A stretch of DNA of 64,000 bases. Origin: an uncultured virus (IMG/VR IMGVR_UViG_3300047539_000147) (lineage: Duplodnaviria; Heunggongvirae; Uroviricota; Caudoviricetes). The notes beneath the pieces were generated by a model. That model was not told the DNA's origin and ran no database searches. It was given only the letters and a program-made list of their open reading frames with translations. Where the stretch lies: the IMG/VR virus record IMGVR_UViG_3300047539_000147. The stretch is one strand, 5' to 3'. Below, piece by piece: positions 1 to 64,000 of the stretch. The translations under genes were made by a program, and so were the position numbers. The number at the start of each line of letters is the position of its first letter. The stretch's first letter is position 1.

Positions 1-70
1 AACTGGTTGTAGCCGCCTCACGTTGCAAACACAAGTACTTGCACGCACGAAAACGAGATTTTACCGGAAA

Positions 71-90
71 CTGGGGGAAGTCTGGGGGGA
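71..90. repeat. CTGGGGGA / CTGGGGGG direct repeat, 11-bp period; possible integrase arm-type sites
   Basis: ctgggggaagtctgggggga in non-coding DNA at the element end downstream of the integrase. Confidence 0.3.
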
Positions 91-134
91 CCCTCGCAAG
101 CTTCAGTAGCGCCGACATGTTGGTCTTCATGCAC

Positions 135-1652
135 TCAAGAGACGAAGGCTTCCAGGAGTTCGCTTCGATCCGTCTTTACGAGATCAATCAAGTCGTTAAG
201 TCGAGACCGACGCTTCAGAAACGCAATGAGTTCTACGATGCGCTCGCTCTTGGTCTCACCGCGCACCTCGTCCCAATCGACACCGAGATCCGACACCAGA
301 ATTCGAAGCTCCGCTATGTTGTAGGCACCTGCCAACGCGAGCCGCAATGCCCGGTAGTCGATTCCCGGCAAAGGCGCGACTGCCTCGCGGTTAACTCGTA
401 GGCCCCTTTCGTCGAGACCGGCCTGTATGAATGCCCAGACGAAGGCAGCCGATGCATCCGCGGCGTAGAGTTGCCAGTCATCATTCTTTGCGGCGTCGGC
501 GCGATCGCAGATCGCCTTGATCATCACGAATGGTACGTGCTCTGGGCTTTGATATAGTGCAGCCGCAATTCCCGCCGCTTCCATCTCGATGGCTGCTGCT
601 CTGCTCCAAACGGAGGATAATGCGCCGGCAGTCGCTTGGTCTGCGATCACCTTGTTGCCTGACAGTATGACCCCGAAATGGACCTTGGGGACATCCGACT
701 TTTCCCCCTCCGGACGTGGTGTCTTGATATGTTCTTTCCAGGCTGAGTCTCTGACATTAAGAAGATTGCTGAGAAGCGCCGAATCGCTGCGATACACCGA
801 CCATCGCGGCGACACTCCGGAAGAGCTCACTTTGCCGACCTCATAATCAACAATCTGTTCTGCAATCACAATGTCGCCCAGGCGCACGTCGTCGGACAGT
901 CCTCCGGCAATGCCGACAAGAAACATTTTCCGCGGCGACCAATCATCGAGAAAATTACGGGCCAGCAATGCAGCGTTCAACTGTCCCATTCCCAGGGCAC
1001 AGGCAGCAACGACCGAGAGTCCATTCTTCGTCACGCAAGTGTGGTATTTGCGGTCGGACTCTTGGTTCCTCCCCAGGCTGACAGACCAGTTGTCTGTCTG
1101 TCTCAGGACAGCATCGAGTTCCTTGGGTAAGGCCGTCAAGATCGCTACATCGCATTTGGTTCGCATCGGTACTGTATCCTTGTCGAAAGAAGGATTCGGG
1201 TTGGTGGCCAACTCGTCCTCGGCCTCAATGAACTCACTAATTCGCGCAGGTAGTTCAACGGGAGGGACTTGCGCTTTGCCGAAGCACGTCATTCTGGGCC
1301 GCCCAGCAAACCACTTGAGGACCTCGTGGTCTAAGCAACTGGTTAGAGCGACTATTCTGCTTTTCGGCCACTTGTGGCTGATAGTCCGTGCCAAAGAAAT
1401 GCCAGTCCGAAATCCGCCCGCTGTATCGATAGCATCCAGGGCCTTCCCGGGCGGCATCATGACGTCTAAAACGATTACGTCGAATCTCCGCCGCCCAAGG
1501 ATCGCAAGCGCATCGTCTGTAGAAGAGGCAAGAGTCACCGTGAAGCCAGCATCCGTCAGAGAATTAACATAATATCTTGTCTGGTAAATCTCATCATCGA
1601 TCAGCAATACTGAACGAACTGTTGGTTTTGAGGAAGGCATGTACTTACTCAC
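135..1652 (-). CDS. Receiver (REC) + purine nucleoside phosphorylase/MTA-SAH nucleosidase-family + C-terminal effector-associated (EAD7-like) domain protein; DtcC-like
   Basis: REC motifs LLIDDE, VLDVMMP, ALTS, K; PNP motifs ILTAL, VGIAGG, LGDIVI, IEMEAAG, IKAICDRAD..KNDDWQ; helical tail ELRILVSDLGVDWDEVRGETKSERIVELI. Confidence 0.85.
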   Translation of the reverse strand: MSKYMPSSKPTVRSVLLIDDEIYQTRYYVNSLTDAGFTVTLASSTDDALAILGRRRFDVIVLDVMMPPGKALDAIDTAGGFRTGISLARTISHKWPKSRIVALTSCLDHEVLKWFAGRPRMTCFGKAQVPPVELPARISEFIEAEDELATNPNPSFDKDTVPMRTKCDVAILTALPKELDAVLRQTDNWSVSLGRNQESDRKYHTCVTKNGLSVVAACALGMGQLNAALLARNFLDDWSPRKMFLVGIAGGLSDDVRLGDIVIAEQIVDYEVGKVSSSGVSPRWSVYRSDSALLSNLLNVRDSAWKEHIKTPRPEGEKSDVPKVHFGVILSGNKVIADQATAGALSSVWSRAAAIEMEAAGIAAALYQSPEHVPFVMIKAICDRADAAKNDDWQLYAADASAAFVWAFIQAGLDERGLRVNREAVAPLPGIDYRALRLALAGAYNIAELRILVSDLGVDWDEVRGETKSERIVELIAFLKRRSRLNDLIDLVKTDRSELLEAFVS

Positions 1653-2598
1653 CGTGCGGTCGACTCACCAAGATGACAGCCCTGTTCATGCCGGTTTCGC
1701 TTCTCTCCAGTTTCAATCGAGCGCGGCAGTCCTCAAGGAGGCGCGCCGCAGCAAAATAGTCAAAGTAGCGGTGGTCGGAGTGAGGTGGGAATTCGCCTGC
1801 GATAATTGCGTCGGTGATGTCCTTATCGAGTGGAGGTCCGCTGTCTTCAAAGCTCAACTGGATGATGTCTTCGGTATCCGACTGAAGGACACTAGAGGAG
1901 AGAGTGAGTACTCCTCTTCTCGCTTTGCCTTTCGTCCTTGCTTCAGCTGATCTCAGTCCATTCTCGAACAGCGCACTCAACGCGCGGCCGAACTTCTTGT
2001 AGTCACACCAAATCTCCGGAACTGGTGAGAGGCTATCGACGATCCTTACATTCGATGGCCCACCACCCTTGGCTGCGATAAGCTTCCGGAGTAGATCGGA
2101 CGCATCGACGGTACTCACCATCGTCCGGAAATCACGCTCCGTGTCTTCTGCCGCGGCGTAAATGAAATCTCGCAGCCGCTCGAATCTCGCCAAGTCGACG
2201 CCCGTGTCGCTGTGTACAACGTCCGACAATTCGTCGACGATCCTTATGAGCATGTGGTAGAAGGAGTGAGCTTGTGCCGCAGTAGCCCGCTGAAGCAAGA
2301 TCCGGTAAACATCCGGAGTCGCCTCCTCTTCGGCGGGAGCGGAATTGTCATCATCTAATTTTCGAGGAGATCTCGGCCCGAGATGCAACGCGGGATGAAC
2401 GGCGAGCTTCTCTAACAGGCGGGCCATCGAGTCAACAATCTCGCTGACGTCCCGAACATGCAGAACCACCTTCTCAGGCACTTTCAGCCGCTGCAGATCA
2501 CGATCAACCCTCGCAAGCGTGCTCTGACACGCATCCACCTGATGCCGGAGTTCGTGTCGGACAAGGGCAACGAGTTCGGCGAATTCTATCGGGACCAT
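1645..2598 (-). CDS. Degenerate sensor-less histidine kinase / HATPase-like protein
   Basis: H-box-like VRHELRH, N-box LFENGLR, G1 FEDSGPP; G2 box replaced by YFDYF; overlaps start of REC-PNP gene. Confidence 0.7.
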   Translation of the reverse strand: MVPIEFAELVALVRHELRHQVDACQSTLARVDRDLQRLKVPEKVVLHVRDVSEIVDSMARLLEKLAVHPALHLGPRSPRKLDDDNSAPAEEEATPDVYRILLQRATAAQAHSFYHMLIRIVDELSDVVHSDTGVDLARFERLRDFIYAAAEDTERDFRTMVSTVDASDLLRKLIAAKGGGPSNVRIVDSLSPVPEIWCDYKKFGRALSALFENGLRSAEARTKGKARRGVLTLSSSVLQSDTEDIIQLSFEDSGPPLDKDITDAIIAGEFPPHSDHRYFDYFAAARLLEDCRARLKLERSETGMNRAVILVSRPHGE

Positions 2599-2760
2599 CG
2601 GCTTTCGGCCTACCTTCCAATGTCGTAGTATGACCCAAGATTATACCCAAATGATATTAGGGACAGGAGAGGACAGAGGAGACCTGGTCTGAATGATGAG
2701 ACCGATCCACGGGTTGTCTCAGAGGTCAGGATCGTGGCCGAAGAGGAGAAGGAGCGGTGA

Positions 2761-3954
2761 CTACTGGACCACGACCAATTCCGGCGTCGGCGGGGGCTGC
2801 TGTTCTGCTGCCTCTTTCTTCCGTTTCTCGTCGGCCGCGTTCTGGCGCGCTGCGATCTCGTCGAGGGCCCGCCGCTTCGCTTCCATCCGGACGTGGGAGT
2901 AGCGCGATAGCATGGCGCGCGAGACGTGCCCGGCTATGCTCATGATGACTTCGTCCCCCGCGCCCGACTCGGAAAGCTCCGTGACCAGCGTGTGGCGGTT
3001 GTCGTGCCACCGCCCGACCACTTTAGCCTTGTCACGTACCTTCGTCCACGCCGTCCTCAACGTCGTGACGGGCTTGGTAGGATCATTCGGTTGCCCCTTT
3101 CCGGCGGGGAAGACGTACCACTCCGGCTTGCACTCACCGAACCGCCGGATGTACCACGCGGCGTGCGTCTCAAGGGCGATCATGACCGTATCGTTCAGCG
3201 GGATCACGCGGCCCGTACCGGCGTCGGTTTTTGATTTGCCTACGGTGAGCTGCTTTTTATGGACGAGGTCGATCTGCCGCCACTGGAGTTCGCGCAACTC
3301 CTTGTCGCGCAGGCCGCAATTCAGGTCCACGACGAGGGCGGGGTACATGTTTTTGCTCCGCAGCTTCGCAGCTTCCGCGAGCATGCGCGCCTTCTCGTCG
3401 GCGTTGTATGCGCGTCCGGGCGACGGCGGGAGAGCGAGTTTCATCGCCTTTTCTCGGCGCAATTTCGCGCGGATCAGATCTCCCTGGTCGCCGCACAGCC
3501 GCAACAGCAGCAGCACTTCGTCGTTGATTGTTTTGGGACCGGCCTTCGCCGCGAGACGATCTGTCTGGTAGCGTTTCACGACCGTCGGCGTGATCTCCAC
3601 GACGAGCCTCTTGCCAAGGTGGTCCGTTACGTGTCCCAGAGCGTACTCCGCGAACGTCCCGGATTCGTGCTTCAATTTGTAGTCGGCGAGAAATTCATCT
3701 GCTGCCTGCTGAATCGTTTTCCGGCGCTGCTTGCGGGCTTCCTCCTCGATGACCTGGCCATAGCTCTTCTCCAAGCGCTCCCGCTGACGGCTTTCTTCCC
3801 TTACCGCCTCGTCCCTATCCGCCGTGCCGGTGGACCCACGGTGCCGCCGCCCGTCCAGGGTGAACTCGTAATGGTAGAACGCTCCGTTTTTGAAAACGCA
3901 CATGTGGCGAAATTGCCTCGACCCCATGAGGGTCTTGGGTTGCGAAACAGTCAA
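2761..3954 (-). CDS. int: Tyrosine recombinase / phage-type integrase
   Basis: GLRDKEL (R), KSKT (K), HDNRHT (HxxR), AGH, RYSH (Y); N-terminal arm-binding-like segment. Confidence 0.93.
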   Translation of the reverse strand: MTVSQPKTLMGSRQFRHMCVFKNGAFYHYEFTLDGRRHRGSTGTADRDEAVREESRQRERLEKSYGQVIEEEARKQRRKTIQQAADEFLADYKLKHESGTFAEYALGHVTDHLGKRLVVEITPTVVKRYQTDRLAAKAGPKTINDEVLLLLRLCGDQGDLIRAKLRREKAMKLALPPSPGRAYNADEKARMLAEAAKLRSKNMYPALVVDLNCGLRDKELRELQWRQIDLVHKKQLTVGKSKTDAGTGRVIPLNDTVMIALETHAAWYIRRFGECKPEWYVFPAGKGQPNDPTKPVTTLRTAWTKVRDKAKVVGRWHDNRHTLVTELSESGAGDEVIMSIAGHVSRAMLSRYSHVRMEAKRRALDEIAARQNAADEKRKKEAAEQQPPPTPELVVVQ

Positions 3955-4241
3955 GTCGAAGATTTGCGCGGCTGGCCAGATCCTCGCTGCGGTTGATGGC
4001 TCGGCTCTGCGGTGCCACCGCCGCCCGGTTGTGATTCCAGAAAGGCCATGATGTCCCCGAACTTATACCGAACCGTCGTGCCGTTGATGCGCCGGAACGG
4101 GCAGCCGATGTTTAACCGCCGTTCGTTCTGGAGCACTTTAACGCTGCACGCCCGGATGGCGGCGTATACGCGCTCATCGACCCACGCCCATGGGACCGCT
4201 GGCACCTGGGTTAGATCGACAGGCCGCGGAAGGCTGCTCAT
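3951..4241 (-). CDS. Excisionase-like / AlpA-type HTH protein
   Basis: Small basic protein, LQNERRLNIGCPFRRINGTTVRY; 4-nt start/stop overlaps with helicase and integrase. Confidence 0.65.
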   Translation of the reverse strand: MSSLPRPVDLTQVPAVPWAWVDERVYAAIRACSVKVLQNERRLNIGCPFRRINGTTVRYKFGDIMAFLESQPGGGGTAEPSHQPQRGSGQPRKSST

Positions 4242-5938
4242 ATCGTCACCGCCGTACCGGTTTCTCGCTGGCAAATGTAAAGCGTTTCGCGCGCTCTGGT
4301 CAGTCCCACATAGAAGACTCGAATCACGGAATCGCGAGCCGCGCCGCCCCGGTTGTATTGAGCGTCCCCGGCCTGGCTGAGGTCCGGAAAGAGATAGACC
4401 ACATCGGCTTGGCCTCCCTTGACGGAGTGGATGGTCCCGACCACCACTTTGGGCAAATCCATGAGCGCGCGCGGCCCACGCACGGCGGCAACGTCTGCCG
4501 GAAACTGGATGCGATTACGGACGTCCGTAGTGACTCGGGTTCGCCACCAGTCGAGCAGCGCACGGTAATCGCCATGCCATGCTGCCAGCAAGGATTCGAG
4601 TGCCCCCGATTCGAAGATCGTCTGCAGATGCTCCATGGTCACCAGGGGGGACCCGGAAAGCGTCCTGATTGACTCTTTGGTGCCGCCCTTCAGAATGCCC
4701 TTCGACTCCAGCCACTCGCTCCACAACGCGAGGTCGCCCTTCGTCCACGCCCGATGGCCATCACCGAACTCCGGGTGGGCCACCAGCAGGGAGAGGATGC
4801 GGTTGGCACTCGACCTGTTCGTGCCGATCCGCAGCGGGTTCCAGAATCCGTTCGTCTTGCGGTACGGGTTGTGGAACGGGATGCCATTCTTGCGCAAAAT
4901 CGCGACCAACGGGTGGAGCATGTACGAGCAGGACGCGAGGAACATCACGGTCTTTCCCTGCTCCAGATGCTCCATGGCGCTCTTGAGGATGAAATACTCC
5001 GGTGACTTGTAAGTGCCACGCGAGAGCCGCTGTACTGCGCCATCTTCTGGTCGCGGCAGGTAGACCTTCTCCTGGCGTCTCGTGACCCGATGGATCAGAT
5101 CGTTGGCGAGTTGGTGGACGGTGCGTGGAACCCGATGCGACTGCTTGAGGATGATCTTGTGGTCCTCTGGAATGTCCGGATCGAGGATGGCGTCCGGGGA
5201 AGCGCCCGTGAACGAAAAGATGGTCTGGTCGTCGTCACCCGCAAGAATGAAGTAGTTCGCGCAGTCGCCCCATTTCCGGATGAGCGTCAACTGCATGCGG
5301 TTGAGGTCCTGTGCCTCGTCCGCGAAGATGACCGCCGGGTGCCTGGGCGCGGCAGAGACGTCCCGGTAGCACGTCTCGATTAGATCGGTGAAGTCGAGCA
5401 GCCCAAGTGCATGCTTGTACTCCGTCCACTTCTTTTCGAACTGGCTCAGCACGATGGGCCAACGGTTCTGCGGGATCATCAGGCCGCGCATACGGCTCAA
5501 CTCACGAAGGACCTCATCGCCGTTCTTGGCCAGCTCGGCGTCGTCCTCCGCTCCGGCACCTTCGCTTTCGAGCCTGACCTGCTTCTTGGCCGGCGTGATG
5601 GCCAGGTGCGGGTTGTCTCTATTCCACTCGTCTACGCATGACTCCGCGATCACCGGTCTGCCGAGCGCGTGGTAGCAGTGCGAGTGCAGCGTGCCGACCC
5701 GGTCCGAAGCGATAGGCAGGTCGCGGCCAGCCAGTTCCGCGGCCGCCGTGCGCGAGTAGCTCGTCACCAGCACCGCGTCCGCACCGTGCTTCTCGACCGC
5801 GCGCTTGACCTGGCGGGTGATGTTCGTAGTCTTGCCGCACCCTGGAGCGCCGAAGATTCGGTATTCGGCTGTGACGCTGTGGTCGCGCTGCCCGATCTCG
5901 TCAAGCGTCCCGGTGGCCTGTTCCTCAGATGGCATCAC
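4238..5938 (-). CDS. UvrD/Rep superfamily 1 helicase
   Basis: GAPGCGKTT, DEAQD, AGDDDQTIFSF, QSHR, TIHSVKGGQAD, YVGLTRARE. Confidence 0.92.
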   Translation of the reverse strand: MMPSEEQATGTLDEIGQRDHSVTAEYRIFGAPGCGKTTNITRQVKRAVEKHGADAVLVTSYSRTAAAELAGRDLPIASDRVGTLHSHCYHALGRPVIAESCVDEWNRDNPHLAITPAKKQVRLESEGAGAEDDAELAKNGDEVLRELSRMRGLMIPQNRWPIVLSQFEKKWTEYKHALGLLDFTDLIETCYRDVSAAPRHPAVIFADEAQDLNRMQLTLIRKWGDCANYFILAGDDDQTIFSFTGASPDAILDPDIPEDHKIILKQSHRVPRTVHQLANDLIHRVTRRQEKVYLPRPEDGAVQRLSRGTYKSPEYFILKSAMEHLEQGKTVMFLASCSYMLHPLVAILRKNGIPFHNPYRKTNGFWNPLRIGTNRSSANRILSLLVAHPEFGDGHRAWTKGDLALWSEWLESKGILKGGTKESIRTLSGSPLVTMEHLQTIFESGALESLLAAWHGDYRALLDWWRTRVTTDVRNRIQFPADVAAVRGPRALMDLPKVVVGTIHSVKGGQADVVYLFPDLSQAGDAQYNRGGAARDSVIRVFYVGLTRARETLYICQRETGTAVTI

Positions 5939-7679
5939 GGGGGTGCTCCTCCCTCTTACCCGGCGAGTATTCAGCGGGATCGAACTGATCCAACGGCAGC
6001 ACCCACCGGCCCTGTTCTTTGAACTTCTGGCCGCGAACGCGAATGCTCTTTCCGCCCAGTGCGCCGAGCATCGAGGCGACCGCCTTGACCGAAAGCATTT
6101 GGATCATGGTTTTGTTGATGTACATCTGGATGTCGCTGGCACAGATGGCCACCTTACCGTCCAGCACGATTGGCTTCCGCTGGCTCTGAACCGGCTGCCC
6201 TTCAATGGTGTCGATAAAACCGTTCTCGGAGAGGTACTGCGCAACGTACATGCGCGCCGCGCCTTCCCACTCGTTCTCCTCGCCGCCCTGTTCAATGACG
6301 CAGGCGTCCAGCATGGCCTGCGCCAGTTGGTCCCAGTCCTTGCCCTTGAACTTCCGGATAATCTTGCCCGTCGAAGCGGCGATCTCCTCCCGAACGGCAA
6401 TCTGCGACATAAACTTCCGGACGCTGAGAAACTCGGTTTTTCCCTCTTCCAACTCCATGTGATATGTCGGTTCCTTGCCGGCGAACTTCACGAGCCGACA
6501 GATCCGGACGCCCAGCACCGCGGAGATTCGTTCGCACAGTAGCGCCTTGGCGGCGGCAGGATCGAGGGTGGCACTATTGGGCGATCCACCTGCACCCGGC
6601 GCAACGGGCGCGCCCGGCGGCGCAGCCGGACCGGTCGTGGCGGAAAGCGGCGACGCGCCAAGCAGAACCATGGGTGCGTCCGGACCCAAGCTGGGCCGAA
6701 ATGCTTTCGCGATGGTCCGTTGGAAGTAGTCCAGGCGTGTGCGCTGCGACCTTGCGTACAGGCTCCGGTGGTGGACGATCAGGTCAACGATCTGCTGCTC
6801 GGTCAGACCGGCATGGGCACCAAAAGCCGCCAGCGCCATATCATACCCGCTCTGGCTCTGGTCCTTCAGGTCGTGTCGCTGGCGCAGCCAGGTGTTCTTG
6901 AACCGAAGGTCTCTGGCCAGCCAGCCGTCGAGCAGTTCCTGGGGGATGCGCGCGTCGATGTTGATGACCAACGGCTTGTCCGCGAACCGCTCGGCCCATT
7001 CGCGCGTCGCCTTCTCTTCCGCTTCTGGATCGGGGACCGCTACGTCGTCAAGGTAATCCTGGAAATCAGAGAGGTTGTATCGCCTGTCCGTCGCCGAGTG
7101 GAGAGTGACGCCCTTCGGATTGTCCGGGTCTTTCATGTTCGCCGTGCCGGGAATCCGCAACACGCGCGCCAAATCCGACAATCGGTCGAAGGCCCAGCCG
7201 CGCTGCGACGCGCGCAGGCGCAGTAGAGTCTGCCACCGGGACACGAGCAGTGCCGTGTCCTTCCGGTCCTCGGCGTCATCGAAGACGTATGGCTCCTTGA
7301 AAAGCCACCAAGCGTGCGCGCCGTTGCCGGTCGCGATCACCACGGTGGGCGGCATGCACTCGGGGATGATGGAGATCGCCTCCGCGATGGTCGCCGGGAG
7401 CGCCTTTGTGTGCGCCTCCGACTTCAAATCGAGGTCGGCCCAGAAGCCGCTAATGCCGGCGACATCGTCTGACACGCAGCGGTGCGTCGGCCCGCGGTCG
7501 GCTCTCGACAGGCCCACTCCCACATACACGTCCAGGCCGCGCGCCTTAACCACGAACTCCGCAGCGGCGGCGACGTCGCGGAACCAGTGGGAACATTTAT
7601 CGTGCAGCGTCCAGATCAGGACGAACATCTCCTCGGGTTTGAGCTGCCAGAGGAGGTTGAGAAAGTTGAGCGGTGTCAT
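5925..7679 (-). CDS. RepB-type (AEP superfamily) DNA primase with long C-terminal region
   Basis: FWADLD, ATGNGAHAWW, DLARVLRIPGT motifs; helical DQSQSGYDMALA domain. Confidence 0.8.
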   Translation of the reverse strand: MTPLNFLNLLWQLKPEEMFVLIWTLHDKCSHWFRDVAAAAEFVVKARGLDVYVGVGLSRADRGPTHRCVSDDVAGISGFWADLDLKSEAHTKALPATIAEAISIIPECMPPTVVIATGNGAHAWWLFKEPYVFDDAEDRKDTALLVSRWQTLLRLRASQRGWAFDRLSDLARVLRIPGTANMKDPDNPKGVTLHSATDRRYNLSDFQDYLDDVAVPDPEAEEKATREWAERFADKPLVINIDARIPQELLDGWLARDLRFKNTWLRQRHDLKDQSQSGYDMALAAFGAHAGLTEQQIVDLIVHHRSLYARSQRTRLDYFQRTIAKAFRPSLGPDAPMVLLGASPLSATTGPAAPPGAPVAPGAGGSPNSATLDPAAAKALLCERISAVLGVRICRLVKFAGKEPTYHMELEEGKTEFLSVRKFMSQIAVREEIAASTGKIIRKFKGKDWDQLAQAMLDACVIEQGGEENEWEGAARMYVAQYLSENGFIDTIEGQPVQSQRKPIVLDGKVAICASDIQMYINKTMIQMLSVKAVASMLGALGGKSIRVRGQKFKEQGRWVLPLDQFDPAEYSPGKREEHPRDAI

Positions 7680-7683
7680 GCGC

Positions 7684-7905
7684 TCAACTCTTGGAGGCGG
7701 CCAGCTCCTGGTGCCTGCCCCGGCTAGGTAAAGACCCCAACCACGCTTCGACATCCGATGGCATGTACCGGACGGACGAACCGATCTTGATGTAGGGGCA
7801 TCCTTTCTTTAGAAGTCGGTCCCTTCGCACAGACGCGACACTCCGCTTGGTGATTCGCGCAAGATCGTGCTCATCGAAGAGGTGCTCGTTGTGACCCATT
7901 CCCAT
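7684..7905 (-). CDS. Small AlpA/excisionase-like HTH regulator
   Basis: EHDLARITKRSVASVRRDRLLKKGCPYIKIGSSVRY. Confidence 0.8.
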   Translation of the reverse strand: MGMGHNEHLFDEHDLARITKRSVASVRRDRLLKKGCPYIKIGSSVRYMPSDVEAWLGSLPSRGRHQELAASKS

Positions 7906-7991
7906 CGCGTACTCCCTGATTGATATTTCGGGCTACGAGTTGAGAATAGCTGCTAACGATTTGATTTAAAACGAGATAAATTGCGGGGCGC

Positions 7992-8030
7992 TTCGGTTCG
8001 TTTCGGGTGGGTTCGGGTTAGTTCGGGTTT
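7992..8030. repeat. Four TTCGG(G)T direct repeats at exact 10-bp spacing; putative operator array
   Basis: Copies start at 7992, 8002, 8012, 8022. Confidence 0.6.
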
Positions 8031-10250
8031 TCTGGCGGCAGGTAAGCTCTGAGGGAATCTGACGTGATTTTCTTGTTCTGGCCCTTTCCTTCAACGACCA
8101 ATACCTGGTCCTTAACGAGATTCTGCCGCTGGCGCTCCGTGAGGCCAAGGTACTGTTCTGCTGTCCTAAAGTTGACCGCGCGCTTGCCCGCCAGCAGGGA
8201 GGCGTCGCCTTTCCGCTCCTTGCCCGGTCGCGGCTTGGTGCGATCCTGTTTTGGCACATCGGAATCGACGCGCGAATCAGACGGTTCTTGGACCGACGCG
8301 ACAGGGTCGTGGCGGTCCTCAGTCGCTTTCGGAGTTTCAGATTCGGTCGGCGCGCCTCCAGCCGGCAATGTCCGAGAAGTACTTGAGCCGTTCCTTCCAG
8401 AACTCAGGGACGAACTCATCCAGGGCCTCCTGGGCGACCCCGGAGAGGCATCCATGCCATTCGCGCAATTCGGCTTCAGTCATTCCCTTGGGTGCGCCGT
8501 CCTCCGTCCTTCCCTCGCGTTTGTATTTTTCCAATTTCCCCGACGTGTTCATCTCCGAGAAGACACACAGCCAGACCCATGCCGTCTTCATTGTTTCCGC
8601 GGCGAACCACTCTGCGAAATCGTAGGCCCGCCGGATTGCCTCGTATGGCTCCGCGCAATCCGGAGTCAGAATACACCGGGCTAAAGTCAGCGTCGCGCTG
8701 GTAACATACTTTCGCGCAATCTCCAAGCTCGGACCGAGGTCTTTCAAATCCTGAGACAACGTCACCTCGGCAAGCGCCAGCCCAGCTTCGAACTTGACCC
8801 TGGTTGGCGAATCCATCGCGCTCGCGCCGCCCGACGATGACACCCGAGCAGCCATTGACGCTGGGGGCCTGACCGCTCCCGAGTCTGGATGCTCCGGCTG
8901 TTGCGCCAAATCGCCCTGCGCTTCGCCGCGCGTATTATCGGAGTCTGGTGGCGCGGTCGGAGAGTAAATGAATCGCCAGTGTGCAACTCGGTCTTCTATG
9001 TATGGCTTGATAGCCATCGCGAGACCGTGCCGTTCGCTCAGCCCGATGTACTGCCACCATTCCAGGTTCGTCAGATTGATACCCGGCGGCTCCCCCGCAG
9101 CGGGCGGCGGCAACGGTTCAAAGAAACGGAACCGGTGTTCAATTGCATTGCTCAGCAAATCGTAGAAGACACAGGTCGGGTCCGGGTCATTTCCCGCCAC
9201 TACGGCAACCTCTCGGCCCTCGGGTTTTCCGTCCGGCCCATCTTGCCAGAGCATCCGTATGACCTTCTCACCTGGGCAGCGGTCCCACTCGCGACCGAAG
9301 AGATCCCTGAGCACCATCGGAAGCAGTAGTTGATCGAGTGCTTCCTGGTAGGCCGCCAACGTTTGGGCCACATGGCTATAGGCTGAGGCGTAAACATCAA
9401 AGACCGCGACCGCATAGCGCCGGAAGGGTTCGACGAGAGCCGCCAGCGCAGGCCACTCTTTTCCGGAGAAGATCCCTTCCAGTTCGCTTCTAACTGCCGC
9501 CCGGCCGTCGAACACGCATGCTGAGATGCGCTTCTCGTCTTCGGGCGTCCAAATGCTCTCTGGATCAGGGTCCTCAGGATTGATCCACCGAACCGAGCCG
9601 TCAATGGACGTGACGCGGAACCGACCTTTCAAAGACGATGCGTCTGCCTGCCCGGCTGCCTGTGGCGCACCATTGCCGGTTTCTGCCGTTCCGTAGAGCC
9701 CGACTCGTGCGCCATACCGCTCAACGTAGTCATCGCACCAGGCCTGCAGGCCAGTATTCAGGAACGCCACCAGTGGCTCGATCTCCAGGCCTAGTCCGAG
9801 ATCCGAGTCCGCGTCCCTCGCGACATCTTTCAGGTCAGCGAGAACGGACTGGAGAACTGCAGCCATCCGCGACTCGAATTCCGAACGCGTCAACCCCAGG
9901 GACCACCACTCCCCACCGGCCAACGCTGCGAGTTCACGTGCGTAGCGCCCCAATAGATCGCGGACCTTCGTACGGAGGGCGGCCGTAATCTCGTCCCAGC
10001 CCAACTTTCGCTTATCCGTCGGCCCGTCCCACACAATCGGGCCGAGAAACAGCGAACGCGGCCCCATTGACTCGTAGTAGTCAGCGTCTTCGCCAGAAGG
10101 ACCCTCCCTCTCCAACTTGCCCGACCACTTGTGGAGTCGCTGCACGTTGTGCCAGCAGCGGTCGCGCAAGTCGCCCTGGCCTGTTTCGAGTCTTCGCCGC
10201 GCGTCTTCCGGAAGTTGGGTCGGCATCGCTCCCTCGGCGATTCTCTGCAT
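8018..10250 (-). CDS. Large hypothetical protein with C-terminal HTH-like domain; one frameshift near 8360 joins ORFs 8337-10250 and 8018-8455
   Basis: 637-aa ORF plus overlapping ORF ending VNFRTAEQYLGLTERQRQNLVK (MerR/xis-like HTH). Confidence 0.55.
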
Positions 10251-10655
10251 GGAGCCGCCGCAGACTGGAATACGTTCCAGCCTTCGCCCTGGTGAATCAA
10301 AGAAGGACTGGGCGGCTTGCAGGCTAGATTAGCAGAACGCGGTGAGCCCGACCAACATGGGCATGGCTTACGGCGTCGCGGTCATGCGTTCAGCCGACGC
10401 ACTTGGGGTAAACGGGGAGGACGGCAAGAGCGATGGGAGAGGGACAACTGGAATCGGCGATGGCCGCGGTCGGTGCAGTGACCTCGCGATTCGCCGTGTA
10501 TGAAATGGGACTACGGTTGCGGGGAGTGGGTGGAGGATAACGACATCGTGCTTTTGCGAAGACTCACGAACGTGCAGGCGATTCCGGCCCGCGACGAGCG
10601 CCGTCCGCGACGCCCACGTGGGCACGTATCAGTTGTTCGGATCGTTGCACTGACG

Positions 10656-13600
10656 TCAGTAGATAAAGGAGCTGTCGTCGCTCGTGGGCAGCGGTAGCGG
10701 CCATCCGAACAGGCACACGTGGTCGTAGGCCCAGAGCTTGATGGCCGGCGGTCCAATACGGCTGGCGTTTACGAACTCACGCATCCATGGCCAGGTGCTG
10801 TAGTACAGGCCCATCAAGTAGCGGCAGTGGGCCTGGTCCCAGGAGAGTTCCTTCCAGGGGTACTGCGCGCACCGGGTCGCCTGGTCGAGGTTGTGGTTGA
10901 TTCCCGGATATTGGTAGCCCTCGATGAGGAACGTGTCGAAGCCGGAGCCTGAGCGTGTCGTCCATTGCGAGGGCAGGTTGATGTACCGCGTCAGCTTGCA
11001 GTTGTCCGGATCGTTCACGTCCATCGGCCACAGCAGTTCGAAGATGGCCGACGGGCACTGCGACAGGACGTAGCTCTGAATCGCGGCCACGTAGCTGTAC
11101 AGGCGCGTCCGGAGGAAGTTCGCGTCGGCGTAGCTGTTGACCGATGGATCGTCGTTCGGCGTGTGAAAGGTCGCCAGCGCGCGGCCGAGTGCCGACTGTG
11201 CGGCGGCCTGCGTGTCCGCGTCGTGAAACGCCATTCCGGACCCGTTCGCCAGGAACCACCAGAGGATTTCGCCGAACTGGAGTTTGGGCGTCAATCCTGC
11301 CGCCAGCATCAGGGCCGCCATCGCGGCGAAGGCCTGCCCTATGTAGTTCTGTGGCCCGGAACTGAAGGCGATCTGTGAACTGTTGAGCGTGCCGAATCCC
11401 GTGGCGGTCTCGACCGCCGTGCCGTCGGGGAAGCGTTGAACCCACACGGCGCCACCGGCTGGATTGTCCGGCGGTTGCACCAGTTCCTGCGAGAACGAGC
11501 AGACGGCGCTCATGCCGTTCGCCTTGAGCAGGCCAAAGAAATCCGAATTCCAATCGCGGAAGGCTCGGTTGAGCGCCGGCATCTGGGTTGGATCGATCAC
11601 CCACTTCACGCCATACGTGCCGCCTTGCATGTCGCCGGTCACCGCGGCGTGGCCGCTGCCGGTATTGGACGCGGGCAGTTCCGTGTAGACGTGATACTGC
11701 CACCCGCTCGCGAACGAATGGGAAGTGACCGTGAGCACGCTGCCGGAGACCGAGGCCCAGACGCCGTCGAAGATCGCGTTGATGAAATTGGCGAAGTGCC
11801 GCGCGATGGTATTGCTGCTGTCCTGCCCGCCGAACACTGTCTTGCCGATAGCCGAGGCGCCAATGTGCAGCCAGATGACATCCTGGTCGTTCCAATTGCC
11901 GGAGAACGTGACCGTGCATGTGGGGTACGCGGGATTGGACGCCACCGACTGCTTCCACCAGAAGACGCCGCAATAGTGATCGATCTCGCCGAGCAGCCCG
12001 AGTTTCTGAATGTTCCAGACCAGCCTCTGCGGCGACAGCTTGTAGGTGTTGTCCGTGTCGAAGTCGGTGGCCACCGCCACGGCGGTAGTCGTCACCACCG
12101 GATCGGGGACGTCGGTCGCGACCGCGCATTCGAGGAAATCGAAATAGAAATACCAGCCCTGGCTCGACGCGTTCTTATTGCCCGAAAGCGTGATTACCAC
12201 CTTGTGCTGCCCTGCTGCGACGCCGGAGAAGAGCAGGCGTCGTGTCTGGGAGGTGGTGGCCGTAGGATAGTAGCAGTCGAGCGCCACCGGCGCGCCGCCG
12301 TCGAGCGTGGCGGTCACGATGCCGCAGACGGTATCTAGCCGCGTGCCGACATAGATGGAGTGCGCGTACTGGCAATGCGTCTCGACGGTGACGCAAGCAC
12401 CGGAAGCCGCCGCGCGGATCGCGCGCCCTTGGCTCCAAAAGGCGAACGCGCCGTTCACGGGGTCGTTGCCTGGCGCGGGTTCCCAGTATCCGGAAGTGCT
12501 CACCCATGTGCTGTCTTCCTCGATGCGGACCGAACCGGGCCCAGCCACCTTGAGCGCGCGCTTGCTGGCGGGACTGCTGGTCACGGTCCAGTTGGTGACC
12601 ACCATCTTCCACTCGGTGGACTGGTACGCCTGGCTGTTCGGGAGCGCGGGCGCGATGGTCCACCAAACCTTGTCCACGCTGCTCCAGCCGAGGGCGGCGA
12701 AATCGATGTGTACGTGCCACGAGACGTTATCCGATGAGCCGCCGGACAGGTTCCAGTTGCTCGCGGTGAAGTAAAGCCGGCTGCTGCTGTTGTTGTCCGT
12801 CTGGTAGAACGCCACCATGTTGCCGTCGGCTCCCGGCGTGGCCGTGATCACCAACTGGTTCGGCGCAACCACGGCGGCGCTGAGCACGGCGGGGCCGTTC
12901 AGCACCCAGTTCGTTCCGTTGATTTGGCTGGCGATGTTGTTCAGGATGGTCGCCGCACTCGTGCCTTGCGTCAGCGATGCAGCCGCGGAGCCATCCGAAC
13001 TCGACACCGCAATTGGGCCCGCGACGCCGGCCTTCAGCGTAATGAGGATCTCGTTGTTGTACTGGCCTCCCACGGTGGCCGTGCAGTTCGGGTCGGTAGC
13101 GCTGATCTGCGCCGCGACGTTGGCCGCTATCTGCGCGCTGTTCAGCGATCCTTCGTAGCAGGAATACGTGACGCCGGCGATGTTCACCCAGTGCTGGTAG
13201 TTCGACAGCGTGGTGCCCCCAGAGCCGTCGGAGCTAGACACTGCCACGGGGCCGTACTCACCGGACCTCAGCGCAATGAAGATCTCGTTGCCATACGCGC
13301 CTCCCGTGGTGCAGGAGCAATTTGGATCGGAGGCATTGATCTGGGCGGCGACATTGCTCGCGACACCCGCGCTGTTCAGAGATCCCTCGAGGCAGGAATA
13401 GGTGTTCGATCCGATCTTGACCCAATGGTTATACGTTGCGTTCCCCTGCCACCACAGCGCTTGGTCGGTAGTCGCCACCGATCCCTGCCACCACAGAGCC
13501 TGGTCGGTGGTCGGATTGCCGGGAATGATCGCCGGGCTGATGAACGACTGGTTCTGATACCACAGCGTGACCTTGTCGCCAGCCTGCGCGCTGGTTTGAT

Positions 13601-14021
13601 TGAGCGTGAAGGTGGCCGATGCCCCCGCGCGCCCAGTCGTGTTGCACGTAATCGTGATGCCAGGCGTGCCGATCCACTTCACATCCGTGTGGCCGACGCC
13701 GTTGACGGAGTAATCGAGGGTGTTCCAATCCGTCCACGCGCTCTTGAGCGATTCCCAGGATTGAATGCCTTGCCAGGTGACGTCGAAATCGAGTACGAGG
13801 CCGGTGAGATCGCCGTCCGGAAGATACGAGAACAGCGGGTGCCCGAACGGATCGTCTTTCTGGAACAGGACCAGCACAGCAAAATCGGCCAAATCGCGGA
13901 ACACGCCGGACACGATGAAGCCGGTGTCGGACGCACCCCACAGTGCCGCAGCCGCGCCGTAGTCGTCGAAGCCTTGGAGTGCCATCGTGCGATGCGGCTG
14001 CAGCTTGTAGATCTGGTCCAT
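10656..14021 (-). CDS. Large virion tail-associated protein with nested beta-rich repeats and a probable C-terminal TIM-barrel (non-contractile tail sheath-like) domain
   Basis: Last gene of tail operon, start MDQIYKL 1 nt after upstream stop; SFSQEL..WVQRFPDG..QFGEILWWF segment; Gly/Ser/Thr-rich. Confidence 0.65.
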   Translation of the reverse strand: MDQIYKLQPHRTMALQGFDDYGAAAALWGASDTGFIVSGVFRDLADFAVLVLFQKDDPFGHPLFSYLPDGDLTGLVLDFDVTWQGIQSWESLKSAWTDWNTLDYSVNGVGHTDVKWIGTPGITITCNTTGRAGASATFTLNQTSAQAGDKVTLWYQNQSFISPAIIPGNPTTDQALWWQGSVATTDQALWWQGNATYNHWVKIGSNTYSCLEGSLNSAGVASNVAAQINASDPNCSCTTGGAYGNEIFIALRSGEYGPVAVSSSDGSGGTTLSNYQHWVNIAGVTYSCYEGSLNSAQIAANVAAQISATDPNCTATVGGQYNNEILITLKAGVAGPIAVSSSDGSAAASLTQGTSAATILNNIASQINGTNWVLNGPAVLSAAVVAPNQLVITATPGADGNMVAFYQTDNNSSSRLYFTASNWNLSGGSSDNVSWHVHIDFAALGWSSVDKVWWTIAPALPNSQAYQSTEWKMVVTNWTVTSSPASKRALKVAGPGSVRIEEDSTWVSTSGYWEPAPGNDPVNGAFAFWSQGRAIRAAASGACVTVETHCQYAHSIYVGTRLDTVCGIVTATLDGGAPVALDCYYPTATTSQTRRLLFSGVAAGQHKVVITLSGNKNASSQGWYFYFDFLECAVATDVPDPVVTTTAVAVATDFDTDNTYKLSPQRLVWNIQKLGLLGEIDHYCGVFWWKQSVASNPAYPTCTVTFSGNWNDQDVIWLHIGASAIGKTVFGGQDSSNTIARHFANFINAIFDGVWASVSGSVLTVTSHSFASGWQYHVYTELPASNTGSGHAAVTGDMQGGTYGVKWVIDPTQMPALNRAFRDWNSDFFGLLKANGMSAVCSFSQELVQPPDNPAGGAVWVQRFPDGTAVETATGFGTLNSSQIAFSSGPQNYIGQAFAAMAALMLAAGLTPKLQFGEILWWFLANGSGMAFHDADTQAAAQSALGRALATFHTPNDDPSVNSYADANFLRTRLYSYVAAIQSYVLSQCPSAIFELLWPMDVNDPDNCKLTRYINLPSQWTTRSGSGFDTFLIEGYQYPGINHNLDQATRCAQYPWKELSWDQAHCRYLMGLYYSTWPWMREFVNASRIGPPAIKLWAYDHVCLFGWPLPLPTSDDSSFIY

Positions 14022-14022
14022 T

Positions 14023-17000
14023 TTACGAGTAGATGAAGACCGAGAGGTTCGAACCGGGGAACGTTGTCCCGACCGCCGCAATGCCGATGGAGACTGCCGT
14101 GTTCGCCGGGATCTCGGTAAGAGCGCCGATCTGCGACGGAGTGGCAACCACTGCCGTCTGGCCGGCAGGAATGGTCAAGGTCAGCCAGGCCGTGCCGCCC
14201 ACGTAGATCGTGAACGTGATCGCTGCGCCGGTGGGCGCGGCCTGGACGTAAGCCTTCACGTCGCCGACGGTGACGGGGCGATTCAAATAGAGTGGTTGCG
14301 CGGCGTTGGATTCCACGCCGAGAGTGCCCTGCATCTGAAAGACAAGTCCGGCGACTTTCGAGAGTCCTTCCGCGCCGAAGACCCAGTCCTCGCGGATCGG
14401 CGCGTCGCCGTCGGGCGATTCGTTGCCGTTCACGTCCACCGTAAAACCGGCGATCACGAGGGCCTCATCTACGAAATTGCCGGTGGGCATGTTGATCGTG
14501 GTCACCGCCAGCGGGTTGCCGTTATCGAGCGAGGTCGTGTCGCAGGAGTACGGCCACGTCGGCTCTTCGATAATCCAAACATCGCCGGGGTTGATGACCA
14601 TTGGAAGATCCCACGTAATCGTCGTCGCCGTATTCGCGGTGATCTTCCGGGGCGGCAGACCGCGCGAGACGCCTCGAATCACCCGGACCAGATTCCCGAC
14701 CTCCGCGCCGGGCGTCATCCCAGCGGGATACGCGATGTTCTGGCACCCGGAGTCCGTTATGGATGTGGGGTTGGTGGAGTTCGAAGCATCGGCGTTGAAC
14801 CGGAGGACGAGGCAGTCGCCAGCCTGCACAATGCCGTTGGGGTCCGGAGTGACGCCGATGGTCCCGGTGCTGGAATCCCACGACGTGACCGTTGCGCTGA
14901 AGTACGGTGTGGCACTTTCCGGCCTGCCGATGATCGAGATGACGCGGCCCACCGGCGTGAACGAAGGATTACTGGAAGGCGGGCTGCCTTTCAGGTACCC
15001 GACCACGAGCGCCCCGGTTGAGACGCTATCGACGGGCGCGCCGATGATCCCGCCATGAATCTCATGCTTGGCTTTCAACCGGACCTTGCTGACATACGGC
15101 GACGGTAACGCCCAAGTCGAACGCACCAGCGGCCCGCCGAACGTGATCGATCCAGGCGTGTACGTGTTACTCGGCCCCGCCGTCAACGCTCCTGTGGCCT
15201 GCGCGCAGATCAGATCGTCCTGGGTAGCCACGAACAACACATAGGAAACCAGGCCCGCGACCGCCGGCCAGGTGATGTTCTCTAGCGTGAACGAGCCGCC
15301 CGCCGCCGCGCCGGTCCCGATGATGGCGATGTTCGACGGAGCCGAAGGAAGCCCGTTCGAATCGACCGCGCAGATGGCAACGCGCAACATCACGTTGGCT
15401 GGCAACGATCCCCCCGTCGCGGACTGCGAGATCGATCCAATTCCGGGCGCACCCGCGCCGGTGGCGCTGAACTCGTTCACTGGCAACTTTCCGGTCACCA
15501 CAAGGTTCGCGAGCATGCTGCCGTCGGCCATCTGCGCGTAGGACTGATTGGTATCGAAGGTCCACTCGCCCGGAAACAGCGCGTCATTCGCCGCCGCCTG
15601 CACCTGGTACGGAGCCCACGCCGGCCCGAGCGGAATCGAATAGAACAGGGGCGGCAGGGGTCCGGGCACGACGTCCATCGGCTTCGGCCCGACGTCCAGG
15701 TCGTACATGGAATCCGTGACGGTCTGGCCCTCGATCTGCACCGACCAGTCCTTCTTCAGGCTCCATCGCTGAATCCGGAAGGACATCGTCACAATTTGGA
15801 ACGGAAGATTGGTCCCGTTGCCCGGCGCCGATGCCAGGAGCAAGCCGGTCACAGTGTGGTAGGTCGGGTCCGTCGTGTAGCCCGTGATCAACACCTGCAC
15901 GCCGTTGATCACGACTTCCTTGTTCTCCATGGACGTGTCGAAGGCATCGCCGCTGGCCCATGTGACCGAAGTGCCGGTGACGTTGCATGTCCCATGAAGT
16001 CCGGGGATGTCCGGATGCGTCATCGAGACCACTTGCCCGACCTCGTTGCCAAGACCGAGCAGGGTGGTCTGCCATGCGGCAGTGCGGGCGTCGCGCCACT
16101 CGGCGGGATTCACGCCGCCAATCTCCTCGCGCGTCCGGGTAGCAGCGATCCGCAACGCCTGGCTGAGTGACGAGCACCCCACCGAGTGCATCTGGCTGGT
16201 GAGCGGAGATCCGGCGCGCCCGTAGTATCCCGCGTGGCTCTTGTCGCAATACTCTGCCGTGTTCGCCTGGTACTGATACGCGACGTCGGCGAACGAAAGC
16301 ACCAGGTGCTCGAATCCGGCTTGGATCGGCGTCAGCCGCAGGCTTTGAAACAGAGAGTTGGCGAGTGTGTAGGCGTCCACCGCGCTGGCGTTGATGCGGC
16401 AGCCGAGCTTCAGCTTCCCGAACTCCCAGGTGTAGAAGCCCAGGCAGCAATTGAGCACCTCGGTGAGCCAATCGCGAAACGGCTTCTGGCTGCTGATGAT
16501 TCCCTGAAATTGGAACTGCGTCTCGACGCCGGTGCCGAGGATGGCTGCGACCTGGTCAGCCGCGATCTCGGCCGCACCGCTGCCATCGCCCACTATCAGC
16601 GACGGCAACACGAATGTGGCGAGCTGCGCGAACGACGTCGGGCCGGTTCCGCCGGCCGGATTCGATCCGGTGGACGGGTCGCCATACAGACCCATCGCGC
16701 GCAGCAGCATGTTGACGGCGATCCAGAACGGATTGATGAGGCCCCTGATCGCCGTCCGGTTGCCGTTCTGGTCCCACGTCCAGCCCCACATCCCGTAATC
16801 GATGGGGACCGTCATCTGGTGCTGGTCGGGCGTACTCGGCTGGATCGTGGTGGACTTGACGATGCGGATCTCGCACGCCGCCGTGCCCGCCGCGTAGACA
16901 TTCGGCTCCCAGACCTGCGGTGACCCTTGGCCGAGCGAGAAGTAGTCGGTGCTCGAAATCGCCGGGTCGTTGCCGGTGACGTAGCGCAGCCCCATGCCCG

Positions 17001-18450
17001 GCTGGTATTTGGTGACGTTCAGATTGCCGTCGAGCTTGAGGCCCTGCCATAGGTACCCATCGACCATGGGAGCCACCACGTACCGATAGCCGTCCGCGTT
17101 CGTGACCACCATCGACGCGGTGAATCCGCCGAGAGGGCCAGCGCTGAGAATGCCGAGCGAGTCGGCGTATCCCGATTCATCGCGATACGCGACCATCAGC
17201 GCGCTGGCCATGAACGCATAGAGGGGATTGCCGCCGCTGTTGCACCAGATCTCCGGCAGCGCCAGCCCCCAGACCGTATCCGAGAGGATCGAAGTTGCCG
17301 TGACGGTGTTGCGGCCAAAGCCCAGAAAGCCGGTGGAATCGTCCTTGATGACGACGCCCTGTGGGTCGGCCTGGTGCGCGCCGAAGTACGGAGCCATGCC
17401 GTGAACCTGGCATCCGTTCGTCGATTCGAGGTAATAGTCGCACGTCGTGGGATCGCCGCCCGCCGCCGTTACCGCCGCGGCGCTGCGACCCCTTGAGGCC
17501 CACGGACAGTTCACGCCATCGTTGTAAGTCTTCCAGCACTGGCGGCTGAGTTGCCGCTCGGGGTACTGGTTCATGATCTGGAAGAAGCCGTCGGAGCAGG
17601 TGACTGGGAAGATCGGCGTGCCGTCGCTGGTGAAGTTCTGGATGACGCCCTTCCAGAGTTGCAGCAGAATTCCGGAGTTCACGTGGAACAGGCAGAGGTC
17701 GATCTCGGCATACTTCAGGTCCGTGTCGTTGGCGAGTTGCGTCATCACGCGGTCGCCGTTCCCGAAGGTGAAGCGAACGTTGTCCGAAGTGCCTTTGATG
17801 TCCTGCGCGATCAAGACATCGGAGCCGGGCTCGCCGATGCCGATCAGGCGCGGCAGGTATAGCTGCCCGCCCACGGTGACGCGCCGGTCGGAGACATAGA
17901 TCTCGGGGACCGCGGATTCGCGAACGCGAATGTGCACCAGCGGAATGATCTGTTGGACTTCGGAAAGCAGCGCGGTGGACAGCGCGGTCGAGGGGAACCG
18001 GAGGCAGGTGGAGTTGACCGCGTAGGTGGGAGCTTGTGTTGGATCGACGACCTCGATGAGATTCAACCCGACCTGGACAGCGTTGCGGAGGTATTCAAAG
18101 GAGATCGGCGCCTGCTCGAAGGTGACGAGCACGCTCGTGGTCGAGCCACCGGGATTGGGGACCGTGTAGGTGAAAGCCTTCCAAGGTCCCTGCATGGCTT
18201 CCCAGAACGCCTTGAGCTGGTTGGCTTCAGCCCAGTTCAGGTTCGCGTGCTTGAACTGAAACTTGCGCGGGCCGATGCCGACGTAATACCGTTGCTCCTG
18301 CTTGGCGTCGAGGCTGCCGAAGCGATGAACGATCACCGGGCGCTCGACGGAGAAGCCGAACGGGTACTGCGTGGTGAGCGGGAATGTCTGGCCGGAGTTG
18401 ATCACCGTGGGCGACGGTCGGATAGCGGCCGAATCGGGCGTGTCGGACAC
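14023..18450 (-). CDS. Tail tip/hub protein (distal-tail-like + Cys-containing gpL-like + gpJ-like regions)
   Basis: Very long ORF after tape measure; CWKTYNDGVNCPW..CDY..GC cluster; SVGCSSLSQALRIA phage-tail motif; probable GTG start 18450. Confidence 0.8.
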   Translation of the reverse strand: MSDTPDSAAIRPSPTVINSGQTFPLTTQYPFGFSVERPVIVHRFGSLDAKQEQRYYVGIGPRKFQFKHANLNWAEANQLKAFWEAMQGPWKAFTYTVPNPGGSTTSVLVTFEQAPISFEYLRNAVQVGLNLIEVVDPTQAPTYAVNSTCLRFPSTALSTALLSEVQQIIPLVHIRVRESAVPEIYVSDRRVTVGGQLYLPRLIGIGEPGSDVLIAQDIKGTSDNVRFTFGNGDRVMTQLANDTDLKYAEIDLCLFHVNSGILLQLWKGVIQNFTSDGTPIFPVTCSDGFFQIMNQYPERQLSRQCWKTYNDGVNCPWASRGRSAAAVTAAGGDPTTCDYYLESTNGCQVHGMAPYFGAHQADPQGVVIKDDSTGFLGFGRNTVTATSILSDTVWGLALPEIWCNSGGNPLYAFMASALMVAYRDESGYADSLGILSAGPLGGFTASMVVTNADGYRYVVAPMVDGYLWQGLKLDGNLNVTKYQPGMGLRYVTGNDPAISSTDYFSLGQGSPQVWEPNVYAAGTAACEIRIVKSTTIQPSTPDQHQMTVPIDYGMWGWTWDQNGNRTAIRGLINPFWIAVNMLLRAMGLYGDPSTGSNPAGGTGPTSFAQLATFVLPSLIVGDGSGAAEIAADQVAAILGTGVETQFQFQGIISSQKPFRDWLTEVLNCCLGFYTWEFGKLKLGCRINASAVDAYTLANSLFQSLRLTPIQAGFEHLVLSFADVAYQYQANTAEYCDKSHAGYYGRAGSPLTSQMHSVGCSSLSQALRIAATRTREEIGGVNPAEWRDARTAAWQTTLLGLGNEVGQVVSMTHPDIPGLHGTCNVTGTSVTWASGDAFDTSMENKEVVINGVQVLITGYTTDPTYHTVTGLLLASAPGNGTNLPFQIVTMSFRIQRWSLKKDWSVQIEGQTVTDSMYDLDVGPKPMDVVPGPLPPLFYSIPLGPAWAPYQVQAAANDALFPGEWTFDTNQSYAQMADGSMLANLVVTGKLPVNEFSATGAGAPGIGSISQSATGGSLPANVMLRVAICAVDSNGLPSAPSNIAIIGTGAAAGGSFTLENITWPAVAGLVSYVLFVATQDDLICAQATGALTAGPSNTYTPGSITFGGPLVRSTWALPSPYVSKVRLKAKHEIHGGIIGAPVDSVSTGALVVGYLKGSPPSSNPSFTPVGRVISIIGRPESATPYFSATVTSWDSSTGTIGVTPDPNGIVQAGDCLVLRFNADASNSTNPTSITDSGCQNIAYPAGMTPGAEVGNLVRVIRGVSRGLPPRKITANTATTITWDLPMVINPGDVWIIEEPTWPYSCDTTSLDNGNPLAVTTINMPTGNFVDEALVIAGFTVDVNGNESPDGDAPIREDWVFGAEGLSKVAGLVFQMQGTLGVESNAAQPLYLNRPVTVGDVKAYVQAAPTGAAITFTIYVGGTAWLTLTIPAGQTAVVATPSQIGALTEIPANTAVSIGIAAVGTTFPGSNLSVFIYS

Positions 18451-18616
18451 AAGACGAACGGCACGCGCCGGTTGGGCCGTTGCTTGAAACAACGGCCAAA
18501 CGATTGAAGTGTGATCTGATGTGGGAAAATTGGCTGTTCGGTAAAGTCTTTGAGGTGTAGGCGGTGAGTGTGAACGCTCACGCGAAGCGATCTTGGGGCA
18601 CCGATTTGGAGCGACC

Positions 18617-20012
18617 ATGGCAAAAATCGAAAACCACAAATACAGCATCGAGGAAGCCTTTCGAGAGTGCTTCTATATCGTTCCGGATTATCAACGCGAG
18701 TACGTCTGGACGGACAAGGAGGTGCAGCAATTGCTCGATGACATCAACGAGCAAATAGACGCCGGGAGCAGCCGAGAGTACTTCGTCGGAACAGTGCTGG
18801 TTTCCCCTGCTGCTGAGAAGAACCACTTCGAAGTCATCGACGGTCAACAGCGATTGACGACGTTCTTCCTGTTGCTGTGCGCGCTCAAGGAACTGTTCCG
18901 GGGAGAGCCCCAGGTTCAAACTTTGAGCGGCCTGATCGCCACTGGCTACACGGATCGGGAGGGCAATACTCGAACGAGCCTCAAGCTGGAGCCGCGTTAC
19001 GAAACCGCTGGCGAGGTGGTAAGCAAGCTGGTGGAGTTGAACACTGACCCGCAAGGAGTGCGCGCGGGTATTCAGGCTGCTGGCATCACGAGCTTCGGTT
19101 CGCTTGAAAATCTGATAAACGCCTATGCCGCGGTTCACCGCTACCTGAACGACAACTACGACGACCCCGGCCAAGCTCCGCAAATACTGGGGCTACTTGG
19201 CGAACAACGTGGTGTTCATACAGATTTCGACGGACGTCAGCAGTGCGCTTAAAATCTTCGAGACTATCAATGAGCGCGGTGTCGGACTGAATCCGATGGA
19301 CCTGTTGAAAAATTTGCTTTTTACGCATGTAAAGCTCGGTCAGTTCACGCAGCTCAAAGACGAATGGAAGAAGATCACCAAACCGCTGGAAAAGGCAAAG
19401 GAGAAGCCACTTCGCTTCCCTCCGCTACTTCCTAATGGCCAATTACGTGATCCGCAATGATCGTGGGGACGCGGTGGTGCGAGAGGACGAAATCTATGAT
19501 TGGTTCGTCGATAAACAGAACGCCGCGCTTTGCGACTATGCCACTAAACCATTCGAATTCGTTCGCAAGATCATCCGCGATGTTGAACAATACCTGGCAT
19601 ACACCGGGGGGTTGCGGAAACGACGGTAAGCCGAATCTCGTGATGGACAGCCTAAAGCGCATGTGCGGTGCAGCTTTCAGCTTGCATCATGTGCTGCTGC
19701 TGGCTGCGAGCAACTTCCCAAAGCCGCTCTTCGACCATTTCGTTGGCCAGCTAGAGAGCTTTCTCTTTTTCTACATCTTCACGAAGACGCCGACTAAGGA
19801 TTTAGAACGCAATTTTTCCGTCTGGGCAGATGAACTCCGCGCCATCGGTCAAAACTGCCGATCCGGTTGCGCAGCGCGCCCAGCTTAACAATTTCGTCGC
19901 CGACCGCTTCCAGAAGAATATGACGGCAAAGGAGGCGGAACTGACCGATTCGCTCAAGCGCTACTCTCTGAACACGATGCAACAATACCGGACCAGGTAT
20001 CTGCTTGCAAAG
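18617..20012 (+). pseudogene. DUF262 (GmrSD/SspE-like) protein, four frameshifts and 3' truncated before any HNH/DUF1524 domain
   Basis: VPDYQREYVW, IDGQQRLTT, IFETINERG motifs; homology ends abruptly at RYLLAK. Confidence 0.85.
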
Positions 20013-20426
20013 TGCCACCTCCACCAGTTCCAGCCCCTGCACGTTCGTCCGCGCGATATCCGTGGCCTGCGCCCAGTTGCCGCGGAACACCACCGTCACG
20101 CGCCCCTGCGTATTGTTGCCGGTGGGATCGTAGTTGCTGCCAATCTGCTGGCCCGACGCCACATCGAACGGATTGTAGAAGGCGAACGGCGTCAGGCCGG
20201 CGTTCTGCGACACCCAGAAGCTGTACAGCGCCGAGAGCACCGATGCGCTCAGGCGTTTGCTGAGCCGGAACGTCCGGCGCGAGGTCTGCGCAAGTTGCGA
20301 CCGCTGGATCGTGCCGTCGTGATACTGATTCTGAAGTTGCGCATACTCCCGCAACTCCGTGAACGCGGTGCACAGCGAGGCCGGCATCACCCCGTTGGGG
20401 GCGGATTGTACGAGATTGCCTGGCAC
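20013..20426 (-). CDS. Distal tail-like (DUF2460-like) protein; native stop apparently lost at the insert junction
   Basis: Follows tape measure; ends VQGLELVEVA then reads into DUF262 antisense. Confidence 0.65.
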
Positions 20427-20432
20427 TTTGGA

Positions 20433-23400
20433 TCACGCCACCGTCAGTCCGGGTAGCTGCATGTTGGCCGACTGCTGCGTGCGGCCGTAGCTCGAATACT
20501 GCGCGGCCATCGCTTGGTCGGTCACGAACTGCGGCGTCACAAACTGGCCGGTCATGAAGTTCGCGGCGTCGTTGCCGCTGATATTCAGCGAGAGGTACGT
20601 CGCGCCGCTGCCGCCAGCCGTGTTCGGGCCACCGGGCGTGGGATAGGTTCCGGTCGCGATGCCGCCGAGCGTCGGAATGTTCGAAGCGTAGGCGTGAGCC
20701 TGGCCGTCCTGGTAGCTGGCTTGTTGGTAGAGCTTGCCGCCCTGCTCCACCAGCTCCCCGCGTACGGCGTCGTGGCCGACAACGGCATCTTCTGGCCGGT
20801 GGCTTCCGAATACAGCATCACGAGTTGACGGACGCTCGGGGATCGCACCGCCACCGCGATCTGGCCGCCGAACTGCGACTGCGCGATCTGGACCACCTGC
20901 TTGATCGTGCCGCTGTTCTGGGGAATATCGACACCGTAGATGCTCTTGATGTCGTCGTGTGCCTCCCTCTGCGGAGACTTGACGCCGGCTATCATCTCTC
21001 CGATGCCAATGCCGAAACCGGCGGCGCCGCCAATCAGCGCGCCCAATGGGCCTCCCATCTGGAACCCGATGGCCGCCCCGCCAGCCGTCCCTTCCGCTGT
21101 GCCCGTCCATGTGCCACGGCTGCTCCCGAGCAGCCCTTGTTGCGCCAGCATCGTGCCGCCCGCCAGCATCGCGGCCCCGGCCACGCCACCTACACCCGTG
21201 ATCTTGCCGCCGGAATCTCCGGTTTGGACGTCGTTGCCGTTTTCATCTGTGCCATAGGTCGGATTAGACGGGCTCCGCTTGAAGCTCCCCCAGTTCGTGC
21301 GCTTGAGGTTACTGACGATTCCCGCCAGACCGTTCGACCCGCTCCCACCAGCCGCGCCGCCGCGCGCACCGCCGAACAACATCGCCAGCGGATTGAATCC
21401 GCCCGTCCCGCCCGGCACCCGATTCAACGTCGGCGTCCCCGCCGATGCGCCGGACCAATCTCCGCCGCCAGCAGCCCAAGGAGCGGGAGTGTAGCCACCG
21501 GTGGCCGCGCCCGACGAAGAGTGATCCGTCCCCACGGCACCCGCTCCACCGCCAGCCGCTCCGGAGCCGCTACGCGTGCTTCCGCCGAACAGCATTGCCA
21601 TCGGGTTGAATCCGATACCACCGGAACTCCACGCGGCCGGGGAGTAGCCGCCCGCCCCCACAGGGCACGCTCATCTTGGCCGGTGCCGAGATCGATGGAA
21701 TGGAAATTCCCAAAACGCCAGCAGCGCCGGCGGCACCACTCTGCAAGGATGGAGCAGCCACTCCCATGCCTGCGGCCAGGATAGCCGTCAGCGCCGCCAT
21801 GACCGCGCTGTTCTGCATGGTCGCGGCGGTGTTCTGATCGGTGGACACGCGCACCGGGTCCTGCTTGCCGCCCTTGAACACACCAGCGAGCCCGCCCTGC
21901 CCATCCGCACCGTAGATGATCGGATGGAGGACGTTCGCCGCCATGCCGCCCAGCGTCTCGGTCACCGGCTTGAGCACCGCGGCGTGGACCGTACTCAGCA
22001 GATCCTTGCCGAAGTTCTTGGGCTTGGTGAACAGAACGTCGATCAGCTTTTCTGCCTGCTTCTGGAGGCTGTCGAACTGCGACTGGATCTCCTGCTGGCG
22101 TTTCTGCTGGAGCTGCGCCTGCTTTTCCTCGAACTGGTCCTGCGCCTGGGCGATTTCCGTGTACAGATCCTTCTGCGCCTGCGCCGCCAGGACGGAGCGC
22201 TTGGCCGCGTTCTCTTCTTTCGATATCCGTTCCGCTTCGATGCCCGCCAACTGGACGGCCAGATCGAGCCGGATCTGGTAGGCTTGCTGCGCCGCTGCCT
22301 CTTCCTTTCGCGCCGATAGCTCCCGCTTTTCGGCCTCAGACATCGCCATCGGCGTTTCCTGGCCGGCAGTCAGTTCCGCCATGCGCGCGGATCGCGCGGC
22401 GCGCCGCCGCAGTTCATCGCGCTGCGCCTGGACGCCGATGTCCTCGATCCGTTCCTGCGCGGCGAAGCCTTCCTCCCACTCCTTCATCTGCTCTTTGCTC
22501 GGCATCATGAGTGCGAGCATCTTCTTCTGCTGCTCGGCCGCTTGCTTGTCGGCGTACTTTTCGAACTCCTCCCATGCCTTTTTCGATAGCACGGCTGCCT
22601 GCTCGTCCGCCGCCTTGCGGATCGCCGCAATCTCCGATTCCGACGCCTTCACCTTCGCGGCCTGCTGCAGAAGCTGGTCGCGCTGGTAGTAGATTTTGCC
22701 GATTGCATCGAGCTCGGCTTCATCGCCCTTCTTCTCGAACTCGGCCGCTTGGCGACGGAAATCCTTGAGCTGCTCCGCGCCCTTTGCCACCGCGTCCAAT
22801 GCCGCCTTGCGGCGCGCCTCGGTAGCTTCCGCGACGTGGAGTTGTTGGCCCAGATCCTGTGCCTGAGCCTTCGTCAACGGCTTGTCCGGTTCGAGCAGTT
22901 GCTTCTGGAGCCGCTCGACATCCTTCTTGGCGTCGGCGTAAGCCTTCTCCATGCCATCGTGCGTGCCGAAGAACCGGGCGCGAATGCGATCCGTTTCTTC
23001 CTTGCCTGCACGCAGGTCTGTCCGCTTGGTGGCCGCCTCGGCATCCGCCAGCATCTTCTGCAACTGCTGGATCTGGTTCTGGATGTCGCTCGCGCGCTTC
23101 GCTCGGGCCTCCTCGTCGCGGGTGGGCGCAATCGCTTGCAGGATGCCGAAATCGCCGACCAGCCCTTGCTGTTGGGCCCGCAAATCCTCGATGCGCTTCA
23201 AGGTGGCATCGCGGTTCTTCATGATGTCCGGCGCCCGGCGTTCCATGTCGGCCACTTCCTGACGATGACCGGAGATCGACATCTTCGCCCCGATGCCGCC
23301 CGCCGCCCGAATGTCGGCGGCATCCTGCATCGCCTGTTCCTCTTCGCGGCGCTGCCGTTCATCGTCTCCGGCGGTGCTGATGTTGTTGAGGAACCAATCG

Positions 23401-24509
23401 ACGCCCTTACCGACCCAGGTCACGGTGACGACCAGCCCCTCTTTGAACTTGCGGACCAGCGCGTCCCACTTGGTTTCGAGCACGGTCACTTCACGCTGGT
23501 ATTCGGCAAAGCGGCGGATGTCTTCCTCGGTCGGCCCGAAGCCCTGCTCGTGGGCGACGCGCAGGTTCTCGTTGAGTTCCGTCATGAACGGAATCGCCTC
23601 CACGCCGACCTTTTTGAACAGGTCCATGGCGGCGGCGTCCCGCTGAAGCCCTTCCGGGAGCTTGTTCAGACCCTCGGAGATCTCCGTCAGAATCTCGGAG
23701 GTGGGTTTCATCTCTCCCGTGGCGGTGTGGAAATCGATGCCCATCCCGCGCAAGGTGGCCCGCGCCTTTTCGCCTTCCCTGGAATTGTCGTCGGCTGCCT
23801 GGGACAGACCGCGCATGAGGCGCTCGACAATCGAGATGTCCTGCCCGACCGCGCGCGCCGCGAAGCCGAACTGCCCGACTTCCTTCGCGGTCAAACCGGT
23901 GCGCAGTTCCGCGTCCTTCACGCGAGTGCCATACTCACCCAGACTCTTCGCAGCCTCGAATGCGGACGCCGCAATGGTGCCAAGTACCGCAGCGCCGGCA
24001 GTGACAGCGATGCCAAAGGGACCAAGGGCGGAAAGCACGGACGAGAGGGCGCCCTTCGCCCCCTGGAGCGGATTCTCCATGAACTGGCTGACGCGGTCGC
24101 CGAACGAAGTGATGGCTTCGGACTGCTTCCGCAATGCCTCTTCGGCTTCCTTGGCCGCCTTGACCGCGAGAGCTTCGCGCGCGGCCTTCTCCTCCATGGC
24201 GATCATCTTTTCGTAGGATCTGGTGATCGCGTCGATGGCCTGCGGCTCGCGGTTATATCGCTGGAGAAGTTGGTCCCGCTGGGTGATCAGCCGGTCCACA
24301 CCGCTCTTGCCGTAAGTCTCGGCCTGCTTTTCGAGGGAGGCGATGAGCCGCTGGACGCTGGACCGGGTCTGATCCGAAATCCGGATGACCTTGCCGTGCG
24401 ACGATTCCGCTTTCTTCTCGAAGCCGTCGAGGGCGGCGTTGGCCTTGTCCGTTATCGGGGTGACCTGGTCCTCGGCTTCGAGAATTACGCGTTCCGCTTG
24501 GTCTGCCAT
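20433..24509 (-). CDS. Tail tape measure protein, frameshifts near 21660 and 20757
   Basis: Ala/Glu/Gln-rich coiled coil, DAAAMDLFKKVG motif, Gly-rich hydrophobic C-terminus; three consecutive overlapping ORFs. Confidence 0.88.
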
Positions 24510-24967
24510 TTACGCTGCCTTGAGCATCACGAAGGGACGCGCCTGAAATGCCGCGAGCACGGCCTGGCGGTCGCGCGGCGATACACCCCACTGCGCCTCG
24601 CGCCGGTTGTTGAAGGCGGCGATCTGCGAAGCCGTCAGCCGCCGGCCAGGAAGGCTTCGTCGAGAAACCCGATTGCCGCGCGGTTCTCGTTCGCGGTCAG
24701 GACCTTGAGGCACCGCAGCGTATGCCCGCTCCAGGTCCAGTCGCGAATCGGCTGGAGACCGCGCGCCGACTTGTAGTCGGGGTAGCCGCGCCGGCCCGAC
24801 AGTCCGGGCTTCAGTGGCGCGGCTGCCTGGTCGTAGATGTTCTGGCCGCTCTGGATGCGCGCGCGGATCGAATCCGCCAGCACCTGCGCGAAGCCCTGCA
24901 TCTCGGTCGCGGTGTAGGGCGAGTAGACGAAGCGGGCGCGTTTGATGACGGTTTGGAATCTGGCCAT
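24510..24967 (-). CDS. Virion morphogenesis / neck-like protein, frameshift near 24655
   Basis: MARFQTVIKRAR..RDWTWSGHTLRCL continuing into IAAFNNRREAQWGVSPRD; abuts tape measure start. Confidence 0.55.
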
Positions 24968-25085
24968 GCCCGACACCCGAGTACTGTTCTCCCTGCCATC
25001 GGATATCAAGCAGGTACCTGTTTTCAGCCTGGCGGCACTCGTCCTTCCGTGCCCAGCGAGGAAACTTGAAGGATCAGGGAACAAA

Positions 25086-26285
25086 CTACCGTTGGAGTGT
25101 TACGACAAACTCCTGGCGCATGGTGATAACGCGCCTTACATCCGAAGACCTGCCACTAGCGTTGATCACTATGGGGGTCTTCTTGCTTGCGAAAGCCCTT
25201 GACCGGAGCGAAACCAATTCGAACCCGAATTTCCGCATGGTATCTGCGACGAACCGATCCAAGTACAAGCGCCGGTTCTCGACATTCCGCCGCGCAACCA
25301 CAAAAATCGCATGTGCCTTCGGAGATGCGACAGCAGCTATCTCGGAGCAAGAACGAAAGAGATCCGTCAAGTAGTTTCGTACCCGCAGACTGCCAGGGCC
25401 GTCGCGCCGACCGTGCCAGTACTCACTGACGTCAAACTCAGTAGGAGCCTCATCGCTACGACGACCGCCTAAACAGACTCGATCAATCTCGCCAGCAGTC
25501 TTGAACTGCACATCAAGTCGGGCCAGATGCCGAACGACGCCTAAACAAATTGAGGACATCCCACCATAGCCAACCGTGGTGCGCGAATCACCGTAAGGCG
25601 GCGAAGACACGACGACATCGAATCCGCGCCGCTCTCCATGTACCCGCAAGACGGATTCCAAATCCCGTGCATCACCTATACAGAACTTGTACCTGCTGAC
25701 AACCTGTGAAGAAGAATGCGCCTCCTCTATAAACCGCCTCAATCGTTTCTTGAACACCGCCCATGGAGACACCTCGAATACGTCCCGCTCCAATTGAGGT
25801 AGTCGGTGTAACTTCCACTGTTGATTCCGGCAAAATGAGACGTCCCGAGCGGTCGCACTCAAAATCGCGGCAAGCTGGACTACCACAGTCCGCGGAATCC
25901 GCTCGCCGTTGATCCATGTAATAATCTCTGACAACTCCCTCCGGACTGGCCCCGAGAACCAATCAGCGGTTCGCTCACTCTCGAAGTCATAAAGACCGCT
26001 CCTTTTGGGTCGGGCAGCTCTCCGGCTGAGGTCTTCCAGCATTCGCAGGTGTATAGTTGAAACCTTCGCCCTCGCGATCATCAGTGCCAGTGGGTTAACA
26101 TCAACACCTACTGCGCTCACCCCACGCGAATCACTCGCGACCAAGGTTCGAGCAGTACCACAAAATGGATCAAGTATCCTGCAACCGTCCTTAACTACCG
26201 CCCCAGTTATGGCGAGCGCCAGCTCATCTGCGATCATTGCCGGATATGGATGCAGACTGCTGAATCTGGTGCGATGCGCGCTCAT
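25086..26285 (-). CDS. Alpha-class amino (probably N4-cytosine) methyltransferase, MvaI-like
   Basis: LHPYPAM, ILDPFCGTART (atypical motif I), SSPPYGDSRTTVGYG. Confidence 0.8.
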   Translation of the reverse strand: MSAHRTRFSSLHPYPAMIADELALAITGAVVKDGCRILDPFCGTARTLVASDSRGVSAVGVDVNPLALMIARAKVSTIHLRMLEDLSRRAARPKRSGLYDFESERTADWFSGPVRRELSEIITWINGERIPRTVVVQLAAILSATARDVSFCRNQQWKLHRLPQLERDVFEVSPWAVFKKRLRRFIEEAHSSSQVVSRYKFCIGDARDLESVLRVHGERRGFDVVVSSPPYGDSRTTVGYGGMSSICLGVVRHLARLDVQFKTAGEIDRVCLGGRRSDEAPTEFDVSEYWHGRRDGPGSLRVRNYLTDLFRSCSEIAAVASPKAHAIFVVARRNVENRRLYLDRFVADTMRKFGFELVSLRSRAFASKKTPIVINASGRSSDVRRVITMRQEFVVTLQR

Positions 26286-26770
26286 GGATTGCAGGCCTCT
26301 ATGATGCGGTGTGCGACGTCATCCGCAGTCAGTCCGCTCGTGTCGATGTCTATAGGAGTCGGCGAGTTTCTAGATTCGACGTAGAGACGAGTTCTAAGCA
26401 TGTCATCGTCTGCGTCCCGCGCCCTAAACGCGTCGTCGCCTCCGCTACCCCGGCCAGCAAATCGCAGTTGCCGTTCCGTCTCGGAGCACAGTAAACGAAC
26501 GAGAATGACACCTGGCACCTCGGTCAATACGGAATCCAAAAATGTCCCCTCGATAATCAACCGATCTGTTGTGGCCGCAATTCTGCGAGTGGCATCATCA
26601 ATAATCCGATGGTCAGCGTTTGCGAGCTCGGAAGCACTGCGATTGTGCTGTCTCGCATATTCCTTAACGCTCTCGCCGCAATGCCGGACCGGCACCCCCA
26701 AATGCGCACCGAGGATTGTGGCGACCGCGGACTTCCCGACGCTTGAGCGTCCAAATATCGCAATGACCAT
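26282..26770 (-). CDS. Nucleoside monophosphate kinase, archaeal cytidylate kinase-like
   Basis: IAIFGRSSVGKS P-loop, CGESVKEYA, LIIEG, ERQLRFAGR lid; ATGA overlap with downstream MTase. Confidence 0.8.
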   Translation of the reverse strand: MVIAIFGRSSVGKSAVATILGAHLGVPVRHCGESVKEYARQHNRSASELANADHRIIDDATRRIAATTDRLIIEGTFLDSVLTEVPGVILVRLLCSETERQLRFAGRGSGGDDAFRARDADDDMLRTRLYVESRNSPTPIDIDTSGLTADDVAHRIIEACNP

Positions 26771-26775
26771 AGCCC

Positions 26776-27981
26776 CTAGTCCTTTCTGAAGACGCACAGG
26801 TATTCCTGAGAATCGGAACCCAGACGGTCAGAGACCCGGCGCCGAGTCGGGCGCCGCGTGACCGGGCCCCACACCGGCCGAAGAAACCTCGTGACTGCTT
26901 TGAGTACTGATTCGGGAGCTTCCTGAAACTTTCTCGAAGAGCCGATAACAATTGCGCAATAGCCACCAGTTCTCAGTACTCGACTGAATTCGCCTGCGGA
27001 CGTCTCAATTGCAGCCAAGTAATTCTCGTACTCGCGGAGGCGATCTCGCCGATATCGCGCACCTATTTCATTCACTTTGTCAGTGCCAAGGGGCCACTGA
27101 TGCCACAGATATGTCAAGCGATTCGCACGCGTGTAGTCTATCATCCCAATGTACGGCGGAGACGTGACGACAAGATCTACAGCGTTGTCATAGAATGGCA
27201 GGCTCCTGCTATCACTGCGGCTTACCATTGCACTACCGCCCGACACTGGCCGACTGTGCGCTGATCGCAACACGTCTATCGCGTGCGAGAGTCGCTGCAA
27301 AAATGCGAGGCGAGCATCGCGCCATGCCAATGATTTCGGACGCACATTGTCGGCCACCCATCCCCAATGGTGGCGCCTATGTTTCCGCCCCGGCCGCCCT
27401 GATATTGGTGAGGGCGAGATACTGCCAAACAGGGTGTCTGAGAACAACATCTGTAGCACTTCGGACGCCGCAGGTCCCTCGACACTTTCAATAATCCGCC
27501 AGATGCCACGAAGCTGAGAAAGCGTGTCTGGGTGATACCAGTGACTAAGCTCCGCGGCTTCGCCCTGGCCCAGCATGCCCCCGTGGTCAACACCGACGTC
27601 GAGGCGGGTGCCAATGACCTCTCCAACTGCGCGGAGGGCCGCCTCGATTTCTGGAGATGCAAGCATCGAGCATTTCGCCTTACTGATCAGTACGGCCATG
27701 GGGCTGAAGTCCGATAGCACCGCGCTCCGACCAAGCATAAAGGCTTCGGCTCCAGTCGTGCCGCTGCCGCAGAACGGGTCCAAGACGACCTGGCCCGCGC
27801 GAGATAACGTCTGGACCAAGAACGATGGAATCTGTGGTATGAAATTTCCAGCGAACCAGTGCAGCGAGTGGACGCTGTTTGGTATCGTGGTCGCCCCCGG
27901 AAAGTTCCAATCCACCGCGTCGAGTTTCGACTTGATTGCGGCTTCTTCTTTGGACGTAGTGTTCACGAGGGCTGACGCCAT
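26776..27981 (-). CDS. Alpha-class amino (probably N4-cytosine) methyltransferase
   Basis: HSLHWFAGNFIPQIP, VLDPFCGSGTT, VVTSPPY. Confidence 0.85.
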   Translation of the reverse strand: MASALVNTTSKEEAAIKSKLDAVDWNFPGATTIPNSVHSLHWFAGNFIPQIPSFLVQTLSRAGQVVLDPFCGSGTTGAEAFMLGRSAVLSDFSPMAVLISKAKCSMLASPEIEAALRAVGEVIGTRLDVGVDHGGMLGQGEAAELSHWYHPDTLSQLRGIWRIIESVEGPAASEVLQMLFSDTLFGSISPSPISGRPGRKHRRHHWGWVADNVRPKSLAWRDARLAFLQRLSHAIDVLRSAHSRPVSGGSAMVSRSDSRSLPFYDNAVDLVVTSPPYIGMIDYTRANRLTYLWHQWPLGTDKVNEIGARYRRDRLREYENYLAAIETSAGEFSRVLRTGGYCAIVIGSSRKFQEAPESVLKAVTRFLRPVWGPVTRRPTRRRVSDRLGSDSQEYLCVFRKD

Positions 27982-27984
27982 GGG

Positions 27985-29244
27985 TCAGAAAAGAGATGCT
28001 TCACATGTTCGACGCACCGCATAGCAGCGCGCGCCAAAGAAGTCTTGGACGATGCCGGCAATCGTGGCCGCCTCCGTCGCGGTAAAGGGGCTCTTTTTCG
28101 GAGAACCACCACCCAGAAGCCATTCAGACGAGTCTTCGCCAAGTTCAACATCGCCATCTGACTGGACAAAGATTCGGACACGGCGTTTTCGCTTGTCTTT
28201 GATGCGGTAAGAAAAGTACTCCCTCCCGATCCTATCGGACACTATCGCCGAGAACCTCTTGAGGTCTGACAACTGAGGCGAAAGGCCTTGAACCCATAAC
28301 AATGGACTAAGGTCCCACACGTCACCGAGCATCCAACGACGCGTCGTCTCTTCAATCATACGGTCGCCAGCAGTGGACAGCCTGGTTAGATACTCCAGGT
28401 CGGTCCACTTCCAATCGTCAAGCGTGAAGATGCCGATCCCGTAGGCCCTAACGGTCGAATAGAGAAGCATTAACTTCCCCGCGAAGTCTGCTTCCGATAG
28501 CATGAGACGAGCATACACTCTCTCGCGAAGGCCTAGCCATGCACGAATGAGCGGAATCGCGTCCGGAGAGAACATCAGGTCTCCTGCGGGCGTCACGCCA
28601 GTCATCAACTCTGCAACTTTGATCGGCGACACCATGGAGCAGTCGAGACCCATGTGGTAGGCAATGCGAGTGACATTGTCAAGATTGTCGATGTCCATGT
28701 CCCCTGCGATCAACTTTCCAAAGGCGCCACGACCGCTGATCAAGTCGAATAACTCACCGATACGGCGTTGTGCATCTACGCGGAACGCTCGCAGCATCCA
28801 CTCTTTCAGCTCTGATTGATGTCCGAGAAAGAGCTGGAGGTCGATCCCACCGACATCGGGCACTTCGCCTCCGGCGAGTAGCAATGCCCATTTTCGCTCG
28901 TGATTGAACCCCGTCTCAACATACTGCAGGGCCTCCTCTACGAGGTGCCCAAATGGCGATATTGCTGTATCGTGGATAAGCGCAGCCGCCTGCAAAAGCA
29001 ATTGTTCGTCACGATGAAGGGACTGGCAGAAGCCAACGCGGCTGCAAAGATACGCTGTGCCAAGAGCATGCTCGAAGCGGGATGTTCCTGATATCCCCGG
29101 CATGTCTAAAGAGTCAATGTTCGACAGTCGGATGTGACGCAGTCGCTGAAGCAACGGGCGTCCTACTAGATCGGCGATTTCATCCGAAAGGGCGACATCA
29201 CCATAGAGGACATCTAAATAGGCGATATTAGGGGGCTTAGCCAC
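27985..29244 (-). CDS. HD-domain phosphohydrolase, SAMHD1/dNTP triphosphohydrolase-like
   Basis: LQRLRHIRL, SRFEHALG, ALIHDTAISPFGH, DIDNLD. Confidence 0.88.
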   Translation of the reverse strand: MAKPPNIAYLDVLYGDVALSDEIADLVGRPLLQRLRHIRLSNIDSLDMPGISGTSRFEHALGTAYLCSRVGFCQSLHRDEQLLLQAAALIHDTAISPFGHLVEEALQYVETGFNHERKWALLLAGGEVPDVGGIDLQLFLGHQSELKEWMLRAFRVDAQRRIGELFDLISGRGAFGKLIAGDMDIDNLDNVTRIAYHMGLDCSMVSPIKVAELMTGVTPAGDLMFSPDAIPLIRAWLGLRERVYARLMLSEADFAGKLMLLYSTVRAYGIGIFTLDDWKWTDLEYLTRLSTAGDRMIEETTRRWMLGDVWDLSPLLWVQGLSPQLSDLKRFSAIVSDRIGREYFSYRIKDKRKRRVRIFVQSDGDVELGEDSSEWLLGGGSPKKSPFTATEAATIAGIVQDFFGARCYAVRRTCEASLF

Positions 29245-30361
29245 CAGTTTTCTCCACTCTCACGGGATTGGTCGTGTCGATCCGGGCAGGCCCCACATAA
29301 ATATCCGAATATGTTTGGAGGAGCAGAGAATCAACGTCTGAAGCGGTAGGCTCGACAAATACGGTCACCATGCCACCCCATGCATGTTCCGATGGTAGGA
29401 CGTGCCTAAGGAATATCCTGTACTGCTCTGGAGATTCGAGGTCGATGAGAGCAGAGCAACCCTCATAGACTACTAGAGTCGGGTTGCGAACCTGACCGCC
29501 AGATTCATCCTTGAGTTTGTTGAATGCCCTTGCTGTCGCCGTATGGACACCGGCGTAGGAAGGGCGGGAGGTAACTGCAATGACACCTTTGCCAGTGATC
29601 TCAGCGGTCCTTTCGAGATGCACCGAGTCAGTAAAGCCAAAATGCGGCGTATATGCATCAATAACGGCCACCCGCCGGGCGTGTGCTTGATTCTCCAAGA
29701 CCTTCGCAGAAGCGAGGCTGTCTATAAGCTCAAAAGGATGGCGAATGCAGGTCGTGTATTGCACATAGCAATCTTTGTCAAGGAGGTCAGCGATGATGGC
29801 GACCAGGAATTCATCTGTTTGGGACAGACGGCGTTGGCAGATTGATATCGAGGGGGACGTAGCCCATCTGTGCTGTGGCACAGTCTTGAAGTCTCGGCGG
29901 ACTCCCGCGAGAATGATGTCATTCGGATTGGTATCGCTTAGGAGAATGCGCAGTGCATCTTCAGTCAGTTTCGGAGGTGTGTGCTCATAGGACGGCTTAC
30001 GGCGGAGTCGTCGCAAGAGATGCTTTGCGTATCTAACTACGGAGGTGTTCCTTATGAGATGGTCGTCGCGAAAATGGACATGACGATTGTGCAACCGCCA
30101 AACGTTGTAGACAACCGTCGTAAGTGCTATGCAAAGAAGAGTAGCAGCAACTCCTTCTGAGACTGTCTTTGCCCGCGGAAAGCTGGCCGGAATTAGTGAA
30201 GAGATAGATGCAATGAAAATGGAGACTGTTACAAGTGATGCGATTGGGTAGATGAACGTTGTGATGTATGGCGTCTTTCTCTCCCTCGCCAACAGGGCGT
30301 AGAAGGCAAGGAGGAATGCCAGGAGGGCGAACGCGGAAGTGACTAGAGTATTGGCAGGCAT
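29237..30361 (-). CDS. Membrane protein: about 3 N-terminal TM helices + KaiC/RAD55-like RecA-fold domain without Walker A
   Basis: Hydrophobic first ~90 aa; YVQYTT..RHP, VAVIDAYT, LVVYEGCSAL, TVFVE pattern; no GxxxxGK[ST]. Confidence 0.6.
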   Translation of the reverse strand: MPANTLVTSAFALLAFLLAFYALLARERKTPYITTFIYPIASLVTVSIFIASISSLIPASFPRAKTVSEGVAATLLCIALTTVVYNVWRLHNRHVHFRDDHLIRNTSVVRYAKHLLRRLRRKPSYEHTPPKLTEDALRILLSDTNPNDIILAGVRRDFKTVPQHRWATSPSISICQRRLSQTDEFLVAIIADLLDKDCYVQYTTCIRHPFELIDSLASAKVLENQAHARRVAVIDAYTPHFGFTDSVHLERTAEITGKGVIAVTSRPSYAGVHTATARAFNKLKDESGGQVRNPTLVVYEGCSALIDLESPEQYRIFLRHVLPSEHAWGGMVTVFVEPTASDVDSLLLQTYSDIYVGPARIDTTNPVRVEKTGG

Positions 30362-30459
30362 GTAGGCTGCTCCTGGAGATCCCCAATGATGACGCGACGC
30401 ACGAGCACGAGGGCGGTCGCGGACCGGTCAGCCACTGCTGCGCGCAGTGTTCCGTTCCA

Positions 30460-30847
30460 CCGCGCAATTCCTGGCGCTCGGCCTTCGATCAGTTCCAGCA
30501 CCCGGAACTCCTCCTCCGTGATATCGGCCAGCGTGATCGTCAGCCCGATGCTCTTCGCGTTCAGGATGCGGAAGCACCGCCGCACGAGAGCGCCGTTCGG
30601 CGTGTCCATCGCCTCTTCGAGCAGGTTCTTGGGACAGCCGGGGCCATGGCTGACGTCGATGGCCTTCCAATCCGCGCCGCAGGCGGGGCAGCCATCCAAC
30701 TCGGTCTGCGCCGAGTATCCGCACGCCGGCAGCGGAAGACGCGGTCGGGGCATTCTTCGTCAGGCCCGCACAGCCCGCCCTGGTGCAGCACCGACCGGAT
30801 CAGGAATCGCACGCCCGGCTCTTCCGGCCAGTCGCCGGGCGCGGCTA
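30460..30847 (-). CDS. Tail assembly chaperone C-terminal extension (gpT-like) with Zn ribbon; internal indels, 3' end uncertain
   Basis: Open in the -1 frame at end of the chaperone; FRCRR/CGYS..GCPACG..GCP. Confidence 0.5.
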
Positions 30848-31453
30848 TTCCGGGTCTTCGTCGGCCTCGATGGCCAGTTGCGCGATGACTTCGGACACCG
30901 CCGCCGACTTGTGAACGATGGGCACGGTGCCGGCGTAGCCGTCGTGCGAGATGTGCAGCTTGTCGTAGAGCGCGCCGCTCGGCTCCAGGAACGCGCGCGT
31001 CTCGACCGACCGCCGCGCGGCCACGACGCTGGTCGAAGCCCGCTCGTGGTCCTGCATCTCCTTGGCGGTGGGCATCCGTAGCACGTGAACTACTCGCGTG
31101 CCAGGGATCTTCATCTCGATCCTGTAATTGATACCTTCGCGCTCGACGTTGGCCACGGCGCACCGCTCAATGCGGCCGATCACCATGCCGGCCTCGGCAT
31201 CATCGAAGGCGGGGCCGTCCTTGTCCGTGCGGATCTTGGCGAATAACTCCGCGTTGATCTTGGGCAGGTCCACGTCTTCGCTCTGCGACTTCCCACGCCC
31301 CAGGAAATGGCGCACGGTGCGCTGCGCACGAGCCCAGGCGCACCACTCCTCGTCCGAGGGGAACCGCACCTCGCAGCTCTTCTCGCCGCCCGACAGGATC
31401 GGCACCACAAACGGCTTCGACGCATCGAAGCCCGCTTTCTTTTCGATTTCCAT
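30845..31453 (-). CDS. Tail assembly chaperone (gpG-like)
   Basis: Directly downstream of tail tube gene, AGGAG RBS, ends DEDPE. Confidence 0.6.
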   Translation of the reverse strand: MEIEKKAGFDASKPFVVPILSGGEKSCEVRFPSDEEWCAWARAQRTVRHFLGRGKSQSEDVDLPKINAELFAKIRTDKDGPAFDDAEAGMVIGRIERCAVANVEREGINYRIEMKIPGTRVVHVLRMPTAKEMQDHERASTSVVAARRSVETRAFLEPSGALYDKLHISHDGYAGTVPIVHKSAAVSEVIAQLAIEADEDPE

Positions 31454-31462
31454 GTGAATCTC

Positions 31463-32490
31463 CTACTGGCAGATGCCCTGTAGCGGCGTGGTGATGGTCA
31501 TCGTCACCATCCCGTTGGTGGGGTCGTAGAGTTGAACGCCGGTGATCTGGAGCGTCACGATGCCATCCGTGTTTCCGAGTTCGGCGACGTTGAAGCCCAT
31601 CTTCTGGATGAGCATCGTGAACGAGTTGTTGGCGTCGCGGGTCATGGTGAACGTGGCCGTCCCGGTGGTCAGGTTGATCAGGTTCGAGTACTCGGTCGAT
31701 CCCGCCTGCACGCGCACCACAAACTGCACCGCGAAGGCGCGGTCACCCCACTCGAAACGCCCTGGATCTGGTAGCCATCCTGAGCTCCCGAGCCGGGGAA
31801 GAAGCCGGGCCGGAAGTTGTTTTCCCAGGAGGCTTCCATCGACACGAACTGCTTGGCGCTGCCGCCGGAAAGGTAGTTGATGCCGTTGAAGGTCAGAGCG
31901 CTGATCATGCCGGCATTGAATTCATGCGGCGTGGAGATGGCTGGCAGCGTGATGCCGCTGGGCGAAGTGTACTGGCCGGTGGTGACGCACTCCACCGAGC
32001 ACATCGCGCTGGCGCGGCCAGGCGAGTTCTTGATGGAGAGCTTCCAGCCCTTGACCGCGCAGCCCACCAGCATTTCGTCCAGCACCGCAGAGCCACCGGG
32101 CCGGATCTGCTGCACGAACGAGAAGTAGGGCAACTCCAGGCCGGTCGGGTTCGTGGCTCCCAGCGCCGGAACGATGATGTACGTGTACGGACCACTGCCG
32201 CTCATGACGACGTTGCCCATGGAGAAGGACATCGCCCACGCGAGGAACTCCGACGAGGCGTACTTCGAGAGCTCGTAGGCCGGCATGTTGTAATGCGACT
32301 TGAAGAGCTGCGTCGGGAACTCGTGGCCCTTACCGATTTCCGCCCGGTCATCCTCGTTCACGGGGACCTTCGCCCACGGTTTGGTATTGAGATTCGTGTG
32401 ACGCCAGATGGTGGCGACCAGATTCGCCGTTCCGATGGCGGTCTGTTTGCCGAATCCCCAACCGTTCAGCAATTCACTGATGTTCGCCAT
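31463..32490 (-). CDS. Major tail tube protein, frameshift near 31760
   Basis: MANISELL.. beta-rich ORF plus C-terminal ORF 31463-31729; position after connector genes. Confidence 0.7.
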
Positions 32491-32491
32491 G

Positions 32492-32647
32492 CTACTTTTC
32501 CTCCTCAGCCACAACTACCGGCTTCTGCGCCGCCGCCGGCGCGGGAACCTGATGCCACCCGGACGCCATGCGGGGCGTCAGCGCTTCGGTGGTCGCCTCG
32601 ACTTCCTTCACTTCGCCATCCGGCGATCTCATAAAAATGGTCTCCAT
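32492..32647 (-). CDS. 51-aa phage hypothetical protein (not in ORF track)
   Basis: METIFMRSPDGEVKEVEA..EEEK; GAGGA RBS; fills the gap between flanking genes. Confidence 0.65.
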   Translation of the reverse strand: METIFMRSPDGEVKEVEATTEALTPRMASGWHQVPAPAAAQKPVVVAEEEK

Positions 32648-32654
32648 GTTGTCC

Positions 32655-33158
32655 TCATTCCCCGCCGGGATTGCCTTGCTCCACGAGCGTTGCTTGCACC
32701 TCGAAGTAATCGAGGGTCGCCCCGTCCGCGCTCACCACAACCGTGTTTCGCTGCGCGGAGGGCAGATCCATGTCCATCGGGTAGCAATCGGGATCGATCT
32801 GGAAATGCAGAAGCGACGCCCACGATGGAGCACCCGTTGGTATTGCGCTCACCAGCAGCCAGAACAGATCGGCATACGTCGCGGTGGAATTCTGTTCCGG
32901 CGCCCGCAAGTAGATCGAGAAGCGATGCGCGAAGTGCAGTGATCCGCCAGTGAGACGCCGCGGCGTGGTGCCATTCCAGGCAACCAGAATCGAGCCGGGC
33001 GGCATCTGTAGGATGGCCAGCCGAAGATTGTTGTCGGTAGCCAGCCCTTCCATGAATGCGCGGATGTTGTCGCCGTCGCCGCCCAGCGCATCGACCAAGT
33101 CCGGGCAGGACTGGAGCGCAGTCACCCACTCGCCAAGTATTGTTTTCGGATTGATCAC
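32655..33158 (-). CDS. Putative tail terminator / completion protein
   Basis: Size and position before tail tube; GTG start VINPKTIL. Confidence 0.5.
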   Translation of the reverse strand: MINPKTILGEWVTALQSCPDLVDALGGDGDNIRAFMEGLATDNNLRLAILQMPPGSILVAWNGTTPRRLTGGSLHFAHRFSIYLRAPEQNSTATYADLFWLLVSAIPTGAPSWASLLHFQIDPDCYPMDMDLPSAQRNTVVVSADGATLDYFEVQATLVEQGNPGGE

Positions 33159-33165
33159 GGAACCG

Positions 33166-33492
33166 TCAACTCGCGCGCTGCAGCAGTGCCAGGTTGAGCA
33201 TGCCGTAGGCATCCGGCTGCCGCACCGTCGTCACCACGTACTGCGCACCCCACGCGGTCACCCAATCGCCCTTTGCCGGCGGGTTTGCAAAGTTGGACGG
33301 ATTGACAGAGATCTCTTCGAAGTTCGCCATCGCGCCGGACTCCTCGCGCACGCGCAGATGGCGCACCGCCGTCACCGTGAACGCGCTTCCCTGCGCCGCG
33401 CCTGCTTGCACCGGTTGGTACACCACCGGCTCGCCGAACGTCTGCGAAATGACGCCGTCCACGAACGCTTCAATGCTGGGCCAGTTCGGCAT
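33166..33492 (-). CDS. Head-tail joining protein (gpFII-like)
   Basis: FGEPVVY..PAKGDWV..YVV..D.YGM pattern, 108 aa. Confidence 0.7.
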   Translation of the reverse strand: MPNWPSIEAFVDGVISQTFGEPVVYQPVQAGAAQGSAFTVTAVRHLRVREESGAMANFEEISVNPSNFANPPAKGDWVTAWGAQYVVTTVRQPDAYGMLNLALLQRAS

Positions 33493-33493
33493 C

Positions 33494-33820
33494 TCACGTC
33501 CAGTAGGCGACGATCAGTCCTTCGCCCGCGTTGTTGGCATCGACGTAGTAGTCCGATGGCACCAGCAAATGCCTGGAGTCTTCCGCCCAGATGTCGAATG
33601 AATCCGCGACGCCGCCACCCGAACCCGTGGGCCAGAACTCCTTGACCACGCCCGTAGCGTTGGCCTTGTTCATGCCGGAGACGCCGAGAAACACACGCCC
33701 CGTATCGCCGATGGCCGCCGCGAAGCGCATCCGCTCCACGCGCAGATTCGTGTCACTGGTAACGGGCACGGGCGTACCCGGCGTCGGGACGGGGATCTTG
33801 CCGAACGATTTTGCTTTCAT
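33494..33820 (-). CDS. Phage hypothetical (probably virion) protein
   Basis: Beta-rich 108-aa ORF tightly packed in head operon. Confidence 0.6.
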   Translation of the reverse strand: MKAKSFGKIPVPTPGTPVPVTSDTNLRVERMRFAAAIGDTGRVFLGVSGMNKANATGVVKEFWPTGSGGGVADSFDIWAEDSRHLLVPSDYYVDANNAGEGLIVAYWT

Positions 33821-33825
33821 CGGAA

Positions 33826-34134
33826 TTAGAGCCAGGCCAGGATCTTGTACTTCGCGCTGGTGGTCACCGTCACCTTCACGTTGGTCGAGTCGTGCGTTCC
33901 CTCGGTCACCGTGAAGACGTTGGCACTCCCGCTGTTGTCGGCGCAGGAGACCAGCACGCCCGCAGGCACCGCCCCCAGGCCGTGCGCGATGCTCTGCTGC
34001 GCGCCATTGCCGGTTTGCACTGCCGACAAGAACTGCTTCTGCTTCGATGGGTAGCTGCCTTTGAAGTTGGGCTGCGGACCCGCGCTCTGAAACTCCGGAG
34101 CGTTAATGGGCGTTTTTTCCACTTTGATTGCCAT
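33826..34134 (-). CDS. Phage hypothetical (probably virion) protein
   Basis: AGGAG RBS; IAHGLGAVP motif seen in fibre/H-type lectin-like folds. Confidence 0.6.
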   Translation of the reverse strand: MAIKVEKTPINAPEFQSAGPQPNFKGSYPSKQKQFLSAVQTGNGAQQSIAHGLGAVPAGVLVSCADNSGSANVFTVTEGTHDSTNVKVTVTTSAKYKILAWL

Positions 34135-34393
34135 GCCTCTTCTCCTTTCCGGGTTTAGCCGGTTCTTGTTTGGGAAGCTTGGAGAACGCCCGCTCCGCTT
34201 CTGCCTGCGTCCCGATCCGGCGTTGCTCGTAAAGCTGCCGCGCGCGCGTCAACTGGACCTTGTTTGTGGCATCGGGAGCGGGATACTCATCGCCGATGTC
34301 TGACGGCGTAAAGCCCTGCAACGGGCGCAGGACGTAAAGCGGCGGAACCAGGCTTCTGGTCAGCCGCGCCCACGATTCACGACGAAGCATCAT
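34103..34393 (-). CDS. Phage hypothetical protein
   Basis: MMLRRESWARL.. begins 2 nt after capsid stop. Confidence 0.55.
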   Translation of the reverse strand: MMLRRESWARLTRSLVPPLYVLRPLQGFTPSDIGDEYPAPDATNKVQLTRARQLYEQRRIGTQAEAERAFSKLPKQEPAKPGKEKRHGNQSGKNAH

Positions 34394-34395
34394 GG

Positions 34396-35409
34396 CTACA
34401 CCGCCGAGATCACGTTGTTGAAGTAGAACCCGAGATCCGCAGAGACCAGGCGCATATCGAACGCCGAGTCGATCTCCACGCGATCCGAAGCCAGGTGCTC
34501 CATGCGGAAAGTCTTGATGCGGACGCCGGCGCCGCCGGTCGTTCCGATCAGGCCCGTCCAGTTGAACACGTACCCCGCGCTGGGAGTCATCAAGCCCGCG
34601 TTCTTCGGACGGTAGAACAGCGCCGCGCTCAGGCCGCCGATGAACGAGTTGGATTCGGCCGCGCCTTCCGCCGCCGTGTTGTAGACGGCGTCGATGACCA
34701 GGACCTCTTCGAGTTCGAGAATCTCGGCCATGATCTGACGGGTGGCCACTGCCGGGTTCGGCGCGGTCTGGCCGTACTTGGTGCGGTCGATGAAGTCGGG
34801 GTGATCGACGAGCTTGTCGAACACCGGGCGGCTCACCACGAAGATGTTCGGCGCGAAGCCGCCGCTCGACAGCCGCATCTGGGTCTTCGCGTGGCGAATG
34901 TCCGTGATGGGGTTGCCGTTCGGATAGTTCCCGGAGTCCCAGTAGACGACGTGCGTGGAGTCCGCGGTCGCCTGGCCACTGGCCTGATTGGTCCAGATCC
35001 CGGTGCCGAAGAACTTCGAGACCCACTGGTTCTCACGCCGGATCAGCGCCTTCTGGGTGAGGAAGATGGTGGCGTCGCGGTCGGGGGCGAGCGGCGAGTC
35101 GCTGTTGGAGCGGATCTGGTCATCCACGTCCTTGTGCAGCGACCAGACGTCGCAGTTGTACGTGCCGGTGGAATTCAGGTTGTAACCCGTCCCGGCGGAT
35201 TCAGCGGAAAGCGCGCGCTTCTGCATCTCGTCGCGGTTGAAATCCGCCCGCGCGTAGGTGTAGTACAGGTCGCTTTTGTTTTCGACCGGGACCGCCGGAA
35301 AGGCCTTGTCCGCGACGAATTCAACTCCGGCGGCCTCCTGAAGGTAGGCCACGGAGATGTTCGTCAGCGGTCGGTTGACGTGAACGTCTTGTAGTGTTGG
35401 CTGAGGCAT
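34396..35409 (-). CDS. Major capsid protein
   Basis: VHVNRPLTNISVAY N-terminus, 337 aa, after decoration gene, strong AAGGAG RBS. Confidence 0.88.
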   Translation of the reverse strand: MPQPTLQDVHVNRPLTNISVAYLQEAAGVEFVADKAFPAVPVENKSDLYYTYARADFNRDEMQKRALSAESAGTGYNLNSTGTYNCDVWSLHKDVDDQIRSNSDSPLAPDRDATIFLTQKALIRRENQWVSKFFGTGIWTNQASGQATADSTHVVYWDSGNYPNGNPITDIRHAKTQMRLSSGGFAPNIFVVSRPVFDKLVDHPDFIDRTKYGQTAPNPAVATRQIMAEILELEEVLVIDAVYNTAAEGAAESNSFIGGLSAALFYRPKNAGLMTPSAGYVFNWTGLIGTTGGAGVRIKTFRMEHLASDRVEIDSAFDMRLVSADLGFYFNNVISAV

Positions 35410-35436
35410 TTGTGATTTCTCCTTGTTTGTGAACGG

Positions 35437-35820
35437 CTACATCTTGTACGGGCCGAGAAGCAGCGCGGGAATGATCACGCCAGCGCCCCCCGATGCCGCC
35501 AGTGCGCGCGCCCGCACGAAATTGCCACTGGTCGCCGTGATGGCCTGACCGCTGGCGTTGGCCATGAGCGGGTCGCCGTTGTTGACGGCAGCGCCGGTCA
35601 CCAGCTTGGTGATGCCGAGGATGGCGACCTCGCCCTCGACTCCCTGCGCGTTGGGCTTGTCCTGGACCACGCCATCGGCGACGGCGCCAGCGCCCGTGAA
35701 GTTGATCTGCCCGGACGCGTTGACGGTCACGAGGTAGAACTGCGGATTCACAGTTCCACCGCTGGTGAGGTCTGCCGCCGCCGGAAGCCCTACTGTGCGT
35801 AATGTCTGTTCGAATGCCAT
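35437..35820 (-). CDS. Capsid decoration/cement protein (DUF2190-like)
   Basis: Ala/Gly-rich 127 aa, GAAVNNGDPLMANASGQAI. Confidence 0.75.
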   Translation of the reverse strand: MAFEQTLRTVGLPAAADLTSGGTVNPQFYLVTVNASGQINFTGAGAVADGVVQDKPNAQGVEGEVAILGITKLVTGAAVNNGDPLMANASGQAITATSGNFVRARALAASGGAGVIIPALLLGPYKM

Positions 35821-35841
35821 GTCTGTTGGTCTCCTTTCGCC

Positions 35842-37515
35842 CTACCGGGCAAGGCGAACGCCAGCCCGTTCGAGCGTGGCGATCAAGCCCTTCGCGTTGT
35901 GCTGCGCCACGAACGCGCCGTAAACCTCGGGATGCTCTTCGAGCATGAGGGCGTAGGCGCGCTCCTTGGTCAGCTTGGTGGTACCGCTTTCGGCGTAAAG
36001 ATTCGGAGTCTCTTTGCCGCGATTCTGGCGGGCGTAGCTGGTGGCTTGGGCTTCGATTTCCTGAAGCGAACCAACCGCGCCCTGGTTCGGGTTGACGTGC
36101 GAAGTAATCATGCTCCTCTCGCTTTCCATCACGCGGGCGGCTGTCAGCTCTTCGCTGATTTCCGCCACGCTGAAGTATTGGCCCGTGGACTTCTTCTTGG
36201 TGAGGAACTCCGCGGCCTTGTCGGGACAACCGGCCATCTTGCACAGCGCGCCGATGGCTTCGATGTCGCCTTCCGGACGCATCCTGAGCGGCACGCCGGC
36301 CAAGGCAGCGACGCCGGCGAGCGGAGCCATGCCCTCCGGTTTCTTGGCGTCGCTCTTTGCGCCCTCGCCGCAGGCATGGCAGTACTCCGCGCCTTTGCGC
36401 AGCTCGGCACCGCAGGCGTGGCAGAACTTACCGGACGCCTCGCCTTCGGCCTTCGTGCCGCAGGCATGGCAGAACGTTGCGTCTGCGTGGAGCTTGGTTC
36501 CGCACGCGTGGCAGTACTTCGGTTCGGTGTTGGTCTTCTCGTCGCCGCCACCGTCGCCCGGCTTCTTACCCTCGGCGGCGATTGTGAGCGTTTCGTTGGG
36601 CATACTTGCTGTAACCTCCTTGGTTGTGGATCTTGCGGCAATCGCCGCCGTTGAACTCTGGACAGGCTCGCCGAGCAGTTGACGAAGCGCGTTCATGGCA
36701 TCGCCCAGCGTTCCGACTTCGTCGGCCAGCAGCGGAATGGCCGTCTCGGCCCAGCAGACGCCGGCCTGTGTCGCGATGATCTTTTCTGCGTCGGCCTTCC
36801 GGTTCCGCGCGACCGTTGCTACGAACTGGTCGTACTGCCGGTCAATCTCGGACTGGATGTCTTTCTCGGCCCGCTCCGACAGCGGTTCATGCGGGTTCCC
36901 ATCGACCTTCCTGTCGCCTTTGAAGATGTAGGTGTACTTGAACCCCTGCTCGTCGTTGAACTTCGAATCCTCCGTGTGGAGCACGACGACGCCAACGGAC
37001 CCGACCGCTCCCATGCGCGTGACGAAGATCCTGTCGGCCGCGCTGGTCAGCGCGTAGGCCGCCGAGAACGCGAAGTCGTCAGCGACCGCGTAGATCGGCT
37101 TCGCGCCGCGAAGCGAGTAGATGTAGTCGGACAGCTCCAGGCATCCGGTGGTCTCGCCGCCCGGCGAATCAACCTGCAGGAGAATCGCCCGCACTCCGGC
37201 GTCGTTCACCGCGTCCTGAAGGTAGCCCCCGATCTGCGCGTAGGAGCTGCAACCACTCAGCGCCGAAACCCAGGATTCCGCTTTCGTCAGCACGCCCTGG
37301 ATCGGAATGATCGCCACGCCGTCGATCACCTGGTAGCCGCTGTCGTCGGCCTGCTCCATGTACGCCGCGGCGAACGGTTCCGCGGGCTTCACGCCGGCCA
37401 CCGGAATGATCCCCAGCCGTGGCCCCAGCGCCTGGACTATCACGTCCAGCTTGGGCGGGTGAATCATGAGCGGCGTGTTCACAAACCGCGATGCAACACG
37501 AGTCAGATCCCTCAT
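35842..37515 (-). CDS. S49 head maturation protease/scaffold (gpC-like) with inserted zinc-ribbon repeats
   Basis: VDSPGG, FSAAYAL, VGSVGV; four CHACG motifs. Confidence 0.9.
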   Translation of the reverse strand: MRDLTRVASRFVNTPLMIHPPKLDVIVQALGPRLGIIPVAGVKPAEPFAAAYMEQADDSGYQVIDGVAIIPIQGVLTKAESWVSALSGCSSYAQIGGYLQDAVNDAGVRAILLQVDSPGGETTGCLELSDYIYSLRGAKPIYAVADDFAFSAAYALTSAADRIFVTRMGAVGSVGVVVLHTEDSKFNDEQGFKYTYIFKGDRKVDGNPHEPLSERAEKDIQSEIDRQYDQFVATVARNRKADAEKIIATQAGVCWAETAIPLLADEVGTLGDAMNALRQLLGEPVQSSTAAIAARSTTKEVTASMPNETLTIAAEGKKPGDGGGDEKTNTEPKYCHACGTKLHADATFCHACGTKAEGEASGKFCHACGAELRKGAEYCHACGEGAKSDAKKPEGMAPLAGVAALAGVPLRMRPEGDIEAIGALCKMAGCPDKAAEFLTKKKSTGQYFSVAEISEELTAARVMESERSMITSHVNPNQGAVGSLQEIEAQATSYARQNRGKETPNLYAESGTTKLTKERAYALMLEEHPEVYGAFVAQHNAKGLIATLERAGVRLAR

Positions 37516-39111
37516 GGCTTCACGTCCACCTCTCCCTTGCTCGCGTCCTGCTGGATCTCGGCTTCCGTCAATCCGGCGTTGCGCCCGGTCAGGACCTTCC
37601 GGCCATCGCTGTCGTAGGACAGCCCAAGCTTGTCGGCTCGCTTGTTGTCCGCTGCCTGCTCCGCATCCACGGCACCGGCGTCGCGCCCTTGTGCCGCCAC
37701 CTCGGTGGAACGCGTGGATAGGCCGCTGCGGATGGCGTCGTTGGAAGCCTTGATGTCCTTCTCCGGGTCAACCCACGGCCAGCCGGGCGTTACCCACTGC
37801 ACTTCCTCGAATGGCTCGGGATCTTTGCTGTACGCGTTCAGTAGATCAATGCCGAACACCAGCGCCAGCATCGCCTCGCGCAGCCAGCGCTTATAAACCG
37901 GGTGGCAGACCTGGAAGATGAAAACCGAATGCTGATACTGCTCGCACTTGCGGCGGAACTCCAGCAGGCCGGCGCGGATCGAAGAGTAGTTGATCCCCGA
38001 CAGGTCGCCGCTGATCTGATACTCGGCGAGCCCGGCGCCACTCGAAAAAGCTTGCAGGCACGTCCGGATGAACGATTTGAAATCGCCGCTGTCCTTCGCT
38101 TCGGCAAACTGCACCTCTTCGCCGAAGTTCAGAACCTGGAACGTGCCGGGTTCGAGCTTGCTGATCTGCGTCCCCGGATCTGTCTGGGTCGGCCCGTTCT
38201 GGTATTGGTCCGGAGGGATGATCGGATTGTCCGGGCTGGCCTGCGTGATGAACCCGGTGATCATCGCCGCGAGCTTCTTGCGGACGATCTCGGCGTCCGT
38301 GTATTGCTCCAGTTCGTAGAGCTTCGCGATCACCGATGTGAGCCACGGCTGCCCCCGGAACTGGCCCGCGCGAATCGGCTTGTAGACGTGCAGCACGTCG
38401 GTGGCTGGCACCCGCTCTACCGAGAGAGCGTCCATCGGGAAAAACATCGTCTCACCCGGATGTGCCTTCCAGAAGTGGTACGCCGCGCGCCGCCCATCGG
38501 TCTGAAACTCGATGCCGCACCGGACTGAGTTGTTCGGCGGCATCCGCTCGACAGCCGTGCGCCACAACGGTAACTGCTCGGCCTCGATGAACTGCAGTTG
38601 CAGCGGAACCGTGAAGCCCTTCCTTCGGGGAACGCGGCCGGAACCGGACGAAGCACTCGCCGGCCTCCATGACCTCGCGAGCAATCACCATCTGCTGCCC
38701 ATAGAAATCCGTCTGGCCCGACGCAGGATTCCGCGGGTCGTACTCGACGTCGCACTCGCGTATCCATCGATTCCACTTCCTGGTGATCAGGTCGCGGATC
38801 TTATCGTCCGGATGGTGCGGCACCAGGCGAATGCCGCGACCAATGGCATTGGCGACGTAGGAATCGACGGCCGCCGCCGCCCACGCGCTGTTTCGAACCG
38901 CGTCCCGGTTGCGCGCCTGCAACTCCAGGCCATGCGAAAACAGGAGCGTGTTGAGGCCGAGGGACGGCGGATTCCATCCCATTCCCCGACGCCCGCGACC
39001 GGCGGCATCGAACGGAAACGTCCCCATCGCGCGGGTACGTGGGACGCGCGGGATCGGCATCGGCTCGTGCCCGGCTTGGCGCGCGAGCGTCATCAACGTT
39101 TCAATTGGCAC
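37512..39111 (-). CDS. Portal protein, lambda family, frameshift near 38620
   Basis: LQARNRDAVRN, PLQLQFIEAE, GDLSGINYSSIRAGLLE, WVDPEKD. Confidence 0.92.
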
Positions 39112-39117
39112 GGCGAT

Positions 39118-39329
39118 TTAGTGGCCCCAACCGTTGGTCGTGTAGATGCGCACCTGGCGCACTTGCTGCGGCCCGGACTGCTGGGCGACGTCGTTCAGGA
39201 TCAGATTCCGGAGTTTCAAGTAGTCATCCACGGAATCGAATTCGAACTCACGATCCTGAAAGCGGACTCGCTCGCGCCCTGCTTGCGCGCGGCGTCGAGA
39301 GCATCGAGGTCGGACTGAGTGAATGCCAT
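39118..39329 (-). CDS. Head completion protein (gpW-like), frameshift near 39272
   Basis: MAFTQSDLDALDAA..RVRFQDREFEFDSVDD; between terminase and portal. Confidence 0.75.
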
Positions 39330-41248
39330 TAGAGATCCATCCTGAAACGCACGCGGTTGCGCGCGGTCTGCCTGCCATCCGTGCGCTGCTGTTGCGGCGG
39401 TTGTTTCACGTCCTGCACTGGAGGCGCGCCCACCCGGCGTTCGAGGTCGCCCCAGTGCTTCTCCTGGAAACGGTCGATGCCGACCCGTCCAGCCGCCGCG
39501 CGAGCATACACGCGGCAATCGAGCGCCTCATTGCGCTCGCGCATCTTTTGCCACTCGTGCCGGCGATAGCCTTTGACGATCTTGGTCACCAACTGTTCGG
39601 CGGTGATCTGCTTGAAGTACTCCTCGCTGTAGCGCGGGAGGTGACAATACCCCGGAGGAAAGGGAGTCCCCTTCGCGAGGTCCTCATCGGTGGGTCGGTC
39701 GAGCCGAAGCCAACGGTACAGTTCCTCTTTGGCCATGCCGGAATTGACCGGCCAAACCCGGACGCCGCGCTTCAGCTTCGCGCCCGCCGGGCCCACCTCC
39801 ACCGGAGACGCCGACCCAATGAGAGCGGGCGTCCGCGAATCGCCTTTGATCACCAGCACGCGCCCGCCCTGCCTTCGCGCCCACTGGTACACCTCGATGG
39901 TGGCGAAGCCCGAATCCACGGCGAGTTGCAGGATCTGCAACTCCAGCCCGGACGCCGTCGGGAACGTCTCACTCAACAGCGCGGTTAGCTTCTCCCAAAC
40001 CTGTGGTCGCGACGTGTCCCCTTCGAGCACCCGGTAATCGACCGACCACGACTCCTTGCCCCGGCCCCACGCGGTAATCTCGACCTCGATGCGGTCCTTC
40101 TGGACATCCGCGCCAGCCGTAAGGAACAGCCCGCCAGGCGGCACGGTGCCGATCTTGTACGACTCGCGCCGGTCATAAAGCTTCTGCCACTCCGGCGCTT
40201 CGCCGAGCAGCGTCCACGTCTCGCCCAGCACGGTGTTGACGAAGACCTGAAGCAACGCCGGGTTCTTCTGCGCCTGCTCGAACTGCTTGGCGGCGTCGCC
40301 CCACGAGAACCAACCGACCGGACTGTACAGGCTGGAGATATGGAAGCCCGCCGTCCTACCGTCGCCTTTCGCGCCGGCCCGCCACTCGCCGCGCGCCAGC
40401 ATGGAGTGCTTTTGGTGGTTGCGAATCTCCTGGCCGCAGTGCTCGCAGACGTAAACCGCACTCTGCGGATCGCCCTTTGGCCACCGCAGTTGCGCGAACT
40501 TCAGGATCTGGAACTCGCGGCACGTCGGACACGGCACCCAGTACTTCCGCTGGTCGCTCTCCTCATACGCCGACTCGATCCGGCTCATGCCGGTGATCTT
40601 CGGTGTCGATACCAGAAACACTTTGCGGCGCGCGAACGTCCGCGTGCGCGCCATCGCCAGCGTGATCGGGTCGCCCTCGCCCTCCACATCACCTGGGTAA
40701 GCGTCCACCTCGTCGAGGAACAGATATCGCGCCGCCATCGACCGCAGGCCGACCGCGCTGTTCGCGCCGGTCATCACCAGCACGCCCCCCGGAAAATCCT
40801 TCGACAGAACCGTGTTGCCGGAATCGCGCGACCTCGGATCGCGGACGAGTTTCCGCAGGACTTCCGACTCTTCGATCAGCGGATCGATGCGCTGCTTCGA
40901 GTTGCGCTTGGCCATCTCGACGGTGGGCTGCACCGCCATCATCGGCCCCGGCGCCTGGTGGATGATGTAGCCCATCCAGTTGTTGCCGCACTCCGTGCCG
41001 CCGATCTGCGCGCCCTTCATGAACACCGTACGCTCGATGAGCGACATGGGCGAAAGGCAATCCATGATCTCGCGCAGATAGGGCGTTCGCTCCGTGCGCC
41101 AGCGCCCGTGCTCTGCGGACGCGCGTTGCGAGAGCCAGCGATAGCGGTCGGCCCACTGCGAAATCGTGAGCAGCGGGTCCGGCCGCGCGCCAGCCGCCGC
41201 GGCTGCACCGTAGATCTCTTCAGCCGTTAGATTCGTCGGCAAAATCAT
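39329..41248 (-). CDS. Terminase large subunit, GpA family
   Basis: RTPYLREIMD, KGAQIGGTE, LFLDEVDAY, STPK, GADVQKDRIE, NEALDCRVYA. Confidence 0.96.
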   Translation of the reverse strand: MILPTNLTAEEIYGAAAAAGARPDPLLTISQWADRYRWLSQRASAEHGRWRTERTPYLREIMDCLSPMSLIERTVFMKGAQIGGTECGNNWMGYIIHQAPGPMMAVQPTVEMAKRNSKQRIDPLIEESEVLRKLVRDPRSRDSGNTVLSKDFPGGVLVMTGANSAVGLRSMAARYLFLDEVDAYPGDVEGEGDPITLAMARTRTFARRKVFLVSTPKITGMSRIESAYEESDQRKYWVPCPTCREFQILKFAQLRWPKGDPQSAVYVCEHCGQEIRNHQKHSMLARGEWRAGAKGDGRTAGFHISSLYSPVGWFSWGDAAKQFEQAQKNPALLQVFVNTVLGETWTLLGEAPEWQKLYDRRESYKIGTVPPGGLFLTAGADVQKDRIEVEITAWGRGKESWSVDYRVLEGDTSRPQVWEKLTALLSETFPTASGLELQILQLAVDSGFATIEVYQWARRQGGRVLVIKGDSRTPALIGSASPVEVGPAGAKLKRGVRVWPVNSGMAKEELYRWLRLDRPTDEDLAKGTPFPPGYCHLPRYSEEYFKQITAEQLVTKIVKGYRRHEWQKMRERNEALDCRVYARAAAGRVGIDRFQEKHWGDLERRVGAPPVQDVKQPPQQQRTDGRQTARNRVRFRMDL

Positions 41249-41714
41249 TCAGGGCCTTCCGGATCTCATTCGTGAGGAGCGCATGCACCGTGGTCTCTAC
41301 GGTCTCGGCGGCAAGCATCGCCGCCAGGCGGTCGGGGAGGTTGATCATCGCGTCGCGGAACTGCCGGAACTTATTGAAGGCGGCGACCTGGACCTCTTCG
41401 CCCGAGACGAGTTTCGCGATCCGTTCCTCGTAATCGATCTTGGCGAGGCGCGCCTGGTAGTGTTCGCGCACCGCCCGCGCCTTCGTATACTGCGACGCGC
41501 CAAAGACCTCCGCGTCGTCTTCCGGTGGCTGGCCGCGCCGGTCCACGGGTGGCGCTTGGGTTTGGGTGTTGCGCGCCCACTCGGCGTCGGCAATCTCGGA
41601 ATCGATCTGGCCGTTGGGCAAGGTGTGGATGCGACCAGACGCGATTGCCTTCTGGACGGTGCTCGCCGAGACTCCGCGCTGTCGGGAGTACGCCCGCTGG
41701 CTCATTACTGGCAT
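41220..41714 (-). CDS. Terminase small subunit (Nu1-like)
   Basis: N-terminal HTH SQRAYSRQRGVS, coiled coil, overlaps large subunit. Confidence 0.85.
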   Translation of the reverse strand: MPVMSQRAYSRQRGVSASTVQKAIASGRIHTLPNGQIDSEIADAEWARNTQTQAPPVDRRGQPPEDDAEVFGASQYTKARAVREHYQARLAKIDYEERIAKLVSGEEVQVAAFNKFRQFRDAMINLPDRLAAMLAAETVETTVHALLTNEIRKALNDFADESNG

Positions 41715-41807
41715 GTTTTTATTCCCGAAATAAGCCCTTGCCTTCCGGGGCCACCGGAGTGATGAATCGTCATGCGCGGATCAACCGCCAAAAGGATAAA
41801 CACCACC

Positions 41808-42248
41808 ATGAAGAACGCAGAAGCTACCAACACCACCGAAACCGCCGCCGTTGCGGAACAGGGCGCGCAGGTCGCGCCGGAGAAGGCCGCCTCGAAGAAG
41901 GCTGCCAGCCAGAAGAAGGGCGCGCCCAAGGCCAACAAGGGCGCGAAGAAAGCCGCCAAGCAAGCCAAGGCCGCGCCGAAGAAGCAGGCCAAGGAGAAGG
42001 TCGCCAGCAAGAAGGCCGCCAAAGTGAAAGAAGCCAAAGTGCCGCGCGAGTTCTCGAAAAAGAACATCATCCTGGACCTCCTGCGCCGCCCCAAGGGCGC
42101 GACGATGGCCGAGATCGCCAAGGCCACCGACTGGCAGAACCACAGCATCCGGGGCTTCATCAGCGGAAACCTCACCAAGAAAATGGGCCTCACGGTCGAG
42201 TCCACCAAGAACGAAGCCGGCGAGCGGACATACCGCGTTGCCAAGTAG
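41808..42248 (+). CDS. DUF3489 winged-helix protein with Lys/Ala-rich N-terminus
   Basis: LLRRPKGATMAEIAKATDWQNHSIRGFISG. Confidence 0.88.
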   Translation: MKNAEATNTTETAAVAEQGAQVAPEKAASKKAASQKKGAPKANKGAKKAAKQAKAAPKKQAKEKVASKKAAKVKEAKVPREFSKKNIILDLLRRPKGATMAEIAKATDWQNHSIRGFISGNLTKKMGLTVESTKNEAGERTYRVAK

Positions 42249-42267
42249 GCACGCTTGCCTCCCAATC

Positions 42268-42295
42268 AGCCGCCTGGAAACGGGCGGCTTTTTTT
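42268..42295 (+). terminator. Intrinsic terminator after DUF3489 gene
   Basis: AGCCGCCTG-GAAA-CGGGCGGCT followed by T6. Confidence 0.85.
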
Positions 42296-42503
42296 ACGGC
42301 ACTCCGCCTCCTGAAGTAGCAACGTCCCCGCAGTTCCACAGAGCTTGCCAATCGCCGCCTCGCCGCAGGCGGCGTTGCTCGTCTTTAATGATCCGCAACT
42401 CCGCCGACCAGTCCGAGAGAGCCAGGCACAGCCCTTGAAGGTCGGGATTCCCGGCGCGGATCTCCGCTTCGATTGCCGCAATCTCCTTGTGGCACCGTTC
42501 GAT

Positions 42504-43807
42504 TCAAACCGCATTCTTTAATCGCTCCGGCGCAACATCATCGAAAGTCCCGCCGCCATCGAGAACCGCCTTGCCGCCCGTGTAATCCTGCCAGCGGCGC
42601 ACGATCACGTCACAGTACTTCGGGTCCAATTCGACGACGCGCGCCTGGCGGTTGGCGCGCTCGCACGCGATCAGCGTCGTCCCCGACCCGCCGAACGGAT
42701 CGAGGATCGTGTCGCGGGTCTTGCTGCTGTTGCGGAGCGCACGCTCGACGAGTTCCACCGGCTTCATCGTGGGGTGCTCCAGGTTCGCCATGGGCCGCTT
42801 GATGAACCACACGTCGCCCTGGTTCCGGTCGCCGCACCAGAAGTGCTGCGTCCCGTCGCGCCAGCCATACAGGATCGGCTCGTACATCCGCTGGTAGTCC
42901 GACCGGCCCAAAGTGAAATGGTGCTTGGCCCAGATCACGAAGGTGGACCAGTGGCCTCCGGCGTCGGTGAACGCCCGGAAGAGCGTGTGCAACTCCGACG
43001 AGGACATGCACATGTAGATGGCGCCCTTCGTCATCGCGAGCATGTTGGCCGAGGCGTCCCGCAGGAACTCATAGAACTTGCCGCCGAGAGCATCGTTGTC
43101 GATGGTGAGCTTCTTCGCCGTCTTGCCTTCATACGCGACGTTGTACGGCGGATCGGTGAACGTCATGTCGGCCAGCCCGCCAGCCAGGACTTTTTCGATG
43201 TCGGCCATCTGCGTGGCGTCCCCGCAGAGCAACCGGTGCTGGTCGAGAACCCATACGTCGCCGCGCACCGTGACGATGGCCTCCTGCTCAGCCGGAACCG
43301 CGTCCGGATCGGTCAGCCCGTCCTGCGTAGTCTCCGGTTCGCGGAGCAACTCCTCTACTTCCTCGTCCGTGAAGCCGACCAGATCGAGATTGAACGCGTC
43401 CTCCTTCAGCGATTCGAGTTCGACGCGAAGCATCTCCTCGTCCCATCCCGCGCTCATGGCCAGGCGGTTGTCCGCGAGAATGAGCGCGCGCCTCTGCGTT
43501 TCCGAGAGGTGATCCAGCACGATGACCGGCACCTCTTCCATGCGCAGGCGTCGAGCAGCCGCCAGGCGCGCGTGCCCGGCGATCACTACGCAGTCGGCAC
43601 CGACAAGGATCGGGTTCGTCCACCCGAATTCGATGATGCTGGCGGCAACCTGAGCCACCTGTTCGTCCGTATGCGTCCGGGCGTTCCGGGCGTACGGGAT
43701 CAACTTGTCGATGGGCCAAATCTGTACGGCGAGGTCGCGGAAGCGCGGAGACGCTGCACGCCAATGCTGGCGACTTCCCGATTCGTAGTGCGCGATTTCG
43801 CCGTCAT
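42504..43807 (-). CDS. ParB-like N-terminal domain + beta-class DNA methyltransferase (DPPY, probably m6A); indel near 5' end
   Basis: PYARNARTH, IAGHARL, FTDPPYNV, HPTMKP, DPFGGSGTT. Confidence 0.9.
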
Positions 43808-45374
43808 GCCTGGGCTTTCCTCTTCGGTCCGTAGTGCGGATTGGGTCCGTGGTGCTGGATGCGCCGCGCATCGCTTTGCTTCGGATTCAGGGCCTCGTCT
43901 GCCGGGACGCCGCGAGACTCCGCGACGGCGGCGAACGTCTCGCCGGTGGCCGCGAGGACCGGTTCTCGCCGGTCAGATTCATAACCCGCCGCACAATCAC
44001 ATCGCAATAGGCCGGGCTGATCTCGCAGCCGTAACCGGTCCTGTCGAGCAACGCCGCCGCGGCCATCGTCGTTCCGCTGCCCATGAACGGATCGAAGACC
44101 ACGTCGCCGGCATCGGAGTACGCCAGCAAGAAGAACTCCACCAGCGCGCGCGGGAACGGAGCGGAGTGCGAGCCTTGCGAGGATTCCGATTTCACTTCCA
44201 CCACGTTGCTCGGGCGCGCCAGTCCGGTGTGCCGGCCATCCGAATCGTCGGACAGACTGTTCCTGCTGCGCTGCCACGCACTCTGGTTCTTCCCCCCGTC
44301 CGCGGCCGCGCCCCGCGCGCCGGTCCCCAGGAGCCCGCTCCCGGAGTTTGATTTCGGATTGTTCGGGGAGTAGTCGAAGCAGTCCTCCGACTCGTGGCTC
44401 ACGGCCTGCGGCCGAAACTTGATCTGCTGCTGGCGGCAGAAGTGAAACACCGGTTCCCAAGCGTTCTTGAATCGGTTTCCCCAGCCGCCCGGCACGCCGT
44501 TATCGGTCTTGCGCCAGCAGAACGTGTCTACGAATCGCCAGCCCCACTGCCGCCGGTGCGCGATGACGAGGTCCATCACGTACAGATCGCGTTCCCCGTC
44601 GTCGGCGTGCTCCTTGATGTTGAGGAAGTAGGAGCCATCGGGCGCCAGAATCGATTCGACTCCAGCCGCGACCGCGCCGAACCACGCGACGTACTCATCC
44701 GGACGAACCGGCTTGAAGCCGCTCGATGCGTCGTACTCGCGCTGCGTCGCGTAGGGCGGCGAGGTCACGACCACGTTGGCCAGCGCATCGGCGAACAGAA
44801 CGCGAACGGTTCCCCCGTCGCGGCAGTCGCCGCAGATCAGGCGGTGGGCTCCGATCAACCACACGTCGCCGGGCTGGGTTACCGGCTGGGCTGGCGGTTC
44901 GGGGACCTCGTCGGTCACATCCTCCGGCGGCGCGTCGCCGTCTTCGAGCAGCGCCTCCAGTTCCTCGTCGCTGAAGCCAATGAGCGCGAGGTCCGTGCCG
45001 TCTGTTTCGAGTTCGCGCAATTCGCTGGCGAGCATTTTCTCGTCCCATCCGGCATTCATCGCGAGCTTGTTGTCCGCGAGGATGTATGCCCGCCGCTGCG
45101 TCTCGCTGAGGTGGTCCAGCACCACCACCGGCACCTCCGCGAGGCCCAATTTGCGAGCAGCCAGGAGACGACCGTGGCCGGCAATGATCCCATCCATCGA
45201 GTCAACCAGGATCGGATTGGTGAAGCCGAACTCCAAGATGGACGCCGCGATCTGCGCTATCTGTTCGGCAGAGTGCGTGCGCGCGTTCCTGGCGTACGGC
45301 ACCAGCCGGTCGGTCGGCCAGATCTCGATTCGCCGCGCCATCGCGGGCGTTATCGTTGCCGGAAGTGTCGCCAT
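43804..45374 (-). CDS. ParB-like N-terminal domain + beta-class DNA methyltransferase (SPPY, probably m4C); indel near 43965
   Basis: PYARNARTH, TSPPY, HSAPFP, DPFMGSGTT. Confidence 0.9.
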
Positions 45375-45552
45375 TGGGTTTGAACAACTACAGAAGCCGC
45401 GTGTCAATCGCCAGGAAGTCCAACGTTGGACATTCGCCCTGGCTTGCGCCGGAATCGGCCACCCTTTCGCGCCCCGGTGCCCCGTGTCGCGCCGTCTGGC
45501 TCCGGGTTGGCCGGTTGGTCCACCCGCCGCCTCGGGCGCGCCCTGGCCGCCA

Positions 45553-45647
45553 CTGACCGCTGACCACCTGACCGCCCCTTTTTGCGCCTGTCGCTAGCGA
45601 ATTGCGCTACTCTTCAACGCGCCGCCGCCGGTCGCCGGGAAGTACCT
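45553..45647 (-). promoter_or_regulatory. Putative cos packaging site
   Basis: Minus strand AGGTACTTCCCGG (cosQ-like), dyad GCGC-N11-GCGC, three GGTCAG repeats; upstream of GpA terminase operon. Confidence 0.45.
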
Positions 45648-46068
45648 ATGGCTTTAACGGGCGGCTGGGAGTTCCGTGCAACCGCCCCGCGAGCGCGAGC
45701 GATGTACCGCCCGCCGACCTGCGTCTGGCTTTCATGCGACGCGGCAATCCTTGACACTTGCAAGAAGACGCCGCGCGTGATCACGGGCGTGCCATCATCG
45801 TCGCGCCGGTCCAAGCGCCGGTGCTTCCAGCAACGGCGACCGCTGGCGAGATTCTCGGGGAAACTGTACCGCGTCCCAGACGGGGCGTGTGCCGGTACCG
45901 GGCTGCTTCCGTCTTCCGGCCGCAGCCAGATCGCCCTCAAGTGTGTTTGCGCCCGTATGACGGCTTCACGTACCCGCCTTCGATCAAACGCCTCGCGGCT
46001 TCGAGTGAGCGAAACCCGAGCGAGGTTCCGTCGGGCGCATAGTAGGGAATTTGGATTTCACGCTGCAT
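45614..46068 (-). CDS. Hypothetical protein, first gene of late operon, frameshift near 45947; 3' end uncertain
   Basis: MQREIQIPYYAPDG.. joins LRAIWLRPEDG.. Confidence 0.5.
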
Positions 46069-46182
46069 CTGGGCACACTCCGGGCACGGCACGGAAGGGA
46101 TGGAGTTTTTCGAGAGTCCCGTCTCTCGTCTTCGGGTGCCTTCGGAGGATGCGCTTCGCGCCAGCCAGCAGAACGGCTTCGA

Positions 46183-46217
46183 CACTATATACGCACGGCG
46201 GGCTGATTCTGTCTCAC
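46183..46217 (-). promoter_or_regulatory. Putative ECF-sigma late promoter GTGAGACA-N14-TGCGTATATAGTG
   Basis: Both boxes and spacer length identical to 60833-60867. Confidence 0.7.
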
Positions 46218-46233
46218 GGCCTCGGTCGCATCA

Positions 46234-46364
46234 TCACGCGGTTCACTGGGTTCACGCGGTTGCGCCTAATTTGTTTATAGATTCAAAACCGGTCCAGAAT
46301 GTTCTTTCTCCCGCGTGAATACAAAATAGAGCCAACCGCGTTAACCGCGTGAACTCCGTGAACC
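46234..46364. repeat. Inverted iteron arrays (GTTCACGCG-like) flanking an AT-rich spacer; putative replication origin
   Basis: 46240-46261 vs 46343-46364 near-perfect 22-bp inverted repeat immediately after primase-helicase stop. Confidence 0.6.
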
Positions 46365-48421
46365 TACTTGAGGTCTTCCGCGATTGAGCCAATCCCCACG
46401 TAACACCATGACAGCCTGCCATTTATGGTCCTCTGGCGCTTCTCAACTGTTGGCCGCAACTGGGCGATGGCGCGGCCGAGGGCCGTCTTGCTTACGGTTG
46501 GCCGGCCTTTCGCCACGCAGTCCTGGTTGTAGTCCTGCCAAAGCCGGTCGGCGGGGATCACGCATCGGGTTCGAGCACCGTATTGCGGTCGAGCCACACG
46601 GCGACGGGATCAGTCGTTTGCCGGAATTCGTCCATGGCGCGCCGTATGGATTCGCTCTCACTGAGCCCGTGGCCGCGGATCGCTTTGAGGGCTTCGAGGG
46701 CCTTGTTCAACACGCCGCTGAGTTCGGTGGGATCGGCCAACATCGCGTCCAACTGGTCGCGAGGGAGTGTGCCCGGATCGCCCGCGTGAAATGTTCGCTC
46801 GAAGGGAACGACCACCCACCGGCGGAAGAACGCCGACGATGCGTCCTGGCTCTTGGGCGGGTGGTTGGCCGAAAAGATCAGCCGCGCGAACGGCACGAAT
46901 TCGAAGGACTCCTCGAACTTCCGCTCGGCCAGCAGGGCATCGCCGCCGGTGATCGCCTTGAAGATCGACGTGCTGGAAAGGTCCTCGCTGGGCAAGTCGG
47001 GGCAGATGTTCGCAAGTCTACCGACAAGGCGCGCGACCGAGAAGCGGTCGTTCTCCAGCCGGTGAAGACTGATGGCCGCCACATTCTGCCGGCCAATAAA
47101 CGCCAGCACGGCACGCAGGTAGGTGGATTTTCCGTTCGCGCCGTCGCCCGTCAGCAGGACAGCCTTCTGAATCGAAGTATCCGGCGTCGCCAGCCATGCC
47201 GGGATCTCCCACGCGATGGCCTCCGAATCGCCGGGAAATACCTCGCCGATGAACTTGTCCCACAGCTGGACACCGCGCGCGGGTCGAACTTCACGGGCAA
47301 GCTGAACCGGCGATAGGAAATCGGGTGAGTGTGGTGAGAGCGCACGGGTGTTGACGTCCAGCAGGCCATTCAGCACGTTGACGACATCCACCTTGGGCCG
47401 TTCCCACAGCCGCGGGGCATCGACCTCGATGTATTTCACCACCTCCTCGGCCTTGTGGCTGCTCCATTTTGAGGACAGCCGCATGCGCTCCAGAAGCTGT
47501 TTCACCTGCTGACGAACAAAGGGGGCGCCATCCGAGTGGTAGTTGCCGCCGCGGAAGATGTACAGCCGCCCGCCGACGTCCTGGGCAAATCGGTGCCGAC
47601 CTGAGATCAGTTCGGCAATCTGGTAAACGCTGATCTCGTCATCGTCTGCGGGTTTCTCGAAGTCGGCGGCTTCCACCAACTCCCAGACTTTCTCCGGGCC
47701 CACCTTCGCCAGCAGGTCGTCGATTCCTTTTCCCTGAGCGATGTCCCAGGTGATGAACGCAACCTCCGCGCCGCGGGTTCGCAACTCTCTCGCCAAGAGG
47801 CTTCTCGCGACTTCAACCTGCTCGTTTTTTTCCGCATCCGCGTCAAAAGCGATGATCACGCGGCGGCCTTCCCAAACAACGATGTCGAGGTCGGGGATCA
47901 CGCCTTTGACGTCGCGCCGGTCGCCGTTCGGCCCGGTCGTCTTGCCTACCGTGCCACGCCAGTTCCAAACGCCTCCCAACCCGATCGGCAAGAATCGGGG
48001 TGCGATTGAGTCGTGATTGGCGAGACGCCACAGCGCGAGGGTCTTGAATTCGCCCTCGGTCACGATCACCGGTGTAGCAACCGCCTTCACCAAGTCCAGG
48101 GAAATGCCTGGCACGAAGTAGATCATGTTCCTTCGGCCCGGCGGCGACAAATACTTCCCGCGCTCCCTTGGTTTGCCGTCCTTGTACTCTATTTCGGGGT
48201 GGTCGCGGCGCAGGCGCCACTCACGAATGCGGGATTCACCCGGCAGGAAGTATGGGATCGCCAGTCCCTCATACGAAGCATGATCCTGCCGGCCAACGAG
48301 GGAACGCCCCGTGCCGGAATCGACGCGCCGGATTTTGGCTGCTGCGGCAAGTTCGCGGTCAATCCATCGCCCCGCGAGACTCGCGTAGTCCGCATCCGTG
48401 AGTGCGGTCCGGTTCCCTCAT
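46364..48421 (-). CDS. DUF3854/Toprim + D5/P4-type SF3 primase-helicase, several indels
   Basis: VTEGEFK, IAFDAD, KGIDD (Toprim); GDGANGKST, KAITGGD, IFSANH, FFRRW (SF3). Confidence 0.88.
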
Positions 48422-48960
48422 TCACTGGTGGAGGTCCGTTCGCTGTCGCATGCATGATCACGCCCCGACGGGGATAAGCCCGCCTCTGTGAACGCTGCCC
48501 GGAGCCGCCAGATGGCGCGATAGACGGTCGCGCGGGAAACACCGAGGCATTGGGTGGTCTCTATGGCCGAGTGTCCGATCAAGCAAAGCGCCACGTTCCG
48601 GTCGAACGGGGACAGGCCTGCCAAGACCCGAGAGACATCCGCCCGTAGGTCGGTGAGGATGTTCGGCGCTGCCAGCCCGAGGAGATTCTCAATCGGCTCT
48701 TCCCGGAATTGGCCGGACCGCTCCGAGCGCATCGCGCGCACCAGCGATGTCATCCTGTTGGCGACAACTCGTTCCGAGAACGTGCGCCAACTCCCGCGCC
48801 GCGGATCATATGCTTGGCGTTTCCGCCACAGTTCAAGGAGAGCTTCCTGTTCCAGGTCGCGGCGGGAGTCGGTCGGCAGCCCATACAAGGTCACTATCGT
48901 TGCCGCGCGCACGGCGGCAAGACGACTCGTGCGGAAAGGACTGCTCGAAAACGCTGTCAA
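48418..48960 (-). CDS. ECF-like sigma-70 factor
   Basis: DLEQEALLELWR..YDPRRGSWRTF (region 2); LGVSRATVYRAIWRLR (region 4). Confidence 0.85.
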   Translation of the reverse strand: MTAFSSSPFRTSRLAAVRAATIVTLYGLPTDSRRDLEQEALLELWRKRQAYDPRRGSWRTFSERVVANRMTSLVRAMRSERSGQFREEPIENLLGLAAPNILTDLRADVSRVLAGLSPFDRNVALCLIGHSAIETTQCLGVSRATVYRAIWRLRAAFTEAGLSPSGRDHACDSERTSTSE

Positions 48961-49307
48961 CCACAGCGGCCTCCGTTGGCGTTCGGGCGGTGCTCGATTT
49001 CCATGGAAAACGGGAGGCCGTGCCGCAATTCGAGACAGCGAATTTCGCCCGCGTCTACGGCGCGCACGTACTCGAAGAACTCCGCCATCTGGGTTTTCAA
49101 CTCGAAGTCCCCGAGAGGAGGCGTGTTCCCCGCCGTGTCCACGGAACCGAACTTGACGCCGCGCACTGTTGTGGGCCAGGGATCAAGTACCAGCTCACCG
49201 CGTTCGATCCGCAGAGACTCAAACCGGCCAAAACCAACATCATGCATCTCGTGCAGGAACCGGCGTTCGGACGCTGACAGGTCGTGCGTCGAAGTAGGTC
49301 TGTTCAT
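48957..49307 (-). CDS. Hypothetical protein coupled to sigma gene
   Basis: GAGGTG RBS; 4-nt overlap with sigma start; GFGRFESLRIERGELVLDP. Confidence 0.7.
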   Translation of the reverse strand: MNRPTSTHDLSASERRFLHEMHDVGFGRFESLRIERGELVLDPWPTTVRGVKFGSVDTAGNTPPLGDFELKTQMAEFFEYVRAVDAGEIRCLELRHGLPFSMEIEHRPNANGGRCG

Positions 49308-49584
49308 CGCACCACCTCTTGCGGAGCCGGACTGAGAGCCTTGTTCTCGGCAAACCAGGCGACGAGGTCGCAACGCCCCTGGGCGTCCTGCGCCCGCTTG
49401 TAACACGGGCGCAGCCGCGATCCGCGTTCGACGCCCGGAAGCGTGTTGTTTTTCTTGTAGCGCCGTTCCCGTTCCACGATTGCAGATTAGGCTGTTATGC
49501 GAAGAGTGTGTTGTCAGCGGACGGCGGCTGGACGCTGGATGGGCTTACTAAGCGTGGCTGAATCGAGCCAACTGGCGAGGAAAT

Positions 49585-50250
49585 TTATTTCGCTGGACGT
49601 TCGCTGGACGCAAGTTCCTGTATGACGCCCTTCACGTCCTGGAGCCTATACAGGTACTTTGGCTCCCTGGGACGGCGATCATCCTGCTTCTTCCAGCCGT
49701 CCAGTTTGTGCTCCCGATACCTGTCCAGTCTCTTACGCAGCGCCTCCCTGCCGACGCTGAAGGATTCAGCAAGGCGGACATGGGTGTACCACCCTTGCTC
49801 GTCGAGCGTAACAATCGACGCGCTCGATGCAGAGGCATCGCGGAGGCCGGCATCTCCAGAACCATCCCTCAGATTCGAGACCTCCTGCCACTTCTCGCCG
49901 CGTCGGTAGGCCGTGATGATCTGGATCGTCCTATCCGTGAGCGGACGATCACAACTCGTGCATCGGTATTCGTCGTCTTCATCCAGCGCTTCCTGGTATT
50001 CCGACCGAAGCGCCGCCATTTGACAGTACGGGCACTCGATCATTTCAACGCGGCGGAGCACTCCCTCCTGCGCGAACATATCGAGGGCCGAGCGCATCTG
50101 ATTCGGATCGATGTTCAGGAAGCTGGCCAGGTCATCAGGTCGGATAACCTCCGCCGTTCCCATCGCCCTCAATTGGGAATCGAGTTGCTCGAAGACACTC
50201 GCGAGGTCCGGGTGTTGTTCAGCTAAGCGCGCGCACTCTGTGAAGAACAT
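49585..50250 (-). CDS. Hypothetical protein: winged-helix-like + Zn finger (CPYC..CTSC) + C-terminal HTH-like domain
   Basis: Motifs visible in 221-aa ORF; GAGGT RBS. Confidence 0.65.
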   Translation of the reverse strand: MFFTECARLAEQHPDLASVFEQLDSQLRAMGTAEVIRPDDLASFLNIDPNQMRSALDMFAQEGVLRRVEMIECPYCQMAALRSEYQEALDEDDEYRCTSCDRPLTDRTIQIITAYRRGEKWQEVSNLRDGSGDAGLRDASASSASIVTLDEQGWYTHVRLAESFSVGREALRKRLDRYREHKLDGWKKQDDRRPREPKYLYRLQDVKGVIQELASSERPAK

Positions 50251-51277
50251 ACCTCACCACGTCCTCGGTGTTCGGCGTTGGAAAGTTGACGCGCGACTTC
50301 GCGCCCACGATGATCACGTGGACGTCGCCCGTCAGGGGGTTGGTGGCAGGCCCGGTTTCTTGACCGCCGCCAGCCAGTAGAAGTTGCCTAGGTGGCCGAC
50401 GCTGTTCTTCCGCACGCTATCCATCGCATCATCGATGAACGCCTCGCCGAGCACCGAGGTCCCGTGGGCTCGGGCTGCGTGCCGAGACCCGCCTGCCTCG
50501 CAGCGACCGATAGTCGATTCCGTGAGAACGCGCCTCGGCCTGACCATTCTTCTCGATCTCGTGAAGCTTGGCGGATCACCGGACGGAGATCGACTGCACC
50601 GAACTGCTTGATGTCGAGCCATGGCTTGACGAGCTGAAAGAACTGCTCAGCGAGTTCTCGTAGTCTCCGTCCTCTTGTAGCTGGGTAATCTGGAGCATCG
50701 CGACGTTAGCGTTCAAGTCCCACTCGAAGGCCGCGAGCGTGCGCGTCAGGTGGTGCATGTAGGCCTTGAGGGTAATCCTCTCGCCGCTTTCTGTTTCCTT
50801 CTCTTCGTCGTGCTCAGGCGTTCGCTCGGTGTATTCCCGCTTCTCAACGGCCGTGACGCGCAACCTTCCATCCGCATGCGTGACGGACGACAGCGTGAGC
50901 TTCTCCGGGAGGATTAACGGAAGCCTGGCGTTGAAGAGCTTTCCGAGACGGTGTTGCTTCAGGAGACCCACACGTGATCGGGGTCTTTCCACGCCTGTAC
51001 ATCGTTCCGAGGACCGCTGGTAGAGGAAAACATGCTGTTTCCCCCACGGGGCCACGGAGTCGAGGAAATCCACCAGCTGCTCGTATGTGAGGTCGCCCTC
51101 ATCGAGAGCCTCTTGAATCCTCTCGCGCAGGTCCTCCTTCGTGCCGGACTTGGGTAGTTCGACCTCCTTCAGGAAATCCTGAATGTGCGACTTCCTGAGG
51201 GCTAACACGAAATCGATCAGCGCCTGTTGTTCTTCGGCACTATAGTCAGGCGGACCGAGCAGTTTAATCGATTCCAT
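50219..51277 (-). CDS. Hypothetical protein with N-terminal SAP-like domain, several indels
   Basis: FLKEVELPKSGTKEDLRERI (SAP); fragments continue to YVLHRVRALS, overlapping next gene. Confidence 0.6.
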
Positions 51278-51853
51278 AACCCGTCCCGTCACAGTGCTGG
51301 TTGAACAGCGACCGCTTTTCCTGGAAACGAATCCGCCGGGATACCAGGCCACGCTTCGCGGTGGCGAAGCGAGGAAAGAATGGTCGAGGAACATCAACCT
51401 CTTGGCCGATAGGCGGCCTCGTTGCTGAAATCAGCGAACGACTTCGCGCACGGCTGGCACATGCGTGGGCATGACCCGACCGCCAGCAGTATTCAGGCTG
51501 ATTAACAGCGCGATTTCTGGATTCGCTCGGGGGTGCACAAGACTCCCTCAGCGGTTTGGCCAACGACTGCTGCGCCACAAGCCTCGGGCTGTAGTGATCT
51601 GGCATATAAATCCAGCCCCCTTCGCAAGAGAGATCCACGCTGAATTCGGAATGCCCGATCTGGCCCGAGCCTCCCCGTCCAACGGGTACAAGGGCTCTCT
51701 TTGATTCATGGTACCAAACAACAGGATGCACTGTAATTGTTTTACCTCCTGTCCGGATGCCGCATTTCGGGCGTGCCGACGCCAAGTGAAGCGAATCGCA
51801 AGACTTGGGAGGGCGATACGAGATAGAATCAGCCATTGGAGCTCATCTAGACG

Positions 51854-54384
51854 ATGGCGCGCGCACCGAAGAAGACCACATCCGAAAAAAAGCCGATCGA
51901 GCAGTACGAGCACAAGGGCAAGAAGCGGCTGAACAATCCGCCTGTCGGCCTGGTGACGCCGGAGACGGACAACGAGGAGCCGAAGAAGACGTATCGCTAC
52001 GACCCTCACCTGGACCCTCAATTGATCTGGGCCGGCAAGAATGAGCGCACGTCGTTTGAAGTGCCGTCGATTTCGCTGCACGTCCACGAGCGTATCGACC
52101 CGCGCACGATTGTCGAGGCAGTCAAGAGGAAAAACGGCGGCCCGCAAATGTCGCTGTTTCAGAATCCCGCCGAAAACCCTCCCCTCCGCGAGGCGGTCGA
52201 GTTTTATAAACACAAGCACAATTGGTCAAACAGGCTGATCGCGGGCGACAGCTTGCTGGTGATGAACTCCCTGCTGGAAAAGGAGGGAATGGCGGGGCAG
52301 GTGCAAATGGTGTACTTCGACCCGCCGTACGGAATTACATACGGGTCCAACTTTCAGCCGTTTGTCCGGAGTAAAGAGGTCAAAGACAAGGACGAGGATC
52401 TGACCGCAGAGCCGGAGATGGTCAAGGCCTTCCGTGATACCTGGGAACTCGGTCTGCACTCGTATCTGACGTACCTGCGGGACCGGCTCCGCTTAGCCCA
52501 CGAACTATTGTCGGATTCTGGTTCGGTCTTCGTACAGATAAGCACAGAGAATCTCGAATACGTATCCCTGATTCTCGACGAGATTTTTAAACCAACTAAC
52601 AAGGTGGAGTTGATTTCTTTCAGAAAAAAGACAATGCCACTTGGGGGTACTCTGCTGGAGGGCAACTGCGACTACCTGCTGTGGTACGCAAAAGACAAAT
52701 CACTAGTGAAGTATAGGAAGGTGTTTCAACCAAGCCTTGTCGAGGGAGACTCGCACTGGAACTACGTTGAACTCAAGGACGGTGTGCGGCGCCAACTCAC
52801 GCGAGAAGAGATTAATAATCACAGTCTGCTTCCGCCTGGAAGCGATGTGTACCAGTTGATTGGCCTTTACCCGACCGGCACTTTTGACACAGGAATCTAC
52901 GATTTCAAACTGGATGGAGTGACTTATAAGCTGCCGCCCGGCAAGTGTTGGAAGACCCCAATCGAAAGCATGCGGCGGCTGGCGGCGGCTCGGCGTCTAC
53001 AACCTTATGATGCCGGCAAAACGCTTCGCTATGTTTTGAAGCATTCAGATTACCCGGTGACCCCGCTCGGCAATGTCTGGCAGGACACATCGGCTCCTCC
53101 CGACAAGCGATATGTCGTTCAGACCTCTAACATCGTCATTCAGCGGTGCTTGCTGATGACTACGGACCCCGGCGACCTCGTAATTGACCCGACTTGCGGA
53201 GGTGGCACAACAGCTTTCGTTGCCGAGCAGTGGGGGAGGAGGTGGGTTACCTGCGATACGTCGCGCGTTTCGGTTGCAATCGCGAGGGAGCGGCTTATGG
53301 CGGCTGTCTTCGAATACTACGAATTGGCGCACGCAGACGAAGGAGTGAGTAGCGGCTTCAAATACAGGTCGGCGGCTCACACTACTCTGAAATCAATTGC
53401 CAACAATGAGCCACCAGGACAGGAAATCCTCTATGACGATCCCGTTCGAGACAAGAAGAGGGTTAGGGTAACTGGGCCATTCACCGTCGAAGCCGTCCCC
53501 GCACCCGTTGTTCGCTCCCTCGATGAAGCAGACGCGAGCATTGATCCCATGCCAGCCGATGCCTCGGTGGCCCGTACTGGCGCAACCGCGCGTGACCGGG
53601 ACTGGCGGGACGAGTTGCTGCGCACTGGCATCCGGGGCAGATCTGGTCAGACTATCGAGTTCACCCGCGTCGAGCCTTTGCCGGCGACCCGCTGGCTCCA
53701 TGCCGACGCTGAGACCAAAGAAGGACTTGCCGCAGCGCGTCGTGGTTTCATTCGGTCCCGAGCACGCGCCCATGGAGCAGCGCCAAGTCGAACTGGCCAT
53801 TGAAGAAGCCGGGAAGCTGGTGCCGAGGCCGAAGATGATCGTCTTCGCCGCGTTCCAATTCGACCCGGAAGCGGCGAAGGACATCGACGAACTGAATTGG
53901 CCGGGAGTGACGCTGCTCAAGGCGCAGATGAACGCGGACCTGCTCACGGAAGACCTGAAGAAGAAGCGCGCCAGCAACGAGAGCTTCTGGCTCATCGGCC
54001 AGCCGGACATCGAGGTCCAACCCATCGGCGATGGTGAGGATAAGGGCAAGTATCGGATCACGGTCAATGGCTTCGATTACTACAACACCAAGAACGGCAA
54101 GATCGATTCCGGCGGCACCGAGAAGATCGCCATGTGGATGCTCGATCCCGACTACGATGGCCGCAGCCTCTTCCCTCGCCAGGTGTTCTTTCCCAATGGC
54201 CGGCGAGGATGATGGCTGGGCGAAGCTGGCCAAGAACCTGCGGGCTGAGATCGATCCAGATCTGATCGAGGCGTACCGCGGGACAACATCGCTGCCGTTC
54301 GCTGCCGGCGCAAACAAGCGCGCCGCTGTGAAGATCATCGATGACCGGGGCATCGAGAGCCTCCGGATTGTAGACCTGGAGTAA
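51854..54384 (+). CDS. mod: Type III restriction-modification methyltransferase (Mod), frameshifts near 53725 and 54195
   Basis: NRLIAGDSL, YFDPPYG, DPTCGGGTT, C-terminal AVKIIDDRGIES. Confidence 0.9.
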
Positions 54385-54387
54385 TTG

Positions 54388-57300
54388 ATGCCGTCCGGCA
54401 CAATCGACCAACTCATCGTCAACTCGCCCTACAGGGAGCCAGAGCAGCACTGGAGCTACGAGCGCGAGTCACGCTCATTCACGCTGAAACCCGGACGCAG
54501 GCCGGCGGGCTACGTGACGGCGACACCTGGCGCGAAGACCTTCGACGATCCAGGCATCTTTCGCGAACTGCCCCTGGTGAATCAAATCCGGCCGCGCGTG
54601 AAGGCATGGCGGGAGGCAGACCACCCAGGTGTCTCCGGCGTCACCAAGAAGCTGCTTTCGCACTGGCACGATGTCGAGCAGCGGAACGGGCGGCGCTTCT
54701 TTTTCTGCCAGCTTGAAGCTATGGAGACCCTGGTCTGGCTGACTGAGGCGGCGGCGTCGGAGCGCGTCGGCATCAATATCCCCGGCGACGGCGGGACCTT
54801 CACCAGGATCTGCACCAAGATGGCCACCGGCTCTGGCAAGACCATCGTGATGTCGATGGTGGTAGCCTGGCACGTTCTCAACAAGGTTGCTTACCCGCAG
54901 GATAAACGCTTCTCAAAGAACGTCTTCATTGTCGCGCCGGGCTTGACCGTAAAGAGCCGTCTTGGAGTGCTCGTGCCAGGCTCTGCGGACAACTACTACG
55001 ACCTGTTCAACATTGTGCCCATGGGCCTGCACGACCAGATGCGGCAGGGCAAGGTAATGATCCGTAACTGGCACACGCTGATGCCGCTCGATCCGGATGC
55101 CGGGCCCAAAGTGATTAGAAAAGGTCCGGAGAGCGATGAAGCGTTCACCAGGCGCACCATGGAGGACTTGGCCAGCGCTCAGAATCTGCTCGTCATAAAT
55201 GATGAAGCTCACCACGCCTGGCGCGTCCCGCCAAAGCTGTCAGCCCAGGATTTCGGAAAGCAGGAATTGGAGGAGGCCACGCTGTGGATCGGAGGCCTGG
55301 ACCGCATCCATAAGACGCGCGGTATCCTTTCCTGCTATGACCTGACCGCCACGCCGTTCGCGCCCACGGGAAAGAAGAGCGACGAGGAGACCTTGTTCGG
55401 TTGGATTGCCAGCGATTTCGGTCTGAATGATGCGATTGAATCGGGTTTGGTAAAGACGCCACGTGTCGTGGTCCGTGATGATGGGACGCTGACGAAGGAT
55501 TACAAATCGCGCCTTTACCACATCTACATGGACGACGAGGTTCGCGATGACCTCAACCGCAAAGCGGAGCCACACGAACCGCTGCCTGACCTTGTCCAGA
55601 ACGCCTACTACCTGCTCGGCAAGGATTGGCTGGAAACCTCGAAGCGCTGGTCGGAGGCGGGGTTCAAGGTGCCGCCGGTGATGATCACCGTGGCGAACCG
55701 GACGGAAACTTCGTCACGTATCAAATACGCATTTGACCGCGGCAAGATTCGTATCGATGAATTGTGCGTGCCGGAGAAGACGCTGCAGATCGACTCAAGG
55801 GTCCTGGACAAAGCGGAGGCCCGCGAAGAGGCGCCCGAGATCGCAACAGACATTCGCAGAACCCGCCGAGGAGGAGGACAACGGCCAGCCCGCTGCAAAG
55901 GTATCGAAAAAGGACCAATTCGAACTGCTGCGGCGTATCGTGGGTAGCGTCGGCCAAGCGGGTCAGCCCGGCGAGCAGATCCAGAATGTGATCTCGGTCG
56001 GCATGCTTTCTGAGGGCTGGGACGCGAAAACCGTAACGCACATCATGGGGCTGCGCGCGTTTACGAGCCAACTATTGTGCGAGCAGGTGGTGGGGCGCGG
56101 ATTGCGGCGAACGTCCTACGACGTGAATCCCGAGACCGGTTTGTTCGAGCCGGAATACGTCAACATCTTTGGCGTACCGTTCACCTTCCTGCCGCATGAG
56201 GGTGGCGAGGGCGCGCCGCCACCGCCGCCGCCTCCGAAGACGGAGATCAAGCCCCTGTCGGAGCGGGTCGCGTTCGAGCTCACGTGGCCGAACATCGTGC
56301 GCATCGATCACGAGTTCCGGCCGAAGCTCACGCTCAACACGGCTCTGGTGAAACCGCTGCTCATCGATGCCGCCGAAACACGGACTATCGCCGAGCTGGC
56401 ACCTATCGTCGAGGGCAAACCAGAGATCCGAATGGTGAGCGAGATCAACCTGCAAGAGTTGGGGCAGAAGTTCCGGATGCAGCGCATCATTTTCGAGACG
56501 GCGCGCGACATCTTCGACCAGATGCGGCCCACCTGGAAGGGCAGCCGAGAAGCCCTGCTTGCGCAGTTGATTCGGCTGGTGGAGCGATTCCTCGCGAGTG
56601 GCAAGATTGACATCACGCCGCCCCTGTTTACCCAGGACCCATTGCGGCGGCGCATTGTGCTCACGCTCAACATGAATCGCATCGTGCAGCACATTTGGGA
56701 AGCGATCCGATTCGAGAACACCCAAGCACTGGCGTTGGTATTCGACACGGAGCATCCGATCCGGAGCACGGGCGACATGCGTTCGTGGTACACGGGCCGG
56801 CCATGCGAAATGACATCGCGGTCCCACATCAACTTCTGCGTGTACGACAGCACCTGGGAGGCATCGGAATCGTACGTATTCGACAAGAACCCGAACGTGT
56901 CGGCGTGGGTGAAGAACGACCATCTTGGCTTCGACGTGCTGTACGTGTTCAAGGGCGTCGTCAAGAAATATCGCCCGGACTTTTTGGTCCGGTTGAACGC
57001 GGGAACCATGCTCGTGCTCGAGGTGAAAGGCCAGGACTCACCCGAGAACCGCACCAAGCGGGAATTCCTGGCCGAGTGGGTACGTGCCGTCAACGAAAAT
57101 GGCGGGTTCGGGCGATGGGAGTCGGACGTTTCATTCCACGTCAAGGACATCGAGGGCATTCTTGCCCGCCACTCATCCGCATCCGTGGTGATCGGCCCAG
57201 GCAAATCGGCGTCGATTGAAGCTCTCCAACGGCTATCCGCCCACCTTTCCATTTCGAATCAGGACATTGCCCGCCTGCTTCACGCGTCCGCCGAAATGAT

Positions 57301-57535
57301 CGTGCATTGGGAGTCGGGCGAGACTGTGATGCCGCCTGAAATGGAGGTGGCAGTTACGGCTGCGGACACTGCGCTGCGGCGGATTCTTGCGATCTTCCGG
57401 CCCGAGCGACTTCGGGATGTCATCCGGCAGAGAGTGGAGCTATTCCATGGACGCTCCGCCCTTGATTTGATTTTGGAGGGCCGCATAGAGGAAGTAGCAG
57501 ACCTCTATGTCGCGGCATTCGCGTATCAGGGATGA
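54388..57535 (+). CDS. res: Type III restriction endonuclease/helicase (Res), frameshift near 55850, with in-frame C-terminal Xre/MbcA/ParS-type antitoxin domain (about 57188-57535)
   Basis: KMATGSGKT, NDEAHH, LSEGWD, QVVGRGLR, PDF..LEVKG; tail has HTH NQDIARLLHAS and FHGRSALDLILEGRIEEV. Confidence 0.85.
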
Positions 57536-58074
57536 AGGCGACTGTTTACCACAATCATCTGCCGATCTACCGGGTCGTGAGGCGCGGCTGGCCCGATCCC
57601 ATCGACACGGCGTTCTCGCAATCTCCCAAGGTGGACAACCGATGGAATACGGTTGATTTTCCGGCGCTCTACTGTTGCTGCTCGGAGGCCGTTGCGAGCG
57701 CCATTGTGAGAGACATCTTTCGCATCACCGGAGCCACCCTCGCTGATCTCCTCGAAACCGCTTATCCGCAACTGGTAGAGATCCAGTGGCAGGGGGAACC
57801 CGTCGACATGACCGCCGAATCCGCGATTGTGTTGGCTGGCTTTTCGCCTGACTACCCCGATGGCGCGAATCACAGCCAGACTCAAATCGTTGCCATCAGT
57901 TGGCACGCCGTCGGTGCCTCAGGCGTTTTGTGTCGAAGTGCCTCGATGGCTCGCCTGGGGTTCAACGGTTGGAGCGGTGACCATGCGGCGTGGAGCGAGC
58001 TTGCCATATACACGGAGAACTGCGCTACGAAGCCGAACGTGCTGAATCGCCGGGATGACCTGGGCTGGCTGTAG
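57532..58074 (+). CDS. RES-domain toxin-like protein
   Basis: IYRV, NRWN..ALY, SQTQIVA..GVLCRSA; ATGA overlap with antitoxin-like domain. Confidence 0.8.
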   Translation: MKATVYHNHLPIYRVVRRGWPDPIDTAFSQSPKVDNRWNTVDFPALYCCCSEAVASAIVRDIFRITGATLADLLETAYPQLVEIQWQGEPVDMTAESAIVLAGFSPDYPDGANHSQTQIVAISWHAVGASGVLCRSASMARLGFNGWSGDHAAWSELAIYTENCATKPNVLNRRDDLGWL

Positions 58075-58531
58075 TCGCAGCCCCTTGTCCTGTTTCCATT
58101 CTGCCTCGCGGAGCCGATACAGGGCGAGCTTTCTTCAAATCCATCCATGTTCGCCTTTGATTGTCCCAGAGCACGATCTTTGTGAGCGCTCGGACTGCTG
58201 TTTCGGCGGTAGCGGGCGTTCTGATCGGCAGCCCCTCCCCACTCAAGATCTCCTCTTGAATCTCTGGCGCGAGGAGCAGGAGATTCATAATCTGCGTGAG
58301 CCGGGCGCGCGACACGTACCCCAACCGAGCGATGTCCGCGTAGTCGTGCACTTCGCCGCGGTTGACCATGTCCTGGAACTTGACGGCGAGAGCCATCAAT
58401 CGAGCGATTCGCGGGATGCGTGGCGGGTCGGGCACCTTGGGCACAGCCGGGCTGCGGTGCCAGCCACCCTTGCGGCCCTTCGCCGGTACGATGGTGATTT
58501 CGACCTGAAGTGTCCCGTCGTCGATACTCAT
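58025..58531 (-). CDS. Hypothetical protein associated with serine recombinase
   Basis: ADIARLGYVSRARLTQIMNLLLLAPEIQEEIL HTH; ATGA coupled to recombinase. Confidence 0.75.
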   Translation of the reverse strand: MSIDDGTLQVEITIVPAKGRKGGWHRSPAVPKVPDPPRIPRIARLMALAVKFQDMVNRGEVHDYADIARLGYVSRARLTQIMNLLLLAPEIQEEILSGEGLPIRTPATAETAVRALTKIVLWDNQRRTWMDLKKARPVSAPRGRMETGQGAATTASPGHPGDSARSAS

Positions 58532-60066
58532 CGGACTGCCTCCTTCTGAACCAGTTCCTTCACGCCGGCCGATTTGAAGCTCACCGTGACCTTGCCAGTG
58601 CGGCCGTCGTAGCCGACCTTCTCCACCAGTTGGCGCAGGAGGTTCCGCTGCTCATCAAGGTTCATGGCCTTCCACACGTCCTCGAAGGACTCCATCGTGC
58701 GGCGCAACTCCTTCTCGTCGATCCGCTGCTTCTCACGCCGCAGAATCTCCTTGCGAAGCTCCTCTGCGCGCGTTTCCCCTGCTGCGAGTTGCTCCCGGAT
58801 CTCGGCCAACCGGGCAGCCTCCGGGTTTCGAATCCGTGCGATCTGCGACTTCAGATTCTTGACGCGACCGTTCGTCGTGTTCAGTTCCTCGCGCAAACCG
58901 GTAATCATCTCCGCGAGCTGCTGCCGCGCCAAGCGCGCGGTCTCAGCAAGCACGTCTGGCTGCACGCCGACGCGCCGTATACTCTCGACAACCGCGTCCT
59001 CAACGGACGGCGCGGACACTGCGCGCGAGGTGCAGTAGCCTTCGAGTTTCTGCTGAGACCGGTAGCAGACGTAGTAGCGGTAGCGCCTCTCCTTGTTGGC
59101 CGAGTACGTCGAGTACATGCCGGAGCCGCAGCAGGAGCAGTAGATCAGCCCACGCAGCAGAGCATCGAATTTGACGCGATGGGCGTTGCCCGGTGTCCAC
59201 GCGTTCTCTTTGAGGCGCTTCTGGGCCATGTCGAAGGTCTGCTGGTCGATAACGGCTTCGTGCTCTCCGGGGAAGATTTCATCGCCCACCTTCACCTGCC
59301 CCGTGTAGAGGACGTTGCCGAGCAGTTTGTAGATGTGGCACCGGCGTAGCGCGCTGCCGCCGTAGAGCTTTCCGTCCTGTGTGGTCCATTGCTTGTTGCG
59401 CCACCCCAGCTTGTCGAATCGTTGGACAATCTCCAGAACCGGCGTTCCTTCCAGATAGAGGCGGAACATCTCTCGGATGCGCTCAGCCTCCTCGGGATTG
59501 ACGGCCAACTTCCCGGCGCGCGAGTCGAGGTCGTAGCCCAGGAGGATGTGCCCACCGGTCCACTTGCCCTTCTTCCGCGCCGCCACCTGCTTGTCGCGCG
59601 TGCGCTCCGAAATGATCTCGCGCTCGAACTGGGCGAAGGATAGCAGGATATTCAGCGTCAGGCGGCCCAGTGAAGAGTTCGTGTTGAACTGCTGCGTGAC
59701 GGAGACGAAGCAGACGCCGCGCTTCTCGAACAACTCCATCATCTTGGAGAAGTCGATCAGTGAACGGCTCAGGCGATCAACCTTGTAGACGACTACGCAG
59801 TCGATCTTGCCGGCTTCGATATCGGCCAGCAGTTGTTTCACGCCGGGCCGTTCGATGTTCGCGCCTGTGTATCCGCCGTCGCTGTACTGGGTGGGCACCA
59901 GGGTCCAGCCGTCGTGCTTCTGGCTGAGGATGTACGCCTCGGCCGCCTCGCGCTGGGCGTCGAGCGAGTTGAATTCCTGGTTCAGGCCCTCCTCCGTCGA
60001 CTTCCGCGTGTAGATCGCGCATCGGACGGGTTTTGGCGCGGTCGTGCCGTTACTGGTGGCTGCCAT
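58528..60066 (-). CDS. Large serine recombinase (resolvase + recombinase + Zn ribbon)
   Basis: IYTRKST, VDRLSRS, FEREIISER, GEHEAVI, CSCCG..YYVC. Confidence 0.95.
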   Translation of the reverse strand: MAATSNGTTAPKPVRCAIYTRKSTEEGLNQEFNSLDAQREAAEAYILSQKHDGWTLVPTQYSDGGYTGANIERPGVKQLLADIEAGKIDCVVVYKVDRLSRSLIDFSKMMELFEKRGVCFVSVTQQFNTNSSLGRLTLNILLSFAQFEREIISERTRDKQVAARKKGKWTGGHILLGYDLDSRAGKLAVNPEEAERIREMFRLYLEGTPVLEIVQRFDKLGWRNKQWTTQDGKLYGGSALRRCHIYKLLGNVLYTGQVKVGDEIFPGEHEAVIDQQTFDMAQKRLKENAWTPGNAHRVKFDALLRGLIYCSCCGSGMYSTYSANKERRYRYYVCYRSQQKLEGYCTSRAVSAPSVEDAVVESIRRVGVQPDVLAETARLARQQLAEMITGLREELNTTNGRVKNLKSQIARIRNPEAARLAEIREQLAAGETRAEELRKEILRREKQRIDEKELRRTMESFEDVWKAMNLDEQRNLLRQLVEKVGYDGRTGKVTVSFKSAGVKELVQKEAVR

Positions 60067-60583
60067 GTTTCCTCCCCGGCTTGCCGCCAAGCCCGAAGAA
60101 CGCGAACCCGTTCCACGGCGTGCCGGTAGCCTGGCGCACGGCGGAACTCAGGGAACGGTGGATCTGGCCACCGCACTCGAAGCCGTCCTCCCGAACGCGA
60201 ACGACGACATCCTTACCCCGGTAGCGTCGCACCAGTTCGGTGCCGGGCATCGGGAGCCGCGGGTCCTCGGTCGGCGCGACGCGCGTCTCAAGCGTGCGGC
60301 TCTCGTCCAGATCCACTTTCAAAAAGTTTTTGGGTGCCCGAATGCGGAGGTCAGCGTCGTCGGCGATCTCCAGTGCGCGGCGGCGCGCGCGTTCCGAGAG
60401 GCCGCCGTAAGCGTTCGCCTGCATGCGCCAGGCGATTCGCCGGAAGAGGAACTGTTTGTGATTCGACCGGCTCGATTCGCTGAAGACATCACGGTACTTG
60501 TCCTTAAGCTGCCCGACGGTCATGTGGCGCAAGGCCTCGATCTCTTCCCGCAGGCCCGTTGATCTATTGGTCTCTGTTTTCAT
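60050..60583 (-). CDS. DUF2924 protein
   Basis: RIAWRMQANAYGGL, PGTELVRRY, SLSSAVRQATGTPWNGFAFFGL. Confidence 0.9.
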   Translation of the reverse strand: MKTETNRSTGLREEIEALRHMTVGQLKDKYRDVFSESSRSNHKQFLFRRIAWRMQANAYGGLSERARRRALEIADDADLRIRAPKNFLKVDLDESRTLETRVAPTEDPRLPMPGTELVRRYRGKDVVVRVREDGFECGGQIHRSLSSAVRQATGTPWNGFAFFGLGGKPGRKHGSHQ

Positions 60584-60587
60584 AGTG

Positions 60588-60737
60588 TTAACCAGCAGTC
60601 ACATGAGGGCGGGAATTCTCGGCACAGTCAACTTCCTTCCGGAGAGGTTCGGGGAAGCGCAGGCGCACGTAGGCGGTCGCAAGAATGGCGGCGACCTGGT
60701 GTACGGCCTCGGCGCGATCAGCATCGCGGTCGTTCAT
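60588..60737 (-). CDS. 49-aa hypothetical protein leading the recombinase operon (not in ORF track)
   Basis: AAGGAG RBS; MNDRDADRAEAVHQVAAILATAYVRLR.. Confidence 0.6.
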   Translation of the reverse strand: MNDRDADRAEAVHQVAAILATAYVRLRFPEPLRKEVDCAENSRPHVTAG

Positions 60738-60832
60738 GAGCGGTCTCCTTGGAGGCCACCCACGACGATGTCCGCTTCGCGGTCGAGCGCCGTCTGGTGG
60801 GATTATCGACGCGGTCTGTTTCCGCGTCCGTT

Positions 60833-60867
60833 CACTATATACGCAGGGAACGTGGAAGATGTCTCAC
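60833..60867 (-). promoter_or_regulatory. Putative ECF-sigma promoter of recombinase operon GTGAGACA-N14-TGCGTATATAGTG
   Basis: Second exact copy of both boxes seen at 46183-46217. Confidence 0.7.
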
Positions 60868-61096
60868 TCGGGGGCGGCGATTTCGCGCGGGCGTTAACAA
60901 ACGCGGAAAGACGGAACCAGAGACGGGGAGACGGGGCGCAGAGAGGGAGTGGAACCGGGCAGGACTCGGCGGGCCAACCGTCGTGGGCTCGAACCGAGAG
61001 ACGAACGGAGACCGGAAGTTCTTCGAAAGACTACGCCGACGCGCAGGGACGATGCCGTCAACCAACGGGCACCCAAATCAGTGGAGGGAAAGGATT

Positions 61097-61143
61097 TGGC
61101 TCCTCAGGTAGGACTCGAACTTCCTACCCATTGGTTCACAGCG
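61097..61143 (-). tRNA. Degenerate 3' half of a tRNA (probably Asn); att remnant, not a functional gene
   Basis: Minus strand ..GTTCGAGTCCTACCTGAGGAGCCA: T-loop, acceptor strand and CCA; no 5' half. Confidence 0.7.
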
Positions 61144-61339
61144 GAGAGATAACCCCATTGTTTTCAGTAAGCCGTTCGTGCAGCGTTGTCGTCTGCAATC
61201 CTGTCAGGCCCTATTCGGGTCTCGTTTGACGCGCGGAGTGCAGCCTCAGCGCGGTTTTTTCGTCGCCTCGTCCTGCACAGGCGCACGACCGCCCTCGATG
61301 CGCCTGCAGGCGGGCACTCCCGCGCAGGTTCGCCACCCG

Positions 61340-61791
61340 CGCACGTTACGTTCGCTCCCACCAGACTGACGTTTGCAAACCAAACAGTCAACACCATCAA
61401 TCCGGCTCAGAACGCCACGCTGACCAACAGCGGCCTCGGGCTTCTCACGATTCGGGAGTATCGCGGCGTCCGGCCCCTTCGCTCAGACGAATACCTGCGG
61501 CGCAACTCTGATCTCCGGCGCGAGTTGCACGATCAGCGTCACTTTCACTCCGAACACGACCGGCAAGGGCGGCGCGGCCGTAAGCATCACGGCCGTCTCC
61601 GTCGCCGGCGCAAATGCCGGGGACTTCGCTCAAACCAACACCTGCGGCACAAGCCTAGCGTCGGGAGCAAGCTGCTTCATCACGGTCACCTTCGCACCGT
61701 CGGCAAGGGCAAGCGGACAGCCGACATCTCGGTCACAAATAACGGCGGCGGCAGCCCGCAGAAGGTATCGCTAAGCGGGACGGGGACCTGA
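61340..61791 (+). pseudogene. Fragment of ASPM-SPD-2-Hydin / choice-of-anchor D Ig-like repeats
   Basis: LTFANQTV..TLTNSG, FAQTNTCG..GASCTISVTFTP twice, GGSPQKVSLSGTG across frameshifts. Confidence 0.7.
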
Positions 61792-61984
61792 CAACACGCG
61801 TGTCCGGCGGACCTATCGGAGCGGATTGCGCGTCCGTGAGTCCCCTCCAGATCCTGCACGACCAAGCGTACGAATCGCTTCTAGCAGCGCCACGCCGGGG
61901 GGTTAGCGCGGTTTCGCTTGATGTCCCCACCCCCCTGAGGTAAGGTCCAAATGGCTACCGATATTGCCCAATAAGAGGTTCTAA

Positions 61985-62370
61985 ATGAACGAGTTAACCG
62001 TAGTTGACAGAGCAACGGAATGGCGGCGGATGAAGTCCCTGGTTTTGGACAGCGTCAGCTCGCCGATTACCAAAAGGGTCTACAACATGGCCCTGGACGA
62101 GTTCTTCTCCGATGGTACGACGCCAGGAGCCGCGGCCCGGCTTCACCAAAGCCACGCGTTAGCGCCTGGCGCGTATCGCTGGAGGAGCGCAAGCTGGGGT
62201 CGTCGTCGATCATCGTCCGCATGTCGGCGATCCGCAAGCTGGCGGTGGAGGCGACCGACAACGGCCTGCTGGCGCCCGAACTGGCCGCCGGCATCCAGCG
62301 CGTGAAGAGTGCAAAGTCCATCGGCGTGCGCATGCCGGCAACTGGCTCTCGCTCAGAAGCAAGCCCATGA
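61985..62370 (+). pseudogene. N-terminal fragment of a tyrosine recombinase
   Basis: LVLDSVSSPITKRVYNMAL..SAIRKLAVEATDNGLLAPELAAGI; no catalytic domain. Confidence 0.75.
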
Positions 62371-62478
62371 GAGCACACGCTGGTCGCATTCGCCGATCTG
62401 CTTCTGTATGAAGTCGTGAGGGACAACGGCCTGCCTGATTCAAACAGCATAGCCATGCTATATTGAAGAACACTCCGG

Positions 62479-62814
62479 CTACCTGGCGAAAGTGTTACTG
62501 AGCGACCCGAGCGCGTTCGCGGATCCACTGAGAGTGATATCGTAGCTGGCGTATGTGGTGGCCGCCGTCGGTCCGCTCGACGTGTTGGTGCTGTCCAGCC
62601 GGAAGCCAATGGCAGTCAAGCTGCTGCCAATCGGCACCGCGGAAAACTGCGACGCTGCGAGCTGAAATTGAAATGTGATGGCGGCGTCCGAGAACGGGCC
62701 GTTCACATAGCTGGGGCTCTCTGTGCTCGTGTAGGCATTTGGGACAACTATGGTCCCGGCGGTCGCCGGGAGGATTGTGGAAATTGCAAGCAAAGCGATT
62801 CGTAATTTCGACAA
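62479..62814 (-). pseudogene. Truncated secreted protein, PEP-CTERM-style N-terminus
   Basis: GGGGAGG RBS, TTG start, signal peptide KLRIALLAISTILPATA, Ser/Thr-rich. Confidence 0.5.
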
Positions 62815-63094
62815 TTGAATGACCCTCCCCGGATCAGATTTACATGCGGGTGGTCGGCGCGGCCGGGAAAAACCAGCCGACATCAGGGCGTACTACGTTG
62901 CGATTCCCGGGCTCAGTTGGCAGAACATCGTGGTGGGCGATCCGCTGTGCAAGCCGAGGTAGCCCACGCACTCAATGCTTGTGGGTAGACGGGCCAGACC
63001 CCTACCGTGTCAAGGTAGCGTTCCGATCCCGCTCTGTTTCGATGCGCCGAAATGCCTCGCGCGGCGCGGATTGGGCCGATTAGATAAGCCGCGC

Positions 63095-63130
63095 AAAGAG
63101 AAAGCCCGCCGCGGCGAGTGCCGGGCGGGC
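63095..63130 (-). terminator. Intrinsic terminator after second DUF3489 gene
   Basis: GCCCGCC..GGCGGGC stem then TTTCTCTTT on minus strand. Confidence 0.6.
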
Positions 63131-63150
63131 CGAAGGGCGGATGTCCGAAA

Positions 63151-63645
63151 TTAATTGATGCGGTAAGTGCGCTCACCTCCAACGGGCTTGAAGGATTCCA
63201 CGGCGTATCCGGCCTTTTTCATCGCGCCCGCCATGAACCCGCGCACCGTGTGCTTCTGCCATCCCATGCTCTGCATAATCTCCGAGAGCGTGGCGCCGTT
63301 CTTGCGTTGCAGCATGGCCACCACCTGCGCCGTCTTGCTGCCTGGGCGTGCGGCGGGGATCTCGGGCACCGGAGCAGACTTCTTGGCCGTGGGCGCTTTC
63401 TTGGCGGTGGTGGCCTTCTTGCCGGCCTTCCCCTTGGCGGGCGCGCCCTGGGCCGCCCGTGCGCCACCCTTGGCCGGGCGGGCGGCTTGGGCCTTGGCAG
63501 GCGGCGCCGGCTGCGCCAGCGCGCCGAGTCCCTGAATGCGCTCCCAGATGCGGCGCGCGGCGGCCTTGTGGTCCTGGAACTTCTTGACGGACTGTACGCC
63601 CGGCAGGCTGCTCCAGATCGCGACCAGCCGCTTGGCCGGCCATCG
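63151..63645 (-). pseudogene. Second DUF3489 gene, 5' truncated
   Basis: SKTAQVVAMLQRKNGATLSEIMQSMGWQKHTVRGFMAG. Confidence 0.8.
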
Positions 63646-63649
63646 ACGA

Positions 63650-64000
63650 TGCCGAATTGTTGCGATTGCTTGCCGAAACAAGCTGCCCCCGAGGGATGCA
63701 CCGACCCCGATGCGGCGCCCCCAGTACCACCGCTGCCCGTCTCCCTGCCCGGCGATCGGTGGATCTTGGGAGAGCATCGCCTGCTCTGTGGGGATGCCGC
63801 CCAGCGGGCAGACCTGGACACCGTGCTGGCCGGCGAACCATCCCGCATGGTGTTCACGGACCCGCCTTACAATGTCGCCTATGAGGGCAAGACGAGCCGC
63901 AAACTGCGCCTCGCAAACGATGCCCTGGGCGGCCAGTTCCAGGAATTCCTGCGGCAGGCCTGCACTCAACTGATGGAAGTTTGCCGCGGCGCCATCTACA
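63650..64000 (+). pseudogene. Fragment of phage ParB-type DNA methyltransferase lacking its N-terminus, runs off window
   Basis: LGEHRLLCGDA..FTDPPYNVAYEGKT, paralogous to 42504-43807. Confidence 0.8.

Follow-up and report, generated by a model that had tools for sequence, protein, structure and literature searches.

A two-gene cassette near the end of a virus element is most likely a prophage-borne defence cassette, in which an ATP-blind phosphotransferase is predicted to gate a putative ATP nucleosidase. The window, meaning the whole stretch of DNA analysed, comes from a virus record of 64,474 bases, of which it covers the first 64,000; the record encodes integrase, helicase, portal, terminase and tail genes. 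Some form of defence or toxin role takes up most of the total probability. We give a probability of about 0.42 to the reading preferred here, an abortive-infection cassette whose pseudokinase would pass host phosphate to the receiver of an ATP-destroying nucleosidase. An earlier note on this DNA had likewise recognized a defence-type REC-nucleosidase cassette in a mobile element, and this view is upheld.

The cassette and its genomic slot

The features of the cassette and of its surroundings are as follows (window positions, except for the last line).

1..98, minus strand: prophage attachment arm, defined by the match to the sister prophage L009; it abuts the 3' core of a tRNA-Asn(GTT) starting just outside the window
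135..1652, minus strand: effector gene REC-PNP-EAD7, 505 aa from GTG at 1652 or 501 aa from ATG at 1640
171..347, minus strand: EAD7 helical adaptor domain (Pfam, 50.2 bits)
426..1148, minus strand: PNP_UDP_1 nucleosidase domain, residues 169-409 (83.6 bits)
504-506, minus strand: catalytic D383 of the PNP domain, by alignment column
1233..1610, minus strand: receiver (REC) domain, residues about 15-140 (Response_reg, 40.3 bits)
1464-1466, minus strand: phospho-acceptor D63 of the receiver
1645..2598, minus strand: orphan histidine-kinase-like gene without sensor region, 317 aa
1663..2103, minus strand: degenerate catalytic (CA) domain, with N213 and D252-S-G kept
1753-1767, minus strand: YFDYF in place of the G2 box, residues 278-282
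2110..2316, minus strand: second helical hairpin with the H-box-like H111, residues 95-163, directly before the CA domain, low-confidence model
2398..2583, minus strand: first helical hairpin with the H-box H15 (HELRH), residues 6-67, low-confidence model
2640..2645, minus strand: possible -10 element TATAAT, 41 nt upstream of the kinase-like start, no -35 match
2761..3954, minus strand: tyrosine integrase bounding the slot (Pfam Phage_integrase, E 4.8e-19)
L009 9202-12597: alternative cargo at the L009 slot, four genes, also with a preceding TATAAT

Both minus-strand open reading frames (135-1652 and 1645-2598) were confirmed. They had been described as an overlapping pair near the element end; the pair and its setting between integrase and attachment arm stood, while the 8-nt overlap exists only with the GTG start. 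The probable start of the effector is ATG 1640; the genes are then 4 nt apart, and the product has 501 aa, as does the database record P0124. A consensus promoter scan upstream of the cassette returned no full site, folding of the spacer upstream of the kinase-like gene is not unusual (z 0.6), and three RNA runs contain 5-10% of the sampled words of the sequence.

The limits of the slot were revealed by a sister prophage (L008/L009) with 96% identity to the window over 9,082 bases. The match stops at window 2822, within the last codons of the integrase, and resumes at 5-94 (L009 12562-12651), after which L009 continues into the 3' part of the tRNA-Asn. In L009 the slot is filled by four other genes unrelated to the REC-PNP-EAD7 cassette, namely a P-loop-like ORF without Pfam match, a protein with a GreA/B C-terminal domain, a thymidylate kinase that matches PADLOC PDC-M51B (E 4e-32) and a methyltransferase fusion; possibly, this alternative cargo is an undescribed defence operon. 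The cargo swap together with the shared arm therefore places the cassette inside the element, between integrase and attachment site. The earlier note had missed the tRNA-Asn arm and the unrelated cargo of the sister prophage, as well as the second hairpin (H111) of the kinase-like protein. In two other runs, slot-skipping contigs join the integrase end to the attachment arm (98 to 2818 and 40 to 2834). Small, high-turnover loci between conserved phage genes are described as reservoirs of defence systems (PMC9122126), and from the two fillings read we infer that the slot may be such a hotspot.

The GC3 of the cassette is 0.60-0.62, compared with 0.79-0.87 in six core phage genes and 0.69 in one unassigned ORF. 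Parts of the cassette are present in 20 of the 22 runs listed, of which those named come from peat or permafrost and three may be its source. Cassette contigs listed from four runs are near-clonal (0-1 letter differences), and a separate contig spans the junction between the effector and the kinase-like gene. A 24-nt exact match to the tRNA-Asn 3' end also occurs at window 61097-61120 (minus strand), with a serine recombinase (58528-60090) and a DUF2924 gene close by; the prophage may have its other attachment site here, or the match may mark the site of a second element.

The effector is a PNP-EAD7 protein with a receiver

An intact REC fused to a PNP nucleosidase and a helical C-terminus had been read from the sequence, and all three domains of the effector (P0001) indeed score above the Pfam cut-offs (30.2 bits for Response_reg, 25.1 for PNP_UDP_1 and 32 for EAD7). 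The receiver keeps D19-D20-E21, D63, T104 and K126, D20 and D63 being invariant across four REC-PNP-EAD7 proteins. In the nucleosidase, E178, E356-M357-E358 and D383 are present, the last aligned with the catalytic Asp of MtnN, DtcC-like and Cap17-like proteins. Unlike MtnN, the effector has K379 and C382 in common with DtcC-like proteins, and K389 in common with both DtcC-like and Cap17-like proteins. The effector model, built from a 30-row alignment, reached a mean pLDDT of 78, and its PNP part adopts an MtnN-type fold (Foldseek E 2e-17). The search of the record for a stand-alone REC gene matched the effector only, which agrees with the claim that there is no separate REC buffer, and the effector is also the sole EAD7 match, with no second EAD7 protein in the phage record. 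The earlier note had put forward the EAD as a possible route of triggering.

EAD7 forms the C-terminus in 116 of the 119 homologues listed; 54 consist of PNP-EAD7 alone, and N-termini vary in the remaining ones, three being REC by Pfam (P0005, P0045 and P0051). EAD7, previously taken for an added domain, is therefore the standard C-terminus of the family and not an addition to this effector. Other fusions were observed in the family, since P0070, P0034 and P0051 carry QueC-like, PfkB, or REC plus TIR domains, and a small zinc-ribbon-like N-terminus occurs on many other PNP-EAD7 proteins.

Descent from Detocs, as the earlier note had it, was not supported at several levels. For comparison, six Detocs-like loci with three genes each were used together with a Cap17-like CBASS locus, and the PADLOC check covered two of the six Detocs-like loci and the CBASS effector. 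The PNP domain of the effector has 40-60% identity to 12 PNP-EAD7 rows, 25-31% to six DtcC-like rows, 26% to the Cap17-like row and 20-24% to four MtnN-like rows. On PADLOC PDC-M60C it scores 141.5 bits (E 8e-42), against 344-395 bits for the DtcC-like proteins of three-gene loci. Three trees were built, a quick one with 64 rows and two careful ones with 29 selected rows (LG+G4 and a mixture model), and in all of them DtcC forms its own clade (100/100) without the effector. In the LG+G4 tree the PNP-EAD7 rows constitute a 99/99 clade on the Cap17/DtcC side, whereas in the mixture-model tree MtnN attaches among them; because of this difference, the place of PNP-EAD7 in the immune clade is not settled. 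The AU test rejects a grouping of the four REC-PNP-EAD7 rows with DtcC (p 0.017), and it does not reject P0001 alone with DtcC (p 0.083), P0001 with MtnN (p 0.10) or a single origin of the four REC fusions (p 0.13). From these sequence comparisons, the simplest reading would be that REC was fused onto a pre-existing PNP-EAD7 module, and not EAD7 onto DtcC.

A second REC-PNP-EAD7 locus with DNA was found neither in the viral, metagenome and genome scans nor in three phylum samples (401, 351 and 351 genomes), and the REC region used alone as query matched only P0001 and one unrelated kinase. One further copy of the effector was recovered in L015 (1-830), which is 97% identical, carries an internal stop and is joined, near its end, directly to the tRNA-Asn 3' end; it is a decayed sister prophage end. 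The 19 synonymous, 6 missense and 1 nonsense differences from the effector point to past purifying selection, and also demonstrate that effector copies do decay.

In the neighbourhoods of relatives, ORFs of at least 90 aa were scanned at 19 PNP-EAD7 loci, several of them on short contigs, with the exclusion of four ORFs (two PNP genes themselves and two apparent duplicates). Defence or conflict neighbours occur at 6 of these 19 loci, a count that has no background control, as follows.

L016: GmrSD
L019: TIR-EAD7
L024: argonaute with AEP-TOTE
L028: ThiF with E2
L084: NACHT-phosphoesterase
L094: vWA-EAD protein

Integrase, transposase or intron was found at 5 of the 19 loci. On the negative side, no kinase or REC neighbour was detected at 26 PNP-EAD7 loci (duplicates included, many of them short), with a profile that would miss a kinase as diverged as the 317-aa partner. 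EADs are proposed to be homotypic adaptors that recruit effectors (PMC7159879). A clear adaptor-coupling pattern was observed for PNP-bDLD3 genes, which adjoin bDLD3-STAND or bDLD3-kinase genes (L002 5980-8691 and L046 6974-11442).

The kinase-like partner

A full phmmer search of 1.84 billion cluster representatives returned no relative of the partner at E<=0.001, and neither did a word search, a PDB sequence search or a viral scan find one. Six weak matches were obtained in 351 genomes, with 26-31% identity over residues 125-300, five of the six being ordinary sensor kinases with an intact G2; Pfam HATPase_c is matched at E 0.16 only. The ESM Atlas groups the protein with histidine kinases (feature score 0.97-0.98, structure TM 0.56-0.60), its top clusters being short HATPase_c clusters, some of them HPTransfase-bearing, and aligns its model with proteins that combine HisKA and HATPase_c. 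Residues 1-168 fit an Atlas cluster of kinase-like proteins (489 aa) at TM 0.69, below the family-naming bar, so a double hairpin may also occur in other proteins. The single-sequence model of the partner is poor (pLDDT 50), and with it Foldseek gave non-significant kinase matches (best E 0.004) and VIA-align generic helical bundles only.

H15 lies in the best H-box window of the partner (1/1000 shuffles as high) and H111 in the second best, weak when taken alone (41/1000). In a weak global profile alignment, H111 falls in the H-box column of a normal kinase core; an AHDFNN-type kinase profile gave it no better support (69/1000). Compared with a canonical histidine kinase, the partner has the H-box His and lacks the G1 and G2 glycine motifs, since DSGPP replaces DxGxG, with Pro for the second glycine, and YFDYF stands opposite the GTGLGL G2 box (P 0.005 in a weak global profile alignment). 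These results agree with the earlier description of a kinase without sensor region and with a broken G2, and the motifs indicate that the partner probably cannot bind ATP. Both hairpins contain HxxxH, at H15/H19 (2542-2556, minus strand) and H111/H115 (2254-2268, minus strand), where the usual Thr/Asn is replaced by His, and the paired motif is a possible metal site or trace of an old duplication. Duplication of the hairpins was not supported, their mutual similarity being at chance (895/1000 shuffles as high). Selection on the partner is unmeasurable, because the known copies are near-clonal and come from one lineage.

Proposed mechanism and alternative explanations

By its anatomy, and by the example of PhyK/LovK, the partner without ATP-lid glycines would be a histidine phosphotransferase that does not autophosphorylate. 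H15, and perhaps also H111, would take phosphate from a host donor whose state would shift on superinfection or stress. The phosphate would then be passed to D63 of the receiver and, following the precedent of Cap17 and DtcC, phosphorylated D63 would activate the nucleosidase, which by the same precedent would destroy ATP/dATP. EAD7 likely oligomerises the effector or docks it on host EAD7 proteins. This relay is favoured by the intact REC and PNP residues, the slot, the family context, the histidine-kinase fold, and the retention of H15, N213 and D252 with loss of G2. Against it stand the occurrence of the pair in one near-clonal lineage, the broken L015 copy, the lack of kinase or REC at the 26 PNP-EAD7 loci and the model-dependent membership of the Cap17/DtcC side of the tree. 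In its boldest form, the double-hairpin phosphotransferase would wiretap the host two-component network without a sensor of its own, and infection-induced phosphate flux would lead to ATP destruction, which we regard as doubtful.

The foremost alternative, itself rather doubtful, is that of a kinase-like gene left without a role by decay or truncation, with an effector that works alone, switched by REC cross-talk or by EAD7 contacts with the host. Such a view would suit an orphan with no second lineage, whose H-box begins 15 residues from the N-terminus and whose G1 and G2 are damaged, in a family where 54 of the 119 homologues listed are bare PNP-EAD7 and where the sister effector copy is broken. 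A recent fragment should, however, resemble its parent, and none was found, the best matches being those at 26-31% identity over part of the chain. Moreover, the His, Asn and Asp landmarks are kept, and an independent contig (X4, 2436-3012) joins the start of the gene to the integrase with zero differences. Upstream of the gene, an in-frame stop is reached after 15 codons and the integrase end after 162 nt, so a lost sensor would not fit into the present layout, which speaks against the earlier concern that the kinase might be cut from a longer gene. If there was a sensor loss, it would be old or date from capture, and a frame of 317 open codons without relatives would fit long divergence better than recent truncation.

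It is unlikely that the partner acts instead as an antitoxin or sink in the place of DtcB, binding or draining REC phosphate, so that its loss or titration during infection or prophage loss would free the toxin. The two-gene order with the regulator first speaks for this idea. Thr or Asn at position H+4 is linked to phosphatase activity, and in both hairpins of the partner this position is His, which argues against it. Further in its favour, no DtcB is present here, while Detocs turns toxic when the Asp of DtcB is mutated (10.1101/2023.01.24.525353), and a PhyK orthologue with a degenerate CA domain was proposed to be a phosphatase (PMC5964349). The L015 contig is uninformative on this point, because it does not contain the partner.

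More improbable is an active atypical kinase that uses its N-terminal hairpin, with the HxxxH motifs (15-19 and 111-115), as sensor. N213 and D252 are kept, both hairpins carry HxxxH and the DtcA-like kinases likewise depart, by eye, from the canonical boxes; nevertheless, the partner has other residues at every G2 glycine and at the second G1 glycine, whereas DtcA-like kinases keep a lid motif, and the G1/G2 residues are described as essential to ATP binding (PMC5964349). Most improbable is a metabolic cargo, namely an MTA/SAH nucleosidase of housekeeping type controlled by a two-component system: the best NCBIfam and PDB matches are MtnN and the AU result given above does not reject P0001 with MtnN, but the three-domain effector scores under the NCBIfam equivalog cut-offs for MtnN (107.6 vs 169 bits and 51.8 vs 73.8 bits), its identity to the four MtnN-like rows is low, a long supported branch separates the two, the PNP is fused to a conflict adaptor, and the clustering with MtnN that would have counted against the defence reading was not seen in either careful tree.

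Comparison with known systems

Among the closest known systems is Detocs. Rousset et al. report that Detocs requires the His of its kinase and the Asp residues of both receiver and PNP, that the PNP cleaves ATP and dATP, and that detection calls for dtcA, dtcB and dtcC together, and they present Detocs as the first two-component pathway adopted for anti-phage use (10.1101/2023.01.24.525353). The cassette shares with Detocs an N-terminal REC on a PNP, both with their phospho-acceptor and catalytic Asp (D63 and D383), an upstream His-bearing gene of kinase fold and a location on a mobile element. It differs in being a pair without DtcB, in its C-terminal EAD7 and in a PNP of another subfamily, which lies outside the DtcC lineage. 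The DtcA-like proteins are of about 1060-1165 aa, with a different H-box and a preserved glycine-rich lid (EG-G/R-x-G-F/Y/L-x-K), whereas the 317-aa partner is unrelated, has lost G2 and has neither. The claim of a Detocs-type kinase also failed on profiles, since a profile built from six DtcA-like C-termini gives the partner -2.8 bits, and no PDC-M60A model matches it, whereas such models do match the control loci. By eye, the dtcA-like genes at L096-L101 display an 'IRHG/IRHQ' H-box and no DxGxG, with the glycine-rich lid kept, and that of L096 is split over two ORFs. The cassette is not Detocs, because it fails three membership features, and resembles it at the effector end; we would class it as a PNP effector of the EAD7 type that has acquired a receiver and an orphan pseudokinase. 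Sequence relationships suggest that the Detocs-like architecture would be a convergence, assembled separately by fusion of REC to a PNP-EAD7 conflict module.

The EAD-coupled PNPase effectors, as described by Kaur et al. (2020, PMC7159879; 2021, PMC8195603), share the PNP with C-terminal EAD7, and fusion of EAD7 to an enzymatic effector is found here above the Pfam cut-off. Following the coupling principle, the relatives at L019 and L094 adjoin a second EAD-bearing gene, while here there is none with EAD7, and an N-terminal REC with all active-site residues and a kinase-like neighbour are present instead. For the vWA-associated effectors, Kaur et al. (2020, PMC7159879) report that no histidine kinases were found, and receivers without kinases are noted to act in other conflict systems (PMC8195603).

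For the partner, the closest likeness is with PhyK/LovK, in which a DHp-like His is combined with a CA domain not needed for, or not capable of, ATP binding; PhyK is described as a phosphotransferase that does not need its G1/G2 boxes (PMC5964349). PhyK/LovK serve stress and cell-cycle transcription together with ChpT, whereas the predicted output here is a toxic enzyme, and two His-bearing hairpins in one chain are a feature of the partner alone among them. We take ChpT, a histidine phosphotransferase of kinase fold, to be a comparable case, with a DHp-like His and an ATP-independent CA domain. Cap17 of type III CBASS is also a PNP-family effector, and the Cap17-like protein of L102 (505 aa) has D472 at the position of D383; Cap17 differs by its gating with cyclic nucleotides through TPALS and by its 26% identity, and there is no cyclase here. 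No description of a REC-PNP-EAD7/kinase-like pair was found in the literature searched, which did not extend to the supplements of the Detocs preprint, where PNP-EAD7 proteins may be listed.

If the proposed reading is true, the REC-nucleosidase design has been reached from a different PNP subfamily, without sensor or buffer protein, and phosphorelay-gated immunity arose more than once and can take its signal from host circuits, the sensor-less wiretap being its second, independent invention. The cassette also offers a compact two-gene test of the role of EAD7 and of ATP destruction by the widespread PNP-EAD7 family. Known from a single lineage and with a predicted function, it is of specialist interest for the convergence and for its odd partner.

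Other loci on the element

A GmrSD N-terminal fragment (window 18593-19252) and genes resembling type III restriction-modification (two ORFs with Res), together with a RES-domain gene (51854-58074), indicate that the element carries several defence-type loci. Another, sparsely annotated cassette at 25086-30361 contains two methyltransferases along with one kinase-like and one HD-like gene, and a 637-aa ORF at 8337-10250 (minus strand) has no Pfam, NCBIfam or PADLOC match.

Follow-up and report, generated by a model that had tools for sequence, protein, structure and literature searches.

The window analysed here, which is the whole stretch of 64,000 nucleotides and covers nearly all of a virus record of 64,474 bases, carries a Type III restriction subunit (Res) that is joined in frame to an antitoxin, with a RES-domain toxin directly downstream. 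The Res-antitoxin fusion is genuine and not recent. The explanation that we favour, with evenly balanced confidence, is that a headless RES-Xre pair, that is, one whose antitoxin has no native N-terminal domain, has become fused to Res in a prophage defence slot and acts as an addiction lock. In this reading the antitoxin probably locks in whichever gene lies upstream, rather than specifically guarding Res. Both components are of known kinds, and their covalent architecture is apparently undescribed within the literature searched: neither a Res-antitoxin fusion nor a headless, partner-swapping antitoxin clade was found there.

The cassette and its prophage slot

The element is a prophage with genes for a gpA terminase, an S49 protease and capsid E, and near-identical DNA is present in peat and permafrost metagenome runs. 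Its host is likely a member of the Acidobacteriota, because most of the nearest named genomes in which the toxin family occurs belong to that phylum. The cassette has the order mod, res/antitoxin, RES, and is flanked by a primase/sigma module on one side and a serine recombinase/DUF2924 module on the other. The features are the following:

46558..49406, minus strand: left border of the slot, with a primase-like gene, a sigma-like gene and a small ORF; common to the related prophage L111
51854..54384, plus strand: Type III Mod methyltransferase (PF01555; PADLOC MTase_III, E 1e-129), broken up in the window by two 1-base insertions of assembly origin, near 53725 and near 54190; the counterpart in the related locus L001 has 853 aa
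54388..57172, plus strand: Type III Res of the BPTD_3080 family (residues 1-928) with intact helicase and nuclease motifs; interrupted by a single 1-base assembly insertion near 55853
57173..57217, plus strand: 15-residue linker in frame with Res, bridged gap-free by independent contigs
57218..57535, plus strand: headless antitoxin core (HTH and MbcA/Xre-like C-terminal helices), fused to Res
57532..58074, plus strand: RES-domain toxin, 180 aa, ATGA-coupled (PF08808, E 1.6e-10)
58025..60583, minus strand: right border of the cargo slot, with a small conserved ORF, a large serine recombinase and DUF2924 (Pfam)

Prophage L111 has both borders (82-83% at the DNA level) but different cargo, namely an SMC-type LmuB-like gene (Lamassu-like) and a methyltransferase. 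Since other defence cargo is held between the same borders in this one close relative, the position appears to be a variable defence slot. No recombination site or repeat was seen at the fusion junction, and no sigma-70 promoter was found in the cassette, the sigma-70 model being uninformative for this host.

The restriction genes have the features of a Type III R-M system, with mod followed by res, helicase motifs and a PD-(D/E)xK nuclease. The mod-res order, the intact motifs and a score above the family cut-off (1104 bits for Res P0103, cut-off 800) are shared with the BPTD_3080 Res (NF046055). Unlike that family, the window Res has a C-terminal extension of 120 residues, whereas in the nine relatives for which the end was inspected Res stops at 927-953 aa.

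The junction between Res and the antitoxin

Downstream of the PD-(D/E)xK region (PDFLV at residue 863 and LEVKG at residue 877), the res frame continues for about 120 further codons up to a TGA at 57533-57535, and the ATG of the RES gene at 57532 overlaps this stop as ATGA. Both the extension of Res into an HTH and MbcA-like tail and the coupling of the RES gene to it had been described in the sequence-only reading, and both were confirmed. The same reading had cautioned that, owing to a GTGA at 57188-57191, a single spurious base could join Res to a separate antitoxin and thereby fake the fusion. This worry was a reasonable one, because res is split over two frames and mod over three in the window as assembled, and three other 1-base errors do occur in these genes. 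The extra bases near 55853, 53725 and 54190 are absent from independent contigs, and the broken frames of mod and res go back to assembly errors away from the junction.

The region 57165-57195, for which a read-level check had been proposed, was examined in Logan contigs of runs X1 and X2; runs X3-X7 gave partial coverage and were excluded from the bridging analysis. Record 15 of run X2 (56337-57444) crosses this region with no gaps and with four listed substitutions, all before 56530. Records 5 and 6 of run X1 (57109-57336), a run that is possibly the sample from which the window was derived, span the junction, again with no gaps in either; one of these contigs shows no differences, and the other shows 26 (89% identical) and represents a second strain. 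The frame thus stays fused, and the caveat was refuted. Additionally, the search for other Res-antitoxin fusions, also proposed in that reading, yielded six proteins of 1048 aa that correspond to four alleles. P0092 belongs to a 90% cluster of 23 members; the 15 that are listed comprise six full 1048-aa fusions, three partial proteins carrying the fused tail, three unfused Res of 934-936 aa and three antitoxin scraps of 50-59 aa. Protein P0103 is 100% identical to the window over residues 1-489 and 98.9% identical over residues 483-1048. Moreover, locus L001 carries on a single contig an intact Mod (853 aa), the Res-antitoxin protein (1048 aa) and RES (180 aa). A frameshift artefact at 57165-57195 was therefore ruled out by the bridging contigs together with the full-length fused proteins, and with the intact fusion in L001 also speaking against it we regard an assembly artefact as extremely improbable.

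The Res parts of the four fused alleles are 95-97% identical. Between the window and L001, Res shows a dS of 0.25-0.50 with a dN/dS of 0.05-0.06, which suggests that the fused Res is under purifying selection, and restriction activity is predicted. In the same comparison, the linker plus antitoxin gives a dS of 0.12 and a dN/dS of 0.37, and RES gives 0.075 and 0.23, respectively, both estimates being based on few changes. The difference in dS indicates that recombination has separated the history of Res from that of the pair, while the existence of four alleles and the dS of Res indicate that the fusion has persisted. The window Mod is 64% identical to that of L001, and the window Res 96%.

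Unfused Res proteins that are 91-95% identical to the fused ones also exist, and of the seven distinct close Res alleles three (P0097, P0104 and P0106) lack the fusion. Fused and unfused alleles are separated by one fixed difference, a number within the range of 0-3 that is given by all 35 possible four-versus-three partitions, and co-adaptation of Res to the fusion was rejected on this basis. The branches of the Res tree are open, so that a single origin and a later loss of the fusion were not separated. For the DNA downstream of the three unfused alleles, viral contigs gave only relatives of 58-64%, and the best match in 401 genomes reached 70% at the DNA level. The fused Res had no match in phage records.

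The RES toxin and the headless antitoxin clade

The 180-aa toxin matches the RES domain with 41.6 bits (PF08808, cut-off 23.2) and has 89 homologues among 444 candidates. Its structure model (pLDDT 95.8) matches MbcT best (TM 0.74, E 4e-7), followed by other solved RES toxins. In HMM alignments, R14, R37 and Y47 correspond to R27, R47 and Y58 of MbcT, and they are kept in 48, 50 and 50 of the 50 aligned relatives, respectively; S136 is also kept in the window protein. According to the MbcT study (PMC6436930), R27, R47 and Y58 are essential, E69A retains limited toxicity and S126 is dispensable. The sequence-only reading had noted that the Glu expected in the R-E-S motif is replaced, and this was correct: the position is I58 in the window and V (31), I (18) or L (1) in the 50 aligned relatives, which makes the replacement a family trait. 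Decay of the toxin by loss of this Glu was thus rejected as a locus-specific damage. Given the limited toxicity of MbcT E69A (PMC6436930), the missing Glu lowers strict RES membership more than it lowers function. R37, W38, Y47, R135 and E156 are invariant in all 50 aligned sequences. It is likely that the protein is an active NAD+-consuming enzyme, whose product would be ADPR-1P or another compound. The toxin family was found in none of 45 candidate stretches of viral contigs and had no match in plasmids.

The antitoxin core has a weak, sub-threshold match to an Xre-like HTH Pfam family. A structure model of a full-length family member (P0131) placed MbcA, NatR and VPA0769 at the top ranks with weak E values (>0.001); for MbcA and NatR, which ranked best, E was 0.03-0.13 at a probability of 1.0. 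The pair resembles MbcTA, RES-Xre, ParST and NatRT in its toxin fold, in its R/R/Y active-site residues and in the order of antitoxin and then toxin, with the antitoxin lying directly upstream of RES in the window and in nearly all related loci that have upstream DNA. It differs from them in that the window antitoxin forms the C-terminal end of a restriction subunit with 928 residues, in the family-wide replacement of the RES-motif Glu alongside an invariant CxC, R135 and E156, in a toxin score below the NCBIfam cut-off (15.6 versus 110 bits), and in an extra helical N-terminal domain of about 140 aa in the normal antitoxin of this family.

This native domain was defined in a survey of the best 150 of 201 antitoxin representatives, 110 of which have at least 200 aa. 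A profile built from 85 of these 110 long representatives matched 99 of them; the domain itself gave no PDB match with E ≤0.001 and no Atlas match. In a tree of 41 chosen rows, the window core falls into one ten-sequence branch (support 100/99), and none of its ten members matches the profile. As judged from these sequences, the clade has lost the usual N-terminal domain of the family, and the head is derived from whatever is located upstream. The toxins assigned to the clade also form one branch (100/98), most of these assignments resting on contigs of equal size. Besides the four Res alleles, the heads are a Ser/Thr kinase domain (P0093), an ECF sigma factor (P0095; in L042 the DNA shows RES coupled downstream), a two-TM membrane protein (P0094, which is without the conserved last residues), short peptides (P0129 and P0277) and a stub of Mod, in which residues 1-28 of P0278 match Mod 1-28 at 19 of 28 positions (E 7e-9); P0282 is a second allele of this stub. 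Among the relatives, fused loci were seen on DNA for Res (L001) and ECF (L042) only, and the other partners were assigned through equal-sized contigs; for P0278 and P0094 no RES partner was identified. Whatever the head, the C-terminal half of the clade is more conserved (85% mean identity) than the HTH half (66%).

Two further fusions, to a LuxR-type protein (L007) and to a TIR protein (P0217), were observed outside the clade; they are distant and read-through-like.

These data bear on a neutral explanation, according to which an ordinary RES-Xre pair, or a defanged one, became joined to res when the intervening stop was lost, and a start at GTG 57185 or a weak toxin leaves the fusion without effect. 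Val occupies the position of GTG 57185 in all four fused alleles, with the codon GTG in both the window and L001, and family members occur directly behind housekeeping genes; the two distant fusions point the same way. The RES Glu is replaced, a study of GndRX indicates that a RES-Xre pair can be non-toxic (PMC12457610), and dN/dS is higher on the pair than on Res. However, no Shine-Dalgarno-like motif was seen in the 25 nt before the in-frame GTGs 57185 and 57188, and the entire clade lacks the native head and bears five foreign ones. Moreover, none of the 50 aligned sequences departs from R37, Y47, R135 or E156, and dN/dS is 0.05-0.10 at the larger distances where dS could be estimated. We consider a neutral passenger rather unlikely.

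Proposed roles: guarding, tagging and locking

The sequence-only reading had proposed a guarded restriction system. Spelled out, this would mean that the tether evolved so that binding, unfolding or degradation of Res by a phage anti-restriction protein pulls the antitoxin off RES, with NAD+ collapse and abortive infection as the outcome. A part of this proposal holds: the fusion has been confirmed, the fold of the pair is RES-Xre/MbcA-like, the residues essential in MbcT are kept and the cassette occupies a prophage defence slot, so that the putative toxin would likely be set free if the Res protein were removed. The part that does not hold well is a guard specific to Res, which is doubtful, as the same core is found on four unrelated N-termini, near-identical Res proteins are unfused, and L001 is the only one of the fetched TA loci, many of them short, with a Res match.

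Several observations are nevertheless in line with guarding. The slot holds Lamassu-like cargo in L111, and the fusion is kept over four alleles, even while the pair was apparently exchanged (the P0109 antitoxin is 79-83% identical under a Res of 95-97%). The kinase and ECF sigma heads are signalling proteins. Precedents exist as well: Type III EcoR22I kills upon exposure to Ocr and Ronin releases RonA (10.1101/2023.04.06.535777), PrrC is a guardian of an RM system (PMC12707154), standalone RES proteins (aRES) defend through NAD+ depletion (10.64898/2026.01.28.702374), and phage RES-HTH pairs have been proposed to block superinfection (PMC9503650). The window shares with PrrC-EcoprrI, Ronin, EcoR22I and PARIS a toxic effector in an RM locus that could be released when an RM protein is disturbed; in contrast, the effectors of those systems are separate proteins or the nuclease itself, and the available portions of their descriptions contain neither a covalent Res-antitoxin nor a RES toxin. 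With aRES it shares a RES domain in a defence context, but aRES is a standalone two-domain protein without an antitoxin (10.64898/2026.01.28.702374), whereas the window RES is single-domain and has one.

Against guarding, the 28-residue Mod-stub head offers nothing to guard, three of the seven close Res alleles are unfused, and the fixed changes linked to the fusion do not exceed chance. Thirteen other Res loci had no antitoxin or RES match. The RES-Xre pair usually stands alone among housekeeping genes, with no RM gene among 103 neighbouring ORFs of 27 longer loci (one helicase had a weak ResIII match), and a consistent linkage of the RES effector to RM genes, as in a guardian, was thus not found. 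Additionally, a tail on a flexible tether could well stay in place when an inhibitor binds to Res. Guarding of Res in this sense is, in our view, unlikely. By analogy with the solved Xre-RES complex, which is 4:2 (PMC12204516), the fused antitoxin could also oligomerise Res.

A broader version would make the headless antitoxin a portable integrity tag, bolted onto the C terminus of carriers that phages target, namely the restriction subunit, the kinase, the ECF sigma factor and the membrane protein, such that attack on a carrier or its loss would free the NAD+-destroying toxin. This is a still less probable proposal; if true, it would amount to a guard system built from modules, in which the protein under guard can be exchanged.

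The addiction lock, our preferred reading, needs no Res-specific sensing. The native head having been lost, the antitoxin would depend on the upstream reading frame. Mod, Res-antitoxin and RES would be on one transcript, and antitoxin would be produced solely as the C-terminal end of the upstream protein, its translation borrowed from that gene, so that a frameshift, loss or silencing of the upstream gene would free the putative NAD+-consuming toxin. In effect, both the translation of res and the element itself would be locked in by addiction. The free C-terminal helix may plug the active site of the toxin as in MbcA and NatR, for which structural reports describe a last helix that blocks the toxin cleft (PMC6436930; PMC11535050), the last ten residues of MbcA being needed for neutralisation (PMC6436930). 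Any N-terminal passenger would then be tolerated, because the C-terminal helix does the plugging. After an exchange or deletion of the cargo ahead of the pair, the survivors would be limited to joints at which the antitoxin frame is preserved, which would account for the series of Res, kinase, ECF sigma factor, membrane protein and Mod stub; the stub (P0278/P0282) is the in-frame deletion survivor expected under a lock. Restriction would proceed normally beside the lock, and a phage that degrades Res or silences the operon could trip the toxin as a by-product. The lock and guarding are therefore compatible, since a phage that degraded Res would also set off the lock.

Several considerations weaken the lock. 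The pattern of in-frame survivors is partly one of ascertainment, because protein collections list only in-frame products. Owing to the ATGA coupling, a stop in res also cuts the supply of new toxin, so that killing requires existing toxin to outlast the antitoxin. The Mod stub shows that the lock does not prevent the loss of RM genes. The dN/dS of only 0.23-0.37 on the pair, the non-toxic GndRX precedent, the lack of the conserved last residues in P0094 and a possible separate start at GTG 57185 also speak against it.

The covalent joining of a toxin-antitoxin module to a restriction enzyme is verified here, and it is relevant to the still unsettled function of RES-Xre pairs. It also shows how guard systems could evolve in a simple way, by read-through and subsequent selection. 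Fused and unfused Res alleles of more than 90% identity and the Mod-stub derivative are natural controls, which make it testable whether the fusion stabilises cargo, guards against phage counter-defence or does neither. If it accepts any N-terminal partner, a headless antitoxin would moreover provide laboratory strains with a ready reporter or kill switch for in-frame translation.

The short-peptide member P0277 (115 aa) is recorded with a contig size of 9917, the same as that of a 122-aa RES call without R14, R37 and Y47. If the equal size means that both lie on one contig, P0277 might, tentatively, be read as an antitoxin that has come loose beside a broken toxin.

Conserved residues of the RES toxin and architectures of the antitoxin

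In the subfamily of the RES toxin encoded in the window (57532-58074), an invariant CxC motif is placed after the catalytic Tyr, and R135 and E156 are also invariant, the usual Glu being absent. The reaction product of this subfamily may differ from that of MbcT, a known NAD+-consuming RES toxin.

The N-terminal domain of the normal antitoxin of the family, which the headless clade of the window lacks, is all-helical and was modelled confidently (residues 25-150 of the full-length relative P0131; L066 6228-6650). Searches of Pfam, PDB and Atlas with this domain gave no match; it may serve in sensing or oligomerisation. The same antitoxin core also appears to be joined to a TIR-domain protein (P0217) and to a LuxR/NarL-type protein (L007 1-864), each a single sequence on a distant branch. 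In P0053, from a cluster of three members, antitoxin and RES are fused in one 300-aa frame, the RES part of which looks as if it contains a frameshifted stretch.

At two loci with pairs of the window's family, an additional RES gene adjoins the antitoxin-RES pair.

L039 7858-9217 and L079 2458-3817, minus strand: additional convergent RES gene with a 274-aa partner upstream

A MazE/PIN pair lies near this gene in both loci, and a second RES copy is present in L019 too.

The cargo slot and its surroundings

The slot was compared with that of L111, a related prophage with the same slot borders.

L111 10894-18644: LmuB-like SMC gene, two uncharacterised genes and a methyltransferase, in the slot matching that of the window
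Window 49585-51397, minus strand: SAP-domain ORF and zinc-ribbon/wHTH ORF, divergent from mod

Two more uncharacterised ORFs are present in the L111 region. Although the cargo differs, the stretch immediately 5' of mod (51515-51743) is 74% identical to L111 15994-16220, a similarity that possibly reflects a conserved promoter or RNA element. Neither ORF divergent from mod matched the defence library.

Within 51854-55947, assembly errors have put one extra base each near 53725, 54190 and 55853, breaking mod and res, and the same kind of splitting may affect other long genes of the window.

Other regions of the window

Three further regions were listed.

135-2598, minus strand: protein with receiver, purine nucleoside phosphorylase and EAD7 (PADLOC PDC-M60C, E 8e-42)
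18593-19460, plus strand: GmrSD/SspE-like gene, split, among the tail genes but on the opposite strand
25086-30361, minus strand: second cargo block, within the tail region

The second cargo block encodes two methyltransferases together with one P-loop and one HD/dGTPase-like protein, as well as an uncharacterised membrane-like protein. An uncharacterised partner is located upstream of the EAD7 gene, and the break in the GmrSD/SspE-like gene may be an assembly error.
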